From an uncultured virus (IMG/VR IMGVR_UViG_3300029305_011943) (Duplodnaviria; Heunggongvirae; Uroviricota; Caudoviricetes): a DNA stretch of 64,000 nucleotides. Positions 1-64,000 of this stretch are shown here, one piece after another; positions within the stretch are counted from its first letter, which is position 1; every line of letters starts with the position of its first letter. Where the stretch lies: IMG/VR virus record IMGVR_UViG_3300029305_011943, one strand, 5' to 3'. The notes below the pieces were generated by a model. It ran no database searches. It had not been told where the DNA came from and saw only the letters and a program-made list of their open reading frames with translations. Position numbers and translations under genes: made by a program.

Positions 1-26
1 GCTTCACACCCCCTGTATATCGTAAT

Positions 27-308
27 TTACACCGTACTCAAGCACTCCACATACCATCTGCCGACCGAGCTTTTCTGGTATCGGTTTGCCCGCTCAAAGA
101 ACAGGTATTTTGTATCTCCCTTTATCACGACGGTATAGCAGTCAGTTGTACCGCTGTTGTGCTGTGTACCGGCAGGACGGAAATCCTTGACTGTCTCGAT
201 CTGAAATACTCTTCCGTCACTCCATGTGATTGCTTTCGGCTGCATATATCCGGTGGCATCCGTTTCAGAAGTTACCTTTACATAAACACGTTCTGTATGT
301 GATTTCAT
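27..308 (-). CDS. Small hypothetical protein, resembling those found beside clostridial LexA/UmuC-type cassettes
   Basis: 93-aa ORF (ITWSDGRVFQIETV...YLFFER...WYVE) directly downstream of the repressor, with GAGGGG upstream. Confidence 0.6.
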   Translation of the reverse strand: MKSHTERVYVKVTSETDATGYMQPKAITWSDGRVFQIETVKDFRPAGTQHNSGTTDCYTVVIKGDTKYLFFERANRYQKSSVGRWYVECLSTV

Positions 309-332
309 AGTCTTCGCCCCCTCAATGCTGTT

Positions 333-1247
333 TTATTCAGCTCTCAGACGCTTTTTGACCCTTTCGTATCTGACCATATCCTCATAGGATACTACGGCAT
401 CGGGGTCAAGCACGCCCAGCACTCTGCCGATGAGGTAAACATCATCATCGGCACCGAAGTGCATGAGCTTATATTTCTTGTTCAGTGATACCAGACCTCT
501 TTTTGTGAACTTCTTGATGTAGGTCTCGTTATGGAAGCTGAATGCACCGATCTCACCGTAGGATAGTTCAGAACTTTCGGACAGTCTCTGAACCATAACG
601 AGGTCGCCGCTATGGAAATCGGGCTCCATACTGTCACCGTTTACAGGAAATACACAGTCCATAAGCGGATGCAGCTTGTTCTTATACAGATGAATCGGCT
701 CTCCTTGATCCTCATACTCTGTTCCGGCATCAAAACCTGCGCAGAGTCCTTTGGTAAACATCGTCTCTTCCGAAATGCTGTTATACAGCTCCTGATCCTC
801 CACATCGCAAAGTTGACGCACCATAGAAGATACGACACTGCGGTGACCGGCTGAGAGCTGCTGAAAACCTTCCAGCAGGACATCCTCTTCAGATGATGTC
901 TTTTTCGTCATAGTAATGGTCTGCTTGGGTGTCTCCGGCTCTGGTTTCTTCATATCGAACAGCTCGTCAAGGCTGACACCCAGCACCTCACAGATCTTCG
1001 GCAGCAGAGCAATATCCGGGCGCGTTCTGCCGTTCTCCCAGTTGCTGACTGCATTTGATTTGATACCGACCTTTTCAGCAAGCTCCTTTTGTTCGATTTT
1101 CTTCTGCTCCCGGAAGAAACGAATCTGCCTGCAAAGAACCGGTATCTCCTTCCCCGCATCACTGTTTGTGGACTGTTCCTGCATACTTCGTCTGCCGGCA
1201 TACGGACGGTCGAGCCGTGCTTTTTTTTCATCGTTTTGCGCTGCCAT
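333..1247 (-). CDS. CI/LexA-like repressor: XRE HTH plus S24 peptidase domain
   Basis: HTH QKELAEKVGIKSNAVSNWENGRTRPD; S24 motifs VNGDSMEP and TYIKK; GAGGAG RBS. Confidence 0.9.
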   Translation of the reverse strand: MAAQNDEKKARLDRPYAGRRSMQEQSTNSDAGKEIPVLCRQIRFFREQKKIEQKELAEKVGIKSNAVSNWENGRTRPDIALLPKICEVLGVSLDELFDMKKPEPETPKQTITMTKKTSSEEDVLLEGFQQLSAGHRSVVSSMVRQLCDVEDQELYNSISEETMFTKGLCAGFDAGTEYEDQGEPIHLYKNKLHPLMDCVFPVNGDSMEPDFHSGDLVMVQRLSESSELSYGEIGAFSFHNETYIKKFTKRGLVSLNKKYKLMHFGADDDVYLIGRVLGVLDPDAVVSYEDMVRYERVKKRLRAE

Positions 1248-1390
1248 AAGTTACTCCTCTCATATATATGAAGCATCATAAAGCGAATCGCACAAATAAA
1301 AGGGCGTCATTTTATGCGATTTGCCGATTTTTCGTAGGCTGAATCACATCTCTTGTAACTTTCAGCCCATTTTGCATTGTTTCTGACTGT

Positions 1391-1419
1391 ATTATAACAC
1401 ATAGTTAGTGCTTTGTCAA
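1391..1419 (-). promoter_or_regulatory. sigmaA promoter driving the repressor gene
   Basis: Minus strand TTGACA-17 bp-TATAAT, perfect consensus. Confidence 0.85.
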
Positions 1420-1442
1420 GCCCTAAAATTTTCATTTTGCTC

Positions 1443-1471
1443 TTTACAAAGCACAAAGAATGTGTTATAAT
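1443..1471 (+). promoter_or_regulatory. sigmaA promoter driving the 766-aa protein
   Basis: TTTACA-17 bp-TATAAT; near-copy of the divergent promoter. Confidence 0.75.
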
Positions 1472-1680
1472 ACCAAGTAAAGATTTTCCCCGGAGAGATA
1501 CAACCGCTTCCGCCTTGTGGTGTGTGGCAGAAGCGATTGCCAACAGTCTCTTATGGAAAACCTTAGTCGCCACCGAACGTATTTGTTATGTGAGTCTGCG
1601 AAAATGGAAGTAATATCGCAGAAAATCGAGAAAAGAAAGACGTATTTTCCACTCTATTGACTTAATACAGGAGGAAATGA

Positions 1681-3981
1681 ATGGCATTTTGGTATAAGAA
1701 TTCAGATGGGCTGGGCATCAGCCCGGAAAACGGTGAGGTCGATATCGTCGAGGACTGGGAACTGGAGGATGTCGCTCCCGGTACTTATGAAACAGTATCT
1801 GAAATGGTAGCAGCACGCTGGGACGACTATCGTCGCACCCTGGCTAAAGCAATAGAATCCGGAGTGGTTTCAGTGGAACTGAAGCGGAAACATTTGTCTG
1901 GGGCTGCAAGCGTTGTGCTTTTCGGTATGGCACTGAAACGCATCGACTGTGCCTGTGCAGACGACAGCGACACCGGATTTTATCTGGACGTGATCGTCGT
2001 TGCCGACCTTGAGATCTCAGAACCGAACTATGACGCCGTTGAGAAGGAGCTTGAACGGGTTACAGCGATATCTTCTACCCGCAGTGAATACTATGATTAT
2101 CTCTGCAGCTGTTTCAGGACAACAGTAAAAAAGAAGCAGTGGTTCAGAATCCGTACCTGTGAGGACGCAAAGCATTTTCAGGAAGATGACGGCAACTGGT
2201 ATTGGTGTTCTGAGCCGGAAATATCCGTATACAAGCGAAAAGACAATCTCGACGGCATCAAGCTCACCGACTGCCTTGTTGGTGTAATGTCCCTGGAACA
2301 GATCGAAGAGGATGCCGAAAGACGGCTGATTCAGCATGATATGATGGGTTCTATCGCAAAGAAAGGCTTTGTGGATATGTGGGAGTATGCGGAAAAACTG
2401 GGAGCAGATATCCGCTACGCAAAGCTCAGCGTAAAAGGAAGGATCGCAAGCAAGCTATGTCTTCCCGGCAAAACCTCTCGTGTCTACGAGTATTACGGAG
2501 AGAAAAGACCCGTACCATGTGTAATCAGCGGACAGCTTATGCTGGAGGGAGTTGACACATTTTACGAGGCAGCAACGCAAAAAGACGATCTCAGCCTGCA
2601 GACACTCAGCAGATATCATAAAGTCACCCTGAGATTCAAGAAACCGACTATTTTGATAGATCCCATTGTTTGTGACACAGAATCCAAGGAGCAGAACGGA
2701 ATCTCTCACGAGTGTTTTCATATTGAAATACACCCTCGTTTCCTGCTTCTTCAGAATCATCAGAGAACCAGGTTTACAGCTTTGAATATGACGGAAGAAG
2801 ACTATGACGCATATGAAGAGGAACGGGAGAATTATGCAGAACTGGCGGCTACAGGCGGTCAGAGCAGTTCTTCCGGTCGGGAAGAGATCGACTGGGTGGA
2901 ATGGCAGGCTCGTATGGGAACGGTGCGCAGGCGGATGCCGAGGAGTATTGTACGGAAGAATTTGCAGGAGCTGTATGCGCACTATATCTCAGCAAACTCA
3001 TTGATGTCTGAGCGGGAGATCACCGAACACATTATAAATGACCTTGCACTTACATTCCATGTCAGCAAAGAAATGGCGAAGATACGCATGATAGAAGTCG
3101 GATTTGAAACAGCAAGAGGGGCAATGGTCTTTGTGGACGGAAGATATGCCCCTGCACACCGGACAAGCACCGGCTCACATCCCCGTAACATCTCTTATGT
3201 TATCAGTATGTTTGATGCTGCGAGGCTGTATGCCGAGGATGAACGATTCTATAATACGCTGCAAACAGGCAGATTTGTGTTTGTTGACAATTTCTTCTGT
3301 CTCGACAGTCCGAAGTATATCGAGATTCGTGACGGTGTAAAGCATCTGAATGAGTATGCCCTTAATAATGTTGACAAATGCTGTCTCAGCTTTCGGATTG
3401 ATTACAGAAGCAGAACAAGCTACTTTGATAAGACAGGGCTGCACAGTGATAATGTCGTTGTTGATCCTATTGCGAACGCACTGGCAAGCATTCCCATTGA
3501 ACTACTCATCGAATCTCAGGCGGACATAGATGAAAAATGTGCTGACCTCCCAAAAGCCTATGGAGATACACTTGTCTACCACCGTGAAAAGAGAAGTATG
3601 TCACAGGATGATCTGGCATGGGCTTTAGGAATCAAGCCGGATAGCCTGAGAGACTATGAACATAGCCGTATTTTTGAGCCGAGCAGAATCTTCTTCGCAA
3701 GTGTAGGAAGAATTCTGAAGCTTCCCGGTTTCTATACAAAGGATATGATGAACAAGGCAAACTGCTCGTTGGATTTTTCAAGGGAGCAATTAAAGCACCT
3801 CGATTTCATTGTTACATTCATGTATATGCGCTCTTTGGAAGAATGCAATGCGATGGCAGACCGTTTCAAGCTGCCGCCGCTTCTCGGTCGCAGTGATGAG
3901 GAAATTGCACAGGGGCGCAGGTTGCGCAACGGAAAGATTACGAGAAAACGCGAAAGCTCTGTTCAGTCAATGCAAATGTAA
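1681..3981 (+). CDS. Large ImmA/IrrE-like HExxH metallopeptidase fused to a C-terminal XRE HTH
   Basis: TILID...ISHECFH...EWQA motifs; LALTFHVSKEMAKIRMIEVG helix; C-terminal MSQDDLAWALGIKPDSLRDYE; GGAGG RBS. Confidence 0.7.
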   Translation: MAFWYKNSDGLGISPENGEVDIVEDWELEDVAPGTYETVSEMVAARWDDYRRTLAKAIESGVVSVELKRKHLSGAASVVLFGMALKRIDCACADDSDTGFYLDVIVVADLEISEPNYDAVEKELERVTAISSTRSEYYDYLCSCFRTTVKKKQWFRIRTCEDAKHFQEDDGNWYWCSEPEISVYKRKDNLDGIKLTDCLVGVMSLEQIEEDAERRLIQHDMMGSIAKKGFVDMWEYAEKLGADIRYAKLSVKGRIASKLCLPGKTSRVYEYYGEKRPVPCVISGQLMLEGVDTFYEAATQKDDLSLQTLSRYHKVTLRFKKPTILIDPIVCDTESKEQNGISHECFHIEIHPRFLLLQNHQRTRFTALNMTEEDYDAYEEERENYAELAATGGQSSSSGREEIDWVEWQARMGTVRRRMPRSIVRKNLQELYAHYISANSLMSEREITEHIINDLALTFHVSKEMAKIRMIEVGFETARGAMVFVDGRYAPAHRTSTGSHPRNISYVISMFDAARLYAEDERFYNTLQTGRFVFVDNFFCLDSPKYIEIRDGVKHLNEYALNNVDKCCLSFRIDYRSRTSYFDKTGLHSDNVVVDPIANALASIPIELLIESQADIDEKCADLPKAYGDTLVYHREKRSMSQDDLAWALGIKPDSLRDYEHSRIFEPSRIFFASVGRILKLPGFYTKDMMNKANCSLDFSREQLKHLDFIVTFMYMRSLEECNAMADRFKLPPLLGRSDEEIAQGRRLRNGKITRKRESSVQSMQM

Positions 3982-3999
3982 AACAGAATATCACAATAT

Positions 4000-4030
4000 G
4001 ACGGTTGGAGAAATCCAGCCGTCTTTTTTA
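4000..4030 (+). terminator. Rho-independent terminator
   Basis: GACGGTTGGA-gaaa-TCCAGCCGTC followed by a T-tract. Confidence 0.8.
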
Positions 4031-4031
4031 T

Positions 4032-4148
4032 TCCACCCCAATACGGGGTGGACATACGGGCATTAAGCATTAGATACACCCTCATTCGGGGTGGAAAATG
4101 GAGATTTCAAAAAATTTTTTTGGTTGTTCCACCCCGTTAGGGGGTGGA
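4032..4148. promoter_or_regulatory. Three palindromic operator-like sites, TCCACCCC-N5-GGGGTGGA
   Basis: Copies at 4032-4052, 4075-4095 (degenerate left arm) and 4128-4148; half-site near 4271. Confidence 0.7.
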
Positions 4149-4565
4149 ATTATAGTGTCGAAATTGATGCGTATTGCGGCGAATTTGTGCATACAGTACA
4201 TTGCGTATGACATCGTCCATCAGATACGCAGCGTTTTGCATAACAAAACGTCTGAAAATATCGAAAAACGTCCACCCCATTATGGTGCTGTAAACCTGCC
4301 TCAATATCTGTTACAATAAAGTCACAGTCAAGGACAGAGAGCTTCCAATGCTTCAGTCCAAGGCTCAAAGCAATATCTCTTTGCCGGATGCATACGGTAA
4401 GCGGATGTTCATACAGGCTACTACATCTTGTGAGGGCAAGCCATAGCTATACCCACAGATGCAAGATATAGCTGTATGAACTATCTCTCTGAGTGCATCC
4501 GGCTATTTCTATGCCGCGGCAGCCTGATAGCATACACACAATACTGTACCAAAGGAGCATTACTT

Positions 4566-4985
4566 ATGAATTATAAACTCGTCTACATCTGCTCGCCACT
4601 CCGTCCGATTCTGACAAATGAGCCGGAGCGTACTGAGGAGCTGAACACCAACATCAAGCTCGCCCGTGATGCCTGCACACTTGCCGTGTACCGTGGATTT
4701 CTCCCTGTCGCACCTCATCTGTATTTTCCGCAGTTTCTGAACGATGATGTGGCTGCGGAAAGAAACCTCGGCTTAGACATGGGAAAGGCACTGCTCAGAC
4801 AGTGTACGCAGCTTTGGATCATTAGCCCTCGGATCAGCGGTGGAATGTCCGCAGAGATCAAAGAAGCACAGAAGTGTGGAATCCCGGTTCTGGTTTTCAC
4901 TGCCGCAGGATTCAGGCAGTACAGAGGAAACGGTGATACGGCCGATAACTGTTATGCTGACACATTTGACGGTGTGATGGACTGA
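4566..4985 (+). CDS. DUF4406/DUF7768-like protein (nucleoside deoxyribosyltransferase-like fold)
   Basis: VYICSP...PVAPHLYFPQFL...ISGGMSAEI; AAGGAG RBS before ATG 4566. Confidence 0.7.
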   Translation: MNYKLVYICSPLRPILTNEPERTEELNTNIKLARDACTLAVYRGFLPVAPHLYFPQFLNDDVAAERNLGLDMGKALLRQCTQLWIISPRISGGMSAEIKEAQKCGIPVLVFTAAGFRQYRGNGDTADNCYADTFDGVMD

Positions 4986-4996
4986 AAGAAAGGTAT

Positions 4997-5743
4997 ATGA
5001 TTATGAAAGGTACAAGAAACAACCGTAGTGCAAAGGCTCTGGCACAGAGCAAAGAAACCGCTGCCAAGCAGGAGACCATGATTAACTTGAACGAGAAAAT
5101 GACGCTCCGTGAGCTGCTGACTCTCATCTCATCAACAAAGGGTCTGTCCATCCCAACGGCAAAGGCACTGAGAACGACCGACACCCCTGTCGCCGTTTAC
5201 AGCACCAACAACTTCAGCATCATGGTCTACGCCTGCGGCTTTGCTCTAGCGAAGTCCTACAAGAGAACAACAGTCGTGCGTGTTGATGACTGCCGGTATT
5301 ATAAATACCAGACTTTTCACGATAAGATCGCAGATACGAAGAAGTCTGCTACACCTTCTCATGTGGGCTTCGATGTGTTCCTTGATGCCGCATGGCCTGT
5401 AAGGATCATGCTGACTGCTGAGGATCAGCTTGAAGAAAACAACAATAAGGCTGCCCATAGAGCAATTACTGAACATCCTGCTATTGCTGCTGATGTGAAA
5501 GAATACAACAGATATGTTCACGGCGAATCAGTTGAGGACATGGTAATAAACGAGATCATGAAGGAGGAGATGCTCAGTACGTTGACGGACAAACAGAGAG
5601 AAGTATATGTTCTCTATTATGATGAGGGGTACACACTTCAAGAAATCGGAGAGATGCTCGGTGTCACATGGGTTTCAGTTAGAAATCGACTGGAAGGTGC
5701 GATAAAGAAGATTCGCAAGTATTATGCAGAGAACAGAAACTAA
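4997..5743 (+). CDS. Sigma70 region-4 domain protein, paralogue 1
   Basis: C-terminal LTDKQREVYVLYYDEGYTLQEIGEMLGVT. Confidence 0.8.
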   Translation: MIMKGTRNNRSAKALAQSKETAAKQETMINLNEKMTLRELLTLISSTKGLSIPTAKALRTTDTPVAVYSTNNFSIMVYACGFALAKSYKRTTVVRVDDCRYYKYQTFHDKIADTKKSATPSHVGFDVFLDAAWPVRIMLTAEDQLEENNNKAAHRAITEHPAIAADVKEYNRYVHGESVEDMVINEIMKEEMLSTLTDKQREVYVLYYDEGYTLQEIGEMLGVTWVSVRNRLEGAIKKIRKYYAENRN

Positions 5744-5982
5744 AACTGCAATCGCTTAAATGTTAAATCAGAAAATCACTCATTTGTTAGTCAGGGCGCG
5801 CACTGGCGGACAGATGCTCATAAAGGAATACAGAAACAGTCAGCACATGGATAAGACCTATGTTGCGGATAGGATAACTGTATCCTTTGGACATCTGCTG
5901 CCGGAGTGCGCCCTTTGGGGTGTAGCAGCGTAACTGTCTGGGCATCTGCCGCCCGATGCGTTCCTTACAGAAAGGAACTGTT

Positions 5983-6720
5983 ATGGAAAACATGAATATT
6001 GCTCAGAACACTGCCGCCGTGAACACGCTGCCGGAGATTACTGCACAGACCACACTCGGCGTGCTTTTAGAGATGCTCTGCCTTGAGGCCGGACAGAAGA
6101 AGCCCAACAAAACACCTACGCCTAAGAATCTGCGCATCACCGCCGTTCCCGTTGCAAAAATGCTGGATTGCATCGTATACGACAACGGATTCGCTTATTA
6201 TAATAATGGTTCACGACACTCGGTTCTCTGGCTTCCTTATTGCGTGAACTTCACATACTATTTCACTCCTCTGAGAGATGCTGAAAAGAATACCCTCAGC
6301 GAGACTTTTCCTCTTCCCGAAGGTCTGCTCGAATCAACAGCGTGGCCGGTTGTCGTAACACTGATCGCTGAACATCGTATCGAACACCATATGGATACCA
6401 ATGCAGGAATTGGTCATGAAGAAGTGAAAGAGATACCAGAAGAAGAGGAAGAACCAAATATTGAAGGCCGTGATAACCGCTGCTATGAGTTTATGTGGCA
6501 CGAGGAGCCTATAAATGTGAATCCGCTGGATGCTGTAATTCGCAGAGAGACACGAGAGGAAATACTCAACGATTTACCAGAAAAGCAGAGGGAAGCATTT
6601 ATCCTTTATCATAAATATGAATACACTCAAAGAGAAATTGCTGTGATGCTTGGCATTTCACAGAAAGCAGTTGATTATCGTTTGAGCAATGCATATGAGC
6701 GTATCAAAAAATTTATTTGA
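5983..6720 (+). CDS. Sigma70 region-4 domain protein, paralogue 2
   Basis: LPEKQREAFILYHKYEYTQREIAVMLGISQKAV; shares VY..GFA and AWPV with paralogue 1. Confidence 0.8.
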   Translation: MENMNIAQNTAAVNTLPEITAQTTLGVLLEMLCLEAGQKKPNKTPTPKNLRITAVPVAKMLDCIVYDNGFAYYNNGSRHSVLWLPYCVNFTYYFTPLRDAEKNTLSETFPLPEGLLESTAWPVVVTLIAEHRIEHHMDTNAGIGHEEVKEIPEEEEEPNIEGRDNRCYEFMWHEEPINVNPLDAVIRRETREEILNDLPEKQREAFILYHKYEYTQREIAVMLGISQKAVDYRLSNAYERIKKFI

Positions 6721-6736
6721 GAAATTTTCGTTTTTT

Positions 6737-6781
6737 GACTTCTCAAACGCCCTCTCCCAGACTATATAGTAGTGGCTCTTT
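6737..6781 (+). repeat. 45-bp repeat copy 1 (candidate phage-specific promoter)
   Basis: 41/45 identical to 19219-19263; contains the palindrome ACTATATAGT. Confidence 0.8.
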
Positions 6782-6866
6782 CAAAGCCCCCATCTAAAAC
6801 GGCTGCGGTAGCTACTGCAGCCGTTCCACTTTATACATTGGTCTATGACCACAGAAAGGAATGCCT

Positions 6867-7211
6867 ATGGAAAACAGAAGAAAACCGAAGTACCGTTATA
6901 ACGGAGCAGCTCGTCCAAATGCTGAGAAGGAGCTTGACAAGCTGAAGAAGCTCGAAGCCTGCTCGGACAAGCGTGCCGCAGGTATTGCACAGACAGTATC
7001 GAATATGTTCAAGTTCATGCTGCTTTCCGCAGCGATGCTTCCGAAGATGGAGCTGGATATCGGAATAATGCGTCTGAAGGTCGATGACAACGGCATTTTC
7101 TGCGGAGTCAGATTTCCTGATAGCAGAAGCCATGACCGCTGTGATGATGCCAGATGCAGGAATCATGAATATGACGATGATGAGGAGGGATTGATTTATG
7201 ACGGAGACTGA
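6867..7211 (+). CDS. Hypothetical protein
   Basis: ORF with AAGGA RBS, first gene of the replication operon. Confidence 0.6.
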   Translation: MENRRKPKYRYNGAARPNAEKELDKLKKLEACSDKRAAGIAQTVSNMFKFMLLSAAMLPKMELDIGIMRLKVDDNGIFCGVRFPDSRSHDRCDDARCRNHEYDDDEEGLIYDGD

Positions 7212-7689
7212 AAAGAAGCAAACAGTACCGGAGCCGATTCCGGTGGATGCAAAGAAACTGATTGATGCGCTTGGCACGATCTTCGGCGGCGTGATCCAGC
7301 TTCTGAAAGCAACTGAGCCGGGCATGGCACAGCAGCTTGCAGACATGGCGATCAACGGTGTGCCGAAGCCTGCGGCTGAGACGGACCCGGAAACGATCAA
7401 CCCGGACGAGTTTGAGGAGATCCTCTCGGCAGATGATCTTCCGTGGGACACCGAGCCGGAGGAAAAGCCGAAGGAGCAGCCGAAAAGGAAAGCCCCTGCT
7501 AAGAAACAGGAGCCTGCATCCGAGCTGACCGCCGATGACCTTATTAAGGTCGTGACCGGCAAGATCAAGCAGAACAGAGCCAATAAGGACAAGGTTCTCG
7601 CCCTGCTGAAATCGTATGGCGCAGCGAAAGTCAGCGACATTCCGCAGGACAAATATGAGGCATTTCTTACCGATGTGTCTCAGCTCTGA
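7198..7689 (+). CDS. Phage protein of the type usually found upstream of DUF2800
   Basis: C-terminal VLALLKSYGAAKVSDIPQDKYEAFL; position in the module. Confidence 0.75.
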   Translation: MTETEKKQTVPEPIPVDAKKLIDALGTIFGGVIQLLKATEPGMAQQLADMAINGVPKPAAETDPETINPDEFEEILSADDLPWDTEPEEKPKEQPKRKAPAKKQEPASELTADDLIKVVTGKIKQNRANKDKVLALLKSYGAAKVSDIPQDKYEAFLTDVSQL

Positions 7690-7703
7690 CCGGAGGTGAT
7701 CGG

Positions 7704-8954
7704 ATGCCGGATGTACACGCGCTTCTGAGCGCATCCAGTTCCAAGCAGTGGCTGCACTGTCCGCCTTCCGTCCGGTTGCAGGAGAACTTCCCGAACGAAA
7801 GCTCCGTCTATGCCGAAGAAGGTACATTCGCCCATGAGATCTGTGAGTACAAGGTCCGCAAATACCTGCATGAGCGCGTAAAACGTCCGCAGTCCGAGGA
7901 GTTCGATACTGAAGAAATAGAGCAGATCACGGATGTATATGCGGAATTCGTAATCACGATTATTGAGCAGATGCGGGAAAACGGTTGTGAACCGCTTGCA
8001 TTTGTGGAGGAGCGTGTCGATTACAGTCATATCGCTCCTTCCGGCTTCGGTACGGCGGATATGCTGATTATCGGTAAAGACGAGAACGGCAGAGGTCTGC
8101 TTCATGTATGTGATTTCAAGACGGGAAAAGGCGTGTTCGTGGACGCAGACCACAACAGCCAGATGATGCTGTACGCGCTCGGAGGTTTAGCCGCCTATGG
8201 CTTTTTGTACGATATCGAGATCGTTCGTATGAGCATCATCCAGCCCCGTCTTGATAATATCAGCACTTTTGAATGCAGCAGACAGGAGCTTGAGGACTGG
8301 GGCGAGAGCATCAAACCGACCGCTTTGCTTGCTTTCGAGGGCAAGGGCGAACAGCATCCCGGTGAATGGTGCCGCTTCTGCCGAGCAAAGCCTGTCTGCA
8401 AAGCCTGTGCCGATGAAGCGCTGGCGCTCTGCCGGGAGGAATTCCTTGACCTTGATGCGGGAGCATTCGATGACTCCGCTGAGGAAAGCGACATGACCGC
8501 CCCTTACGAAGCGGATACACAGACCGCCGTATTCAAGCAGCCGGGACTGATCCCCATAGCAGAACTGGCGGAAATACTGCCGACCCTGAACAGGATATCC
8601 TCTTGGATCGAGGCGGTATTCGCGTTCGTCTCCTCCGAGGCGATCAATCACGGCGTACCCATCCCTGGATATAAGGTGGTCGAGGGACGCAGCAAGCGTA
8701 TTTTCACAGACACCAAGGCGGTGGTCGATACTGCTGTGCAGAACGGCTACACCGACCTTTACAAGCAGACACTCATCACACTGACGGAATTTGAAAAGAT
8801 GATGGGCAAGAAAAAGTTCAATGAGCTGCTCGGTGCATATGTCGCCAAGCCGCCCGGAAAGCTGGCTCTCGTACCGGAAAGCGACCCGAGAGAGCCTGTC
8901 GATCTCACATCAGCCCCGGATCAGGAGTTTTCAGTGCTGCCTGACGAGGAATAA
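7704..8954 (+). CDS. DUF2800 family PD-(D/E)XK (Cas4-like) nuclease
   Basis: HALLSASSSKQWLHCPPS, FGTAD, DFKTGKG, NSQMMLYALG, WCRFC. Confidence 0.9.
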   Translation: MPDVHALLSASSSKQWLHCPPSVRLQENFPNESSVYAEEGTFAHEICEYKVRKYLHERVKRPQSEEFDTEEIEQITDVYAEFVITIIEQMRENGCEPLAFVEERVDYSHIAPSGFGTADMLIIGKDENGRGLLHVCDFKTGKGVFVDADHNSQMMLYALGGLAAYGFLYDIEIVRMSIIQPRLDNISTFECSRQELEDWGESIKPTALLAFEGKGEQHPGEWCRFCRAKPVCKACADEALALCREEFLDLDAGAFDDSAEESDMTAPYEADTQTAVFKQPGLIPIAELAEILPTLNRISSWIEAVFAFVSSEAINHGVPIPGYKVVEGRSKRIFTDTKAVVDTAVQNGYTDLYKQTLITLTEFEKMMGKKKFNELLGAYVAKPPGKLALVPESDPREPVDLTSAPDQEFSVLPDEE

Positions 8955-8980
8955 AAACTACATTTCAGGAGGAAAAAACA

Positions 8981-9562
8981 ATGGCAAACAACAATACAGC
9001 ACCCGCAACGAAGGTCATCGTGCCCTGCCGCATCTCTTTTGCAAACATCTGGGAGCCCAAGAGCATCAACGGCAGCGATGAAAAGTATTCCGTCTCCCTG
9101 CTCATCCCGAAGGATGACAAGGCCACCCTCGCCAAGATCAAGAAAGCGATCGAGGCTGCGAAGGAGGCCGCCAAGGAGAAGAAGTGGAGCGGCAAGATCC
9201 CCGCAAACCTCAAGCTGCCCATGCATGACGGCGATATCGACCGCCCCGATGATGAAAACTACGCAGGTCATTTCTTCTTCAATGCGACCAGTAAGGACGC
9301 ACCGCAGATCGTTGACCGTCATGTGCAGCCGATCCTCGATCCGATGGAATGCGGCAGCGGCGACTATTGCAATGTCTCTGTCAACTTCTACGGTTTCGCA
9401 GCATCCGGCAACAAGGGCATTGCGGCAGGACTCCAGAATATTCAGCTTGTCCGTCACGGTGAGCGTCTTGCCGGCAGACCGACTGCGGCATCCGACTTTG
9501 TTGAGGTCGAGGGCGATGATGCCGACGAGCTTGACGATGATGATATGGATTTTCTGAACTGA
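8981..9562 (+). CDS. DUF2815 family single-stranded DNA-binding protein
   Basis: RISFANIWEPKS, KYSVSLLIPK, GNKGIAAGLQNIQ, acidic C-terminal tail. Confidence 0.9.
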   Translation: MANNNTAPATKVIVPCRISFANIWEPKSINGSDEKYSVSLLIPKDDKATLAKIKKAIEAAKEAAKEKKWSGKIPANLKLPMHDGDIDRPDDENYAGHFFFNATSKDAPQIVDRHVQPILDPMECGSGDYCNVSVNFYGFAASGNKGIAAGLQNIQLVRHGERLAGRPTAASDFVEVEGDDADELDDDDMDFLN

Positions 9563-9612
9563 GACAAGGGAGGCGTGTCCTCCCTTTTACATACACAAGG
9601 TGGTGATCATTA

Positions 9613-11568
9613 TTGAGCAGACGTGTACTTTCCATCGACTTAGAAACCTATTCGGATGTTGACCTCCCGAACTGCGGTGTGTACCGCTATGTAGAGGGAG
9701 ATTTTCATATCCTGCTGTTCGCATATGCATTTGACGATGACGAAACAAAATGCGTGGATATGGCCTGCGGGGAGCAACTCCCGGCAGAGGTCGTGGATGC
9801 GCTGCAGGATGACAGTATTATAAAATCGGCATGGAATGCACAGTTTGAGCGCACCTGTCTTTCAAAATATCTCGGCACACAGCTTTCCCCGGATGCATGG
9901 CAATGCACGATGGTCTGGGCGGCATCGCTGTCCCTGCCGCTGAAGCTGGCAACTGCAGCACAGGCTCTGAAGACCGCACAGCAGAAAGACGCTGTCGGAG
10001 AGCGCCTGATCCGCTATTTCTCTCTGCCCTGTAAGCCCACCAAAGCAAACGGCGGCAGAACAAGGAATCTGCCGGAGCATGCCCCCGAAGACTGGAAGCT
10101 GTTCAAAAGCTACTGCATACAGGACGTAGAGACTGAGCGGGATATCCGCCGGAGACTTGAAAAGTTCCCACTTATGCCGCAGGAGTGGGACTTCTACCAC
10201 ATGGATCAGCGGATCAATGACCGCGGGATTCTGATAGACAAAGAGCTTGTGCAGCAGGCGATCATCTGCAATATGGCAATGTCCGAAGAAATGACGAAAC
10301 GAGCCTATGCTCTCACGGGACTTGAAAATCCGAATTCTGTATCCCAGCTGAAAGGCTGGCTGGAGGAGCGCGGCATTGAGGTCGATTCTCTCGGAAAAAA
10401 GAATGTCGCTTCTCTTATCACAGACCTCGACAGGCACAGCGCAGACGGTGAGGCTCTGGATATGATGAAGCTGCGTTTGCAGATGGCAAAGTCCTCTGTG
10501 AAAAAGTATCAGGCGGCGGAGAGATACATCTGTCAGGACGGCAGAGCGCACGGGTTATTTCAGTTCTCCGGTGCGAACCGTACACAGCGCTGGGCAGGAC
10601 GCGGGATCCAATTGCAGAATCTTCCGCAGAACCACATCTCTACCCTCGATGAAGCCCGTGAGCTTGTGAAAATGGGCTGTTTTGATATGATTGAAGCGCT
10701 GTACGGCAATACACCGGATATCCTGTCACAGCTTATCCGCACGATGCTCATTCCGAAGGACGGCTGTGAATTTATCGTTGCGGACTTCTCCGCTATTGAA
10801 GCGAGGGTGCTTGCATGGCTTGCCGGAGAGCAATGGCGGTTGGATGCTTTCACAGAAGGAAAAGACATCTACTGTGCTTCCGCATCGCAGATGTTCGGCG
10901 TTCCGGTCGTGAAGCACGGAATCAACGGCGAACTGCGGCAGAAAGGCAAGGTCGCTGAACTGGCCTGTGGTTACGGCGGCGGTTCCGGTGCGCTGATCTC
11001 TATGGGCGCGCTGGATATGGGACTGAAAGAGGATGAACTTCCCGACATTATTTCAAGCTGGCGTGACGCTAACCCGGATATCGTAAAATTCTGGTATGCC
11101 GTAGAGAAAGCTGCAGTAGAGACTGTCAAGGATCACGCAGACAGAACGGTCGGTCGCATAGGATTCCAGTTCTCGGCAAATACACTGTGGATCGTGCTGC
11201 CGTCCGGACGCAGGCTTGCCTACATCAAACCGAAGCTGCAGCCGAACCGCTTCGGGCGCATGGCACTGACCTTTGAAGGGCTCGGCGCAAACAACAAATG
11301 GACACGCGGTGAAACCTATTCCGGCAAGCTGACAGAGAACATCACACAGGCAACTGCCCGTGACCTGCTTGCGGAGGCAATGCGCCGGATGGAGCTTGCA
11401 GGGCTTGACATTGTCGGCCATGTACACGATGAGGTCATTCTTGAAGTGCCGAAAGAACAATACACTGTCGATGATGTGTGCAATATCATGAACCGGAATC
11501 CGGACTGGGCGGACGGTCTGCCGCTGTCCTCCGCCGGATATACAGGCAATTATTATTTCAAAGACTAG
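9613..11568 (+). CDS. Phage family A DNA polymerase (3'-5' exonuclease plus polymerase)
   Basis: Exo IDLET; motif A ADFSAIEARV; motif B RQKGKVAELACGYG; motif C HVHDE; TTG start. Confidence 0.95.
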   Translation: MSRRVLSIDLETYSDVDLPNCGVYRYVEGDFHILLFAYAFDDDETKCVDMACGEQLPAEVVDALQDDSIIKSAWNAQFERTCLSKYLGTQLSPDAWQCTMVWAASLSLPLKLATAAQALKTAQQKDAVGERLIRYFSLPCKPTKANGGRTRNLPEHAPEDWKLFKSYCIQDVETERDIRRRLEKFPLMPQEWDFYHMDQRINDRGILIDKELVQQAIICNMAMSEEMTKRAYALTGLENPNSVSQLKGWLEERGIEVDSLGKKNVASLITDLDRHSADGEALDMMKLRLQMAKSSVKKYQAAERYICQDGRAHGLFQFSGANRTQRWAGRGIQLQNLPQNHISTLDEARELVKMGCFDMIEALYGNTPDILSQLIRTMLIPKDGCEFIVADFSAIEARVLAWLAGEQWRLDAFTEGKDIYCASASQMFGVPVVKHGINGELRQKGKVAELACGYGGGSGALISMGALDMGLKEDELPDIISSWRDANPDIVKFWYAVEKAAVETVKDHADRTVGRIGFQFSANTLWIVLPSGRRLAYIKPKLQPNRFGRMALTFEGLGANNKWTRGETYSGKLTENITQATARDLLAEAMRRMELAGLDIVGHVHDEVILEVPKEQYTVDDVCNIMNRNPDWADGLPLSSAGYTGNYYFKD

Positions 11569-11580
11569 GAGGATATTTCT

Positions 11581-12630
11581 ATGAAACAGGGACGAGCATT
11601 ACCGGAGGTGCTGACAGAGCTTCAGCGTCAGAATGCGGCAAAGCAGGACTATATCGGTGCGGCGGAGGCATTCCGTCTGGATGAGGACGGCAGCACCTTC
11701 CGCATCGGAGACGATCACAGCTTCGGCACAACACAGCTTTTTCACCGCCAGGTGGCATCGGCACTCGGTATCCCCGCGAGATATTATGACATGATGCAGA
11801 AACAAAAGCCCGAGCTTCTGGCAGATAACGTGAACGCATGGTTTTCTGATAAGGGCAGCAGCTATATGGTGCGTACCCTTGATTACGGCAGCGGACAGGT
11901 CGCCCGTGCGCTCCTCTCCGACCGCTATCGCCGTATCGACAACCTTGAAATTGCATCGGCGGTGCTGCCGCTGTTTGCGGGGCAGGACGGTATGGAAGTA
12001 ATGTCCTGTGAGGTGACAGAAAACCGTCTGTATCTGAAAATCGTCAATCACCGTCTTGAAATGGCGTGTGTCGGTGACAGAGTTCAGGCAGGCGTTATCA
12101 TTTCTAATTCTGAGGTTGGTCTCGGTGCTGTCTCAGTTCAGCCTTTGGTATATACCCTTGCCTGCACCAACGGCATGGTGGTCAACAGTATGGGCGAACG
12201 CCGTACCCATGTGGGCAGAGCGGCAAAAGCTCTCGAAGACAGCTTCAATATCTATACCGATGAAACGCTTGAAGCCGAAGATAAGGCGTTCATGCTGAAA
12301 CTGCGTGATACAACCCTTGCGGCAATTGAAGAGACACGCTTCACGCAGATCGTCGGTGTTCTGGAACAAAGCCACGGTGCGAAGATTACCGGCAGAGTTC
12401 AGGATGTCATCGAACTGACCGGCAAGGCATATAACCTGAATCAGCCGGAACAGGACAGCATCCTGAACTATCTCATCAAGGGCGGCGACCTCTCCCTCTA
12501 CGGCCTGAGCAATGCCATCACGCGGGCTTCGCAGGATGTAGAATCCTACGACAGAGCCACTGCGCTCGAAGGCATCGGCTGGCAGGTCGCAACTATGCCG
12601 GCAAATCAGTGGAAGGAGATCAATGCATGA
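11581..12630 (+). CDS. DUF932 family protein
   Basis: RALLSDRYRRIDN, ISNSEVGLG, LACTNGMV. Confidence 0.8.
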   Translation: MKQGRALPEVLTELQRQNAAKQDYIGAAEAFRLDEDGSTFRIGDDHSFGTTQLFHRQVASALGIPARYYDMMQKQKPELLADNVNAWFSDKGSSYMVRTLDYGSGQVARALLSDRYRRIDNLEIASAVLPLFAGQDGMEVMSCEVTENRLYLKIVNHRLEMACVGDRVQAGVIISNSEVGLGAVSVQPLVYTLACTNGMVVNSMGERRTHVGRAAKALEDSFNIYTDETLEAEDKAFMLKLRDTTLAAIEETRFTQIVGVLEQSHGAKITGRVQDVIELTGKAYNLNQPEQDSILNYLIKGGDLSLYGLSNAITRASQDVESYDRATALEGIGWQVATMPANQWKEINA

Positions 12631-12851
12631 GCAGAACGTGGAAAGACCGCAGGGGCTACAAGTCCCATAAGAGAGTAAAGCATTCGACCTATCAGTTTTA
12701 TAACCGTGGTGGCTATGATGATTATGACCACAGTGATGAGGAGCTGTATGTAGACGACCAGTGCTGCGGAAACTGCCGCTATTGCGGGAACTGTTATCAT
12801 ACGCCGTTCCCGTCCGGCTGGTGCGAATACTGGAAGGACGGCAGACATTGA
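12627..12851 (+). CDS. Small Cys-rich hypothetical protein
   Basis: CCGNCRYC...WCEYW; coupled by an ATGA overlap. Confidence 0.6.
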   Translation: MSRTWKDRRGYKSHKRVKHSTYQFYNRGGYDDYDHSDEELYVDDQCCGNCRYCGNCYHTPFPSGWCEYWKDGRH

Positions 12852-13306
12852 GAGAATATGTTGTTGAGAACGAGTTTGTCAAGGCGGTCAAGGCTGCAGG
12901 CGGTGTGGCATATAAGCTGACATCGCAGACTGCCAACGGATTGCCGGACAGACTCGTTCTGTTCTTTCCTGCCAAGACAGTATTCGTGGAACTGAAAGCA
13001 CCAGGAAAAATGATGCGTCCGCTTCAGAGAAAACGTAGGTATCAGCTGATGAAGTTGGGATTTCCAGTTCTATGCATCGACAAGCTGTATCAGATCAAAC
13101 CGTGCATAGACGCAATACTGTCATGGACGCCCGGTGAGCCGTTTCCGGAGGGCATCGGCGCAAAGATTCCCGATTTGGAGATGGCAACGCTCCCTGCGGA
13201 GCATAACGATTTTGATGATTTCGGTGAAACGCTTGAACCGATAGACCCGGACGATCTGGCAGGATTCTATGAACTTGACGCTGACGAGGGAGGTGATGTC
13301 CTATGA
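12848..13306 (+). CDS. VRR-NUC domain nuclease
   Basis: GLPDRLVL...FVELKAPGK; TTG start. Confidence 0.9.
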   Translation: MREYVVENEFVKAVKAAGGVAYKLTSQTANGLPDRLVLFFPAKTVFVELKAPGKMMRPLQRKRRYQLMKLGFPVLCIDKLYQIKPCIDAILSWTPGEPFPEGIGAKIPDLEMATLPAEHNDFDDFGETLEPIDPDDLAGFYELDADEGGDVL

Positions 13307-14677
13307 AGTTCGTGCCACATGATTATCAGAGCTATTGCGTGGAATATATCAAAACACACCCTGTTTCAGCTCTCTTCCTTGACATGGGCTTGGGTTGACA
13401 AGACTGTAACTACATTAACAGCAATCAATGACCTGATGTTCGATGAGCTGAAAGTCAATAAGGTACTGGTCATAGGTCCTCTTAGAGTCGCCCGTGATAC
13501 GTGGCCTGCCGAAGTACAGAAATGGGATCATTTGCAGGATATTGAGGTATCTGTCATTGTGGGTTCCGTAAAAGAGCGCACTGCGGCGGTAAATCATAAT
13601 GCTTTCATTTACATTGTGAACCGAGAGAATGTGAAATGGCTTGTGGAGTATTATGAGAAAAACGGTCTCCGCTGGGATTTTGATATGATCGTCATTGATG
13701 AATTATCCTCGTTCAAAAACTATCAGTCACAGCGTTTCAAATGGCTGCGGAAGGTTCGACCGTTCGTAAAACGCTGGGTCGGTTTGACAGGAACACCGAC
13801 CTCAAACGGTCTCATGGATCTGTGGGCTGAGATCGGTATCCTTGACGGCGGTGAACGGCTCGGACGGTTTATCGGTCGCTTTCGTGAAAGCTATTTCAAG
13901 CCCGGAAGCATGAATCCTTCTACTGGTGTGGTGTTCTCATATACACCCCGTCCCGGTGCGGAAGAGCAGATATATCAGAAAATCTCGGATATTACAATTT
14001 CTATGAAAGCCCTTGACTATCTGGATATGCCAGAGTGCGTGTATGTCAACCATGATGTGGAGATGAACACGGTGGAGCGAAAGCTCTACAATCAGCTCAA
14101 GCACGACCTTATCATCCCGCTTGAAGACGGCGATATTGATGCTGCCAACGCTGCATCACTTTCAAACAAACTCCTGCAAATGGCCAACGGTGCTGTCTAT
14201 GACGAAAACAAGGAAGCGCGTGTTATTCACGATCACAAGCTGGAAATGCTGGAAGACCTGATCGAAGCCGCCAACGGACAGCCTGTGCTGATCGGATACT
14301 GGTTCAAGCATGACCGCACTCGTATCATTGAGCATCTGACCGTATGCGGCTATGCTCCGAGGGATATTAAGGATTCCGACGATATCACAGACTGGAATGC
14401 AGGAAACATCCCTGTCGCTCTCATACACCCTGCATCGGCAGGACACGGACTCAATATTCAGTCCGGCGGTCACATCCTGATCTGGTTTGGACTGACGTGG
14501 AGCCTTGAGCTGTATCAGCAGACCAACGCAAGACTCTGGCGACAGGGGCAGCAGAACACCGTCACGATCCACCACATCGTAACAAAAGACACTGTGGATG
14601 AAGATGTCCTGAAAGCCCTCGCTTCAAAGGACGTAACGCAGGAGAAACTGATTGCGGCAGTCAAGGCAAGATTGTAA
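13303..14677 (+). pseudogene. SNF2-family helicase interrupted in Walker A (pseudogene or recoded gene)
   Basis: ATG 13303 (GGAGG RBS) gives MKFVPHDYQ...FLDMGLG then TGA at 13396-13398; KT and the remainder (IDELSSFK, LTGTP, QTNARLWRQGQ) continue in the +1 frame from 13400. Confidence 0.85.
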
Positions 14678-14774
14678 CCTTATACAGTCAGTATGATCTG
14701 CCCCTTATTGACGACAGAAAGACGGCAAAGCGGCGACAATTCGGTAACGCCGCATTATTTTGGAGGTGAAAAAT

Positions 14775-15278
14775 ATGGCTCGTAAGAATAACCGCCTGAA
14801 AACAGAATACCACAGAGGTCTCGGCTTTGATCCGAGAAAATATATCACGGCACCGGCAAAGCCTGTGCATTATAAGCATCCGGATACAGACCGCACACCT
14901 CAACGCGGCGATATCTGGTTTGCCAACCTCGGCAGCCATCCGCAGAGCAGCGTGCAGTCGGGATGCAGACCTGTCATCGTTATTTCCAATAACATCGGGA
15001 ACGCTCATGCGGATACCGTGAATGTGCTTCCGCTTACCAGACACATGAAGAAGCCGGAGCTGCCTTGCCACACGGAGCTGACTCCCGGAGATATCATCGA
15101 CACACATCAGATTCTGGATACCTCGATGATTCTTGCCGAGCAGATCACGACGATCGGCAAAAACACACTGCTGAACTATGTCGGTAAAATTGCCGATATC
15201 GCTGTCATGCAACGTATTGATCATGCTGTACTGACACAGCTCGGTCTCAGTCACAAGGAGGAATGCAAATGCCTGTAA
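14775..15278 (+). CDS. PemK/MazF family endoribonuclease toxin-like protein
   Basis: RGDIWFANLG...QSGCRPVIVISN...ILAEQITTIGK. Confidence 0.85.
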   Translation: MARKNNRLKTEYHRGLGFDPRKYITAPAKPVHYKHPDTDRTPQRGDIWFANLGSHPQSSVQSGCRPVIVISNNIGNAHADTVNVLPLTRHMKKPELPCHTELTPGDIIDTHQILDTSMILAEQITTIGKNTLLNYVGKIADIAVMQRIDHAVLTQLGLSHKEECKCL

Positions 15279-17722
15279 ATTTCGTAAATATCCCGGACGC
15301 ACTGAAGCAGTCTGCTTCCTTCTGCGTCTGGAAACTTGAAAAGCGAGGCGGCCGCCCGACCAAGGTACCGTATGATCCGAGAACACGACAGATGGCGAAA
15401 ACAAACGAACCTTCTACATTTACCGACTTCAATACTGCGATGAAGGCGTATGCTATCGGCGGCTGGGACGGTATCGGCTATCGTGTGTCAGAAGGTATCG
15501 GTGCAATCGACATCGACCACTGTATCCGAGAGGACGGCAGTCTGAATGATGTCGCAGCATCTATTCTCGGCATCTTCTCAACTGCCTATTTTGAAAAATC
15601 TCCGTCCGGTACCGGACTCCGTGGTTTCTTCAAACTCAGCCCCGATTTCGCTTACGATAAGACCGTGTATTACATCAACAACCGTAAGCACGGTCTGGAG
15701 GTCTATTTGCCGGGAACTACAAACCGTTTTGTGACCGTCACCGGAGATATGTTTCGCCCCGGAACCGTTGAGCGTGATGATGATGCGCTCCGCAATCTGC
15801 TCGACACCTTCATGAAGCGCAGCACCCGTGTATCCAATAAGAACATTGAGCCTGCATCCTATCTGGACGATGAAGGTGTTATTGCTCACGCATCCGCGTC
15901 TGCGTCCGGAGATAAGTTCAAGGCTCTGTATGCCGGCAACTGGGAGGAAGGCTACGATTCGCAGTCCGATGCAGATATGGCGTTTGTGTCCATGCTCTGC
16001 TTCTGGTGCGGCAATGTGGAGGAGCAGATCGACCGTATCTTCCGTTCATCGGGGCTTATGCGTGATAAGTGGGATCGTATGACCGGTGACCGCACTTACG
16101 GACAGATCACCATCCGAAATGCAATTGCATCGACTTCCGAGATCTACACACCGATTGCCGATTCTTCCGCCGAGGATGATTTTGAGGATATTGAGGGTGA
16201 AGCAGATACGGAACAGCTTATGTTTGAGCCTGATTTCACCCACATCACCCTGACACTGGAACAGATGCAACCACATACAAATCCCAGATATCAGCGTGAC
16301 GAGATCGGTATCGGTTATGCGTTTGCTGATTTCTATAAGCCTATTGCCCGATTCAACCGTGAACGAGGTATCTGGTATGTCTATGACGGTGCAGTCTGGC
16401 GGCCGGACGAGAATGCTCTTGCTGTGGCGGAGCTTGCGAAAAAGCTGGCGGACAGGCTGTACACATTCGCCTTGCAGATCAAGGATGAGGATACTCGCAA
16501 CAGATATATCAAACGTGTGCAGAAGCTCCAGCTCCGCAAGAACCGCCGCACCATGATCGAAGATGCAAAGTCGGTGTATCCGGTATCGCACGGTCTGTTC
16601 GACCACAATACTGATTTGTTTAACTGCAAAAACGGCACACTGAATCTCACCACAGGTGAATTCAAGCCGCACGATCCGGCGGACTTTCTCACAATGATGT
16701 CCGGCATCACTTATGATCCGAAAGCTACCTGTCCAAGATGGGAGCAGTTTATCTCTGAGGTTATGTGCAACGATGCCGATCTCGCCTTATATTTGCAGAA
16801 AGCTCTCGGTTATGCCCTCACGGGCGACACTTCTCTTGAGTGTCTGTTTATCCTCTACGGTGCGACTTCCCGTAACGGCAAAGGTACCACGATGGAGACC
16901 TTTTTGCAGATTGTCGGTGATTACGGCAAGACCTCAAACCCGGAAATGCTCTCTACCAAATTCGGCAACACAAATGCCTCCGGCCCGTCCGAGGAGATTG
17001 CCCGCCTTGCAGGTATCCGTTTTGTGAACATCTCCGAGCCGGAAAAGAAGATCACCTTCAATGCAGCACTGGTCAAGAGAATGACGGGTAATGATACGCT
17101 GAACGCTCGTTTTCTGCATGAGAACAGCTTCGATTTCAAGCCGAATTTCAAGATTTTCATCAACACCAACTATAAGCCGTCCGTGTCGGATATGACGCTG
17201 TTTTACTCCTGCCGTCTGAAGCTCATCCCGTTCAAGCGTCACTTTGAAGAGCATGAGCAGGACAAGGGCTTGAAGGCGTTTTTCGCAGAGGAAAACAACC
17301 TCTCTGCAATCTTTAACTGGTGCTATGAGGGGTACAAGCTGTTCAGAAAGCAGGGATTAGACGATCCGACAGCGGTAACGCAGGCTACAAAGGAATATGA
17401 GGCGGAGTCTGACCGTATCGGGCAGTTTGTTGATGCTTGGCTCGAAGAAGGCGAAGCATACGAAGAACGTACTTCGGCGGTGTATCGTTTGTATGGTCAG
17501 TGGTGCGACAAGTATGGCTACCGCAAAGAAAACAGCAGCAACTTCAATAATGCAATCCAGCGTTTCTTCCCTATCATTCGCAAGCGTCCGGATGATGGCA
17601 GCGGTGGTCCTACAACTATGCTTGTCGGTTGCCGTTTTCTGAAACATGAAAACGGTGAACAGGATCATGCCGCAACAGAGGATGATGCTGCCTTTGCGGA
17701 TTCGTCCGATGTGATGTCATGA
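15269..17722 (+). CDS. P4/D5-family primase-helicase with N-terminal primase-polymerase region
   Basis: AIDIDHC, EKSPSGTG; D5_N region; Walker A YGATSRNGKGT; INTNYKP. Confidence 0.92.
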   Translation: MPVNFVNIPDALKQSASFCVWKLEKRGGRPTKVPYDPRTRQMAKTNEPSTFTDFNTAMKAYAIGGWDGIGYRVSEGIGAIDIDHCIREDGSLNDVAASILGIFSTAYFEKSPSGTGLRGFFKLSPDFAYDKTVYYINNRKHGLEVYLPGTTNRFVTVTGDMFRPGTVERDDDALRNLLDTFMKRSTRVSNKNIEPASYLDDEGVIAHASASASGDKFKALYAGNWEEGYDSQSDADMAFVSMLCFWCGNVEEQIDRIFRSSGLMRDKWDRMTGDRTYGQITIRNAIASTSEIYTPIADSSAEDDFEDIEGEADTEQLMFEPDFTHITLTLEQMQPHTNPRYQRDEIGIGYAFADFYKPIARFNRERGIWYVYDGAVWRPDENALAVAELAKKLADRLYTFALQIKDEDTRNRYIKRVQKLQLRKNRRTMIEDAKSVYPVSHGLFDHNTDLFNCKNGTLNLTTGEFKPHDPADFLTMMSGITYDPKATCPRWEQFISEVMCNDADLALYLQKALGYALTGDTSLECLFILYGATSRNGKGTTMETFLQIVGDYGKTSNPEMLSTKFGNTNASGPSEEIARLAGIRFVNISEPEKKITFNAALVKRMTGNDTLNARFLHENSFDFKPNFKIFINTNYKPSVSDMTLFYSCRLKLIPFKRHFEEHEQDKGLKAFFAEENNLSAIFNWCYEGYKLFRKQGLDDPTAVTQATKEYEAESDRIGQFVDAWLEEGEAYEERTSAVYRLYGQWCDKYGYRKENSSNFNNAIQRFFPIIRKRPDDGSGGPTTMLVGCRFLKHENGEQDHAATEDDAAFADSSDVMS

Positions 17723-17749
17723 GCCACTACATGGCAAAGTGTAGTTGCT

Positions 17750-17912
17750 TGTAGCAACTTGTAGCTTGGAAAGCTTGATTGAATTATACCGTTTTCTTCG
17801 ATTCTACGCTATTTTCGTGCTTTGTAGCAGACTGTAGCAAGTTTTTACGGTCTTTATATATATTATTTCTCTTTATATATATTACTATTATTACTTGCTA
17901 CATCTTGCTACA
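17750..17912. other. Putative replication origin: converging TGTAGC(AAG) iterons around an AT-rich core
   Basis: TGTAGC at 17750, 17760, 17823, 17833; inverted CTTGCTACA at 17894 and 17904; AT-rich 17851-17893; lies just after the primase. Confidence 0.7.
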
Positions 17913-18076
17913 AATATAAAGAAATAATAGAAAAGATAAGAAGAATAGAGAAAAATCAACATTTGAACCATTATCGCCGTTTGCATTTGCCGACTGCTGT
18001 AACTGACAAAGAGTGTGTAAGCGACAAAGCATGGCAGGTGCAAAAGAAATCTGAAATAATCAGGAGGACAAAGAAT

Positions 18077-19192
18077 ATGAAAATCATCACTTGTGAACAG
18101 GTATCCGCAGGGCACCCCGACAAGGTCTGTGACCAGATCGCAGACGCCATCGTGACCGACTGCCTTCAGCATGATCACAATTCCCGTGTCGCCATTGAGT
18201 GCCTTTTCAAGAACCGCACTCTTGTTATCGCCGGTGAACTGACAAGCACACATGAACCGAACTACAGACTACTCGTGGCCGAGGTGCTTGACCGCATCAA
18301 CAACGGCACAGCCGAGGACGAAGATGCACCGACAAGCAGCACCGATGCCGGCATGGATTACAAGCTCGATTTCACTGTCGATGAGCTGAACATCGAGATT
18401 CTGGTGGATCATCAGAGCGGTGACATCGCTCTCGGTGTGGATAAGGGAGGTGCAGGGGATCAGGGAATTATGTTCGGGTATGCGACCAATGAAACGCCAG
18501 AGCTTCTGCCAATCCCGTTTGTGATTGCAACGAGATTCCTGCGTATGCTCAAAGCCTATCCCTGCCGTATGCTGAAAGCGGATGCCAAGGCACAGGTCAG
18601 CTTCGACTATGACAGCGGCAGGATCACGACCTTCCTCTGCTCGGTTCAGCATATCCGCGATGTAGATGTCGAGGATTTCAGACATATCATCGAAAAGCTG
18701 ATGGTGAGAACAGCAACCGCCTACGGACTGAATACCGACTTCTTAAAGCTGGTAAATCCCACAGGCAGATTTGTTCTCGGCAGCTCCTTTGCGGACTGCG
18801 GCGTGACCGGACGCAAGCTCGCCTGCGATACCTACGGCGGCATCGGACACATCGGCGGTGGCGCGATGTCAGGCAAAGACCCGTCAAAGGTTGACCGCAG
18901 TGCTGCGTATATGGCTCGTAAAATTGCGAGGGATATCGTCAGTGCCGGATATGCGGACAAAGCGGAGGTACAGATCGCATATGCCATCGGAGTGGCTGAA
19001 CCCGTCAGCATCTATGTTGATACCTTCGGCACGGAACATCAGGATACAGAGTTCATCGCACAGTACGTCCGTGAGAACTATGACCTCACTCCGAGAGGAA
19101 TCATTGACAGCCTCGGTCTGCTGGATGTGGATTACAACAAGGTTTCTGCCTACGGACACTACGGAAAAAAGGGGCTTCCGTGGGAGTGCTAA
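18077..19192 (+). CDS. metK: S-adenosylmethionine synthetase
   Basis: EQVSAGHPDKVCDQIAD, GAGDQG, GGGAMSGKDPSKVDRSAAY. Confidence 0.95.
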   Translation: MKIITCEQVSAGHPDKVCDQIADAIVTDCLQHDHNSRVAIECLFKNRTLVIAGELTSTHEPNYRLLVAEVLDRINNGTAEDEDAPTSSTDAGMDYKLDFTVDELNIEILVDHQSGDIALGVDKGGAGDQGIMFGYATNETPELLPIPFVIATRFLRMLKAYPCRMLKADAKAQVSFDYDSGRITTFLCSVQHIRDVDVEDFRHIIEKLMVRTATAYGLNTDFLKLVNPTGRFVLGSSFADCGVTGRKLACDTYGGIGHIGGGAMSGKDPSKVDRSAAYMARKIARDIVSAGYADKAEVQIAYAIGVAEPVSIYVDTFGTEHQDTEFIAQYVRENYDLTPRGIIDSLGLLDVDYNKVSAYGHYGKKGLPWEC

Positions 19193-19218
19193 AAAAATTT
19201 TTGAGTTTTTTTATTTTC

Positions 19219-19263
19219 GACTTCTCAAACAGCCTCTCCCACACTATATAGTAGAGGCTCTTT
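19219..19263 (+). repeat. 45-bp repeat copy 2 (candidate phage-specific promoter)
   Basis: 41/45 identical to 6737-6781; directly upstream of the HNH gene. Confidence 0.8.
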
Positions 19264-19293
19264 TACGAGGGCTGACAAACGGAGGTGAAGCCA

Positions 19294-19653
19294 ATGCCAA
19301 GCAGACCGAACACACCGTGCAGGCATCCCGGCTGTGCAGCCCTTGTTCCCTATGGCAGCAAGTACTGTGACAAGCACCGTTCCCTCCACCCGGAGGACAC
19401 ACGATCCGCAGGCAGCCGAGGCTACGGCACCGCATGGAACAGAGCCCGCAAGCGTTATCTTGAGACGCACCCACTGTGTGTGGAGTGCATGAAGCAAGGA
19501 CGCTATGTCAAGGCAACCGATGTCGATCACATCAAGCCGCACCGAGGAGACAGTGTACTGTTCTGGGATCAGAGCAACTGGCAGAGCCTCTGTCACCGAC
19601 ACCACAGTATCAAAACCCGAAACGAAGACCACACCCCTGAGTACAAGTACTGA
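19294..19653 (+). CDS. HNH endonuclease (HK97 gp74-like packaging cofactor)
   Basis: PLCVEC...VDHIKPH...NWQSLCHRHHSIKT. Confidence 0.92.
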   Translation: MPSRPNTPCRHPGCAALVPYGSKYCDKHRSLHPEDTRSAGSRGYGTAWNRARKRYLETHPLCVECMKQGRYVKATDVDHIKPHRGDSVLFWDQSNWQSLCHRHHSIKTRNEDHTPEYKY

Positions 19654-19699
19654 AAGCAAGCCACACTTACTATCGTTGCGGTTCAGGCAGGCTCAGGGG

Positions 19700-19830
19700 T
19701 GTACCTATGGGCGGGGCCGGGGGCTGGGGCTGCCCCGGGGGGCGGGTCAGAATCTCTGCGGGATACCGAACAGAAGACCGTCGGCCCCTCTCGTGTGAAA
19801 AAACGCGAAATTGTAGGGCCCCCGGTCAAC
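19700..19830. other. Probable cos region
   Basis: G-rich GGGGGGCGGGTCAGAATCTCT...CGCGAAATT just after the HNH gene, where cos lies in HK97-like phages; cut site not determined. Confidence 0.5.
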
Positions 19831-20104
19831 CGGGACCCTGATAGAAATTGAAATATGGAATGCATAGAAAAGTGAAAGTACTGATTTATCGTGCTTTTCC
19901 AAATGCTGCCGCAGTTTTTGCCGGCAGCGGTGTACATACGGCGTTTCGTCACAAACCGCATCGTAAAACGGCGATTTTTCACGCAAAAAGATGTAAAAAC
20001 AGCTTCGTTTTAGCATTTTACCGCATTTTGAGATTGCGGTCTTGGCGAAGCCAGTGTGGATACCGAAAACCGCATAATTTCAGAAGATTTGAGGTGGCAA
20101 GCAG

Positions 20105-20404
20105 ATGACAGATGCACAGAAAGAGCAGGTGCGGGCAATGCGGATGCAGGGCATCGGATACCGGCTGATTGCAAAGTCACTGGGCTTGAAGATCAATCAG
20201 GTGCAGTTATTCTGCAAGGCGCACGGTCTAGCTGGAAACGGAGAACTTGCTCGGTTCAACTATCCGATCTGGTGTCGGCAGAACAGCCGCTGCCCGGTGT
20301 GCGGTGCAAAAGTCTTGCAGCCGGAAACCGGCAGACGAAAGCGGTTCTGCTCCGGACGCTGCCGTACAAGATATTACCGAATGAAAAAAGACATGGAGGA
20401 CTGA
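20105..20404 (+). CDS. HTH plus Zn-finger protein (paralogue of 63073-63477)
   Basis: MTDAQKEQVRAMR..GIGYRLIAKSLGL; CPVC...FCSGRC. Confidence 0.8.
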   Translation: MTDAQKEQVRAMRMQGIGYRLIAKSLGLKINQVQLFCKAHGLAGNGELARFNYPIWCRQNSRCPVCGAKVLQPETGRRKRFCSGRCRTRYYRMKKDMED

Positions 20405-20406
20405 AA

Positions 20407-20601
20407 ATGCTTGTAACTGTTTTATGCCTTACTTACATGATGGTCATCATCCTGATCCATGCGATCTGGATAACTTCCATCATCAAGCATGACGGCAAAT
20501 GCCATTACAACGACTGCGGACACTGTCCGTATGACGGCTGGTGTCCGATGCAGGAAGACAGAGCGAAGGAGGCAGCACATGGAACACACAGAAGTGAATA
20601 A
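20407..20601 (+). CDS. Small membrane-anchored Cys-rich protein
   Basis: Hydrophobic N-terminus, CHYNDCGHCPYDGWC; GGAGG RBS. Confidence 0.55.
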   Translation: MLVTVLCLTYMMVIILIHAIWITSIIKHDGKCHYNDCGHCPYDGWCPMQEDRAKEAAHGTHRSE

Positions 20602-20860
20602 GACGAGCTTCCTTCGGGAAGAGCCGATCAGGATACCAGCGGACGATCCGGTGAATCATCCGGCGCACTACACGGCAGGCGGCATCGAGGTCATCGACTT
20701 TCTCGAAGCGTGGAACTTCCCGTTCCATCTTGCGAACGCGATCAAATATATCTGCCGCGCAGGTCGGAAAGATAAGAACAAGACCGCTGAGGACCTTCGC
20801 AAAGCGATCTGGTACATCGAGAGATATATCAAGCATCTCGGCATGGAGGGCAAGATATGA
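20579..20860 (+). CDS. DUF3310 family protein
   Basis: DPVNHPAHY...NAIKYICRAGRK...EDLRKAIWY. Confidence 0.88.
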   Translation: MEHTEVNKTSFLREEPIRIPADDPVNHPAHYTAGGIEVIDFLEAWNFPFHLANAIKYICRAGRKDKNKTAEDLRKAIWYIERYIKHLGMEGKI

Positions 20861-21339
20861 CGCTGACCGAAAAGTTCATCACTGATGCCATTCAGCTTGA
20901 CAGCGGTTCGGAAGTCATGTACGGCAGTGATCAAATCTATGAAATCTATCCATGCCGCTTTCCAACTGTGGAGTTTCAGTTGACAGCAACGGATGCGCTT
21001 GTGGAGGTCGCCGACAGAATTCGCATGGAGAAGGGCTACCTCCCGATGCATCCGAGGGACGGCAGAACGGATGAGGTTGACAATGACGGTTGGTATGATT
21101 TCTATGTCGGCATCAGCAAGCTACCCGGCGACCATCAGCAGTGTCAGCTTGACAGCAGCATCAGCTTTGTGGTGGTCAATTCGGATTCTGATGACAACGA
21201 GGATATGTACACGATTGACCTGACGGAATCCGAAAAGGAATGTGTATTTGATATTCTGAACCGACAGTGCCGGAGGTATCACGGCAAGGACTGTGCTGCA
21301 CTTCTGACAGAAGCCGAAGCGGAGATGACGGACGACTGA
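20857..21339 (+). CDS. Hypothetical acidic protein
   Basis: ORF with ATGA overlap and GGAGG RBS. Confidence 0.65.
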   Translation: MTLTEKFITDAIQLDSGSEVMYGSDQIYEIYPCRFPTVEFQLTATDALVEVADRIRMEKGYLPMHPRDGRTDEVDNDGWYDFYVGISKLPGDHQQCQLDSSISFVVVNSDSDDNEDMYTIDLTESEKECVFDILNRQCRRYHGKDCAALLTEAEAEMTDD

Positions 21340-21343
21340 GTTC

Positions 21344-21543
21344 CTGCGGACAAGGTGTATCACAGGCAGAGAGACGGCAGGAGCTGTCAGGCAGGCATCG
21401 TGAATGTCCTGCTGTGGGTGATGACGGATGCGTTTATCCGTGCGGATGCATTCCCGAACCCATACGGAGGTTTCGTGTAAGCCTCGGCACGGATAGGCAA
21501 TGTGATACAGCCGAACAAAAACACGGCAACACTTTGTCCGCAG
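21344..21543 (+). ncRNA. Candidate structured RNA in the nrdD leader
   Basis: Nested stems 21344-21358/21529-21543, 21357-21364/21501-21508, 21435-21443/21487-21495, plus several hairpins. Confidence 0.55.
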
Positions 21544-21565
21544 TAAACTTTGGGAGGGCGATAAC

Positions 21566-23713
21566 TTGAAAATAATCAAGCGGAACGGATGTGAAGTTCC
21601 TTATGATTGCGAAAAGATAAGAGCCGCGATCACGGCGGCAAACGATGAGATGGATTCCGGTGACAGAATTACAGATACGGTGATCGGTTTTATCACCGGC
21701 AAAGTCGAACAGCGGTGTGAGGCACTTGCGCGACCTGTCCATGTCGAAGAAGTCCAGGACATGGTACTCGATGAACTTGACAAGGCCGAGGCTTACAAAC
21801 TTGCACGGCATTACAGCGAATACAGACTTCTGCATGAACAGCAGCGCAGGATGAACACCACGGACGGCAAGATCCTGAGCCTGCTCGAACGCAACAACGA
21901 GGAGGCAAAGCAGGAAAACGCCAATAAGAACCCGATCATTAACAGCACGCTCCGGGACTATATGGCAGGCGAAGTCAGCAGAGACATCTGCCGCCGTTTT
22001 TTGTTTCCTGCGGATGTAATTGCTGCCCACGATGAAGGCATCATTCATGTACACGATCTGGACTACATCGCAGAGCCGATGCACAACTGCTGTCTGGTCA
22101 ATCTGGAGGATATGCTTCAGAATGGTACAGTCGTATCCGGTACAATGATTGAAAAGCCCCACAGCTTTTCCACTGCCTGCAATATCGCAACGCAGATCAT
22201 TGCACAGGTCGCATCCAACCAGTACGGCGGTCAGACGATTAGTCTGGCGCACCTTGCACCTTTTGTTAATGTCAGCAGACAGAAAATACAGGCAGAGGTG
22301 TTCGAGGATGTGAACTGCGACTGCGGCGCAAAGCTGTCGGCGGAAGAACTCGACCACATCGTTGAAAAGCGTGTGCGCCGGGAAGTCAAGAGAGGCGTGC
22401 AGACGATACAGTATCAGATAAACACACTGCTCACGACCAATGGGCAGACGCCGTTCGTGACTGTATTTATGTATCTGGACGAGGTGCCTGAAGGACAAAC
22501 CAGAGATGACCTTGCACTCATCATTGAGGAAACGCTGCTTCAGCGTATCGAGGGTGTCAAAAACGAAAAGGGTGTCTGGATCACACCGGCATTCCCGAAG
22601 TTGATCTATGTTCTCGATGAGGACAACATCCAGCCCGGCTCCAAATATTACTACCTCACCGAGCTTGCCGCAAAGTGTACGGCAAAGCGTATGGTACCCG
22701 ACTATATCTCCGCAAAGGTAATGCGAAAGCTTAAGGGTGATGTGTATGCTTGCATGGGCTGCCGGTCTTTCCTGACACCTTCTGCCGACCATAAGTATTA
22801 CGGTCGTTTCAATCAGGGTGTCGTTACGATTAACCTTGTGGATGTTGCTTGCAGCGCAGGCGGAGATGAAGAGAAGTTCTGGCAGCTTCTGGATGAACGC
22901 TGTGGACTTTGCCGCAAGGCACTCATGTGCCGGCACGACCGCCTGAAAGGAACGCCGGCCGATGTTGCACCGATCCTCTGGCAGTACGGAGCATTGGCAA
23001 GGCTGAAGAACGGCGAGGTCATTGATGACTTGCTGTATAACAATTACAGCACCATCTCCCTCGGCTATGCAGGTATTGCAGAGATGACCTACCGCATGAC
23101 TGGCTGTTCGCATACGGAACCTGATGGTAAGGCTTTCGCTCTGGCGGTCATGAGATTCCTCAATGACAAGTGCGCGAAATGGAGAGCCGAAACCAATATC
23201 AGCTTTTCACTGTACGGCACGCCGATGGAGAGCGTAACCTATAAATTCTCGCAGTGTCTGCAAAGACGCCACGGCATCATTCCGCATGTGACGGATAAGA
23301 ACTACATCACGAATTCTTATCATGTCCATGTGACCGAGCCGATTGATGCATTCAGCAAGCTGACCGTTGAGGCAGAGTTTCAGGCGCTTTCTCCCGGCGG
23401 TGCAATCAGTTATGTCGAGGTGCCGAATCTTCAGAACAATATCCCTGCGGTACTCGCTTTGATGCGACATATCTACGAAACGATCCTGTATGCGGAGCTG
23501 AATACGAAATCCGATTACTGTCAAGCTTGCGGCTATGACGGAGAGATACAGATCGCCGAAGAGGACGGCAAGCTGATATGGGAATGCCCGAACTGCGGCA
23601 ACCGCGATCAGCGCACTCTGAATGTCTGCCGCCGCACCTGTGGATATCTCGGAACGCAGTTTTGGAATCAGGGACGAACCGCCGAGATCAAGGATCGGGT
23701 GATGCACCTGTGA
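21566..23713 (+). CDS. nrdD: Anaerobic (class III) ribonucleoside-triphosphate reductase
   Basis: ATP-cone MKIIKRNG; HNCCL; MGCRSFL; CQACG/CPNCG Zn site; glycyl-radical RTCGYLG. Confidence 0.96.
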   Translation: MKIIKRNGCEVPYDCEKIRAAITAANDEMDSGDRITDTVIGFITGKVEQRCEALARPVHVEEVQDMVLDELDKAEAYKLARHYSEYRLLHEQQRRMNTTDGKILSLLERNNEEAKQENANKNPIINSTLRDYMAGEVSRDICRRFLFPADVIAAHDEGIIHVHDLDYIAEPMHNCCLVNLEDMLQNGTVVSGTMIEKPHSFSTACNIATQIIAQVASNQYGGQTISLAHLAPFVNVSRQKIQAEVFEDVNCDCGAKLSAEELDHIVEKRVRREVKRGVQTIQYQINTLLTTNGQTPFVTVFMYLDEVPEGQTRDDLALIIEETLLQRIEGVKNEKGVWITPAFPKLIYVLDEDNIQPGSKYYYLTELAAKCTAKRMVPDYISAKVMRKLKGDVYACMGCRSFLTPSADHKYYGRFNQGVVTINLVDVACSAGGDEEKFWQLLDERCGLCRKALMCRHDRLKGTPADVAPILWQYGALARLKNGEVIDDLLYNNYSTISLGYAGIAEMTYRMTGCSHTEPDGKAFALAVMRFLNDKCAKWRAETNISFSLYGTPMESVTYKFSQCLQRRHGIIPHVTDKNYITNSYHVHVTEPIDAFSKLTVEAEFQALSPGGAISYVEVPNLQNNIPAVLALMRHIYETILYAELNTKSDYCQACGYDGEIQIAEEDGKLIWECPNCGNRDQRTLNVCRRTCGYLGTQFWNQGRTAEIKDRVMHL

Positions 23714-24177
23714 ATTACTGCGGTCTGAACAGAAATGATATCGCCAACGGTGATGGTGTGCGTGTGTCGCTGTTCGTGTCCGGATGCCGGAATCACTGCA
23801 TCGGCTGCCATAATCCCGAAACATGGGATTTCAGCTACGGTCAGCCGTTCACAAAAGAAACAGAAGATGAGATCATCGAAGCCCTGCGTCCGTCATGGAT
23901 ACAGGGCATTTCCATACTCGGCGGTGAGCCGTGCGAGGAGGAAAACGAAAAGGCACTCCTGCCGCTGCTCCGGCGAATCAAGCAAGAGTCTCCGAATTCG
24001 GACACTTGGCTGTATACCGGATACACCTACGAGCAACTGGAAGGCAGAGAGATTCTCCGCTATGTTGATGTACTTGTTGACGGTCCGTTTCTGCTGGAAC
24101 AGAAAGATATCTCCCTCGCTTTCCGCGGAAGTCGGAATCAGCGGATACTAAGACTCAAGGGAGGAAAGCCGATATGA
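23710..24177 (+). CDS. nrdG: Anaerobic RNR activating radical-SAM protein
   Basis: DIANGDGVRVSLFVSGCRNHCIGCHNP; LGGEP; VDVLVDG. Confidence 0.93.
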   Translation: MNYCGLNRNDIANGDGVRVSLFVSGCRNHCIGCHNPETWDFSYGQPFTKETEDEIIEALRPSWIQGISILGGEPCEEENEKALLPLLRRIKQESPNSDTWLYTGYTYEQLEGREILRYVDVLVDGPFLLEQKDISLAFRGSRNQRILRLKGGKPI

Positions 24178-24473
24178 CAAAACAGAATATACGCTGCGAT
24201 GCCTGCGGCTGTGCCTTTGTTCCAGAGCCGAAAACGCAGCGTGAGGGCGAGATCGAATACAGCTACTTCAACTGCAACTACTGCGGTAAGGCGTATATGG
24301 TGTCTGTGACCGATGCGGCACTTCGCCGGAGCATCCGCAAATACCGGACGCTTTCCGAAAAGCTGAAAGGCAAGCCCGTGACAGAGCAGACGCTCCGTGA
24401 AGTAACGGCACTGAAGGATGCGAACGCAAAAAGAGCCGCAGAGCTGCGGCAGATGTATATACGGGAGGAATGA
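24174..24473 (+). CDS. Zn-ribbon hypothetical protein
   Basis: CDAC...CNYC; translationally coupled ORF. Confidence 0.65.
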   Translation: MTKQNIRCDACGCAFVPEPKTQREGEIEYSYFNCNYCGKAYMVSVTDAALRRSIRKYRTLSEKLKGKPVTEQTLREVTALKDANAKRAAELRQMYIREE

Positions 24474-24474
24474 A

Positions 24475-25746
24475 ATGAAAACAGCAGAACTTCGCATGAT
24501 CCCTGTCTCTGAGCTGAAGCCCGCGGAATACAACCCGCGTAAAAAGCTGAAGCCCGGAGACAAGGAATACGAAAAAATCAAAAACAGCATTGACGAATTC
24601 GGATTTGCCGATCCTCTTGTGGTCAATGCTGACATGACCATCATCGGCGGTCATCAGCGACTGACCGTAGCAATGGCTCTCGGCTACACGGAAGTACCGT
24701 GTGCGGTGGTAGACATCGACAAGGTGCGTGAGAAAGCTCTGAACATCGCCCTGAATAAAATTACAGGTGCATGGGACGAGAACCTTCTCGCTGAACTTCT
24801 GGAGGACATCCAGAACAGCGATTTCGACCTCGGCAAAACAGGCTTTGACCCGCCTGAGATCGAGCAGCTTTTCAATGCGGTGCATGACAAAAAGGTCTCC
24901 GAGGATAACTTCGATATCGAGGAGGAGCTTCAGAAGTCGACCTTCTCCAAACCGGGGGACATCTGGATTCTCGGCAGGCACAGAGTCATCTGCGGCGACA
25001 GTACAGTGGCAGAGACATACACAAAGCTTATGGACGGACAGAAAGCAAATCTGGTATTGACCGACCCGCCGTACAATGTGGATGTGGAGGAAACCGCCGG
25101 CAAGATCATGAACGACAACATGAGCGATTCGGATTTCTACAACTTCCTGCTTTCCGCCTATCAGTGTATGTATGACAGTCTTGCCGATGATGGCAGCATC
25201 TATGTCTGGCACGCCGACACCGAGGGGCTCAATTTCCGCAAGGCATTCAAGGACGCAGGTTTCCAGCTCTCCGGCTGCTGTATCTGGAAGAAAAATTCTC
25301 TCGTGCTGGGACGCAGCCCTTATCAGTGGATTCACGAGCCGTGTCTGTTCGGCTGGAAGCAGAAGGGCAAGCACCAGTGGTATGCCGACCGAAAACAGAC
25401 GACCGTCTGGGAATATGACAAGCCGAAAAGCAGTCCCGATCATCCGACCACAAAGCCCATACCGCTGATGGCATATCCGATCAAGAACAGCACCATGACA
25501 AACGGCATCGTGCTCGATCCGTTCCTCGGCTCCGGCTCTACGCTGGTCGCTTGCTGCGAAACTGACCGTGTCTGCCGAGGTATCGAGCTTGACCCGAAAT
25601 TCGTGGATGTCATTGTGAAGCGGTATCTTGCTTGGTGTCAGGAAAAGCAGACTGCCGAGGTCGCATATGTACTCCGTGACGGACAGAAGCTGTCATACGA
25701 GGAAGCGGTCGCAGCAATGCCACAGGACGGTGATGCTGTTGAGTGA
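24475..25746 (+). CDS. ParB-like N-terminal domain plus N6A/N4C DNA methyltransferase
   Basis: YNPR...IIGGHQR; TDPPYN; HPTTKP; LDPFLGSGST. Confidence 0.92.
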   Translation: MKTAELRMIPVSELKPAEYNPRKKLKPGDKEYEKIKNSIDEFGFADPLVVNADMTIIGGHQRLTVAMALGYTEVPCAVVDIDKVREKALNIALNKITGAWDENLLAELLEDIQNSDFDLGKTGFDPPEIEQLFNAVHDKKVSEDNFDIEEELQKSTFSKPGDIWILGRHRVICGDSTVAETYTKLMDGQKANLVLTDPPYNVDVEETAGKIMNDNMSDSDFYNFLLSAYQCMYDSLADDGSIYVWHADTEGLNFRKAFKDAGFQLSGCCIWKKNSLVLGRSPYQWIHEPCLFGWKQKGKHQWYADRKQTTVWEYDKPKSSPDHPTTKPIPLMAYPIKNSTMTNGIVLDPFLGSGSTLVACCETDRVCRGIELDPKFVDVIVKRYLAWCQEKQTAEVAYVLRDGQKLSYEEAVAAMPQDGDAVE

Positions 25747-26506
25747 AGTGAAATGCGTTCTCATACACGATAATTTCCAGAATTACAAGGGCTACAGCAT
25801 TCCGAGGGCGCAGCTTGTCATTGCGGATATCCCGTATAACATCGGCGGCGACTTTTACGCCAGCCGTCCCGACTGGTATGTGGACGGAGACAATCAGAAC
25901 GGTGAAAGCAGCAAGGCTCATAAGGCAGCCTTCCATACGGATTACAGTTTTAACATTGCTGAGTATTTCGCTTTCTGTAACCGACTGCTCAAAAAAGAGC
26001 CGTCCAAGGGAGAAAAGGATGCTCCTTGCATGGTCGTGTTTTGTGCATTCCAGCAGGTTCCGGAGGTTATCCGGCAGGCAGAGAAATACGGCTTTAAGCA
26101 CTACCAGTTTTTGTGCTTTATGAAGAATTACAGTCCGCAGGTGCTGAAGGCAAATATGAGGATCGTGGGTGCTACCGAATATGCACTGGTGCTGTATCGG
26201 GGTAAGCTGCCGAAGTTCCGCAACACCGATGCGGACGGCAAGCGGCATATGATCTTCGATCACTTCGACTGGTTGCGTGACGGCAAAAATATCCCGAAAA
26301 TACATCCGAGCCAGAAGCCGGTGAATCTGCTGAAACGCCTCATTGGGATATTTACCGATGAGGGTGATGTTGTCATCGACCCCTGCGCCGGAAGCGGCAG
26401 TACGCTGCGCGCGGCACGGGAGCTTGGCAGACACAGCTACGGCTTTGAGGTCAGCAGGGATTTCTATACCAAAGCCTGTGAGCAGATGCTCGGAGGTGCG
26501 GGATGA
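25733..26506 (+). CDS. N6A/N4C DNA methyltransferase (beta class)
   Basis: ADIPYN; HPSQKP; IDPCAGSGST. Confidence 0.9.
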   Translation: MLLSEVKCVLIHDNFQNYKGYSIPRAQLVIADIPYNIGGDFYASRPDWYVDGDNQNGESSKAHKAAFHTDYSFNIAEYFAFCNRLLKKEPSKGEKDAPCMVVFCAFQQVPEVIRQAEKYGFKHYQFLCFMKNYSPQVLKANMRIVGATEYALVLYRGKLPKFRNTDADGKRHMIFDHFDWLRDGKNIPKIHPSQKPVNLLKRLIGIFTDEGDVVIDPCAGSGSTLRAARELGRHSYGFEVSRDFYTKACEQMLGGAG

Positions 26507-26718
26507 CAAAACGGGAATGCGCAATCGTGACAGCATACACAGGTTTCTCCATGCTAAAGGGTAATGACCTCGGTCATCTGTACCGATATTTGTCGGGATT
26601 CATAGGCAGACCTGTGTATTCGCATGAGATTCCTGCGGTGGCGGAAGCATACAAAGATAAGATCAAAGAAGATTTCCTTGCCTTGTGCAGGGACGCAAAG
26701 GAGGCGGATGATGGATAA
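26503..26718 (+). CDS. Hypothetical protein
   Basis: Coupled 71-aa ORF with GGAGG RBS. Confidence 0.65.
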   Translation: MTKRECAIVTAYTGFSMLKGNDLGHLYRYLSGFIGRPVYSHEIPAVAEAYKDKIKEDFLALCRDAKEADDG

Positions 26719-29014
26719 AAAACAGTTGACGCTCGGGAGCCTGTTTGACGGATCGGGCGGCTTTCCCCTCGGCGGCATCCTTGCAGGGATCGAGCCGAAG
26801 TGGAGCAGCGAGATCGAACCGTTCCCGATTCTGGTAACGCACAGACGGCTTCCGGGCGTGAAGCATTACGGTGATGTGAGTAAGCTGAACGGTGCAGAGC
26901 TGCCGCCGGTGGATATCATCACATTCGGCAGCCCGTGTCAGGACCTGTCTATCGCAGGCAAGCGTGCAGGCATCCATGACGGAGACCGTTCAAACCTGTT
27001 CTTTCAGGCAATCCGCATCATCAGAGAAATGAGGGATGCAACAAATGGAGAATATCCGCGATACTGCATCTGGGAAAACGTCCCCGGTGCTTTCTCATCC
27101 AACGGAGGAAACGACTTCAAAGCTGTCCTCGAAGCAGTTATCGGAGTTAAAGAAAAAGGGATCGAGGTGCCTGCGCCTGCGAATCACAGATGGGCAAAAT
27201 CAGACGTATTTCTGGGAGACGGATGGAGCGTGGCTTACCGAGTTTTCGATGCTCAATACTGGGGTGTGCCCCAGCGAAGAGCAAGAATCTACCTTGTCGC
27301 AGATTTTGCTGGCGGAAGTGCCGGAGAAATATTATTTAAGTCCGAAGGCGTGTCTGGGTATACTCCGCAGGGCTTCCGTTCGTGGCAAGGAGCTGCCGGA
27401 GGTGCTGCGAAAAGCACTGGAGAGACAGGCGGGCGGTCTGACGCTGGAGGTGGAACCCTCTGCGTAAACTGTCAGGGTACGGCGGGTGTCGGTATAACAG
27501 AAGATAAGGCACTGGCACTTGTCGCACAGGATCACGGGAATCATCCTGCCGTTCTTGCCGCAGGTTTTTCCACGGAACATAGTGCAAAAGCACGAAGCAT
27601 CGGCTATGAGGAGGAAGTATCTCCTACACTGAGAGCCGGTGTCGTTCCTGCAGCAATGGAGCTTCAGAGCTATCCGGTTGAAAATCATCCCGCAGATTCG
27701 AGAGTTAAAGTACGTGAGGACGGAAAGTGTCAGGGGCTTACAGGCAGAATGGGAACAGGCGGCGGAAACGTACCGCTTGTAGCAGAACCGATTACGCTAA
27801 AAATCCGCAGTGGTGGTGGAAATGGTGGGAAGGGTGCTATCTGGCAGACCGATAAATCCGCAACTCTTGCAACCAATAATGACCAGACGCTTTTTCAGCC
27901 GGAGGTCAAGGCTTTCGGTGTATGCAGCAAGCACTCCAATGCGATGATGTCGGACAATCCGCACAGTGGATTCTATGAAGCGACTACAAGCAGAACGCTC
28001 GACCAGAGCGGCGGCAATTCCGTCACATCGAATCAGGGCGGCATCTGCGTGGTTGCTCCTGCACCGGAGACATTCGATGTACGTTTCACATCGGACGGAA
28101 CAAAAAACGCAAGAGGTCACTGCTACCAGACGGAGATCTCCCGATGCCTCGACACGAGCGAGGCAAATCCGGACAGCAATCACGGCGGTGTCGCTGTTGT
28201 TGCTCTTGAACCGGGTGCTGCATCGAGAGTCGGCGGTCACATCTACAGTGACGGCAAAAGCGGTACGCTTCGTGCAAATGCCGGAGATAATCAACAGGCT
28301 GTCGTAATGCCAGAAGCATTCTCCCTGCAAGGTTCGATGATCGGCAGAGCCGACAAGAACGGTCCGCAGGGTGACGGCATCAATGAGGGTGTCTGCTTTA
28401 CGCTCAATGCCACAGATCATCATGCGGTCGCAGCACCGGCAGAAGCTATCGCCATTTCCCGCGACAATCACTTCTCCGTTTCGGAAGGAGTGGCCGGGGC
28501 AGCGGTGGCAAGAGGACCTGCTTCCGTGGCCGTTCCCGAAGCAGACCACTACAGCACAAGCAAAAACTCGCATCATACGGTAGCCGCACACGAGCAGGCA
28601 AATACGCTGGTCGCTTCCGATTGGAAAGACCCGCCGCTTGTGAATGACCTGCCGAATGACAAGCCGGTGTATATCGTGCGCCGGCTGACTCCAGTGGAGT
28701 GTGCCCGTTTGCAGGGATTCCCGGACTGGTGGTGCGCCGACCTTGCCGATACAGACCCTTCCGATGAGGAAATCGCTTTCTGGACGGAGGTCTGGGAGAC
28801 ATGGCGGCAGCTCACCAATCCCAAGGGCAAGCCGAAAACCGAGAAGCAGATCCGCAAATGGCTGGCTGATCCGTACACGGATTCGGCAGAATACAAGCTA
28901 TGGGGTAACGGTATCTCCCTGCCGATTCCTTACTTTATCCTATCCGGCATTGCATGGGCAGCACAGATTTGCGAGCCTCATGCAGCAAATTGTGAACAGA
29001 CTGATACTATGTAA
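26711..29014 (+). CDS. C5 cytosine DNA methyltransferase with a very long repetitive variable region
   Basis: SLFDGSGG, FGSPCQD, WENVPG, PQRRARIY, RRLTPVECARLQGFPD, KLWGNG. Confidence 0.93.
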   Translation: MDKKQLTLGSLFDGSGGFPLGGILAGIEPKWSSEIEPFPILVTHRRLPGVKHYGDVSKLNGAELPPVDIITFGSPCQDLSIAGKRAGIHDGDRSNLFFQAIRIIREMRDATNGEYPRYCIWENVPGAFSSNGGNDFKAVLEAVIGVKEKGIEVPAPANHRWAKSDVFLGDGWSVAYRVFDAQYWGVPQRRARIYLVADFAGGSAGEILFKSEGVSGYTPQGFRSWQGAAGGAAKSTGETGGRSDAGGGTLCVNCQGTAGVGITEDKALALVAQDHGNHPAVLAAGFSTEHSAKARSIGYEEEVSPTLRAGVVPAAMELQSYPVENHPADSRVKVREDGKCQGLTGRMGTGGGNVPLVAEPITLKIRSGGGNGGKGAIWQTDKSATLATNNDQTLFQPEVKAFGVCSKHSNAMMSDNPHSGFYEATTSRTLDQSGGNSVTSNQGGICVVAPAPETFDVRFTSDGTKNARGHCYQTEISRCLDTSEANPDSNHGGVAVVALEPGAASRVGGHIYSDGKSGTLRANAGDNQQAVVMPEAFSLQGSMIGRADKNGPQGDGINEGVCFTLNATDHHAVAAPAEAIAISRDNHFSVSEGVAGAAVARGPASVAVPEADHYSTSKNSHHTVAAHEQANTLVASDWKDPPLVNDLPNDKPVYIVRRLTPVECARLQGFPDWWCADLADTDPSDEEIAFWTEVWETWRQLTNPKGKPKTEKQIRKWLADPYTDSAEYKLWGNGISLPIPYFILSGIAWAAQICEPHAANCEQTDTM
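27045..27467 (+). CDS. Out-of-frame nested ORF resembling the beta polypeptide of M.EcoHK31I-type methyltransferases
   Basis: Open alternative frame with GAGGG 9 nt before ATG; STLSQIL...YYLSPKACLGILRRA..RGKELP. Confidence 0.6.
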   Translation: MENIRDTASGKTSPVLSHPTEETTSKLSSKQLSELKKKGSRCLRLRITDGQNQTYFWETDGAWLTEFSMLNTGVCPSEEQESTLSQILLAEVPEKYYLSPKACLGILRRASVRGKELPEVLRKALERQAGGLTLEVEPSA

Positions 29015-29188
29015 GCTGTTCTTCGGAGGGTATCCGTGATATGCACAAACATAGCCGGATATCTTCCCTGTACATTCTCCGTTTTACAGTCTTGCATTCC
29101 GGGGCAAAAGACGGTAATATGTGACTACGAAAACGCCGCAGCCCAACGCACAAGGCTGAGGGGCGGCAGTAAAAACGGAGGTTATAAT

Positions 29189-30148
29189 ATGGAAATCAGA
29201 TTCAATATTGAAAAGAGCCAGCGCAAGGCACTGGCACTGAAAATCGCAGAGCTGACCGGAGCGGAGGCTAAATACATGGGTGTTCCAAGCTGCGCCTACG
29301 CAATTGACTTCTTCACGCTGAGCAAGGATTCGGTTCTCAGCTTCAGCGACCGCAGCGACACGGAGATCGTGGAGACGGTCCTGAACGGGCTTGCAGAAGC
29401 AGGCTACGACAGCGAGACCATAACACCGCCAGAGGGAACTGAAACCGAAGTAGACACCGATGACTATGTGGAAATCGACATGACCATTGTTTCCGACAAG
29501 GAAGAAACCGCTGAGGATGAACCTTCCGAACAGAGCAGCGGCTTTCCGCTGAACGCAAGCATCAGCCTTCCGATTTCAGAGCATACGGTGCAGACGCTGA
29601 TGAACCTCATCTGCATGATTCATTCCCGCGGAACACTGCTCTCCAAGGCGACCGGCGGAAACTTCTCCGCAGACAAGGCACTGATCGATGCCCTCGGTGA
29701 GCATGAGTTCCGCAGCATCCACGAGCTGATTGCTTTTCTCAGAGAATACGGCGAAACCAATCAGCCGCTGACCGGCATCACACTCGACAACGAGAAGATC
29801 ACCTTTGACGGCTTCGGTCAGGCGGCAGATGCCGAAACGGTGCAGACCTACATGAAGCTTGCCGCAGCAATGAACAGCATGGCAATGACGCAGAAGCGAG
29901 TGCAGGCAAAGGATGTCGATGACAGCAACGAAAAATATGCCTTCCGTGTCTGGCTCATCCGCCTCGGTATGAACGGATCTGAATACAAGGAAGACCGCAA
30001 ACGCCTGATGGCGAATCTTTCAGGGCATTCCGCTTTCCGCAACGACGCGGAGCGTGAACGCTGGGAAGCAAAGCAGAAGGCAAAGCGTGATGCTCAGAAA
30101 ACGGAACAAACCAACGAGGAGGAAGACAGCGATGCAGTTTCCGAATGA
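29189..30148 (+). CDS. Phage protein of the 'virulence-related protein' type, with an amidoligase-like C-terminus
   Basis: AKYMGVPSCAY; C-terminal NEKYAFRVWLIRLGM...LSGHSAFR shared with the amidoligase. Confidence 0.75.
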   Translation: MEIRFNIEKSQRKALALKIAELTGAEAKYMGVPSCAYAIDFFTLSKDSVLSFSDRSDTEIVETVLNGLAEAGYDSETITPPEGTETEVDTDDYVEIDMTIVSDKEETAEDEPSEQSSGFPLNASISLPISEHTVQTLMNLICMIHSRGTLLSKATGGNFSADKALIDALGEHEFRSIHELIAFLREYGETNQPLTGITLDNEKITFDGFGQAADAETVQTYMKLAAAMNSMAMTQKRVQAKDVDDSNEKYAFRVWLIRLGMNGSEYKEDRKRLMANLSGHSAFRNDAERERWEAKQKAKRDAQKTEQTNEEEDSDAVSE

Positions 30149-30380
30149 AAAAGAACTGAAAAGCCTGCGGGAGCGTTATCCCGCAGGTACCCTGATCCGT
30201 CTCATTAATATGGACGACCCCTTCGCACCTGTGCCGCCGGGAACAATCGGCGAAGTTACGATGGTCGATGACGCAGGCAATATTCATATGCGCTGGCGGA
30301 ACGGCAGAAGCCTTTCCCTTATAGAAGGTGTCGATGATTTCACTGTGATTTCTGACCGCAATGGGGGCTCCGAAAAATAA
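30132..30380 (+). CDS. DUF4314 family protein
   Basis: RYPAGTLIRLINMDDP...GTIGEV..VDDAGNIH..W.NGRSLSL. Confidence 0.85.
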   Translation: MQFPNEKELKSLRERYPAGTLIRLINMDDPFAPVPPGTIGEVTMVDDAGNIHMRWRNGRSLSLIEGVDDFTVISDRNGGSEK

Positions 30381-30403
30381 GAGACCCTATTCCATCGTAT
30401 CCA

Positions 30404-30432
30404 AGTTTACCATAAAAAGTCAAGGATATCAA
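30404..30432 (-). promoter_or_regulatory. Antisense-oriented sigmaA promoter candidate
   Basis: Minus strand TTGATA-17 bp-TAAACT, with extended -10 TG. Confidence 0.5.
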
Positions 30433-30577
30433 GTATGTAAAATCACCAGAGAATCGAGAAAAATACACTCAAATGATCTGTACATTTAGCGGCTTGATAT
30501 ATCCTCCGAAAGACGGTAATATGTGACACAACGGAAGGGCAAACGCCCACCGAAAAAACGATTCGGAGGATACAAAA

Positions 30578-31522
30578 ATGACTGAGAAGACCGCACAGCA
30601 GATTGCAAGAATGAAGGAGCAGACCATTGGGGTTGAGATTGAGATGAACAGCATCACCCGCAAGGCTGCCGCAAAGCTCGCCGCCGAGTTCTTCGGCACC
30701 GACCGCACCGAGTACACAGGCAGCCGCAACGGCTACGAAACCTACAGCGCATGGGACGCACAGGGCAGAGAATGGAAATTCCAGAAGGACGTCAGCATCG
30801 CAGGCCCCGACAGCGAAAAGTGCGAACTGGTCACCCCGATTCTGACCTACGCAGACATCGAAACCCTGCAGGAGCTTGTGAGAAGACTTCGCAAGGCAGG
30901 CGCAAAGAGCGACTACACAAGAGGATGCGGAGTTCACATTCACATCGGAGCGCAGGGACACACACCGCAGAGCCTCAGAAACCTCGCAAACCTGATGGCA
31001 AGCCACGAAACGCTGATCGCCGAGGCAATCAAGGTTGACAGCAGCAGAATGAACCGCTACTGCAGAACGGTCAACCCGAATTTCCTCGCACAGCTCAACA
31101 ACAAAAAGCCGAGAACGATGGCGCAGCTTGCAGACATCTGGTACGGTTCGCAGGGATGCAACTACGGCAGAACCCACCACTACAACGACAGCAGATACCA
31201 CATGCTGAACCTCCACGCAACCTTTACGAAGGGCACGGTTGAATTCCGCCTTTTCCAATTCGCGCCTCCTTCGGGCGGCAAGAAGAACGGCCTCCACGCA
31301 GGCAAGCTCAAGAGCTACATTCAGCTTTGCCTCGCACTGAGCCAGGCGGCAAAGGACCTCAGAAGCGCAAGCCCCAAGGAACAGCAGAAAGAAAACAAAA
31401 AGTTCGCAATGAGAACCTGGCTGATGAGACTGGGCTTCATCGGGGACGAATTCGCAACGGCAAGAGAAACCTTGACCGAGAACCTTACAGGCGACAACGC
31501 ATTCCGCTTCGGCAGACCTTAA
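30578..31522 (+). CDS. Putative amidoligase (COOH-NH2 ligase type 2)
   Basis: IGVEIEM, DVSI, ELVTPIL, CGVHIHIG, RYHMLN, TVEFRLF. Confidence 0.88.
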   Translation: MTEKTAQQIARMKEQTIGVEIEMNSITRKAAAKLAAEFFGTDRTEYTGSRNGYETYSAWDAQGREWKFQKDVSIAGPDSEKCELVTPILTYADIETLQELVRRLRKAGAKSDYTRGCGVHIHIGAQGHTPQSLRNLANLMASHETLIAEAIKVDSSRMNRYCRTVNPNFLAQLNNKKPRTMAQLADIWYGSQGCNYGRTHHYNDSRYHMLNLHATFTKGTVEFRLFQFAPPSGGKKNGLHAGKLKSYIQLCLALSQAAKDLRSASPKEQQKENKKFAMRTWLMRLGFIGDEFATARETLTENLTGDNAFRFGRP

Positions 31523-31808
31523 CGGGTCTGCCCCTGCGGGGCGGAAACACAAGCGGAACGGTACAGCGGCGCACACAGCCGCCACCTTGCCCCGTGTGGG
31601 GCGGGACGGGTATCCTCCGAATCATTACCCCCAAACACCTGCCAAGCCACAGGGCGCGACACGGCGCGAGTGTGGGCAAGTCATAAAATGCACGATCCAC
31701 GTCGAAAAATCGCCAGGAATGATCTGTACATTTAGCCGCTTGAATAATGAGCCGAAAAGAGTTAATATGTCACTACCGAAAGGAAAACCACCGAAAGGAG
31801 CCCTGAAC

Positions 31809-32063
31809 ATGACAAGCAAAGAACATATTGAAAGCCTGCGCCGCCACGGAGTACGCCTTCTCAGACAGGACGGAACGACCAAGGAAATCCCCGAAGACTT
31901 CCTCGAAACGACCACCAAGATGCTCAGCGACATCCACGCAAGGAAAATCACCTACAGCATCAAGGTACCCGAAACCGAGGACGAGATGCTTCTTGCGATC
32001 TGGGACTGCGGATACGCTGAATCCGGCAGCGCAGACGAGATCCTCAGCCACAACGACCGCTGA
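31809..32063 (+). CDS. Hypothetical protein
   Basis: AAGGAG RBS after a promoter repeat. Confidence 0.7.
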   Translation: MTSKEHIESLRRHGVRLLRQDGTTKEIPEDFLETTTKMLSDIHARKITYSIKVPETEDEMLLAIWDCGYAESGSADEILSHNDR

Positions 32064-32122
32064 AACCAAAGCCGCCAGCCTCCTACGGGAGGCAAGGGCG
32101 GAAAACAGAAAGGAAGAAGTAC

Positions 32123-32575
32123 ATGAACAAGTATTACTTAGCCTACGGCTCGAACCTGAACATCCACCAGATGCGGTTCCGTTGCCCGACAGCAAAGCCC
32201 ATTGGCACGGCAATAATCCCCGGCTACGAGCTACTCTACAAGGGCAGCCGAGCCTGCGCCTTCCTCACCATCGAGCCGAAGAACGGCAGCGAGGTTCCGG
32301 TTGCAGTGTGGGAAGTGACCGCCGATGATGAAGCCCGCCTTGATGCCTACGAGGGCTTCCCGAACTTCTACTACCGCAAGGAGATGCAGGTCAAGGTCAG
32401 GATGGAAGACGGCAAGGTCAGGGAGCTTCCCGCCTTCATCTACATCATGCACGAGAAGAATCCGCTCGGCAGACCTTCTCCGCATTACATCCGCACCTGC
32501 AAGGAAGGTTATCGCGACTTCGGATTCGATGAGAAGTACCTTGACGAAGCCTATGAAAAAAGCGCAAAGGAGTGA
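32123..32575 (+). CDS. Gamma-glutamylcyclotransferase (AIG2-like), copy 1
   Basis: YLAYGSNLN...RCP...LDAYEG.P.FY. Confidence 0.9.
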   Translation: MNKYYLAYGSNLNIHQMRFRCPTAKPIGTAIIPGYELLYKGSRACAFLTIEPKNGSEVPVAVWEVTADDEARLDAYEGFPNFYYRKEMQVKVRMEDGKVRELPAFIYIMHEKNPLGRPSPHYIRTCKEGYRDFGFDEKYLDEAYEKSAKE

Positions 32576-32580
32576 GCAGC

Positions 32581-32784
32581 ATGAAAGAGAGAATGACCGA
32601 ACAGCGTACATGCCCAAAGTGCGGACGCAGATACACCGAGCGACCTGCACTTTCCCGATACGACAACAACACGCTGATCTGCCCTGACTGCGGCACGAGA
32701 GAAGCTCTCGAAAGTATGGGCATCAGCGTCGAAGAACAGGACAAGATCCTCGGAATCATCCACGACAAGTACGTTCCCGAATAA
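32581..32784 (+). CDS. Small Zn-finger protein
   Basis: CPKCG...PALSR.DN...ICPDCGTREAL. Confidence 0.75.
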   Translation: MKERMTEQRTCPKCGRRYTERPALSRYDNNTLICPDCGTREALESMGISVEEQDKILGIIHDKYVPE

Positions 32785-33033
32785 GGGGGCGAAGAACGGG
32801 CGGTGTGGGGCTTTACGGCTCTGCACCGCTTACTTGTCGGCTGGATTACGGGCGCGACACGGCGCGTTTGTGAGCCTCCTGTATGGCATTGGTATATGTA
32901 CCAGTCTGGCAGCAGAAAAGCTCTGATTCTTCTACGATTTATTTTGCACATAGGCGTGGACTTATCGGGCGAAAAGAGTTAATATACAGATGCCGAAAGG
33001 CAAAGAACAAACCGAAAACAGGAGGAAAACACC

Positions 33034-33504
33034 ATGAACACTACTTACTTTGACGAGATGACCGCAAACTGCGCCGCCTACGAGAGAGCCAAGAAGGAGC
33101 GTGCGGAGCGCAAGCAGGAGATCATCAAGAACCACGGCATCGACAGCCTGGAGATGGATGCATGGTACGCCGAGGAAAAGGCGGCAGGACCGTACCCCTA
33201 CAGCAGCGGCGAGATGAAAGCCTACTGGGTTTTCAAGAACCGCCGAGAAAACGACAACGACGAGTTCGAGATGACCGACTACTGCTGGGAGCGTGAGTAC
33301 CACGATTTCATCGAAACACTCCGCAAGCTCGGAGTCAAAGAGTTTACAATCACAACAAAATCGACAGGTCTGATGGACGACCTTTACGGATACACCGCCG
33401 AGGGCTGCACGATGAAGGGGCTGCACACCGTCACAAAGAAAGCACTGCGCTGGGGCGAGGAGCAATACGAAGAAAGCAAGGGCATCCTTTTCAAGATCAA
33501 CTGA
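33034..33504 (+). CDS. Hypothetical phage protein (DUF7698-like)
   Basis: IETLRKLGVKEFTITTKSTGLM; GGAGG RBS after a promoter repeat. Confidence 0.7.
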   Translation: MNTTYFDEMTANCAAYERAKKERAERKQEIIKNHGIDSLEMDAWYAEEKAAGPYPYSSGEMKAYWVFKNRRENDNDEFEMTDYCWEREYHDFIETLRKLGVKEFTITTKSTGLMDDLYGYTAEGCTMKGLHTVTKKALRWGEEQYEESKGILFKIN

Positions 33505-33571
33505 AAACCGACCGCAAAGGGGCAGGCTTCACCGCCTGCCCTACAAGCGGAGCAGAACGGAGGTGAACCGA

Positions 33572-33769
33572 ATGTCAATAATCGTAATTGTGGTCGAAGG
33601 CGGTCTGGTGCAGGAAGTTTTCAGCACCGAGAAAGACACCGATGTTGAATTGCTCGACTTTGATACCGAAGAAGGACAGGCGGCGGAAGCGGACATCAAA
33701 ATGCCGGAACATAAGGTATGGCGATACACATATTATCAACAAGAAACAGCGCAGATACGCCAATTATGA
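33572..33769 (+). CDS. Hypothetical protein
   Basis: IVIVVEGGLVQEV; GGAGGTG RBS. Confidence 0.6.
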   Translation: MSIIVIVVEGGLVQEVFSTEKDTDVELLDFDTEEGQAAEADIKMPEHKVWRYTYYQQETAQIRQL

Positions 33770-33870
33770 TCTGTACATTTAGCCGCTTGATAATTCTTGC
33801 AAGTGACGGTAATATGGGTACAACGGAACGGGCGCAGCCCACCGGAATACACCTAAACGGAGGAATTACC

Positions 33871-34191
33871 ATGAACCCTTATAAGCTGAGAGAACACCTG
33901 AACCTGACCGATGCAAACACAGCGATCACCCGCGAGGACTTCGAGAGCCTCTTCTGCAAGACCGCCGAGCGAATCACCTTCACCTTCAACGGCTGGGACG
34001 GCAAAAGCTACGACGGCGAAAGCCGCAGCGGTTATGTGTACCGCACCATCATAGAGGGCTACGAGAATGTGAGATTTATCAAGGTCGGCAAGGGGCTGCA
34101 CTACATCGACGAAGACAGTAGCATCACCGAGAAGGCAACAGGCATCGCCCACAAGGAAGCCGAGTGGCTGGTCGATGTGAAAAGAGCCTGA
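33871..34191 (+). CDS. Hypothetical protein
   Basis: GGAGG RBS after a promoter repeat. Confidence 0.75.
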   Translation: MNPYKLREHLNLTDANTAITREDFESLFCKTAERITFTFNGWDGKSYDGESRSGYVYRTIIEGYENVRFIKVGKGLHYIDEDSSITEKATGIAHKEAEWLVDVKRA

Positions 34192-34385
34192 GTGCAGACA
34201 CCATTCCAACGGCAAGGGCTGACTCGATCAGCCCTCCGTGAAATGGTGCAGTATGTACAACAAACATAGCAGATACGCCGATTATGATCTGTACATTTAG
34301 CCGCTTGATATCGTGCGGAATCAGAGTTATAATGTCGCTACCGAAGGGAAAACCTCGGAATTACATTCTTTTGGAGGATTCAAAA

Positions 34386-34823
34386 ATGGAAAACTACTAC
34401 GACATGAACGGCTTCAGGGTTCACTTCCGCATCGCAGACTACGCTTCCGACCCGATGGTCATGGCGATCACCGCAGCCGCAGAGGATGACGAGTTCGATA
34501 TGGTGCTTACGGTCAACATCGGCAGCAGCATCGGAAACGGCACACTGCTCCCGCGCAACTGCGCATTCATCGACACCAATAACAACCCGACCGCAGAAGA
34601 ATTTCTGCAGACCATCGGCGCAAAGCAGTATGAACGCTTCGGAGAGCCGGTCTACGGATACAGCGGCTTCTGCCGCTATCCGCTTTACGAATTCCCGGAT
34701 GACCTTCTCAGGGAAATGGATGCGGGCGGCTACGAAAAGCACTGCAAGAGCTACGGCGGTGCGTTTCTTATGGCACAGCGCAGAATGAACGCTGAGATGT
34801 TCGGAGCAGACCTTTTCGGATAA
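34386..34823 (+). CDS. Hypothetical protein (DUF4313-like)
   Basis: LTVNI...AFIDTNN...SGFCRYPLYEF. Confidence 0.7.
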   Translation: MENYYDMNGFRVHFRIADYASDPMVMAITAAAEDDEFDMVLTVNIGSSIGNGTLLPRNCAFIDTNNNPTAEEFLQTIGAKQYERFGEPVYGYSGFCRYPLYEFPDDLLREMDAGGYEKHCKSYGGAFLMAQRRMNAEMFGADLFG

Positions 34824-35008
34824 ACCGCGATCGGATACAGCCCCTTCAGGGGCTGTTCTCCGACGGGGCGTTATGTACAAGAAACCGCGCAGATACGCCC
34901 GAAATGATCTGTACATTCAGCCGCTTGATATATTTTGCATAAGACGGTAATATGTGACACAACGGAAGGCAGAGAGCCGACCTAAAAACAAAAACGGAGG
35001 AAAAATAC

Positions 35009-35392
35009 ATGAGCACGAATTCAAGAATCGGGATCCTGCACGAGGACGGGACAACGAAAACGATCTACTGCCACTGGGACGGCTACCCCGAGCATCAGAT
35101 GCCGATCCTCACCGGGCACTACGACACCGCCGAAAAGGTACGGGCGCTGCTTGCGCTCGGAGACATCAGCAGCCTCGGCGAACGCATCGTACCCGATGCC
35201 GATGAGCCGCACAGCTTTGAGAAACCTGCCGAGGGCGTGACGGTAGCCTACCACCGAGACCGCAAAGAGCCGATGAGCCCGGCAGTCACCCACAAGAGCA
35301 TTATTTCCCTGATGAGCGATTACTGGGGCATCCCTTACTACTACCTTTTCGATGAGAAAAAGGGGGCATGGATCCCGCCGACCGAGGGCTGA
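35009..35392 (+). CDS. Conserved phage hypothetical protein
   Basis: MSTNSRIG...IYCHWDGYP...LGDISSL...AYHRDR. Confidence 0.8.
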   Translation: MSTNSRIGILHEDGTTKTIYCHWDGYPEHQMPILTGHYDTAEKVRALLALGDISSLGERIVPDADEPHSFEKPAEGVTVAYHRDRKEPMSPAVTHKSIISLMSDYWGIPYYYLFDEKKGAWIPPTEG

Positions 35393-35568
35393 TCTTCAGC
35401 CCTTCGGGGCTGTTCCCGTACATAGTGTCATGTGAACAATTCCTGCGAAAATACGCCGATTTTGTTCTGTACATTTAGCCGCTTGCATTCCGGGAGAGAT
35501 CATGGTAATATGTGACACAACGGAAGGGCAGACAGCCCGCCGAAAACAAAAAACGGAGGTACATCACC

Positions 35569-35934
35569 ATGACAAAGAAGGAAATGAAAGCCGCAGTTGA
35601 CAAGCTGAAGATGCTGCAGAACGGCAAGGCAGCCCTTGAGGGAATGACCGAAGCAGACTGCCTTGAGCTTTTCGGGATCAGCAGAGCCCAGGCGCTTGCG
35701 AACACCAACGCAGCCCTCGCCAAAACCGAGCAGGAGATCTTCAGAGCCGAGCATCCGCTGACTGGCATCGACAAGAAGCTCTTCGAGATTGCAGCCAAGC
35801 ACATGGTCACAGTGCAGGAGCGCGGAGACCTTGAAGCCCGCCACTGCGACAGCGAGGACTTCATCGAGATTCCGGTCTGGGGACTGGAAGCCGCCCTCAA
35901 GGATGCCTACGAGGCAGGACGCAAGAGCAAGTAA
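35569..35934 (+). CDS. DUF6900-like protein, copy 1
   Basis: LEARHCDSEDFIEIPVWGLEAALKDAYEAG. Confidence 0.7.
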   Translation: MTKKEMKAAVDKLKMLQNGKAALEGMTEADCLELFGISRAQALANTNAALAKTEQEIFRAEHPLTGIDKKLFEIAAKHMVTVQERGDLEARHCDSEDFIEIPVWGLEAALKDAYEAGRKSK

Positions 35935-35993
35935 AAAAACGGCGCTGCCCTTCCTGAAATACGGAAGGGCGCATGCCGAACAGGAGGAAAAAC

Positions 35994-36170
35994 ATGGATA
36001 CATACACACAGCTTGAAATGCTGACGTCAGTCATCGCCAATCTGCCCGAAAGCGGAGCATGGACGGAGCGTGACGTGATGGAAACGCTTCTGGAGGTTTT
36101 TGAACCGCAGGAGCTTACCGAGATTGGATACGGCGACCGGGTGAGTGCTTACCTGAAAGAATACGGCTGA
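35994..36170 (+). CDS. Hypothetical protein
   Basis: AGGAGG RBS, 58-aa ORF. Confidence 0.65.
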   Translation: MDTYTQLEMLTSVIANLPESGAWTERDVMETLLEVFEPQELTEIGYGDRVSAYLKEYG

Positions 36171-36418
36171 TTGCACACTCCCGCACCACGTTCGCTTGTG
36201 TGGGGCTTTTCATGGCGGCAGCGGATAACTTGCCCCTGCGAAAAGACGCCCCACACAGCGCGTTTGTGCGCATTCTGTGCGATGTACAATTCCGCCTGAA
36301 TCATCGGCTCATGTTTGTCACATTTATTTTGCGGAAAGGCGTGGACTTTTCCCAGAAAAGACGGTAATATGTGCATACCGCAAGCGAAGCGGAATCAAAA
36401 CCAAAGGAGCGAATCTAC

Positions 36419-36772
36419 ATGAAAATTCTGGTATGCGAACCCGGCAAGCACCCCTACGTCAAGGAGATTGAACACACGCTGGAGAACCTGCAGAAAGAGG
36501 TCGGCGGATACATTCAGGCGCTGTACCCCTTCGAGGAGGAGGTCGCAGTGGTGTGCAACGAGGAGGGACTTTTCATTGAGGGACTGCAATGGAACAGAAC
36601 AGTCGAGAAGTACGGTCCGATCAAAGGTACCTTCTTCGTCTGCGGACTCGGAGTCGAGGATTTTACCGGGCTGACCGATGAACAGGCTGAAAAGTACAAG
36701 GCACTTTTCTGGGAGCCTGAGATCTTCATCCCGACACCCAACGGCATGGTGGTACTCCACATCGTAGAGTAA
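36419..36772 (+). CDS. DUF3846 family protein
   Basis: LENLQKEVGGYIQ...VCNEEG...IKGTFFVCG. Confidence 0.85.
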   Translation: MKILVCEPGKHPYVKEIEHTLENLQKEVGGYIQALYPFEEEVAVVCNEEGLFIEGLQWNRTVEKYGPIKGTFFVCGLGVEDFTGLTDEQAEKYKALFWEPEIFIPTPNGMVVLHIVE

Positions 36773-36979
36773 AAAATAGGGGCAGGGCTGCGGTTCTGCC
36801 CCATCTCCGTATCGATTTCCGGTGCATTTTTCTGCCGCTATAATATGTACAATTCCTGCGGAAATTCACCGTTTTTCTTCTGTACATTTAGCCGCTTGAT
36901 AAATTTTGCTAAAAGAGTTACTATGTACACAACGGAAGGGCAAAGCCCACCGAAACAACGAAAAGCGGAGGAAAAAACA

Positions 36980-37324
36980 ATGATCAGCTACGGATTGGCA
37001 AAGGCAAGAGCAATGGCAGGCAGAGACGACTGGAACGCACGTGAGGCGATCAGAAGCGCCACGATCCTTTGGTACGACACCGAGGAGGAAGGCTACGAAC
37101 TGGAGGTCGAGAACGAGGACGACCTCAACGCAGAGGACTTCAGAGCATGGGTCGAGGAGAACGCCGACAGCCTTGCACAGGAAGACGCCGCTGCAAACGG
37201 CACGACCTTCGAGGGCATCGAGGAGATCGACTACGAAACCGAATGGATCGACGATGACGCCCTTTTCGAGGCAGAATACGCAGATGCCTGCGAAAGCGAA
37301 TGGGAATGGATGACCGGCAGATGA
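36980..37324 (+). CDS. Highly acidic small protein (DNA-mimic candidate)
   Basis: Asp/Glu-rich throughout; GGAGG RBS after a promoter repeat. Confidence 0.7.
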   Translation: MISYGLAKARAMAGRDDWNAREAIRSATILWYDTEEEGYELEVENEDDLNAEDFRAWVEENADSLAQEDAAANGTTFEGIEEIDYETEWIDDDALFEAEYADACESEWEWMTGR

Positions 37325-37577
37325 GCCGGTCGCCCCACCGGGGCGGCACAGAGCCGCCCTGTGGCGGGGATGCAGGAAGAGACGCATACGGATGCCATAT
37401 CCGCCAAAGCCTCACACAGCGCAACCGTGCGCGTTTGTGGGCAAGGCATGATCTACACAATATAGCCTGCAAAAAAAGGCGTACATTCGTGATTACTCAC
37501 GCTTGATAAAATGTTCATTCAGAGTTATCATGTTCCTAATGAAACGGGCAGATGCCCGAAAGAAAGGAACGAAAACT

Positions 37578-38045
37578 ATGAGCAAGAAAAGATACTACCT
37601 AGCCTACGGCAGCAACATGAACTACGGACAGATGCAGGCACGATGCCCCGATGCAAAGCCGGTCGGAACGGCACTCCTCCTCGGATACGAGCTGCTGTTC
37701 AAGGTCAGCAAAACTGGCGCATACCTCACCATTGAAAAGAAGAAAGGCGGATGCGTTCCGCTTGCGGTGTGGGAGGTCAGTGCCGCCGATGAGAGAAACC
37801 TCGATCGCTGCGAGGGATGCCCCACATACTACTACAAGAAAGAGATGCGGCTTCCCGTTGAACGCTTCGCCAGCGGCAGAACGACCAAGACAAATGCCTT
37901 CATCTACATTATGCACGAGTACCGCCGATTTGGCATTCCGACAGGAAGATACCTTTACGGCTGTGTGAAGGGATACCGCACATTCGGCTTTGACCCGAAG
38001 TACCTCTACGATGCCTTTGAACGCTCCGCAAGCTACACATTTTGA
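37578..38045 (+). CDS. Gamma-glutamylcyclotransferase (AIG2-like), copy 2
   Basis: YLAYGSNMN...RCP...LDRCEG.P.YY; paralogue of 32123. Confidence 0.9.
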   Translation: MSKKRYYLAYGSNMNYGQMQARCPDAKPVGTALLLGYELLFKVSKTGAYLTIEKKKGGCVPLAVWEVSAADERNLDRCEGCPTYYYKKEMRLPVERFASGRTTKTNAFIYIMHEYRRFGIPTGRYLYGCVKGYRTFGFDPKYLYDAFERSASYTF

Positions 38046-38188
38046 ATGTACATAATGCCCGCATAAACCGTGAAATGCGGCTGAATGATTGTGATTACTC
38101 ACGCTTGATAACAGCCGCAGATCATGGTAATATGTGTACAACGGAAGGGAAAACGCCCTGACGAATTCATAAAACGGAGGATACGAAC

Positions 38189-38344
38189 ATGAAAAACATC
38201 ACGAAGAAGGAACTGAACCGCATTGCCAAGGAGTACGGCTACGATCCGCAGTACCTTGAGGATCAGGTCCTCGACTGGGAGAGCGACGGCATCAAGGTGG
38301 ATGCGCAGGACCTCGAAGACTACTGTGCAAACGGCGACATCTGA
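38189..38344 (+). CDS. 51-aa acidic protein (absent from the ORF track)
   Basis: GGAGG RBS after a promoter repeat; MKNITKKELNRIAKEYGYDPQYLEDQVLDWESDGIKVDAQDLEDYCANGDI. Confidence 0.75.
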   Translation: MKNITKKELNRIAKEYGYDPQYLEDQVLDWESDGIKVDAQDLEDYCANGDI

Positions 38345-38399
38345 AAACAGCCGCCGTCCTTCTTCGGAGGGGCGGCATCAAAACAAAGGAGTGCATACC

Positions 38400-38609
38400 A
38401 TGAACGATGAGATCAGAGCGCAGCTTGAGGAGATCGCCATTGAGGAATCCTACGGTATCCGCTTTGCGGGAGGACTCACACCTTACGGCGAAAAAGACGA
38501 TCCCTACGATGATACCAATGCCGAGCATAACTTTCCGGGCATCAGTCTTCGTGAAGTAAGCCGAATGCTGGAACGAGCCTACTCGCTGGGCAGGCAGAGC
38601 AAGGAATAA
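38400..38609 (+). CDS. DUF6900-like protein, copy 2 (diverged)
   Basis: LEEIA...MLERAYSLGR resembles the C-terminus of 35569; AAGGAG RBS. Confidence 0.55.
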   Translation: MNDEIRAQLEEIAIEESYGIRFAGGLTPYGEKDDPYDDTNAEHNFPGISLREVSRMLERAYSLGRQSKE

Positions 38610-38898
38610 GCGCAGCCCCTTCGGGGGCTGTTCTTCGTATCGCCGCCTGTTTGTGCCGCGTTCGCTCGTGTGGCGGCTATCGGCATCGCTTCGGATAACT
38701 TGCCCATGCGGAATGCCGCCCCACACGTCGCGTTCTGGCGCGTTTTAGGGGGAAGGCATAATGTACACAACAACAGGTGAAAAATCGCCATGCACATTCT
38801 GGTAGTTTAGCCGCTTGATATAATTTCCATTCAGAGTTATACTGTGTACAACGGCAAGGGAAACCGAGCCGAAAACAAGAAAAGCGGAGGAAAACACT

Positions 38899-39123
38899 AT
38901 GTGGACTCAGGATACCATTACCTACAACGGAAAGACTTACAGATACGCAGTCAAGCATTTTGAGGAACCCAGCGAATTTGGATACGATGAGGGCAGAGCC
39001 TCAAAGATTTGGATCGAGCGGGACGGCAAGACGGTTTTCAATTACGACCGCGGGATGGACATCAAGGCGGCAGACAAAGACACCAAGGCAGTACTTGAGA
39101 TGCTCCTGAAAAAGTTCAACTGA
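38899..39123 (+). CDS. Hypothetical phage protein (DUF7678-like)
   Basis: KHFEEPSEFG...GRASK...NYDRG.DI. Confidence 0.75.
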   Translation: MWTQDTITYNGKTYRYAVKHFEEPSEFGYDEGRASKIWIERDGKTVFNYDRGMDIKAADKDTKAVLEMLLKKFN

Positions 39124-39193
39124 GCAGCATACGGGCATGGCAGCCAATTGGCTGCCCTCTGCTCTTTCCTCCGCTGCGAAGGGAGGTGAAAAC

Positions 39194-39454
39194 ATGGGAG
39201 CAATCAGCGATATATATCATGGACGGCTTGGCCCTACACACATCGTCGGTCAGGATAACAAGGAGTATCACGACCTGCTGAATGAATGCAGCCGACTGCG
39301 GGATGAACTGGAGAAGCGGCTGTCGGAGGAAGATAATGCAGTGCTGCAGGAAATATACGGGCTGCAGGCACAGCTTTCTTCCATTGAGATGGAGCAGAAT
39401 TACTCCGAAGGATTCCGAGACGGCGCAAGGCTCATGAACGATGTGCTGAAATAA
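39194..39454 (+). CDS. Hypothetical protein (DUF6809-like)
   Basis: ISDIYHG...EGFRDGARLM; GGAGGTG RBS. Confidence 0.65.
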   Translation: MGAISDIYHGRLGPTHIVGQDNKEYHDLLNECSRLRDELEKRLSEEDNAVLQEIYGLQAQLSSIEMEQNYSEGFRDGARLMNDVLK

Positions 39455-39474
39455 GCGGAACAAAATACATAGAT

Positions 39475-39506
39475 GAGAGCTTACGATTTCGTAGGCTCTT
39501 TTCTTT
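39475..39506 (+). terminator. Rho-independent terminator closing the accessory array
   Basis: GAGAGCTTACG-attt-CGTAGGCTCTT followed by a T-rich tract. Confidence 0.75.
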
Positions 39507-39537
39507 ATCCCATTTTTCAAGAAAGGAAGTGATGCGG

Positions 39538-40011
39538 ATGGCTCAGAGAGGCAGAAAACCGAAGCCCACAGCGATCAAGGAACTGGAAGGAAATCCGGGC
39601 AAGCGTCCGCTGAATGATGCAGAGCCAAAGCATGTGAAAAAAGCTCCGCCCTGTCCGAAATGGCTGGAACCCGAAGCGAAAAAGGAATGGCGCAGGCTAT
39701 CCAAGCAACTGGAGCAGATCGGCGTTCTGACAGAGGTCGATCAGGCGGCATTCGCATCCTATTGTCAGGCATACGCACGATGGAAGGAAGCCGAGGAATT
39801 CATGACGCAGCACGGCACGATCGTAAAGACCAAAAGCGGCTACTGGCAGCAGGTGCCACAGGTGTCCATCGCGCAGACCTACCTGAAGATCATGAACAAG
39901 ATCGCAGAGCAGTTCGGACTGACTCCGGCGGCAAGAAGCCGTATCACTGCCGGTGCAGATATGAAGGATGCTGCCGTTGACGATATGGATGCACTTCTGG
40001 GAGGCGGCTGA
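39538..40011 (+). CDS. Terminase small subunit (P27 family)
   Basis: RGRKPKPTAIKELEGNPGKRPL...FGLTPAARSRI. Confidence 0.93.
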   Translation: MAQRGRKPKPTAIKELEGNPGKRPLNDAEPKHVKKAPPCPKWLEPEAKKEWRRLSKQLEQIGVLTEVDQAAFASYCQAYARWKEAEEFMTQHGTIVKTKSGYWQQVPQVSIAQTYLKIMNKIAEQFGLTPAARSRITAGADMKDAAVDDMDALLGGG

Positions 40012-41651
40012 TGGCAAGAACAGCAAAAGCAAGAGAAAGACCTGCGAACTACCCGAAACTCACCGACTACCAGCCCACACGCTTCATGCTGCCGGATTCC
40101 CATTATGATGCGGCAAAAGCGGACAGGGCTGTTCGTTTTATAGAAAACCTCTGTCACACCAAAGGCCGCTGGGCAGGCAAACCGTTCTGGCTCTTGCCGT
40201 GGCAGGAACAGATCATCCGGGATATTTTCGGTGTGGTCAAGGAAGATGACACCCGGCAGTTCCGTACAGCCTATGTTGAGATCCCGAAGAAAAACGGAAA
40301 ATCGGAGCTTGCGGCGGCAATTGCGCTGTATCTGCTGTACGCTGATAATGAGCCGTCAGCAGAAGTCTATGGTGCAGCGGCTGACCGACAGCAGGCATCC
40401 ATCGTTTTTGATGTTGCAAAGCGCATGGTCGAAATGACCCCGGCGCTCCTGAAACGCTCCAAGATCATGGCGGCGACAAAGCGGTTGGTGAATTACTCCA
40501 ATGTGGGGTTCTATCAGGTGCTTTCGGCGGAAGTCGGTACCAAGCACGGACTGAATGTATCAGGACTTGTTTTGGATGAACTTCACGCCCAGCCGAACCG
40601 CAGCCTTGTGGATGTTCTCACAAAAGGCTCCGGCGATGCGAGAACGCAGCCGCTGTACTTCCTGATCACCACAGCAGGAACCGACCGCAACAGCATCTGC
40701 TACGAATATCACACCAAAGCAAAGGATATTCTGGACGGCAGACGCATCGACCCTTCCTTCTATCCCGTGATCTATGGACTGAATGATGACGACGACTGGA
40801 ACGCTGAGGAATCGTGGTACAAGGCAAATCCGTCCCTCGGATACACCATTACCATCGACCGCGTCCGGGATGCGCATCGTGAGGCGCTGACAAATCCCGC
40901 CGAGGAAAATGTATTCCGTCAGTTGCGTCTGGATCAGTGGGTCGGCAGTGCGGTCGCATGGATCCCAGAGCATATCTACGACAGAGGCAATCTGCCAATT
41001 GATATGGAATCCTTGCGTGGTCGGGAGTGTTACGCCGGACTCGACCTGTCCAGCACATCAGATATCACGGCTTTTGTTCTGGTATTCCCGCCACTGACTG
41101 AGGGCGACAAATACATCGTTATTCCCCACTTCTGGCTGCCGAGGGAAACGCTTGACCTGCGTGTCCGAAGAGACCATGTTCCTTACGATGTCTGGGAGTG
41201 TATGGGCTTGTTTCATGTGACCGAGGGAAATGTGGTGGACTATAACTTCGTGCGTAAAACGATCAATGAGCTGCACACGATGTATAACATCAAGGAGATC
41301 GCTGCCGACCGCTGGAACGCTACACAGCTTATCACAGATCTGATTGGAGATGGGTTCACTGTCGTACCGATGGGCATGGGCTTCAAGGATATGTCGCCCC
41401 CGATGAAAGAGCTGTACAAGCTCATACTCGAAGGTATGTTCGTTCACGGCGGCAATCCCGTTCTCAGATGGATGGCAGGAAATGTGGTTGCTGAGATTGA
41501 TGCGGCGGAGAATATAAAACCGAGCAAAAAGAAAAGTACCGAGAAAATCGACGGCATTGTCGCATGGATCATGGCGCTCGACCGAGTGATCCGCCATGAA
41601 ATGCAGGGCAGTGTCTATGACGAACCCGATCATGACCTGATCGTTTTGTAG
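40011..41651 (+). CDS. Terminase large subunit
   Basis: IPKKNGKSEL, LDELH, GLDLS, KIDGIVA. Confidence 0.96.
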   Translation: MARTAKARERPANYPKLTDYQPTRFMLPDSHYDAAKADRAVRFIENLCHTKGRWAGKPFWLLPWQEQIIRDIFGVVKEDDTRQFRTAYVEIPKKNGKSELAAAIALYLLYADNEPSAEVYGAAADRQQASIVFDVAKRMVEMTPALLKRSKIMAATKRLVNYSNVGFYQVLSAEVGTKHGLNVSGLVLDELHAQPNRSLVDVLTKGSGDARTQPLYFLITTAGTDRNSICYEYHTKAKDILDGRRIDPSFYPVIYGLNDDDDWNAEESWYKANPSLGYTITIDRVRDAHREALTNPAEENVFRQLRLDQWVGSAVAWIPEHIYDRGNLPIDMESLRGRECYAGLDLSSTSDITAFVLVFPPLTEGDKYIVIPHFWLPRETLDLRVRRDHVPYDVWECMGLFHVTEGNVVDYNFVRKTINELHTMYNIKEIAADRWNATQLITDLIGDGFTVVPMGMGFKDMSPPMKELYKLILEGMFVHGGNPVLRWMAGNVVAEIDAAENIKPSKKKSTEKIDGIVAWIMALDRVIRHEMQGSVYDEPDHDLIVL

Positions 41652-41662
41652 GAGGGATGCAG

Positions 41663-43057
41663 ATGGGCTTACTCAACTGGCTCGGCTTCAATAAGCCGAG
41701 AGACGCACCGTCACTGCCGGATATCCGGGACAATGTCCGTGATTCCGGTAATTTGTTTGTATTCGGCATGACGCACAGCGGAGAGCGTGTGGACGAGAGA
41801 ACGGCAATGCAGATCGTTACCGTTTATGCCTGCGTGAGACTGCTGTCAAATACCATCGCAGGGCTTCCGCTGCATCTGTACAGATATACAGGTGCCGGCG
41901 AGGATAAGGAACGCGCTACCGATCATCCGCTGTATAAAATTCTCTACCGACAGCCGAATCCCGAAATGAGTTCATTCTCATTCTGGGAGGCACTCATGTG
42001 CCACCTTTTATTATGGGGCAATGCCTATGCACAGATCGTCCGGGACGGCAAGAACGAGATCCTCGGTCTGTATCCGCTGCTGCCGGAAAACATGGAGATC
42101 GACCGCGATCCGAAGTCCGGCGACCTGTTCTACACCTATCATGCATACACCGATGAAAAGCCCGGTGAGCATGACAAGGATATCATTTTTCAGCGTGACG
42201 AGATCCTGCACATTCCCGGTCTGGGATTCAACGGCCTTATGGGATTTTCACCCATTGCCATGATGAAAAATGCACTGGGTGCGGCAATGGCGGTGGAGCG
42301 TTACGGCAGTGCCTTCTTCAAAAACGGAGCGCAGCCTGCCGGTGTTCTGGAACATCCGGGCGTGCTGAAAAATCCTGAAAAGATTCGTGAGAACTGGACA
42401 AGAGTGTACGGCGGTTCCCGCAATGCGCACCGCATCGCTGTTCTCGAAGAAGGAATGCAGTACAAACCAATCTCACTGCCGCCGGAGGATTCGCAGTTTC
42501 TTTCCACCCGCGAGTTCGATGTGGAAGAGATCTGCCGAATGTTTCAGGTTCCGCCGCATCTGGTGCAGGATCTGAAGCGCAGCACCTTCAATAACATCGA
42601 GCATCAGGGTATCGCATTTGTACAGTATTCGCTCATGCCGTGGATCATCCGCATTGAAAAAGGCATCATCAAAGACCTTCTGCTGGAAGAGGAACAGGAT
42701 GAATATTTCCCGAAATTCAACGTGGACGGTCTGATGCGCGGTGATTACCAGAGCCGCATGAACGCCTATGCCATCGGTGTCGGCAACGGCTTCATGAGCC
42801 CGAATGATGTGCGCAGGCTTGAAAACATGGATCTCATTCCGCACGATCTCGGCGGTGATGATTATTACCTCAACGGCAGCTACAATAAGCTACAGGATGC
42901 AGGTGCAGCGTATGCTGCAAATCAACCGGAACAGTCAGATGATGACACGGATGAACCGGAAGAACAGGATACACAGGATGAGAGTCCGGACGAGGAAACC
43001 GATGACAGATTCCTGCGGAAGAAACGCAGGAAGAAATACAAGAATGGGGGTATGTGA
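41663..43057 (+). CDS. HK97-family portal protein
   Basis: VYACVRLLSNTIAGLPL, LLWGNAY, EICRMFQVPP. Confidence 0.95.
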   Translation: MGLLNWLGFNKPRDAPSLPDIRDNVRDSGNLFVFGMTHSGERVDERTAMQIVTVYACVRLLSNTIAGLPLHLYRYTGAGEDKERATDHPLYKILYRQPNPEMSSFSFWEALMCHLLLWGNAYAQIVRDGKNEILGLYPLLPENMEIDRDPKSGDLFYTYHAYTDEKPGEHDKDIIFQRDEILHIPGLGFNGLMGFSPIAMMKNALGAAMAVERYGSAFFKNGAQPAGVLEHPGVLKNPEKIRENWTRVYGGSRNAHRIAVLEEGMQYKPISLPPEDSQFLSTREFDVEEICRMFQVPPHLVQDLKRSTFNNIEHQGIAFVQYSLMPWIIRIEKGIIKDLLLEEEQDEYFPKFNVDGLMRGDYQSRMNAYAIGVGNGFMSPNDVRRLENMDLIPHDLGGDDYYLNGSYNKLQDAGAAYAANQPEQSDDDTDEPEEQDTQDESPDEETDDRFLRKKRRKKYKNGGM

Positions 43058-43058
43058 T

Positions 43059-43985
43059 ATGCAGAAATTCTGGAACTGGATTCACGATGACAGTGGCGGC
43101 AGAGTTCTCCGCCTTGAGGGACCGATCGATTCAGAGTCCTTCTGGGGGGATGAAATTACGCCTGCCGCATTCCGTGACGAATTGTATGCGGAGGAGGGTG
43201 ACATTACACTTTGGCTGAATAGTCCAGGCGGCAATGTGTTCGCCGCAGCCGAAATTTACACGATGATCCGTGATTATCCGCACAATGTCACTGTCAGGAT
43301 TGCAAGTATCGCTGCTTCGGCGGCATCTGTGATCGCAATGGCGGGCAATACCGTGCAGATGTCTCCCACCGCACTTCTCATGATCCATGACCCTTCTACC
43401 ATTGCTTTCGGCAATGCAAAGGATATGGAAAAAGCCATCGCAACGCTGAATGAGGTCAAGGAGAGCATCATCAACGCATATGCTGCAAAAACGGGACTTT
43501 CCCGCAGCCGTATCAGCAAGCTCATGTCGGACGAGACATGGATCAATGCGAAAAAGGCTGTGGAGCTTGGCTTTGCCGATGAGATTCTCTTTGACGAAAA
43601 AACTCAGCCGGAAAAGAAGGAGGAACAGCCTGACGAACCGAACGATCCTGAGAAGCCCGATCAGGAAGGCGGTGACGATGAGGGCGATGAAAAGAAAGAG
43701 ACCGAAAAGAAGCCGTTCAAGCTGGACACCGGCGATGCCCTTTGGGAGTACAGTACCCGTGTCATGGGACAGACCATTCTGGGAAAGATCACCGCTTCCG
43801 CACCACCCGAAGACACAGAGCCGCCCGATGACAGCAAGGCAGATGATGCACAGAATCCTTCCGAGGAAGGGCTGACGGATACAGCACCGACTGTGACTAT
43901 CCCTGTGATCGGTATGGACGGCAAGACAAAGGACGGCGCAATGCCGTATGAAATTCTGAAACAGCAGCTTGCTTTTCTTAGATAA
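43059..43985 (+). CDS. ClpP-like head maturation protease
   Basis: LNSPGGNVF, AASAASVIAM, MIHDP, ETWINAKKAVELGFAD. Confidence 0.93.
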   Translation: MQKFWNWIHDDSGGRVLRLEGPIDSESFWGDEITPAAFRDELYAEEGDITLWLNSPGGNVFAAAEIYTMIRDYPHNVTVRIASIAASAASVIAMAGNTVQMSPTALLMIHDPSTIAFGNAKDMEKAIATLNEVKESIINAYAAKTGLSRSRISKLMSDETWINAKKAVELGFADEILFDEKTQPEKKEEQPDEPNDPEKPDQEGGDDEGDEKKETEKKPFKLDTGDALWEYSTRVMGQTILGKITASAPPEDTEPPDDSKADDAQNPSEEGLTDTAPTVTIPVIGMDGKTKDGAMPYEILKQQLAFLR

Positions 43986-44039
43986 GCAGGCTGTATTTTT
44001 ATGACCGCCGGAGATATCCGGCAGAAACGGAGAAAAGAT

Positions 44040-45296
44040 ATGAGCAAGATCATGGAACTTCGCAGCAAGCGTAATACCCTGTGGGAGCAGACAAAGGCAT
44101 TCCTCGAAAAGCACCGTGGTGAGAACGGTCTCGTGGAGGCTTCCGCAGTCGAGCAGTACAACAAAATGGCCGGTGAGGTTCAGGCTCTCGGCGCAGAGAT
44201 TGAGCGTCTCGAACAGCAGGCTGCCCTGGATGCGGCACTTTCCGCACCGACCAGCAAGCCGGTCACCAATGCACCCGGCACAAAGAATACACCGCCCACC
44301 AACCCGACCGCAACCGACGAGTACAAGTCCGCCTTCTGGGATATGATCCGCAACAAGGGCGATCAGCTTGCAGTCCGCAACGCGCTTTCTGTCGGCGAGG
44401 ACACCGAGGGCGGATACACCGTTCCGGACGAATTCGAGCGCAGACTGATCCAGGCACTCGAGGAAAACAACATCTTCCGCCAGATGGCAACGGTTATCAA
44501 GACCAACAGCGGTACCCGCAAGATCCCGATCGCTAACGATACGATGGAAGCACAGTGGATCGATGAGGGTGAGGAGATCCCGGAGACCGACACCAGATTC
44601 GGTCAGACAACCCTCTCCGCATACAAGCTCGGTACAATGATCAAGATCAGCAACGAGCTTCTGCACGACTCCGCTTTCGACCTCGCATCGTATATCGCTG
44701 CACGTTTCGGTGTAGCAATGGGCAATGCCGAGGAGCGTGCCTTCTTCACCGGTGACGGCGACAAGAAGCCGCTCGGTATTCTCGATGAGACCGGCGGTGC
44801 AGAGCTGGGCGTGACTGCTGCTTCGCAGACAGCGATCACCTTCGATGAGATCTTTGATCTCTACTACAGCCTGAAGTCTCCCTACCGCAGAAACGCACAG
44901 TTCGTCTGCAACGAGACCATCCTCCTTCAGCTCATGAAGCTCAAGGACAAGAATGACAACTATCTCTGGAAGCCGTCTCTCGACATCGCAAAGCCGGATA
45001 CGCTGCTCGGCAGACCCATTCGCACCTCTTCCTTTATGCCCGGTATCGCAAAGGGTGAGCGTGTTCTCCTCTTCGGTGACATGAAGAATTACTGGGTGGC
45101 TGACCGTCAGAACCGCACCTTCCGCCGTCTGAACGAGCTGTATGCCCGCACCGATCAGGTCGGCTTCCTTACCACCCAGCGTGTGGACGGTCGTCTCATC
45201 CTGCCGGAGTCTGTGAAGGTGCTGAAGATGGCGGGTACGAAGTCCAACACCACGGGTGGCGGCACAACTGGCGGTAACACCGGCGGCAACGGCTGA
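44040..45296 (+). CDS. HK97-family major capsid protein
   Basis: EGGYTVP, ISNELLHDS, FGDMKNY, RVDG. Confidence 0.95.
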   Translation: MSKIMELRSKRNTLWEQTKAFLEKHRGENGLVEASAVEQYNKMAGEVQALGAEIERLEQQAALDAALSAPTSKPVTNAPGTKNTPPTNPTATDEYKSAFWDMIRNKGDQLAVRNALSVGEDTEGGYTVPDEFERRLIQALEENNIFRQMATVIKTNSGTRKIPIANDTMEAQWIDEGEEIPETDTRFGQTTLSAYKLGTMIKISNELLHDSAFDLASYIAARFGVAMGNAEERAFFTGDGDKKPLGILDETGGAELGVTAASQTAITFDEIFDLYYSLKSPYRRNAQFVCNETILLQLMKLKDKNDNYLWKPSLDIAKPDTLLGRPIRTSSFMPGIAKGERVLLFGDMKNYWVADRQNRTFRRLNELYARTDQVGFLTTQRVDGRLILPESVKVLKMAGTKSNTTGGGTTGGNTGGNG

Positions 45297-45316
45297 TAAG
45301 AACGGAGGGCAGATAA

Positions 45317-45595
45317 GTGAATCTGATCTCACTGCCTGAAACAAAAAACTACCTCCGCGTTGACCACTGTGAGGATGACAAGCTCATCCTCACTCTGATC
45401 GATACGGCACAGCGGCTCGTGATGGATGTGGGGCGCATGAATGAAAAGCAGTTAGCGGAAAATGAGGAAACCTCCCGGCAGGCTATGCTGTATACTGTTT
45501 CTTACCTCTATGAAAACCGCAATACTGCTGACTATCATGCGCTGACACTTACCTTGCGGGCGCTGTTATTCGCACAAAGAGAGGGCGTGGTCTGA
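45317..45595 (+). CDS. Head-tail connector (gp6-like)
   Basis: KNYLRVD..EDD.LI...YLYENR. Confidence 0.88.
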   Translation: MNLISLPETKNYLRVDHCEDDKLILTLIDTAQRLVMDVGRMNEKQLAENEETSRQAMLYTVSYLYENRNTADYHALTLTLRALLFAQREGVV

Positions 45596-45960
45596 TGGAG
45601 ATTGGGAAACTGAATCAGCGAATCGCCGTCCTCGAAAACCATGTCAAAAAAGATGCTATCGGAAATCACAAAGCCAGGTGGGAGGAGGTGTTCTCCCTCT
45701 GGGCTTCTGTGACTGTATCAAATACTGTCGGCGGTGCAGCTGAGGAAACAAATACCGGAGTGACCAGAGAGATACAAAAGCTGGAGGTCATTATCCGTCA
45801 GACTCCGCAGACAAAAAAGATGGCTTCTACCGTATACCGCATCCGCTTTGAAGGTATTGACTATGACATCAAGGGCATTGTGCCGAATTATCAGACGCAG
45901 GACTATATGAAGCTGATCTGCGAATCACGAAGGGCGGGATCAAAGGATGACATCTATTGA
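45595..45960 (+). CDS. Head closure protein
   Basis: IGKLNQRI...DAIGN...YDIKGI; position in the module. Confidence 0.85.
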   Translation: MEIGKLNQRIAVLENHVKKDAIGNHKARWEEVFSLWASVTVSNTVGGAAEETNTGVTREIQKLEVIIRQTPQTKKMASTVYRIRFEGIDYDIKGIVPNYQTQDYMKLICESRRAGSKDDIY

Positions 45961-46315
45961 CGATATGGCTGCGGAGATCATGGAGGGCTTGGAGGAATAC
46001 GCTGATCTTGCAGATACCGCTATGAAAAAAGCTGTAAGAAAGACAGCGACCGCCGTCAAAAATGAGATCTCTGCAAACGCTCCTGTGAAGTCAGGCCGCT
46101 ACAAGCGAAGCTGGACAGCTAAGAAAACCAAGGAAAACAGCCACACACTGGAAATGACCGTCCACAGCAAAGACCGATATCAGATCGCACATCTGCTTGA
46201 ACACGGTCATGCAAAGCGCGGCGGCGGACGTGTAGCAGCTATCCCGCATATCGCTCCTGCTGAAGCAAACGGCACAGATATGCTCGAAACGCTCATTAAA
46301 AAGGAGTTATCGTGA
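45947..46315 (+). CDS. HK97 gp10-family tail component
   Basis: APVKSG...AHLLEHGH...HIAPA. Confidence 0.88.
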   Translation: MTSIDDMAAEIMEGLEEYADLADTAMKKAVRKTATAVKNEISANAPVKSGRYKRSWTAKKTKENSHTLEMTVHSKDRYQIAHLLEHGHAKRGGGRVAAIPHIAPAEANGTDMLETLIKKELS

Positions 46316-46629
46316 CCTACGAGGAAATTTCCGAGATGATGCAGGAGATCGGGCTGCCCTTTGCGTATCATCATTTCTCAGAGGGTGAAAGCCCGGATCC
46401 TCCGTTCACGCTGTTTCTGTCTCCCGGTGAAAATACATTCGGTGCGGATAACCTGATGTATGTCAGCTTCAAGCGGCTGCACATCGAGCTTTATACCGAT
46501 GAAAAATCTCCGGATACGGAGGAGCGTGTGGAGGAAGTGCTGCATCAGCACAACATTTATTATACAAAATCCGAAACATGGATCGAGAGCGAACGGCTCT
46601 ATGAGGTCCTGTACACATTGGAGGTATGA
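46312..46629 (+). CDS. Tail terminator-like protein
   Basis: Position in the module; IELYTD...YEVLY. Confidence 0.75.
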   Translation: MTYEEISEMMQEIGLPFAYHHFSEGESPDPPFTLFLSPGENTFGADNLMYVSFKRLHIELYTDEKSPDTEERVEEVLHQHNIYYTKSETWIESERLYEVLYTLEV

Positions 46630-46631
46630 AT

Positions 46632-47282
46632 ATGGCTCTGAAGAAAAACAAGGTCAAGTTCGGTCTGAACAAGGTTCACTGGGCAAAGATCACGGCTTGG
46701 TCGGACGAGGGTGTGCCGACATTTGCAACGCCTGTGCGTCTGCCCGGTGCTGTTTCGCTGAGCATTGACGCAAACGGCGAAAACGACAACTTCTACGCCG
46801 ACAACACCGTTTATTACGTTATCAACAACAACGCAGGCTATGAGGGCGACCTCGAAATTGCTCTCATCACCACCGATTTCGCAACCGATATCCTCGGTGA
46901 ACAGCTCGACAGCAAGGGTGTCCTTGTGGAGCGCAATGACGCAGAGACCTCTCAGTTTGCACTGCTCTTTGAGTTTGACGGAGACAAAAATCACATCCGT
47001 CATGTGCTGTACTGCTGCTCTGCATCCCGTCCTGCAACTGAGGGTCAGACCACTGAGGAGAGCAAAGAGGTCAAGACAGAGACGCTGTCGCTGAAGGCGT
47101 CGGCGCTTCCGAGCGGTATGGTGAAGTCCAAGACCTGTGAGAGCACGGACGAGACCACCTATAACAACTGGTACAGTGCCGTCTATATCCCGACAGCGGC
47201 TACTACAAACAACAGCACCAATACACGTTCCACAAGTACCACTAAGGGCGGCAGCACAGCCGCATCCACTACTACTGACTGA
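46632..47282 (+). CDS. Major tail protein (phi13 family)
   Basis: KVKFGLNKVH, FYADN, FALLFE, LYCCSASRP. Confidence 0.9.
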   Translation: MALKKNKVKFGLNKVHWAKITAWSDEGVPTFATPVRLPGAVSLSIDANGENDNFYADNTVYYVINNNAGYEGDLEIALITTDFATDILGEQLDSKGVLVERNDAETSQFALLFEFDGDKNHIRHVLYCCSASRPATEGQTTEESKEVKTETLSLKASALPSGMVKSKTCESTDETTYNNWYSAVYIPTAATTNNSTNTRSTSTTKGGSTAASTTTD

Positions 47283-47297
47283 TTCGGAGGAAATAAT

Positions 47298-47678
47298 ATG
47301 GCTATCAGAAAAACAATTACTGTTGACGGCATCGAGGTTCCTTTTAAGGCGAGCGCAACACTGCCTCGCCTTTACCGTGCCAAGTTCCGCAAGGACATCT
47401 TCAAGGATTTCTCTGCGCTGAAGGATTCTGTTGACGAGAGCGATGAGGAGAATTCCGGTCTCGGCATCGAGAGCCTTGAGGTGTTCGAGAATATCGCCTG
47501 GACGATGGCAAAGCACGCCAATCCGGAGGGCGTTCCTGACAGCCCCGACGAGTGGCTGGAGCAGTTCAACACCTTCTCCATCTACGAGGTGCTGCCGCAG
47601 CTCTTTGAGCTCTGGGGCGTGAATCTGGAGACGCAGGCGGAGTCAAAAAAAAATCTCGCCCAGTTGACCGCGAGATGA
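47298..47678 (+). CDS. Tail assembly chaperone (G)
   Basis: Follows the major tail gene; ends at an A9 slippery tract. Confidence 0.85.
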   Translation: MAIRKTITVDGIEVPFKASATLPRLYRAKFRKDIFKDFSALKDSVDESDEENSGLGIESLEVFENIAWTMAKHANPEGVPDSPDEWLEQFNTFSIYEVLPQLFELWGVNLETQAESKKNLAQLTAR

Positions 47679-47839
47679 CAACGCCGCTGTTCCTTCTCCG
47701 ATGTGTGCAGATCGGGCTGAGTCTTTCCGACCTTGATCTGCTCACTATCGGGATGGTCAACGAAATGTTCATTGAAAAGGATAATGACGATTATGATTAC
47801 CCGATCAAAGCGGATCAGGCCGCATTCGACCGATTTTGA
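47645..47839 (+). CDS. Tail assembly chaperone -1 frameshift extension (T)
   Basis: A9 at 47645-47653; -1 frame open: SRPVDREMTTPLFLLRCVQIG...DQAAFDRF. Confidence 0.75.
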   Translation, partial: KKKSRPVDREMTTPLFLLRCVQIGLSLSDLDLLTIGMVNEMFIEKDNDDYDYPIKADQAAFDRF

Positions 47840-48491
47840 GTCCAAAATAAAGATACTCCTGAAAAAACTGTTTCAGGTGTTGCTCGGTCTGTTTATATAC
47901 TCTTTCGGCGTGTATCTGACCATTGCAGCGAATATAGGGCTGGCACCGTGGGACTGCTTCTGCATGGGAATATCACAGTATACACCGCTGAACTACGGCA
48001 GCACTATGGTGCTGGTATCTGTCGCGGCAATTCTGATACAGCTTCTGTTCCAGGAACGCATTGGTTTTGCAATGATTCTCGATGCATTGATAACCGGACG
48101 ACTCACGCAATTGTTCATCGACATTTCCCCGTATCCCGAAAACCATAGTACGCTGCTCGGAATCGTTCTGCTGATAATCGGCTTTCTGATTATTGATCTC
48201 GGCATCTATGTGTATATGTCAGCGGAACTCGGCAGCGGTCCGAAAGACGGTCTGATGATCGTTATCGGGAAAAAGCTGCCGAAAATACCAATCGGCATTA
48301 TCGGGATGCTGCTGTGGTCGGCTGTAACTCTGACTGGCTGGCTGCTCGGCGGCTCTGTCGGTATCGGAACACTGCTGTCTATCCTCGGTGCAGGCATTGT
48401 CATGCACATCTTTTACGATGCAATCGGATTTGAGCCGAGGAAGCTGAAACACAAAAGCCTGAAAGAGACATTTAGGCTGATAAAACGATAA
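47835..48491 (+). CDS. YczE/YyaS/YitT-family membrane protein (start uncertain)
   Basis: Multiple transmembrane helices; GLAPWD and GSGPKDG repeats. Confidence 0.7.
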   Translation, partial: FESKIKILLKKLFQVLLGLFIYSFGVYLTIAANIGLAPWDCFCMGISQYTPLNYGSTMVLVSVAAILIQLLFQERIGFAMILDALITGRLTQLFIDISPYPENHSTLLGIVLLIIGFLIIDLGIYVYMSAELGSGPKDGLMIVIGKKLPKIPIGIIGMLLWSAVTLTGWLLGGSVGIGTLLSILGAGIVMHIFYDAIGFEPRKLKHKSLKETFRLIKR

Positions 48492-48539
48492 CAGCACTGA
48501 TGGTGCTTATATATATCCACTGAAAGGCAGGTGATCCGC

Positions 48540-51500
48540 ATGTCAGGCAGAATCAAGGGTATAACCGTTGAGATCGGCGGTGATACCACCAAACTGCAAA
48601 AAGCCCTGCAGGGTGTCGAGAAGAATATCAAAAACACGCAGACGCAGCTCAAGGATGTAGAAAAGCTGCTGAAACTCGATCCGACCAATACGGAGCTTCT
48701 TGCGCAGAAACAGCGGTTGCTTGCCGATGCCGTATCATCGACCAGTGACAAACTCGAAACGCTGAAAAAAGCAAGCGAACAGGCTGCTAAAACCAAAGAC
48801 AACTACGATGCTTGGAAAGCAAAGTACGACCCGATCAAGCAGAAAATCAGTGAGACGGAAACCAAGCTCAAGGAACTGAAAGAGCAGAGCAAGATCGCTG
48901 ATGAGCAGCTTTCCAAGGGTGAAATATCGCAGGAGAAGTACGATGCCCTGCAAAGTGAGATCAAGCAGACCACTGACGAACTGAACGGGCTGAAACAGCA
49001 GGCAAAGGATGTGTCTGAGGAATTCGGGCATCCGATCTCCCCGGAGCAGTATGACTCCCTTCAGCGTGAGATCGTTGAAACGGAACAGGAACTGCAAAAT
49101 CTACAGCAGGAAGCGGCGAATTCTCAGGCGGCACTTGTGAAACTCGGTGAAGCGGGTGCATCTCTCGAAAAAGCAGGCGATAAAATTGCAACAGTCGGTA
49201 CGAACCTGACAAAATATGTGACGGTGCCTATCCTCGGACTTGGTACTGCTGCGGTCAAAACGACTGCTGATTTCGATGCTTCCATGAGCAAGGTTTCTGC
49301 CGTATCCGGTGCGACCGGCGAGGACTTAGAGGCTCTCCGTGCAAAAGCCCGTGAGATGGGCAGTCAGACAAAATTCAGTGCCTCGGAAGCCGCAGATGCC
49401 ATGAACTATATGGCTATGGCGGGATGGAAAACCGAGGATATGCTGAACGGTGTCGAGGGTATCATGAACCTTGCTGCCGCTTCCGGTGAGGATTTGGCGA
49501 CCACATCGGATATTGTGACGGACGCTCTGACGGCTCTCGGCATGAGCGCAGATGATTCTGCACACTTTGCAGATATCCTTGCGGCTGCATCTTCAAATGC
49601 CAACACCAATGTGTCTCTCATGGGTGAATCGTTCAAGTATGTTGCGCCGATTGCAGGTTCTATGGGAGCGAGCGCGGAAGACTTATCTATTGCACTCGGC
49701 CTTATGGCGAACAGCGGTATCAAGGGTTCGCAGGCTGGTAACAGTCTGAAAAACGCTCTTGTAAACCTCACAAAGCCGACAAAACAGCAAGCTGCCGCAA
49801 TGCAGCAGCTCGGTTTTATCAGCACTGAAACCATTCAGAAAATCGACTTTGAAAAGGTCGAGAATGCAGAGCACTCTGTTGAGGATGCGACGATCTCTCT
49901 GGATAATGCACAAATCAAGCTAAACGATGCGATCAGCAAGTACGGCGAGGGCAGCTCTCAGGCCCAGCTTGCAAGCAATAACTACGAAAAAGCACAGCTA
50001 AAACTTGCTCGAGCACAAGAGGCACTTGCCAAAGAACAGGAAGGTGTCTCAAAAGAGATCGCCGGGGCAAATACACTCATGACCGATGCAGACGGCAATA
50101 TGCGGTCGCTCGGAGATATCATGGGTATGCTTCGTGAGAAAATGGGCAAGGTCAATGTGGAACTGACAGACGCCGAGGGCAACGCCCGTGATTTCGATGA
50201 TATCGTTGCGGAACTGTCAACGACCACAGAGGGTCTTGCACAGGCAGAGCAGATGCAAGCGGCAGCCGCTATCTTCGGTAAACAGAATATGGCAGGTATG
50301 CTTGCAATCATCAATGCCAGCGAGGAGGACTACAACAAGCTCTCTACTGCCATTTACGGCTGTGAAGGATCTGCAAAAGGCATGGCAGACACCATGCAGG
50401 ACAACCTCGCAGGTCAGATCACGATTCTGAAATCACAGCTGCAGGAGCTTGCAATCAGCTTCGGTGAGATCCTGATGCCGGCAATCAGGTCAATTGTTTC
50501 CCGTATTCAGGCGCTTATTGATAAATTCAATGCGATGTCTCCGGCAACGAAGGAGACCATCGTGAAAATCGCACTTGTGGCAGCGGCACTGGGACCGCTG
50601 CTTCTTGTTATCGGCAAAACAATGGTCGGTATCGGCAAGCTGATGCAGCTTATAGCGAACCTGCCTTCTATGATCGCAGGAGCGAAAGCAGCATTTTCAT
50701 CCTTCGGCGCAGCTATCGGCGGTATATCCGCACCTGTCGTCGCTGTCATTGCGGTTATCGCTGCTCTGGTAGCGGCTTTTGTGCATTTATGGCGTACCAA
50801 TGAAGACTTCCGAAACAAAATCACCGCAATCTGGGAACAGATCAAAAGCATTTTCTCAGGCTTCTGTCAGGGTATTGTTGACCGTATCAATGCGCTCGGC
50901 TTTGACTTCAAAAATATCGGTGAGGTCATCAAGGCTGTATGGGACGGACTCTGTAAATTCCTGAAACCGATTTTTGAGGGAACATTTCAGCAGATCGCTA
51001 ACATCTTCAAAGCTGTGACAGATATTATCCTGAATCTCCTTGATGTGTTTATCGGCATCTTTACCGGAGACTGGGATAAGGTATGGAACGGTATAAAGGG
51101 TATTTTTGTAGCGGTATGGAATTTCCTCAAAGATACGCTGAAAAACTACCTGAATGTACTGTGTAATATCTTCGGCACGAGTCTCGGTGAAGTTAAGGAA
51201 TTCTGGGTAAATGTCTGGAACGGCATTAAGACCTTTTTCGTCAATATCTGGAACGGGATAAAAAGCTTTATCACAGGGATAGTCAATGGAATCAAGAACT
51301 TTTTCATATCTGTCTGGACGGGTATCAAAAACTTCTTTGTCGGTATCTGGACGGCGATTTACAACAGCATCGCAGAGAAAATCAACCTCATTAAAACTGT
51401 TATCACTGTCATTTGGAATGCCATTCATACAGCAATCACCACTGTTCTGAATGCAATCTGGTCTGTTATCACAACTGTATGGCAGACAATATACGACTTC

Positions 51501-53417
51501 ATTTCGCCGCTGCTGGATGCTTTCAGATATCTGTTTGAGACGATTTTTGAAGCGATCCACGTTATTATCAGCCGTGTCATGGACTGGATCCACGAAAAGA
51601 TCACTACAACATGGGAGACCATTAAGGCGGTCGTAACGATCGTTCTTGAGGGCATCAAGACCTTTTTTGAGACGATTTGGAATGCGATCTCTACAACTGT
51701 CAGCACGGTAATGGATACCATTTCCAATGTGATCTCTACCGTATGGAATGCGATCTCCGGCTTCATATCCGGTATTCTGAACGCCATCTGGTCGGTGATC
51801 TCTTCTATCTGGGATAGCATTAAGAATCACATCACCAATACGCTGAATGCGATTCATGCAGTCGTATCTGCGGTGTGGAATGCTATATCCAGTTTTATTT
51901 CATCAGTTCTCAGCACTATCCGCAATACAGTTACAAATATCTGGAACGGCATTAAAAATACAGTCAGCACAGTAATGAATGCGATCAAAACAACTGTATC
52001 GAATATCTGGGACAGCGTGAAAAACGCCGTGATGCAGAAGATCACGGCAATCAAGGACACTATCGTCAACGGCTTCAATGCCGCAGTCAACTTCATCAAG
52101 AACCTCGGCTCTCAGGCATTCCAGTGGGGCGCAGACATTATCAATAACATCGTCAGCGGCATCAAGAATTGTATTGGCAAGGTCGCTGATGCTGTCAAAG
52201 GCGTGGCGAACAAGATCAAATCCTTCCTGCACTTCTCTGTACCTGATGAGGGACCTCTTGCGGATTTCGAGAGCTGGATGCCTGACTTCATGCAGGGACT
52301 TGCGGACGGTATCAACGCCAATGCAAATGTGGTCGGCGATGCTGTCAACAACTTTGCAGGCGGACTGGCTGAAAAAATAAGCATCGTAATCCGTGATGCA
52401 CTGTCCAACGTGGTGACTGCGGTGCAGGGCTTCATGGAACAGGTCTTTGAAACCGTGAAAACGGTCTGGGCAAATGCAAACTCGGCTATCGATATAACTA
52501 TGTCTCAGATCAAAAACGGGATCACAAGCGGCTGGAAAGCCATTGTGTCTGTGATTGAAAATGCGCTGGACAATATCAGGAAAATCATCACCACCACATG
52601 GAAAGCGGCGGCGACTGTTATTGAGACTGCACTGAACGGTATCAAAAAAATCGTGACTGCGGTCTGGACAGCGATGAAAACGCTCATCAATACCGGACAG
52701 CTTGACATCAAAAATGTGATTTCTACAACGTGGAACGCTGCGAAGGATGTGGTAAACACAGCCCTGAACGCTATCAAATCCGTGGTGCAGACGATCTGGA
52801 ATGCGATGCCGGAAATCGTCCGGAATCCTATGAATCAGGTAAAGGACTCTGTGCTGTCGATCTGGGACAACATCAGAAATGGCATCAATGACAGGCTCGG
52901 CGGTGTGCGTGACGCAGTATCCGGAGCGATGAATGCAGTCTATCAGGCGGTCATGGACAAGGTCAACAGCTCGTGGTCGTGGGGACGCGACCTCATGCAG
53001 AATCTCATCAACGGTCTGAACTATATGCTCGGCAATCTCATCAATACGGTTGCAGATGTGGCACGGGCGATCAGCGATTATCTGCACTTCTCTGTTCCCG
53101 ACAAGGGACCTCTGACAGAATTTGAAAGCTGGATGCCCGACTTCATGAAAGGACTTGCCAACGGCATCAACAAGAGCAAAAAGTATGTCGAGAAAGCAAT
53201 TTCCGGTGTTGCAGATGCTATGACCATTGCAATGAATTCCGACTTCAATGTGGATATGTCCGGTTTGACCGGCGCAATGGTGGGCGCAGGCGGTACGACC
53301 GTTGTCAACAACTACAATAACGACAACAGCCGCACAGTGAATCAGACCAATAATAGTCCGAAATCACTGTCACGGCTGGAAATCTATCGTCAGACGCGAA
53401 ATGCGTTGAATGTGTGA
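48540..53417 (+). CDS. Tail tape measure protein
   Basis: RIKGITVEIGGDT; TP901-type core; Trp-periodic repeats. Confidence 0.95.
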   Translation: MSGRIKGITVEIGGDTTKLQKALQGVEKNIKNTQTQLKDVEKLLKLDPTNTELLAQKQRLLADAVSSTSDKLETLKKASEQAAKTKDNYDAWKAKYDPIKQKISETETKLKELKEQSKIADEQLSKGEISQEKYDALQSEIKQTTDELNGLKQQAKDVSEEFGHPISPEQYDSLQREIVETEQELQNLQQEAANSQAALVKLGEAGASLEKAGDKIATVGTNLTKYVTVPILGLGTAAVKTTADFDASMSKVSAVSGATGEDLEALRAKAREMGSQTKFSASEAADAMNYMAMAGWKTEDMLNGVEGIMNLAAASGEDLATTSDIVTDALTALGMSADDSAHFADILAAASSNANTNVSLMGESFKYVAPIAGSMGASAEDLSIALGLMANSGIKGSQAGNSLKNALVNLTKPTKQQAAAMQQLGFISTETIQKIDFEKVENAEHSVEDATISLDNAQIKLNDAISKYGEGSSQAQLASNNYEKAQLKLARAQEALAKEQEGVSKEIAGANTLMTDADGNMRSLGDIMGMLREKMGKVNVELTDAEGNARDFDDIVAELSTTTEGLAQAEQMQAAAAIFGKQNMAGMLAIINASEEDYNKLSTAIYGCEGSAKGMADTMQDNLAGQITILKSQLQELAISFGEILMPAIRSIVSRIQALIDKFNAMSPATKETIVKIALVAAALGPLLLVIGKTMVGIGKLMQLIANLPSMIAGAKAAFSSFGAAIGGISAPVVAVIAVIAALVAAFVHLWRTNEDFRNKITAIWEQIKSIFSGFCQGIVDRINALGFDFKNIGEVIKAVWDGLCKFLKPIFEGTFQQIANIFKAVTDIILNLLDVFIGIFTGDWDKVWNGIKGIFVAVWNFLKDTLKNYLNVLCNIFGTSLGEVKEFWVNVWNGIKTFFVNIWNGIKSFITGIVNGIKNFFISVWTGIKNFFVGIWTAIYNSIAEKINLIKTVITVIWNAIHTAITTVLNAIWSVITTVWQTIYDFISPLLDAFRYLFETIFEAIHVIISRVMDWIHEKITTTWETIKAVVTIVLEGIKTFFETIWNAISTTVSTVMDTISNVISTVWNAISGFISGILNAIWSVISSIWDSIKNHITNTLNAIHAVVSAVWNAISSFISSVLSTIRNTVTNIWNGIKNTVSTVMNAIKTTVSNIWDSVKNAVMQKITAIKDTIVNGFNAAVNFIKNLGSQAFQWGADIINNIVSGIKNCIGKVADAVKGVANKIKSFLHFSVPDEGPLADFESWMPDFMQGLADGINANANVVGDAVNNFAGGLAEKISIVIRDALSNVVTAVQGFMEQVFETVKTVWANANSAIDITMSQIKNGITSGWKAIVSVIENALDNIRKIITTTWKAAATVIETALNGIKKIVTAVWTAMKTLINTGQLDIKNVISTTWNAAKDVVNTALNAIKSVVQTIWNAMPEIVRNPMNQVKDSVLSIWDNIRNGINDRLGGVRDAVSGAMNAVYQAVMDKVNSSWSWGRDLMQNLINGLNYMLGNLINTVADVARAISDYLHFSVPDKGPLTEFESWMPDFMKGLANGINKSKKYVEKAISGVADAMTIAMNSDFNVDMSGLTGAMVGAGGTTVVNNYNNDNSRTVNQTNNSPKSLSRLEIYRQTRNALNV

Positions 53418-53423
53418 GAATAT

Positions 53424-53445
53424 GGGGTGGGCTTATGCCTGCCCC
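53424..53445. terminator. Hairpin between converging genes
   Basis: GGGGTGGGC-ttat-GCCTGCCCC. Confidence 0.55.
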
Positions 53446-53910
53446 TTATCCTAACAGTTTTCCTTCATATGTTCCGTTTTGAATTTTGAAGAAAAACTCG
53501 CTAAAAGTGTCGGTTTCAAAAATCTGCATAAGTTCACGCATATTCCAGATCAGATTTGCATTGTCAATCTCACTTCTGTCAAGCCAGAATACTCTGCCTT
53601 CTTCAGAGCTTTTCAGGTCTCCCTCAAATTGATCCGTTTTATACAGCAAGACAATGTATCTTGTTCCATCTTCCAATATCCAATCCTTGAAGCCGCAGGG
53701 CTGTGGGTTGTGAATTGTCAGACCCGTTTCTTCTTTCATTTCACGAATCACTGAATCCAATAACGACTCATCCGGTTCAACATGACCGCCGGGAAATACA
53801 AGCCCACCCTTATACTTTTCTTTCAATCCCTGCTTTTCCTGCACAAGGACACGGTTGTCATCGTAAATCAGACACATATTGGTCAGTTCTATCTTTGATG
53901 ATCTGTCCAT
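53446..53910 (-). CDS. Nudix hydrolase (MutT-like) moron
   Basis: Nudix box PGGHVEPDESLLDSVIREMKEETGL. Confidence 0.92.
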   Translation of the reverse strand: MDRSSKIELTNMCLIYDDNRVLVQEKQGLKEKYKGGLVFPGGHVEPDESLLDSVIREMKEETGLTIHNPQPCGFKDWILEDGTRYIVLLYKTDQFEGDLKSSEEGRVFWLDRSEIDNANLIWNMRELMQIFETDTFSEFFFKIQNGTYEGKLLG

Positions 53911-53920
53911 TCGTTTCTCC

Positions 53921-54649
53921 TTAATCGTGATATAGAACCGGAGATGCCATGCCTTTTTTGGTATAGTGTTTCGGCAATCTCTTATTCAGAAAAAGTGATC
54001 TGATATCATCAACTGCTACTTTACCATCAAACATACATCTTTCAGGCATTTCTTCTGATCGATACCAATGGTCTACTTCAAATACTTCTGCTATTACACC
54101 ATTATGAGCTGCTAAGACATAAGGAATTTTCTGTACCCTTCTCAAGTTCACCTTCCAGTGCTTTCTAACTGTTTCATAAATACTGCCTCTTTCATTAAGC
54201 CAGTAATCTTTAATCTTAATAATGCAATATTTCAAATCCTGTTGATCCTCAAATTCTTCGCAGGATAAAACACGCTGTAATACTTCCGCACTGTTAACGC
54301 CACGGTCTGAGGAGTAGCCACCCTGAATGTTCGTTAATCCGGGATAGCAGTCTATCAATGCTGCTTCAACCTCAAAGGCTTCTTTTTCTGTTAATCCGTA
54401 TCTCTGAATCACATGAATTACTTCGAGTCCGGCAGTTTTTATTTCTCTGATTTGTTTTATTTTCTCGGAGATTTCATCCTCGTCACCATATTCGTAGGAT
54501 TGACCATCAAAATTTTTCAATGCGTCATTGATATGGGCATATAGTCTGTTTCCTTTGCCTTTTCCTACATAAAATGTTTGTCCTGTTCGGGGATCAATCA
54601 AACGATAAACATAGTATTGAAGCTGTTCTATTACTTCTGGTGTGAACAT
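53921..54649 (-). CDS. LEM-3-like GIY-YIG nuclease moron
   Basis: YYVYRLIDP...FYVGKGKGNR...EAFEVEAALID; AT-rich. Confidence 0.85.
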   Translation of the reverse strand: MFTPEVIEQLQYYVYRLIDPRTGQTFYVGKGKGNRLYAHINDALKNFDGQSYEYGDEDEISEKIKQIREIKTAGLEVIHVIQRYGLTEKEAFEVEAALIDCYPGLTNIQGGYSSDRGVNSAEVLQRVLSCEEFEDQQDLKYCIIKIKDYWLNERGSIYETVRKHWKVNLRRVQKIPYVLAAHNGVIAEVFEVDHWYRSEEMPERCMFDGKVAVDDIRSLFLNKRLPKHYTKKGMASPVLYHD

Positions 54650-54673
54650 CGTATCACGACCTTTCTGAAATTA

Positions 54674-54702
54674 ATTATACATCATTTCCATAGAAAAAGC
54701 AA
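54674..54702 (-). promoter_or_regulatory. Moron promoter
   Basis: TTGCTT-17 bp-TATAAT on the minus strand. Confidence 0.7.
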
Positions 54703-54714
54703 GGAGGCGATATC

Positions 54715-55572
54715 ATGTTTTTCAGCCTTATATTAGAAAATGCAGCCGGTGACAAGATCGACATGACGGCTACATCAAACCAATATATGACCTCTCAGAT
54801 CGAGGGCTTGTCGCCTCCACCCGGAACGATCAGCACCTCTGGCTATGCTGGCATGGACGGCAGCTACCTGAACAACGCTTTCATTGAGAAGCGGAATGTG
54901 GTCATTCATTTCGAGATGCGTGGCGTGGGCGTAGAAGCCCGAAGGCATCAGCTATACAAGGTTGTGAAGCCGAGTAGATATGTTAAGGTCTACTACAAAA
55001 CCGCAGGCATAGATGTGTTTACCGAGGGCTATGTCGAGACTTGTGAGGTCAGCAATTTTGAGCAGCTTGTCACGGGACAGATATCCATTCTCTGTCCGGA
55101 TATCTACTGGTATTCTACGGAATCCGTCATGGCGTATTACAGCCAGATCACGGGCGCGTTCACATTTCCGTTCCCGACCGAGAGCAACCCGGAGCCGTTT
55201 GTTCTGGGAAAATATAATACACAAAACATCATGGAGATCATCAATGACGGTGACGAGATTGGATTCACACTGGTGATTGAAGCCCTCGAAGATGCGAGAT
55301 CGCCTACGCTGTATAATGCGGATACAGATGAATATTTGCAAATCACCGGTGAGATTCTTGCGGGTGATATCATTACCGTCACAACAAAGACAGGTCATAA
55401 GACGGTCACGCTTGACAGAGGCGGTGTCAAGACAAATATCATCAACCGCCTTGTTTCAGGCTCAACATGGCTGACGCTGCGAGAAGGCAAGAACCGCTTC
55501 TATCTCCGCGGCACTGGACTGCAAAATCTGAGAGTGACTATCGTTCACACAAACGCTTATCTGGGGGTGTGA
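54715..55572 (+). CDS. Distal tail protein (Dit)
   Basis: Position after the tape measure; DGSY...CPDIYWY...L.EGKN. Confidence 0.85.
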   Translation: MFFSLILENAAGDKIDMTATSNQYMTSQIEGLSPPPGTISTSGYAGMDGSYLNNAFIEKRNVVIHFEMRGVGVEARRHQLYKVVKPSRYVKVYYKTAGIDVFTEGYVETCEVSNFEQLVTGQISILCPDIYWYSTESVMAYYSQITGAFTFPFPTESNPEPFVLGKYNTQNIMEIINDGDEIGFTLVIEALEDARSPTLYNADTDEYLQITGEILAGDIITVTTKTGHKTVTLDRGGVKTNIINRLVSGSTWLTLREGKNRFYLRGTGLQNLRVTIVHTNAYLGV

Positions 55573-55573
55573 T

Positions 55574-56686
55574 ATGCAGATCGAAGTGTATAACATGGAA
55601 GCAGATGAAAGCAATCTGACGATCACACTGGAAGCAGTGTGCGATAGCTTTTCCTCGCTCCTGTGGGACATTGAATACTACCAGTGTGGCAGCTTTGAGG
55701 TGTATATCGCCGCCAATCCGGAGAATCTTGCTATCTTTCAGACCGGACGCATTGTCGGCAGAGATGATGACAACCGGCATTTCGGCATCATTGAATCCGT
55801 TCAAATTGACACTGATGCAGAGAACGGCGACTATTTGACTGTAAAAGGCAGATTCCTTATGTGTCTGCTTGAACGCCGTATTATCAATCCTACACTTTCT
55901 ATCACAGCGGATATCGCTTACAGTGATATCGTCCGCAATGCAGTGATGCTGAATGCGATTCAGAATGACAATCGCCGTATTCCGGGTCTTTCCCTCGGAA
56001 CTGTGTCCGGTGATTGCTGGGAGCAGACTGCTACTTTGCAGGTTTCATATGCAAATCTGATGGAATGGGTGTATACCATCTGTGAAAAAATCGGCGGCAC
56101 AGCAAATATTCGTCTTGTAAAAGACGTTGGTGAGACATACAAGATGATGCTTGATCTCTCGGAGGGTACTGACCGCAGCCTGACACAGGATACTGAGCCG
56201 CATATCATCTTTTCGGATGCTTACAGCAATCTGCTCTCATTCTCCTATGCTTCCGATTCTGCTGTTACTCGCAACTACGCCTACATCTACGGTCACGGTG
56301 AGGGTTCTGAACGCAAGCACACCACATATTGTGTCGGTGATGAGCCTGCATATTTATCTCGCTATGAGCTGTATGTGGATGCAAAGGATATTTCCGAGGA
56401 GGAGCAGGTCGAGGGTGAAACAGTACCGATTCCCGAAGAGAAGTATATTGAGCTGCTAAAAACAAGAGGCTCAGAAAAGCTGGTCGATCCAAAGACTGCC
56501 TCAGAATCAGAGATAGTGGCAGATTCCACTCAGTATGTCTACAACCGTGATTATTATGTCGGTGATTATGTGACCGTGGAGCATAAGCGTTTCGGAATGA
56601 TACAGCCGAAGGTGCAGCTTATAGGGATGATTGAGGCTTTCGATCAGAACGGCAGAAGTCTAACACCGACATTCAGAAAGGAATGA
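55574..56686 (+). CDS. Tail hub/Tal-like minor tail protein (ReqiPepy6 Gp37-like)
   Basis: SLLW..EYY..GSFE; YELYVDAKD; DYYVGDYVTV. Confidence 0.82.
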   Translation: MQIEVYNMEADESNLTITLEAVCDSFSSLLWDIEYYQCGSFEVYIAANPENLAIFQTGRIVGRDDDNRHFGIIESVQIDTDAENGDYLTVKGRFLMCLLERRIINPTLSITADIAYSDIVRNAVMLNAIQNDNRRIPGLSLGTVSGDCWEQTATLQVSYANLMEWVYTICEKIGGTANIRLVKDVGETYKMMLDLSEGTDRSLTQDTEPHIIFSDAYSNLLSFSYASDSAVTRNYAYIYGHGEGSERKHTTYCVGDEPAYLSRYELYVDAKDISEEEQVEGETVPIPEEKYIELLKTRGSEKLVDPKTASESEIVADSTQYVYNRDYYVGDYVTVEHKRFGMIQPKVQLIGMIEAFDQNGRSLTPTFRKE

Positions 56687-56690
56687 TAAT

Positions 56691-58067
56691 ATGGCATTTT
56701 CATGCGGTTTTTTCAATTCAAAAGGTCTTGACAGAACCTATACAGCAGAGAATTTCACGGAGTATCTCGGCAGTATCATTTGCAACGGCATCCTCGACAC
56801 ATACGGTCAGATGTTCAGCCTGACTGCGGCATCTACAGGTCTGAAAGTAATTCTCGGAACGGGAAAAGCGTGGATCAATGGACATTATTTCGTTAATGAT
56901 TCCCGCTACACCATTGACCTGTCAGAGTATATGGATGAGTCCTTGCCACGCTATGTGGCGATCTCCATTGTGCTGGATACTGCGGAATCTGTGAGAAATG
57001 TATCTCTTGAAATCTTCCCCGGTACGCCTGCGGAGAATCCGGGGCTGCCGACATTTCCGTCAAGCGATACGCAGAAGCGTCTGTTTATGTATGCAGTGCG
57101 TCTGAATCCCGGAGCGACAGAGCTTTCAGAACGTGACTGGTACGATTACCGTGAGGACGCTAATGTCTGCGGATACTGCAAGTGCATCCTCGGCAAATGC
57201 AAGGTCACGGAACTGATGTCACAGATGGCACAGCTTATTATTGAAGTGCAGGAAAACAACCAGACAATTGAGGAGCTTACCAACAAAGTGGAAGAACTGA
57301 CAGCAGAGGTTGAAGATATTGGTGATGTGATCTTAGCCGGACAGTGCGGCGATAATGTATACTATGTGCTGTATTCTAACGGTAAGGTGCTGCTGAAAGG
57401 AACCGGCCCCATGTACGAGTACGATAGCTCCGACCGTTCGCCGTTCTACAGGAATGACGCAGTTAAGAAAGTTGTGGTATCTGAGGGAATCACTTCTGTC
57501 GGATACGATGCATTTTTGCGCTGTATGAATCTTGAATCCGCTTCGCTTCCGTCAACGCTCACATACATCGGCAGCGGTGCCTTTATGCCTGCGGATGAAT
57601 ATCCGAGCGCAGCCGGAAAGCTGAACAGCATTACAATTCCCGATGCCGTTACAACAATCGGCGGTGGTGCTTTCTGGGGTGCTGCATTGCTCTCGCTGAC
57701 GATTCCGCATAATGTTTCTTCAGTCGGCAGCTATGTGTGCAGAGATTGTACACGGCTGGTATCTGTTAGATACGAGGGCTCTGTGATCGGAGCGTATATG
57801 TTTGTGAGCTGTACGTCTTTGAGCGAATTCACAATCGCAAATACGGTTACAGAAATCAAGGAGCATTGCTTCAATTACTGCACATCACTGCAAACGATCA
57901 CTTATGAAGGCAGTCTGGCGCAGTGGCAGGCAATTCCGAAAGGCACGAGCTGGGACGGTAAAGGCGGCTCCGGACTTGCTGTATCCGGTCTGACCCGTAT
58001 CCAGTGTCTTGACGGATTTATGGAATGGGATGACGAGAACCATGAATGGAGAGTTGGTGAAGAATAA
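56691..58067 (+). CDS. Baseplate/tail protein with C-terminal BspA-type leucine-rich repeats
   Basis: N-terminal GFFNS..DRTY.A...G.AWING; repeats such as LPSTLTYIGSGAF and IPDAVTTIGGGAF. Confidence 0.8.
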   Translation: MAFSCGFFNSKGLDRTYTAENFTEYLGSIICNGILDTYGQMFSLTAASTGLKVILGTGKAWINGHYFVNDSRYTIDLSEYMDESLPRYVAISIVLDTAESVRNVSLEIFPGTPAENPGLPTFPSSDTQKRLFMYAVRLNPGATELSERDWYDYREDANVCGYCKCILGKCKVTELMSQMAQLIIEVQENNQTIEELTNKVEELTAEVEDIGDVILAGQCGDNVYYVLYSNGKVLLKGTGPMYEYDSSDRSPFYRNDAVKKVVVSEGITSVGYDAFLRCMNLESASLPSTLTYIGSGAFMPADEYPSAAGKLNSITIPDAVTTIGGGAFWGAALLSLTIPHNVSSVGSYVCRDCTRLVSVRYEGSVIGAYMFVSCTSLSEFTIANTVTEIKEHCFNYCTSLQTITYEGSLAQWQAIPKGTSWDGKGGSGLAVSGLTRIQCLDGFMEWDDENHEWRVGEE

Positions 58068-59425
58068 TGTGGAAATTCCTTGTAAAGAATCAGAGCATTG
58101 AGATCGTGGAGCGTGAAATTCTCGCTGACCACCAGATCCAGTATGTGCAGTTCAAATTCACATTTGACGGTGACTGGAAGCATTTTCACAAAGTCGTGCA
58201 GTTCTCACAGTGCGATGAGGTGTATTCCGTTGTTCTCGGCACAGAGGGAACGACATTGTATCTGCCTGCGGAGCTTCACGCAGGTGCGGCGAAAATGGCT
58301 GTGTTCGGTTACGATACGGAAAGCGATACAACTGTGAGAGCGACAACGGTACCTGTGACGCTGAATATTCGAGAATCCGGCTTTGAGGGTGATGATCCGC
58401 CAATCCCGCCGACACCAGATCTGTATACACAGCTTCTGAAGCGTATTGAGGATGCTGAGCACGGTCTTGACGGCAAATCTGCCTATGAGATTGCTGTGGA
58501 GTACGGCTATGTTGGCACGGAAGAGGAATGGCTGGAATCATTACACGGCAAAGACGGTATTACGCCGGATATGTCGGAGTATCCGAAGACGACGGAAGTG
58601 CAGACCATTGTGGAGACCGTGATTCAGCCTGTAGCGGAGGAGGCGCACAGCCATTCCAATAAGGAAACGCTCGACCGCCTGACACCGGAGCTGATGCAGG
58701 AGCTTGAAGGCTTGCAGCAGTTTGAGGACAGCACCACCTATGAGATTCAGACGCTTAATGAAGCGGTGGAGAACCTCAGACCGAGTACGCACAGCCATGC
58801 GAACCTCGATGTGCTGAATGCTTTGACAGCGGCGCTCCTTGCTGACCTGCAGGGGTTACAGCAATTTGAGGATGCAACCAACTATGATATCCACGATATT
58901 CGTGAGGCTCTGCTTCCTATTAGCTCTGCGGCGCATACCCACAACAATAAGGATGTGCTGGACACCATCACAGAACAGTATATGCGAGATGAAGCCGCTT
59001 TCCATGCACAGACAGCAGACGCTCTGCATGGACTGTCTACCGGATTGAGCGAGGTTTCCGCACAGGCGCACTCTCATTCCAACAAGGCGGTTCTGGATAA
59101 TATTACGCAGGAAATGCTCGACGATATTGCGTCCATCGGAACAGTAGTCGGGCAGGCGCACTGGCATCACAACCTCACAACGCTGAACAGTATCACAGAA
59201 TCCCACGTTACACGATGGAATGATGCGTATACAACGGCTATGAATCTGACTGAGCGTGTGGGGGTCAATGAGGGCGTGTTCGAGCGTTTCAAGACGGAGA
59301 TCCTCTATGATATGCAGGGCGCAAAGACATCAATCACGGAGATCAATACCCGTCTGGTCGCATTGGAGGAAGCCCTCTCCGGAGTAGAGACTGCACTGGC
59401 TGATATTGTGGAGGTGAGTGAATGA
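58067..59425 (+). CDS. Tail fibre/baseplate-associated protein
   Basis: GKSAYEIAV..GY.GTEEEWLESL; repeated H.H.N...LD/N units. Confidence 0.72.
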   Translation: MWKFLVKNQSIEIVEREILADHQIQYVQFKFTFDGDWKHFHKVVQFSQCDEVYSVVLGTEGTTLYLPAELHAGAAKMAVFGYDTESDTTVRATTVPVTLNIRESGFEGDDPPIPPTPDLYTQLLKRIEDAEHGLDGKSAYEIAVEYGYVGTEEEWLESLHGKDGITPDMSEYPKTTEVQTIVETVIQPVAEEAHSHSNKETLDRLTPELMQELEGLQQFEDSTTYEIQTLNEAVENLRPSTHSHANLDVLNALTAALLADLQGLQQFEDATNYDIHDIREALLPISSAAHTHNNKDVLDTITEQYMRDEAAFHAQTADALHGLSTGLSEVSAQAHSHSNKAVLDNITQEMLDDIASIGTVVGQAHWHHNLTTLNSITESHVTRWNDAYTTAMNLTERVGVNEGVFERFKTEILYDMQGAKTSITEINTRLVALEEALSGVETALADIVEVSE

Positions 59426-60093
59426 GTATCGGAAACTATTTGACGGCTCTCGATGAGCAGAGAGATGCTTTAGCTCGCAACCTTGTGACAATGGGTGTGC
59501 AGGCTTCGGAAACAGAAAAGCTGAATACCCTTGTTCCGAAAGTCCTGCAGATTCCGCAGACAAAACCGGATATCACGCTGTTCAGGGCTTCCATCGATGC
59601 TCTGCATGATTATGGCGAGAAGGTGTACACCTTCTATAATGACGGATATCGCAGCCTTGCAGGTTTCACTGAATCCTATGAGCATTTTTGCTGTGAGGAG
59701 AACGGCTATGCGATCTACTACAATCAGCCGGACTTCAACTGGGGTGCTGTCATTTATACCATGTGTGTCGAGCCGGTTCACATCAGCAACAATCGTAAGA
59801 TCATGCTGAGTTATAAGTCCGGTGCAACGGATATCGGTGAGATGTGGCTCGTTCCGAAAAGCAATGAGCAGATGTCCGAGGCAGATACCGCTCGTTATAT
59901 CTATGAAGCTATCCAGAATAACACTGCTATCTCGATTCCCTTCGGCTGGCTCGGTACTGTGAGCAATTATATCAATGTCCTGCACGAATGCAGCGGCATA
60001 AATGACGGAGAGTATTACCTTGCGTGGAAGGCTGTGACGGACAACACCAGTCCGATGATCCGTTCTGTGAAAATTGTTGACGTTACAATATGA
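59422..60093 (+). CDS. Hypothetical tail-associated protein
   Basis: Coupled ORF between the fibre and holin genes. Confidence 0.65.
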   Translation: MSIGNYLTALDEQRDALARNLVTMGVQASETEKLNTLVPKVLQIPQTKPDITLFRASIDALHDYGEKVYTFYNDGYRSLAGFTESYEHFCCEENGYAIYYNQPDFNWGAVIYTMCVEPVHISNNRKIMLSYKSGATDIGEMWLVPKSNEQMSEADTARYIYEAIQNNTAISIPFGWLGTVSNYINVLHECSGINDGEYYLAWKAVTDNTSPMIRSVKIVDVTI

Positions 60094-60107
60094 GGAAGGA
60101 TGATTGA

Positions 60108-60569
60108 ATGAAAGAAAATATCTGTACTGCCGCCGGAGTCATCGGCGGCTTTTTTGCGGCATTGCTCGGCGGGTGGGATTCAGCTTTGATCACGCTTGTG
60201 CTGTTCATGGCTATCGACTTTACAACCGGACTGATCGCCGCATCTATGGGCAGAAGCAAACACAGCAAGACCGGCAGACTCAGCTCCAAGGCAGGCTGGG
60301 TCGGGCTTGCGAAGAAGTTCTGCATTCTGCTCATGGTCGTTGTGGCTGTCCGCATGGATATCATGATCGGTACCACATATATCCGTGATGCGACCTGCAT
60401 CGGCTTCTGTGTCAATGAGTTGCTTTCCATTATTGAAAACACCAGTCTTATGGGCATCCCGTATCCGCCTGCTATCAAGAAGGCTATTGAGGTGCTTCAG
60501 AAGAGAGCGCAGCACATTGACGATGATATTCAGGAAATGATCGATAAGATGGAGGATGATAAAAAATGA
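60108..60569 (+). CDS. Phage holin (family 4-like)
   Basis: LGGWD...IDFTTG...NELLSIIEN...GIPYP. Confidence 0.92.
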   Translation: MKENICTAAGVIGGFFAALLGGWDSALITLVLFMAIDFTTGLIAASMGRSKHSKTGRLSSKAGWVGLAKKFCILLMVVVAVRMDIMIGTTYIRDATCIGFCVNELLSIIENTSLMGIPYPPAIKKAIEVLQKRAQHIDDDIQEMIDKMEDDKK

Positions 60570-61744
60570 AATATCAGTATTCCGTTTCCGTGCAGATCAC
60601 GCCCCATTTCAATTCTACAGAATTCCGCTGTAAGTGCGGCAAGGAGCATGAGTTTGAGGTAAACGATACCCTCGTTCAGAAGCTCGAACAGCTCTATGAC
60701 GCCCTCAACTGCTCCAAGATCATCGTAACATCCGGCTTCAGATGTTCCGCTCACGATAAGGCTGTGAAGGGCAGCGGTACCGGACAGCATACACTCGGCA
60801 ATGCAGCGGACATCTGCTGCTATGGTCAGGACGGACAGCCGATTTCATCTAAGGTGGTCTGCTGCAAAGCTCAGGATATCGGGTTCACGGGTATCGCCAA
60901 TATCACTGCTGCATATCAGTATACACACGTCGATGTGCGTCCCAATGGGAAATGGTACGGCGATGAAGTCCACGGCAACAGCACGGTGACTGATGATTTT
61001 TACAAGTATTTCGGGGGTGAGGATATGAAGGGTATTGATGTAAGTGTACACAACGGCGACATCGACTGGGGTAAGGTCAAAGCTGACGGCATTGATTTCG
61101 CAATTCTGCGTGCGGGCTACGGCAGACTTGAAAAGCAGAAGGATGAGAAGTTTGAGCAGAACTACGCAGACGCAAAGGCTGTCGGTCTGCCTATCGGTGC
61201 GTATTGGTACTCCTACGCCATGACCCCGGAAGAGGCAGAACTGGAAGCGGATGTGTTCCTCTCGGTCATCAAGGGAAAACAGTTCGAGATGCCTGTGTAC
61301 TTTGACCTTGAAGAAAAGAAGCAGTTTGACCTCGGAAAGGAACAGGTCTCCGCGATCATGCGTGCGTTTCTGAAGCGTGTGGAGTCCGCCGGTTACTTTG
61401 TCGGTCTGTACGGCTCCGCTTCCTCTCTTACTACACATACTGCCGATGATATCAAGTCCTGGTATACGATCTGGCTGGCTCACTGGGTCGATCAGACCAA
61501 TTACAGCGGAGCTTACGGTATCTGGCAGTACAGCGAGAAAGGCAAGGTCGCAGGCATCAACGGCAATGTGGATCTGGATATCTGCTACAAGGATTTCCCG
61601 ACAATTATCAAGGGCAAAGGGCTGAATGGCTGGGACAAGGCAGAGCCAACTTCCACGCCTGCACCCGATAAGCCCGATATCACCGTGACGGCTACCATCA
61701 AGATCGGCAATGACACTTACAAGGGCACGCTTATGAAGGAGTAA
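60566..61744 (+). CDS. Endolysin: peptidase M15-like plus GH25 lysozyme domains
   Basis: HFNSTEFRCKCG, SGFRC..H, QHTLGNAAD, HVDVR; GIDVS, DLEE, WQYS, VDLD. Confidence 0.92.
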   Translation: MKYQYSVSVQITPHFNSTEFRCKCGKEHEFEVNDTLVQKLEQLYDALNCSKIIVTSGFRCSAHDKAVKGSGTGQHTLGNAADICCYGQDGQPISSKVVCCKAQDIGFTGIANITAAYQYTHVDVRPNGKWYGDEVHGNSTVTDDFYKYFGGEDMKGIDVSVHNGDIDWGKVKADGIDFAILRAGYGRLEKQKDEKFEQNYADAKAVGLPIGAYWYSYAMTPEEAELEADVFLSVIKGKQFEMPVYFDLEEKKQFDLGKEQVSAIMRAFLKRVESAGYFVGLYGSASSLTTHTADDIKSWYTIWLAHWVDQTNYSGAYGIWQYSEKGKVAGINGNVDLDICYKDFPTIIKGKGLNGWDKAEPTSTPAPDKPDITVTATIKIGNDTYKGTLMKE

Positions 61745-61750
61745 AACAAT

Positions 61751-61774
61751 CGGGCAGAGGAATTTCTCTGCCCG
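61751..61774. terminator. Hairpin between converging genes
   Basis: CGGGCAGAG-gaattt-CTCTGCCCG. Confidence 0.65.
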
Positions 61775-61798
61775 GTACATAGTACGCTAAATCATAAT

Positions 61799-62149
61799 TT
61801 AAGCTCTAAACCCATTATAGTAGCTAATAAAATCTTCTATTAATTCATTTCTCGGACGAGTATATTCATCTTCTATTCCGCCGTTCTCAAGGCTTGATAT
61901 CCATTCCCAATCTATCATACAACCAACATCCATATTAATATTGTACTTTGCTTTTTTGATAAGAGGAACATCGGATACATCCCCTAAACAAAACAAATAT
62001 CCACATAATAATCTGATGTATTCCGAACTGCCATTTTGAAAATTATCAATCTCTTTTTCCAATAATTCCACTATATAAGATTTAGAAATGACATTCAAGT
62101 CAAATCCTAATTCTTTAATCAGTTTTTCGGCACGTTGTTCATTTGTCAT
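61799..62149 (-). CDS. AT-rich hypothetical moron
   Basis: 116-aa ORF with GGAGG RBS and its own promoter. Confidence 0.75.
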   Translation of the reverse strand: MTNEQRAEKLIKELGFDLNVISKSYIVELLEKEIDNFQNGSSEYIRLLCGYLFCLGDVSDVPLIKKAKYNINMDVGCMIDWEWISSLENGGIEDEYTRPRNELIEDFISYYNGFRA

Positions 62150-62208
62150 AGTAGTCCTCCGATTATTTCCGATTTGTAGGGGAGATTAGATTGCCCCTGT
62201 CTGTTTTC

Positions 62209-62237
62209 ATTATACATCCGATCCCGGAAAAAGTCAA
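62209..62237 (-). promoter_or_regulatory. Moron promoter
   Basis: TTGACT-17 bp-TATAAT on the minus strand. Confidence 0.75.
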
Positions 62238-62339
62238 TGTGCTATACCCACACAGTCATCAGGCACAAAAACTCCCCGGAACTGCTCAAAACGAACAGCT
62301 CCGAGGAGCATTATTTCGGGATCATATCTTAGCGAGGTA

Positions 62340-62783
62340 TTATCCCTCAATTGCAATATACTTGTGATTTTCCAGCTTCTTAGGCTCTGCCTTCGGAACG
62401 CAGATGTTCAGAACACCGTCCTCAAACTTTGCCTTCACATCGGCTTCGGTAACAGTATCACCGATATAGAAGCTTCTCTGCATTGCACCGGCGTAACGTT
62501 CCTGACGGATCAGCTTGCCCTTCTCAGTCTTTTCGTCCTTGTCAAGACCCTTTGCGGCACTGACAGTCAGATAACCGTTCTGAAGCTCAAGATTGATCTG
62601 GTCTTTCTTGAAGCCGGGCAAATCGATAACGATCTCATAGTGGTCGTCATGCTCATGGACATCCGTCTTCATAACCTGCGCAGCGTGCTTGCCGTACAGC
62701 TTCTTCTCCACGTCTCTGCCGAAGTCAGGGAATCTGAAGAAATCATCGAATAAGTTTTCACCGAAAATGCTAGGATACAACAT
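62340..62783 (-). CDS. Hsp20/alpha-crystallin small heat-shock protein
   Basis: MKTDV...DLPGFKKD...RQERYAG...AKFEDGVL. Confidence 0.95.
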   Translation of the reverse strand: MLYPSIFGENLFDDFFRFPDFGRDVEKKLYGKHAAQVMKTDVHEHDDHYEIVIDLPGFKKDQINLELQNGYLTVSAAKGLDKDEKTEKGKLIRQERYAGAMQRSFYIGDTVTEADVKAKFEDGVLNICVPKAEPKKLENHKYIAIEG

Positions 62784-62894
62784 AGGTCAGTCCTCCTTTT
62801 TACTCGTCACATTGTTTCCATTGCTTCGAGCAAGGGGACGGAGGGTTCAGCACCCGGATCCTTTGGTGCTTCTCTGTTCCTTTGTTCTGACTAC

Positions 62895-62937
62895 ATTATA
62901 GCACTCTGGATTAGCACTGTCAAGGGGAGAGTGCTAA
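62895..62937 (-). promoter_or_regulatory. sigmaA promoter overlapped by a CIRCE (HrcA operator)
   Basis: TTGACA-17 bp-TATAAT on the minus strand; TTAGCACTG-N9-GAGTGCTAA at 62911-62937, one mismatch to CIRCE. Confidence 0.9.
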
Positions 62938-63072
62938 TTTTCACATAGGTTTCAAATTTTTGACAGAAATGTCACATAGGCTAAAAACCACATCCGCATG
63001 AAGGGCAGGGATTATCCTCTGCCCTACTTTTTTCATATACCGTGACCCTTATTATCAGCGAGGAGGTATGCG

Positions 63073-63477
63073 ATGACAAATGAGCAAAAACAAGCAATCG
63101 CTTCTATGCGTGACGCAGGAGTACCAATTCCTTCTATTGCAGAACAACTCGGACTTTCCGTAAATACGATCAAATCCTTCTGCAAACGACACGGAATTCA
63201 CTCCGGCAATCAGTCCAGCAAAAACATCCTGTTCTGCTTACAATGCCACAAAGAGATTCCGCAGGCTGAACACCGCAAAGCAAAAAAGTTCTGCTCCGAC
63301 AAGTGCCGCCAACTGTGGTGGACTGAAAATACGGCCTTGATACCGAGAGATTCACAGATTGAGCGTATCTGTCCTGTCTGCAAGGAGCATTTCTTATCGT
63401 ACAAAAGCAAGCACCGCATTTACTGCTCCCGTACCTGCTACGGCAAATCGAAGGAGGTCTATCATGACAAAAAGTGA
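63073..63477 (+). CDS. HTH plus Zn-finger protein
   Basis: IAEQLGLSVNTIKSFCKR; CLQC, FCSDKC, CPVC, YCSRTC. Confidence 0.8.
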   Translation: MTNEQKQAIASMRDAGVPIPSIAEQLGLSVNTIKSFCKRHGIHSGNQSSKNILFCLQCHKEIPQAEHRKAKKFCSDKCRQLWWTENTALIPRDSQIERICPVCKEHFLSYKSKHRIYCSRTCYGKSKEVYHDKK

Positions 63478-63628
63478 ATTGTACGATAAGATGTTCCGTT
63501 ATCAGATGGTCATGTCGTGGGTACAATCTCTGCTGAAACAGTCTCTTATCAGCAAGAAAGAGTATACCAGAATTGATACAATGATGGCAAAGAAATACGA
63601 CGTATCTTCGTGCAGCATATATCGCTGA
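63464..63628 (+). CDS. SHOCT-like small protein preceding the recombinase
   Basis: LLKQSLISKKEYTRIDTMMAKKY; GGAGG RBS. Confidence 0.7.
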   Translation: MTKSELYDKMFRYQMVMSWVQSLLKQSLISKKEYTRIDTMMAKKYDVSSCSIYR

Positions 63629-63644
63629 AAACTGCGTAAAATCG

Positions 63645-63673
63645 TTGACTTATGGCTCAATAGACGGTAACAT
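63645..63673 (+). promoter_or_regulatory. Recombinase promoter resembling the array promoters
   Basis: TTGACT-17 bp-TAACAT in an AGACGGTAA.ATG context. Confidence 0.6.
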
Positions 63674-63697
63674 GGTAAGCGAAGGAGGTGGTGCTGT

Positions 63698-64000
63698 GTG
63701 GAGAATAGGGAGAGAATCGTAGAGAGGGTTCAGTTCCCCAACGCACCGAAAATAAAGCTGCTGAGAACAGCGGCTTATGCCAGAGTATCCAGTGGCAAGG
63801 ATGCGATGCTGCATTCCCTGTCGGCGCAGGTCAGCTATTATAACAATATGATTCAAAGCAATCCCGAATGGCTGTTTTGCGGCGTGTACGCAGATGAAGC
63901 CCTGACCGGTACCAAGGATACCCGTGAGAACTTTCAGAAACTGATCTCGGAATGCCGAGCCGGAAACATCGACCTTATCATAACAAAGTCGATTTCAAGG
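63698..64000 (+). CDS. Large serine recombinase, 5' part (runs off the window)
   Basis: GTG start after AAGGAGGTG; AAYARVSS...SLSAQ...YADE..TGTK..R..F...IITKSISR. Confidence 0.92.
   Translation, partial: MENRERIVERVQFPNAPKIKLLRTAAYARVSSGKDAMLHSLSAQVSYYNNMIQSNPEWLFCGVYADEALTGTKDTRENFQKLISECRAGNIDLIITKSISR

Follow-up and report, generated by a model that had tools for sequence, protein, structure and literature searches.

Thirteen homologous control modules, each followed by one to three small genes on the plus strand, form an array in the window (the whole 64-kb stretch of phage DNA that was analysed), flanked by three DNA methylases on one side and terS on the other, with a SAM synthetase also lying beside the array. 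It belongs to a gut phage of Ruminococcus/Oscillospiraceae, a temperate siphophage related to Ca. Heliusvirales. We consider the region to be, with moderate confidence, a plastic accessory-gene region built from 13 autonomous expression cassettes, like the PeSLs of T4-type phages or the morons of lambdoid phages.

When the 13 copies were made into an nhmmer profile, it recovered all of them (E 4.6e-19 to 2.2e-35), exclusively on the plus strand within 29026-38901, with no match elsewhere in the window. The first-pass annotation had listed 13 -35 boxes, a constant 17-bp spacer and three upstream sub-types: all 13 coordinates are right, the spacer is followed by a TA...T hexamer as -10 in 13/13 modules, and the sub-types are real features of module anatomy. 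The -10 is TAATAT in nine of the 13, and the distance from the -35 to the ATG is 84 nt in six (range 69-97). Exact TTGATA-N17-TAATAT occurred four times against 0.00 expected, and the 19-mer upstream of the -35, allowing up to three mismatches, seven times against 0.01. The two modules whose -35 boxes stand at 29092 and 38815 belong to the TTAGCCGC type in a degenerate form, and four of the 13 modules carry other upstream sub-types.

Module 1 (29026..29191; -35 TTGCAT at 29092, degenerate upstream box; E 1.5e-21) heads unit 1 (29189..30380), in which g02 (DUF4314, 82 aa), starting at 30132, overlaps the end of g01 (319 aa, amidoligase-like, PHROG 2443). Module 2 (30432..30580; -35 at 30494; E 1.2e-28) precedes unit 2 (30578..31522) with g03, an Amidoligase_2 protein of 314 aa (Pfam E 1e-55), and module 3 (31671..31811; -35 TTGAAT at 31740, type II leader; E 8.7e-26) precedes unit 3 (31809..32784), composed of g04 (84 aa), g05 (GGACT, 150 aa) and the zinc-ribbon gene g06 (67 aa). 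Module 4, of the AT-rich upstream sub-type (32890..33036; -35 TGGACT at 32957; E 7.3e-21), is followed by unit 4 (33034..33769) with g07 (DUF7698, 156 aa) and g08 (65 aa). Single-gene units come after modules 5 (33723..33873; -35 at 33787; E 1.2e-32), 6 (34238..34388; -35 at 34305, -10 TATAAT; E 2.3e-25) and 7 (34859..35011; -35 at 34925; E 2.2e-35), namely g09 (unit 5, 33871..34191; 106 aa, no family), g10 (unit 6, 34386..34823; DUF4313, 145 aa) and g11 (unit 7, 35009..35392; 127 aa, PHROG 1987). Module 8 (35418..35571; -35 TTGCAT at 35483; E 2.6e-32) heads g12 (DUF6900, 121 aa) and g13 (58 aa) in unit 8 (35569..36170); module 9, again AT-rich upstream (36266..36421; -35 TGGACT at 36342; E 4.6e-19), heads g14 (unit 9, 36419..36772; DUF3846, 117 aa, Pfam E 1.4e-31); and module 10 (36831..36982; -35 at 36896; E 2.2e-34) heads g15 (unit 10, 36980..37324; 114 aa, pI 4.05). 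Modules 11 (37436..37580; -35 at 37503; E 9.9e-20) and 12 (38040..38191; -35 at 38105; E 3.4e-26) share the GTGATTACTCACGC sub-type and lead into unit 11 (37578..38045), with the GGACT paralogue g16 (155 aa), and unit 12 (38189..38609), with g17 (51 aa) and g18 (69 aa). Module 13 (38746..38901; -35 at 38815; E 5.5e-28) precedes unit 13 (38899..39454), which contains g19 (DUF7678, 74 aa) and g20 (DUF6809, 86 aa).

The gene count, given earlier as about 20 in 13 units, agrees with the 20 ORFs that have a Shine-Dalgarno site. The proposed pair of GGCT paralogues corresponds to g05 and g16 (GGACT/GGCT), which are 56% identical, whereas the proposed DUF6900-like pair stands only for g12, which passes Pfam; g18 is weakly alike (E 0.69 over 35 aa). 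A common 70-aa C-terminal region in g01 and g03 (E 3e-11) was absent from that annotation. Fifteen of the 20 cargo proteins have a net negative charge, down to -26 in g01 and -28 in g15.

Each module combines TGTACA boxes (one or two per cassette, upstream of the promoter), a sigma-A-type -35, an ATG/TRTG-like -16 region, an extended TAATAT -10, a conserved start-of-transcript sequence (ACAACGG), a small two-tier 5' hairpin, an A-rich linker and a GGAGG ribosome site; the common promoter and leader claimed at first pass are thus borne out as predicted sigma-A-type anatomy. A logo pooling 233 of the 236 unique modules that 139 loci contain has its information peaks at the -35, at the -16 region and -10, and again at the transcript start and the ribosome site; conservation of the upstream box is inflated in this logo because the loci were fetched by exact match to that box. 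TAATAT, not TATAAT, is kept across the 233 modules. Type-I leaders form a hairpin in 94/94 cases and the same two-tier form in 80/94, with 18 different inner helices and a median fold z-score of -3.9 against shuffles. From this anatomy we infer promoter activity, with host RNA polymerase beginning some 7 nt downstream of the -10; message stability may come from the 5' hairpin and purine tract, and translation would be driven by the strong ribosome site.

A second structural element, a GC-rich and imperfect hairpin of about 95 nt, lies at cassette junctions upstream of five of the 13 window modules: as a 5' extension of module 3 (31581..31684) and before modules 4 (32802..32883; fold z -4.1), 9 (36186..36279; z -3.6), 11 (37354..37440; z -2.7) and 13 (38655..38749), all on the plus strand. 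Across 58 sources, 191 of 200 such elements immediately precede a same-strand module, and a GC-rich hairpin follows 14 of the 20 array genes. The long hairpin probably halts incoming transcription, and hairpins may insulate adjacent cassettes. The terminator said to close the array before terS is present as an intrinsic terminator on the plus strand at 39475..39500 (11-bp stem, T run, fold z-score -3.0), and could gate entry to the late operon. In lineage A relatives it is kept along with terS, also in cases where the cassette ahead of it is a different one, and in five loci homology to relatives begins at 39462-39465.

Two phage lineages have the array at the same place, between a C5 methylase and the terminase, with 4-15 modules each; prophages of Ruminococcus callidus ATCC 27760 are among the carriers. 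The 2.8-kb part at 34238-37000 had no DNA match in 72,556 plasmid records. As the first-pass annotation had anticipated, relatives differ by gain, loss, replacement and occasional reordering of units, and the annotation's placing of breakpoints at the repeats is partly correct: many homology breaks lie within modules, but most others lie at gene ends and some indels (g05, g13, g17/g18) fall inside units that lack any module at that point. Homology ends coincide with the borders of cassettes and frequently fall in a module's upstream part, where breaks cluster near the TGTACA boxes; these upstream parts hold 27 of 91 homology ends in 9.3% of the array length, a count biased by the tendency of homology ends towards conserved sequence. 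Outside them, ends are mostly at gene ends. Contigs from RNA libraries, the form in which these libraries were used, show modules joined at corresponding positions (34906 to 35462, for instance).

Orthologous module copies are 75-99% alike between genomes and only 54-72% within the window, so concerted evolution is absent. For 164 of 173 modules the closest counterpart lies in another genome rather than in their own, and for 109 of 139 labelled modules the nearest neighbour in another genome has the same downstream gene. The modules are, as judged from these comparisons, orthologous units travelling with their downstream gene. In lineage A, adjacency is kept across a module in 39/63 cases versus 58/69 within a unit; over all 27 arrays the contrast is weak (74/125 versus 114/175, p 0.33). 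The region probably evolves through gain, loss and replacement of whole cassettes at conserved borders, in parallel with PeSLs and morons, and the shared upstream boxes might provide a common input to all cassettes as contacts for a putative regulator or for polymerase.

Another possible but unlikely reading, the one proposed at first pass, is an early burst regulon, in which strong promoters under a common repressor on the TGTACA boxes would fire briefly at entry or induction to express anti-defence or host-takeover cargo, by analogy with p576-type establishment regulons or Aca-controlled anti-CRISPR operons. The boxes are common to the modules and highly enriched (17 in 3,091 nt of array spacers, none in array coding sequence, 13 in the remaining 53 kb), the cargo proteins are small and for the most part acidic, and the neighbouring methylases and SAM synthetase would suit such a role. 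The p576 model offers a precedent: an account of the pLS20-family regulons EGeRS1 and EGeRS2 describes variable accessory genes in several operons with the same conserved regulatory sequence before each, EGeRS2 requiring an autoregulated ribbon-helix-helix repressor and EGeRS1 being 400-600 bp long without a strong sigma-A promoter (PMC8708921). These are plasmid systems, and no ribbon-helix-helix repressor was found for the phage array. Cluster A mycobacteriophage stoperators, described as asymmetric, genome-wide and bound by the immunity repressor (PMC9283540), resemble the box as a short intergenic motif in many copies in a temperate phage; on that description the box differs in being a palindrome, concentrated in the array and missing from the repressor region. 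Against a burst regulon, no repressor gene was recognised in the array, the CI-repressor region has no TGTACA (the first in the window is at 7712), four of 13 modules are of other upstream sub-types, and PADLOC and NCBIfam searches of the cargo gave no informative match and none to a known defence-related family. Lineage B also has module-like promoters ahead of its late operon and ahead of a serine-recombinase gene, which argues against a purely early promoter class.

Bacteriophage lambda provides, in PR'-tR'-Q, an arrangement resembling a further reading, which we regard as rather improbable: by way of their boxes, conserved transcript start and leader hairpin, the modules would equip polymerase with an antitermination factor or RNA, so that late polymerases from up to 13 promoters read through the hairpins and the terminator into terS and the lysis genes, each promoter yielding only its own cassette outside late times. 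The conserved transcript start and hairpin fit this, as does the 74-nt g20-terS interval, where no promoter-like sequence was found and the terminator, conserved with terS below differing cassettes, is the only feature. In lineage B loci with a module about 100 nt upstream of TerL, every sequence inspected among the 42 distinct ones listed runs from a module-like promoter through a leader of about 95 nt to a canonical terminator directly ahead of the TerL ribosome site. However, no Q-, N- or LoaP-like protein was detected in the ORFs scanned, the early regions of lineages A and B have almost no regulators in common, and the hairpin may simply stabilise mRNA.

It is doubtful that the modules are middle or late promoters read by one of two phage sigma factors rather than host sigma A. 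Two sigma-70-family genes (4997-5743 and 5956-6720) score above the NCBIfam cut-off and are kept in lineage A relatives. This phage's own early promoters use TATAAT whereas the modules keep TAATAT, and the chromosome of R. callidus has few copies of the module motif with GGTAATATG (5 matches versus 2 for the control); together, these make recognition by a phage factor possible. Nevertheless, the modules look like housekeeping promoters in their -35, their 17-bp spacer and their -16 region, lineage B carries the module but only weak 181-aa region-4 matches (E about 8e-4), and another motif, 36 nt long and repeated at 6737 and 19219, is the stronger candidate for promoters of a phage-sigma class.

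Integron cassettes are promoterless, terminate in attC, and depend on IntI together with a single Pc promoter. The first pass called the array integron-like; a system of this kind, in which conserved cassette ends (the long hairpins and TGTACA boxes) would be sites for an excising and inserting site-specific recombinase, is highly improbable: both systems are tandem same-strand small cassettes with structured DNA between them, imperfect hairpins mark junctions, breaks cluster near boxes and order differs in some relatives (g09/g10 are swapped in L166), but each cassette has its own predicted promoter and its module stays with the downstream gene, only 5/13 junctions have the long hairpin, backbone order is largely conserved, indels occur at plain gene borders too, and neither attC-like sites nor a single Pc promoter were found in the array, nor any recombinase, of the tyrosine type or other, or IntI-like part among the window ORFs scanned.

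The favoured reading, a plastic region of autonomous cassettes, has several counterparts. Morons (Hendrix and colleagues) are reportedly autonomous promoter-gene-terminator units between phage genes, by the late region, and are said to be single, unrelated insertions; the array is likewise made of autonomous units, but 13 in a row with one homologous control module. The SPO1 host-takeover module (Stewart et al.) is said to be a cluster of small genes with strong ribosome sites and numerous sigma-A promoters that are strong and resemble one another. SPO1 is reportedly lytic, with this module expressed early and located in the terminal redundancy, whereas the array, also a cluster of small genes with similar promoters, abuts packaging genes in a temperate phage. 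In T4-type phages, the accounts of PeSLs describe a repeated sigma-70-type promoter, stem-loop and ribosome site before small genes whose function is unknown; these motifs are concentrated in a plastic region and border the indels and replacements between relatives (Arbiol et al. 2010, PMC2839356; Comeau et al. 2014, PMC4122927). Composite layout, plastic region and motif-bordered indels are the same, without sequence relation; the stem-loop lies inside the promoter in PeSLs and upstream of the promoter or after the gene in the array, which further differs in its conserved transcribed leader with a hairpin of its own and in modules that are old orthologues, with just 54-72% likeness inside one genome. 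The host also differs, the array belonging to a temperate siphophage of a Gram-positive anaerobe. The layout is of the same general kind as the regulatory cassettes known in T4-type phages, and many related phages have it in common, in reshuffled form.

All 13 sites at which the first-pass annotation had placed a shared promoter and leader module proved to carry a -35-like hexamer, a 17-bp spacer, a TA...T element, a leader, GGAGG and ATG, and the units behind them contained 20 open reading frames with ribosome sites, in line with the proposed count of about 20 genes in 13 units. The profile that this annotation had suggested was built from the 13 copies and, when scanned with nhmmer, returned 13 matches in the window, all on the plus strand of the array between 29026 and 38901 (E 4.6e-19 to 2.2e-35), and none elsewhere in the 64 kb. 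Exact-pattern control searches of the window yielded 4 matches against 0.00 expected and 7 against 0.01. Each cassette is ordered, 5' to 3', as an optional long hairpin, upstream boxes, promoter core, leader, A-rich linker, GGAGG, ATG and one to three small genes, with a distance of 84 nt from -35 to ATG in 6/13 modules. In the array (29000-39500) the coding strand is unusually A-rich: AT skew is 0.19-0.34 there and about 0.07-0.16 on either side.

The window represents almost an entire temperate siphophage. A CI-like repressor gene lies at 333-1247 (minus strand); the replication module, followed by genes for SAM synthetase and the anaerobic ribonucleotide reductase NrdD, lies 3' of two sigma factor genes and 5' of three DNA methylase genes (24418-29014) that directly precede the array, and the terS, TerL, portal, head, tail and lysis genes come after it. 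The nrdD gene (21566-23713) is directly 3' of a drum RNA (Rfam RF02958; 21416-21529, plus strand; 45.1 bits, gathering score 43). Within the replication module, a gene with a PemK/MazF-like toxin domain is located between helicase and primase (14760-15278, plus strand), and NUDIX hydrolase and GIY-YIG domain genes occupy the opposite strand between the tape-measure and distal-tail genes (53446-54649, minus strand). A GenBank relative with the same gene arrangement is filed under Ca. Heliusvirales, for which methylase and SAM synthetase are named as common genes (PMC11283538); promoter, intergenic and amidoligase go unmentioned in the main text of that article.

Relatives were gathered by exact match to one upstream box. 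The proximal-box 19-mer occurs exactly in at least 150 IMG/VR stretches, and an 18-mer of the same box in 45 genome-contig stretches, mostly from Ruminococcus and Oscillospiraceae (the complete R. callidus ATCC 27760 genome among them); a few Bacteroidota and Planctomycetota records with the 18-mer, all metagenome bins, are taken as binning errors. TerL identity to the window separates lineage A (at least 92%; 8-15 modules) from lineage B (about 62%; 4-7 modules), and wherever both flanks are present, the array has the C5 methylase on one side and the terminase on the other in every case. At blastn sensitivity, neither the plasmid collection nor the GenBank phage collection contained a DNA match to window positions 34238-37000, and a wider stretch compared with phage records matched only in its amidoligase and TerL parts (8 records).

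A -35/17 bp/-10 consensus of sigma-70 type is found in 13/13 modules, and a logo of 233 modules is concordant. The -35 hexamers are TTGATA in seven modules (two of them with a different upstream type), TTGCAT in two, TTGAAT in one and TGGACT in two, and the -10 is TAATAT in 9/13. In terms of sequence, the -35, the 17-bp spacing and an ATG-G ahead of the -10 fit a housekeeping Gram-positive promoter. Other readings could also apply, because the -10 is TAATAT throughout the 233 modules whereas the divergent early promoters beside the repressor have TATAAT, because the phage encodes two sigma factors of its own, and because the core is rare in the host: with GGTAATATG, it has just 5 matches in the R. 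callidus chromosome against 2 for a control, on which count we rejected the upstream boxes as a general host promoter type. The two early promoters (about 1380-1480) also share a 14-mer, ATGTGTTATAATAC, in inverted orientation, and have a TG extension.

The sigma-70-family paralogues, at 4997-5743 and 5956-6720 (both plus strand), each score above the NCBIfam TIGR02937 cut-off with a Pfam region 4 match; both are retained in lineage A relatives, and the R. callidus prophages show only weak 181-aa matches. Elsewhere in the window, a 36-nt motif, GACTTCTCAAAC ... ACTATATAGTAG, occurs twice on the plus strand without mismatch at its specified positions, ahead of the replication genes (6737-6772) and of an HNH gene (19219-19254). 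This motif could define a second promoter class, possibly one read by a phage sigma factor, and was not found in the lineage B prophage. The spacer 5' of the DUF7768 and sigma genes (4031-4292, plus strand) contains three to four inverted repeats, TCCACCCC-N5/6-GGGGTGGA, which look like operators of some regulator.

Upstream of the core, the module has a distal box around ATGTACAA and then a proximal box, TCTGTACATTTAGCCGC; in two modules the boxes give way to AT-rich sequence and the -35 is weaker, and two others have GTGATTACTCACGC instead. The array spacers, 3,091 nt in total, contain 17 copies of the hexamer TGTACA; array coding sequence has none, and the other 53 kb has 13. No copy lies in window positions 1-7711, which include the CI-repressor region, and the boxes were therefore rejected as CI operators; stoperators differ in the same respect, as their motif is also present at the promoter of the immunity repressor. 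In p576/EGeRS2 the repressor gene belongs to the regulon and has the same operator at its own promoter. Scans with Pfam, PHROGs and NCBIfam found no DNA-binding family among the 20 array cargo proteins, of which the small ones with no assigned family (g04, g08, g09, g13, g17 and g18) are left as possible candidates. No regulators common to lineages A and B were found at E 1e-6; because the lineages share the module but not regulators, a factor acting on it, if any, would be encoded by the host or by the conserved part of the phage.

The commoner (type I) leader starts with an invariant ACAACG and forms a two-tier hairpin of CGG, inner stem and CCG. Folded individually, 94/94 unique type I leaders have a hairpin, 80 of them in the two-tier form, with a median z of -3.9 relative to shuffles; as 18 different inner helices are in use, pairing persists although the letters change. 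The second leader type has no clear hairpin. The long hairpin, an imperfect GC-rich element of about 95 nt, occurs in 5/13 spacers (z <= -2.7 for three of these). Its profile found 200 copies in 58 sources, of which 191 lie immediately 5' of a same-strand module, making it an optional 5' extension of the module. RNAalifold gave no consensus structure for MAFFT alignments of 82 of the 94 type I leaders or of 87 long-hairpin copies, so that the long-hairpin structure rests on single folds. Additional GC-rich hairpins follow 14/20 array genes, some of them inside units, and most array hairpins have no T run; a terminator scan matches just the last (39475-39500), confirming the terminator that had been proposed to close the array before terS. 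With E values of up to 1 allowed, the array still matched no Rfam family.

The cargo (g01 to g20 in array order) includes an Amidoligase_2 and a second amidoligase-like protein, two GGACT enzymes and a zinc ribbon (Pfam, PHROGs), in addition to DUF4314, DUF4313, DUF3846, DUF6900, DUF7698, DUF7678 and DUF6809. Eight proteins have no Pfam family, and 15/20 are net acidic, g01 and g15 strongly so. PADLOC, NCBIfam and the ESM Atlas revealed no known defence or counter-defence family among them, and g15 retrieved only unnamed viral clusters from the ESM Atlas; a counter-defence role is a reasonable guess, and no more than that, from size, charge and the adjoining methylases. The zinc ribbon g06 (32581-32784, plus strand; 67 aa) matches the Pfam TFIIB-type ribbon at 29.3 bits (cut-off 29) and is conserved in both lineages. 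Among its ESM Atlas look-alikes, one cluster has a Mu Com-type zinc ribbon in 13% of members, a weak lead towards g06 as a possible RNA-binding protein like Com, the translational activator of Mu.

Relatives retain a backbone order (g01-g02, g03 ... g19, terminase) within which units are present or absent, replaced and in some cases moved; for example, g09 and g10 have changed places in locus L166 and a g15-like unit stands last in L015 and L031. Across 24 chosen arrays, 164/173 modules are nearer to a module of another genome than to any in their own, and that nearest module has the same downstream gene in 109/139 labelled cases. Window modules are 75-99% identical to their nearest counterpart in another genome and at best 54-72% identical to each other; a module is thus tied to the gene that follows it. 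On the same comparison, we rejected concerted evolution for the repeats. Modules can also be mosaic: the upstream half of the g07 module is common to relatives, with a different leader.

The first-pass annotation had placed the breakpoints of this shuffling at the repeats, and our results uphold this in part. Comparison of the window with 16 lineage A loci, restricted to alignments no shorter than 300 bp and no less than 80% identical, gave 91 homology ends. Of these, 27 fell in the upstream part of modules, which makes up 9.3% of array length; five fell in the promoter core (3.6%), six in the leader (7.7%) and 53 elsewhere (79.5%), mostly at stop or start codons, so that plain gene ends serve as well. 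The commonest right-hand neighbour was kept in 39/63 cases across a module and in 58/69 without one in 10 lineage A arrays (Fisher p 0.005), in 74/125 and 114/175 in all 27 arrays (p 0.33), and in 93/153 and 110/151 after removal of singleton families (p 0.029), p values that are indicative only, given a crude ORF caller and arrays that are related rather than independent. Contigs from RNA-library runs X15-X18, which cover parts of the array and flanks and whose gaps are uninformative, join matching positions of different modules (for example 34906 to 35462, 36954 to 33021 and, in the reverse direction, 38808 to 35480), and modules 8, 10 and 13 each have loose contig ends that begin at their 5' edge. 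Logan assemblies use a 31-letter word. Since the exact repeats are shorter than this, the joints are read as real variant arrangements in related phages, of which contigs alone are no proof.

Among known kinds, the PeSL cassette of T4-type phages comes closest, by likeness in kind and not by homology. PeSLs place a strong sigma-70 promoter and a stem-loop ahead of small genes; they lie in plastic regions, exchanges occur at their motifs, and recombination of neighbouring repeats yields circular products (PMC2839356, PMC4122927). The array resembles them in the sigma-70-type promoter consensus of each repeat (13/13) and in indels and replacements that repeats border among close relatives, where plain gene ends also serve. 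The PeSL stem-loop acts as a terminator or attenuator. Its possible counterparts in the array are the long hairpins before 5/13 modules and the hairpins after 14/20 genes, mostly without a T run. Morons, which have their own promoter and terminator, are unneeded for lytic growth and are expressed from the prophage, have parts of the same picture, as does the SPO1 host-takeover module. The moron architecture fits the predicted promoters and terminator-like hairpins of the cassettes, and presence and absence among relatives suggests that the cassette genes are dispensable. Establishment regulons of the pLS20 family likewise share parts of the picture (PMC8708921). An integron-like array, as first proposed, fails on the defining features of integrons: neither IntI nor any other recombinase domain was found in the window ORFs scanned (Pfam, PHROGs), although the phage integration gene may lie outside the window; integron cassettes are promoterless behind one common promoter, whereas each of the 13 units has a promoter-like module; and attC stands 3' of every integron cassette, whereas the long hairpin, compared with it by position, occurs at only 5/13 junctions and is tied to the following module. 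No published description of this module was found in the literature searched.

Module-like elements also occur outside arrays. The window terminator that precedes terS is conserved along with it, and no promoter-like sequence was seen between the two. In lineage B, a module-like promoter leads into a conserved leader of about 95 nt and then a canonical intrinsic terminator, which abuts the TerL ribosome site, in every sequence inspected from the 42 distinct ones listed with a module about 100 nt 5' of TerL (for example L182:8088-8205, minus strand; same place in L002, L007, L014, L018, L022, L027, L065, L165 and L185). A weak module-like promoter (nhmmer E 7.6e-8) also heads the gene for a large serine recombinase (Resolvase, Recombinase and zinc-ribbon domains; L181:6692-8245, minus strand) in an R. 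callidus ATCC 27760 prophage, within about 130 nt upstream. From its presence at TerL and the serine recombinase, the module looks like a general expression module of this phage group. A reverse-oriented copy lies 5' of the C5 methylase in the lineage A loci L015, L116, L142 and L169, and the window has none there. Expression of the late genes probably requires transcription past a terminator. It is conceivable, but in our judgement improbable, that the modules are loading sites for a factor, with g06 as one candidate, that would act on the TGTACA boxes, the conserved transcript start or the leader hairpin, would switch the polymerases or messages of all 13 cassettes simultaneously, and would additionally open the terminator 5' of terS. 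If true, the accessory cassettes would be coupled to the lytic programme, and the array would be both a variable gene store and a multi-promoter driver of the 22-kb late operon.

The modules are naturally replicated variants of promoter, 5' leader and ribosome site for Ruminococcus and Oscillospiraceae, gut anaerobes for which few genetic parts exist. Tests are practical because R. callidus ATCC 27760 is in culture and carries two such prophages, with 5-7 modules each. The promoter-leader-terminator layout before the late genes offers a testable entry into lysis timing. The array marks a site of exchangeable genes in a widespread gut phage group, so that hundreds of small accessory genes can be collected with a simple DNA profile for screens such as those for counter-defence or host modification. 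Cassette shuffling at repeated regulatory motifs, a feature of lytic T4-type phages with Gram-negative hosts, is thereby extended to temperate phages that infect Gram-positive anaerobes.
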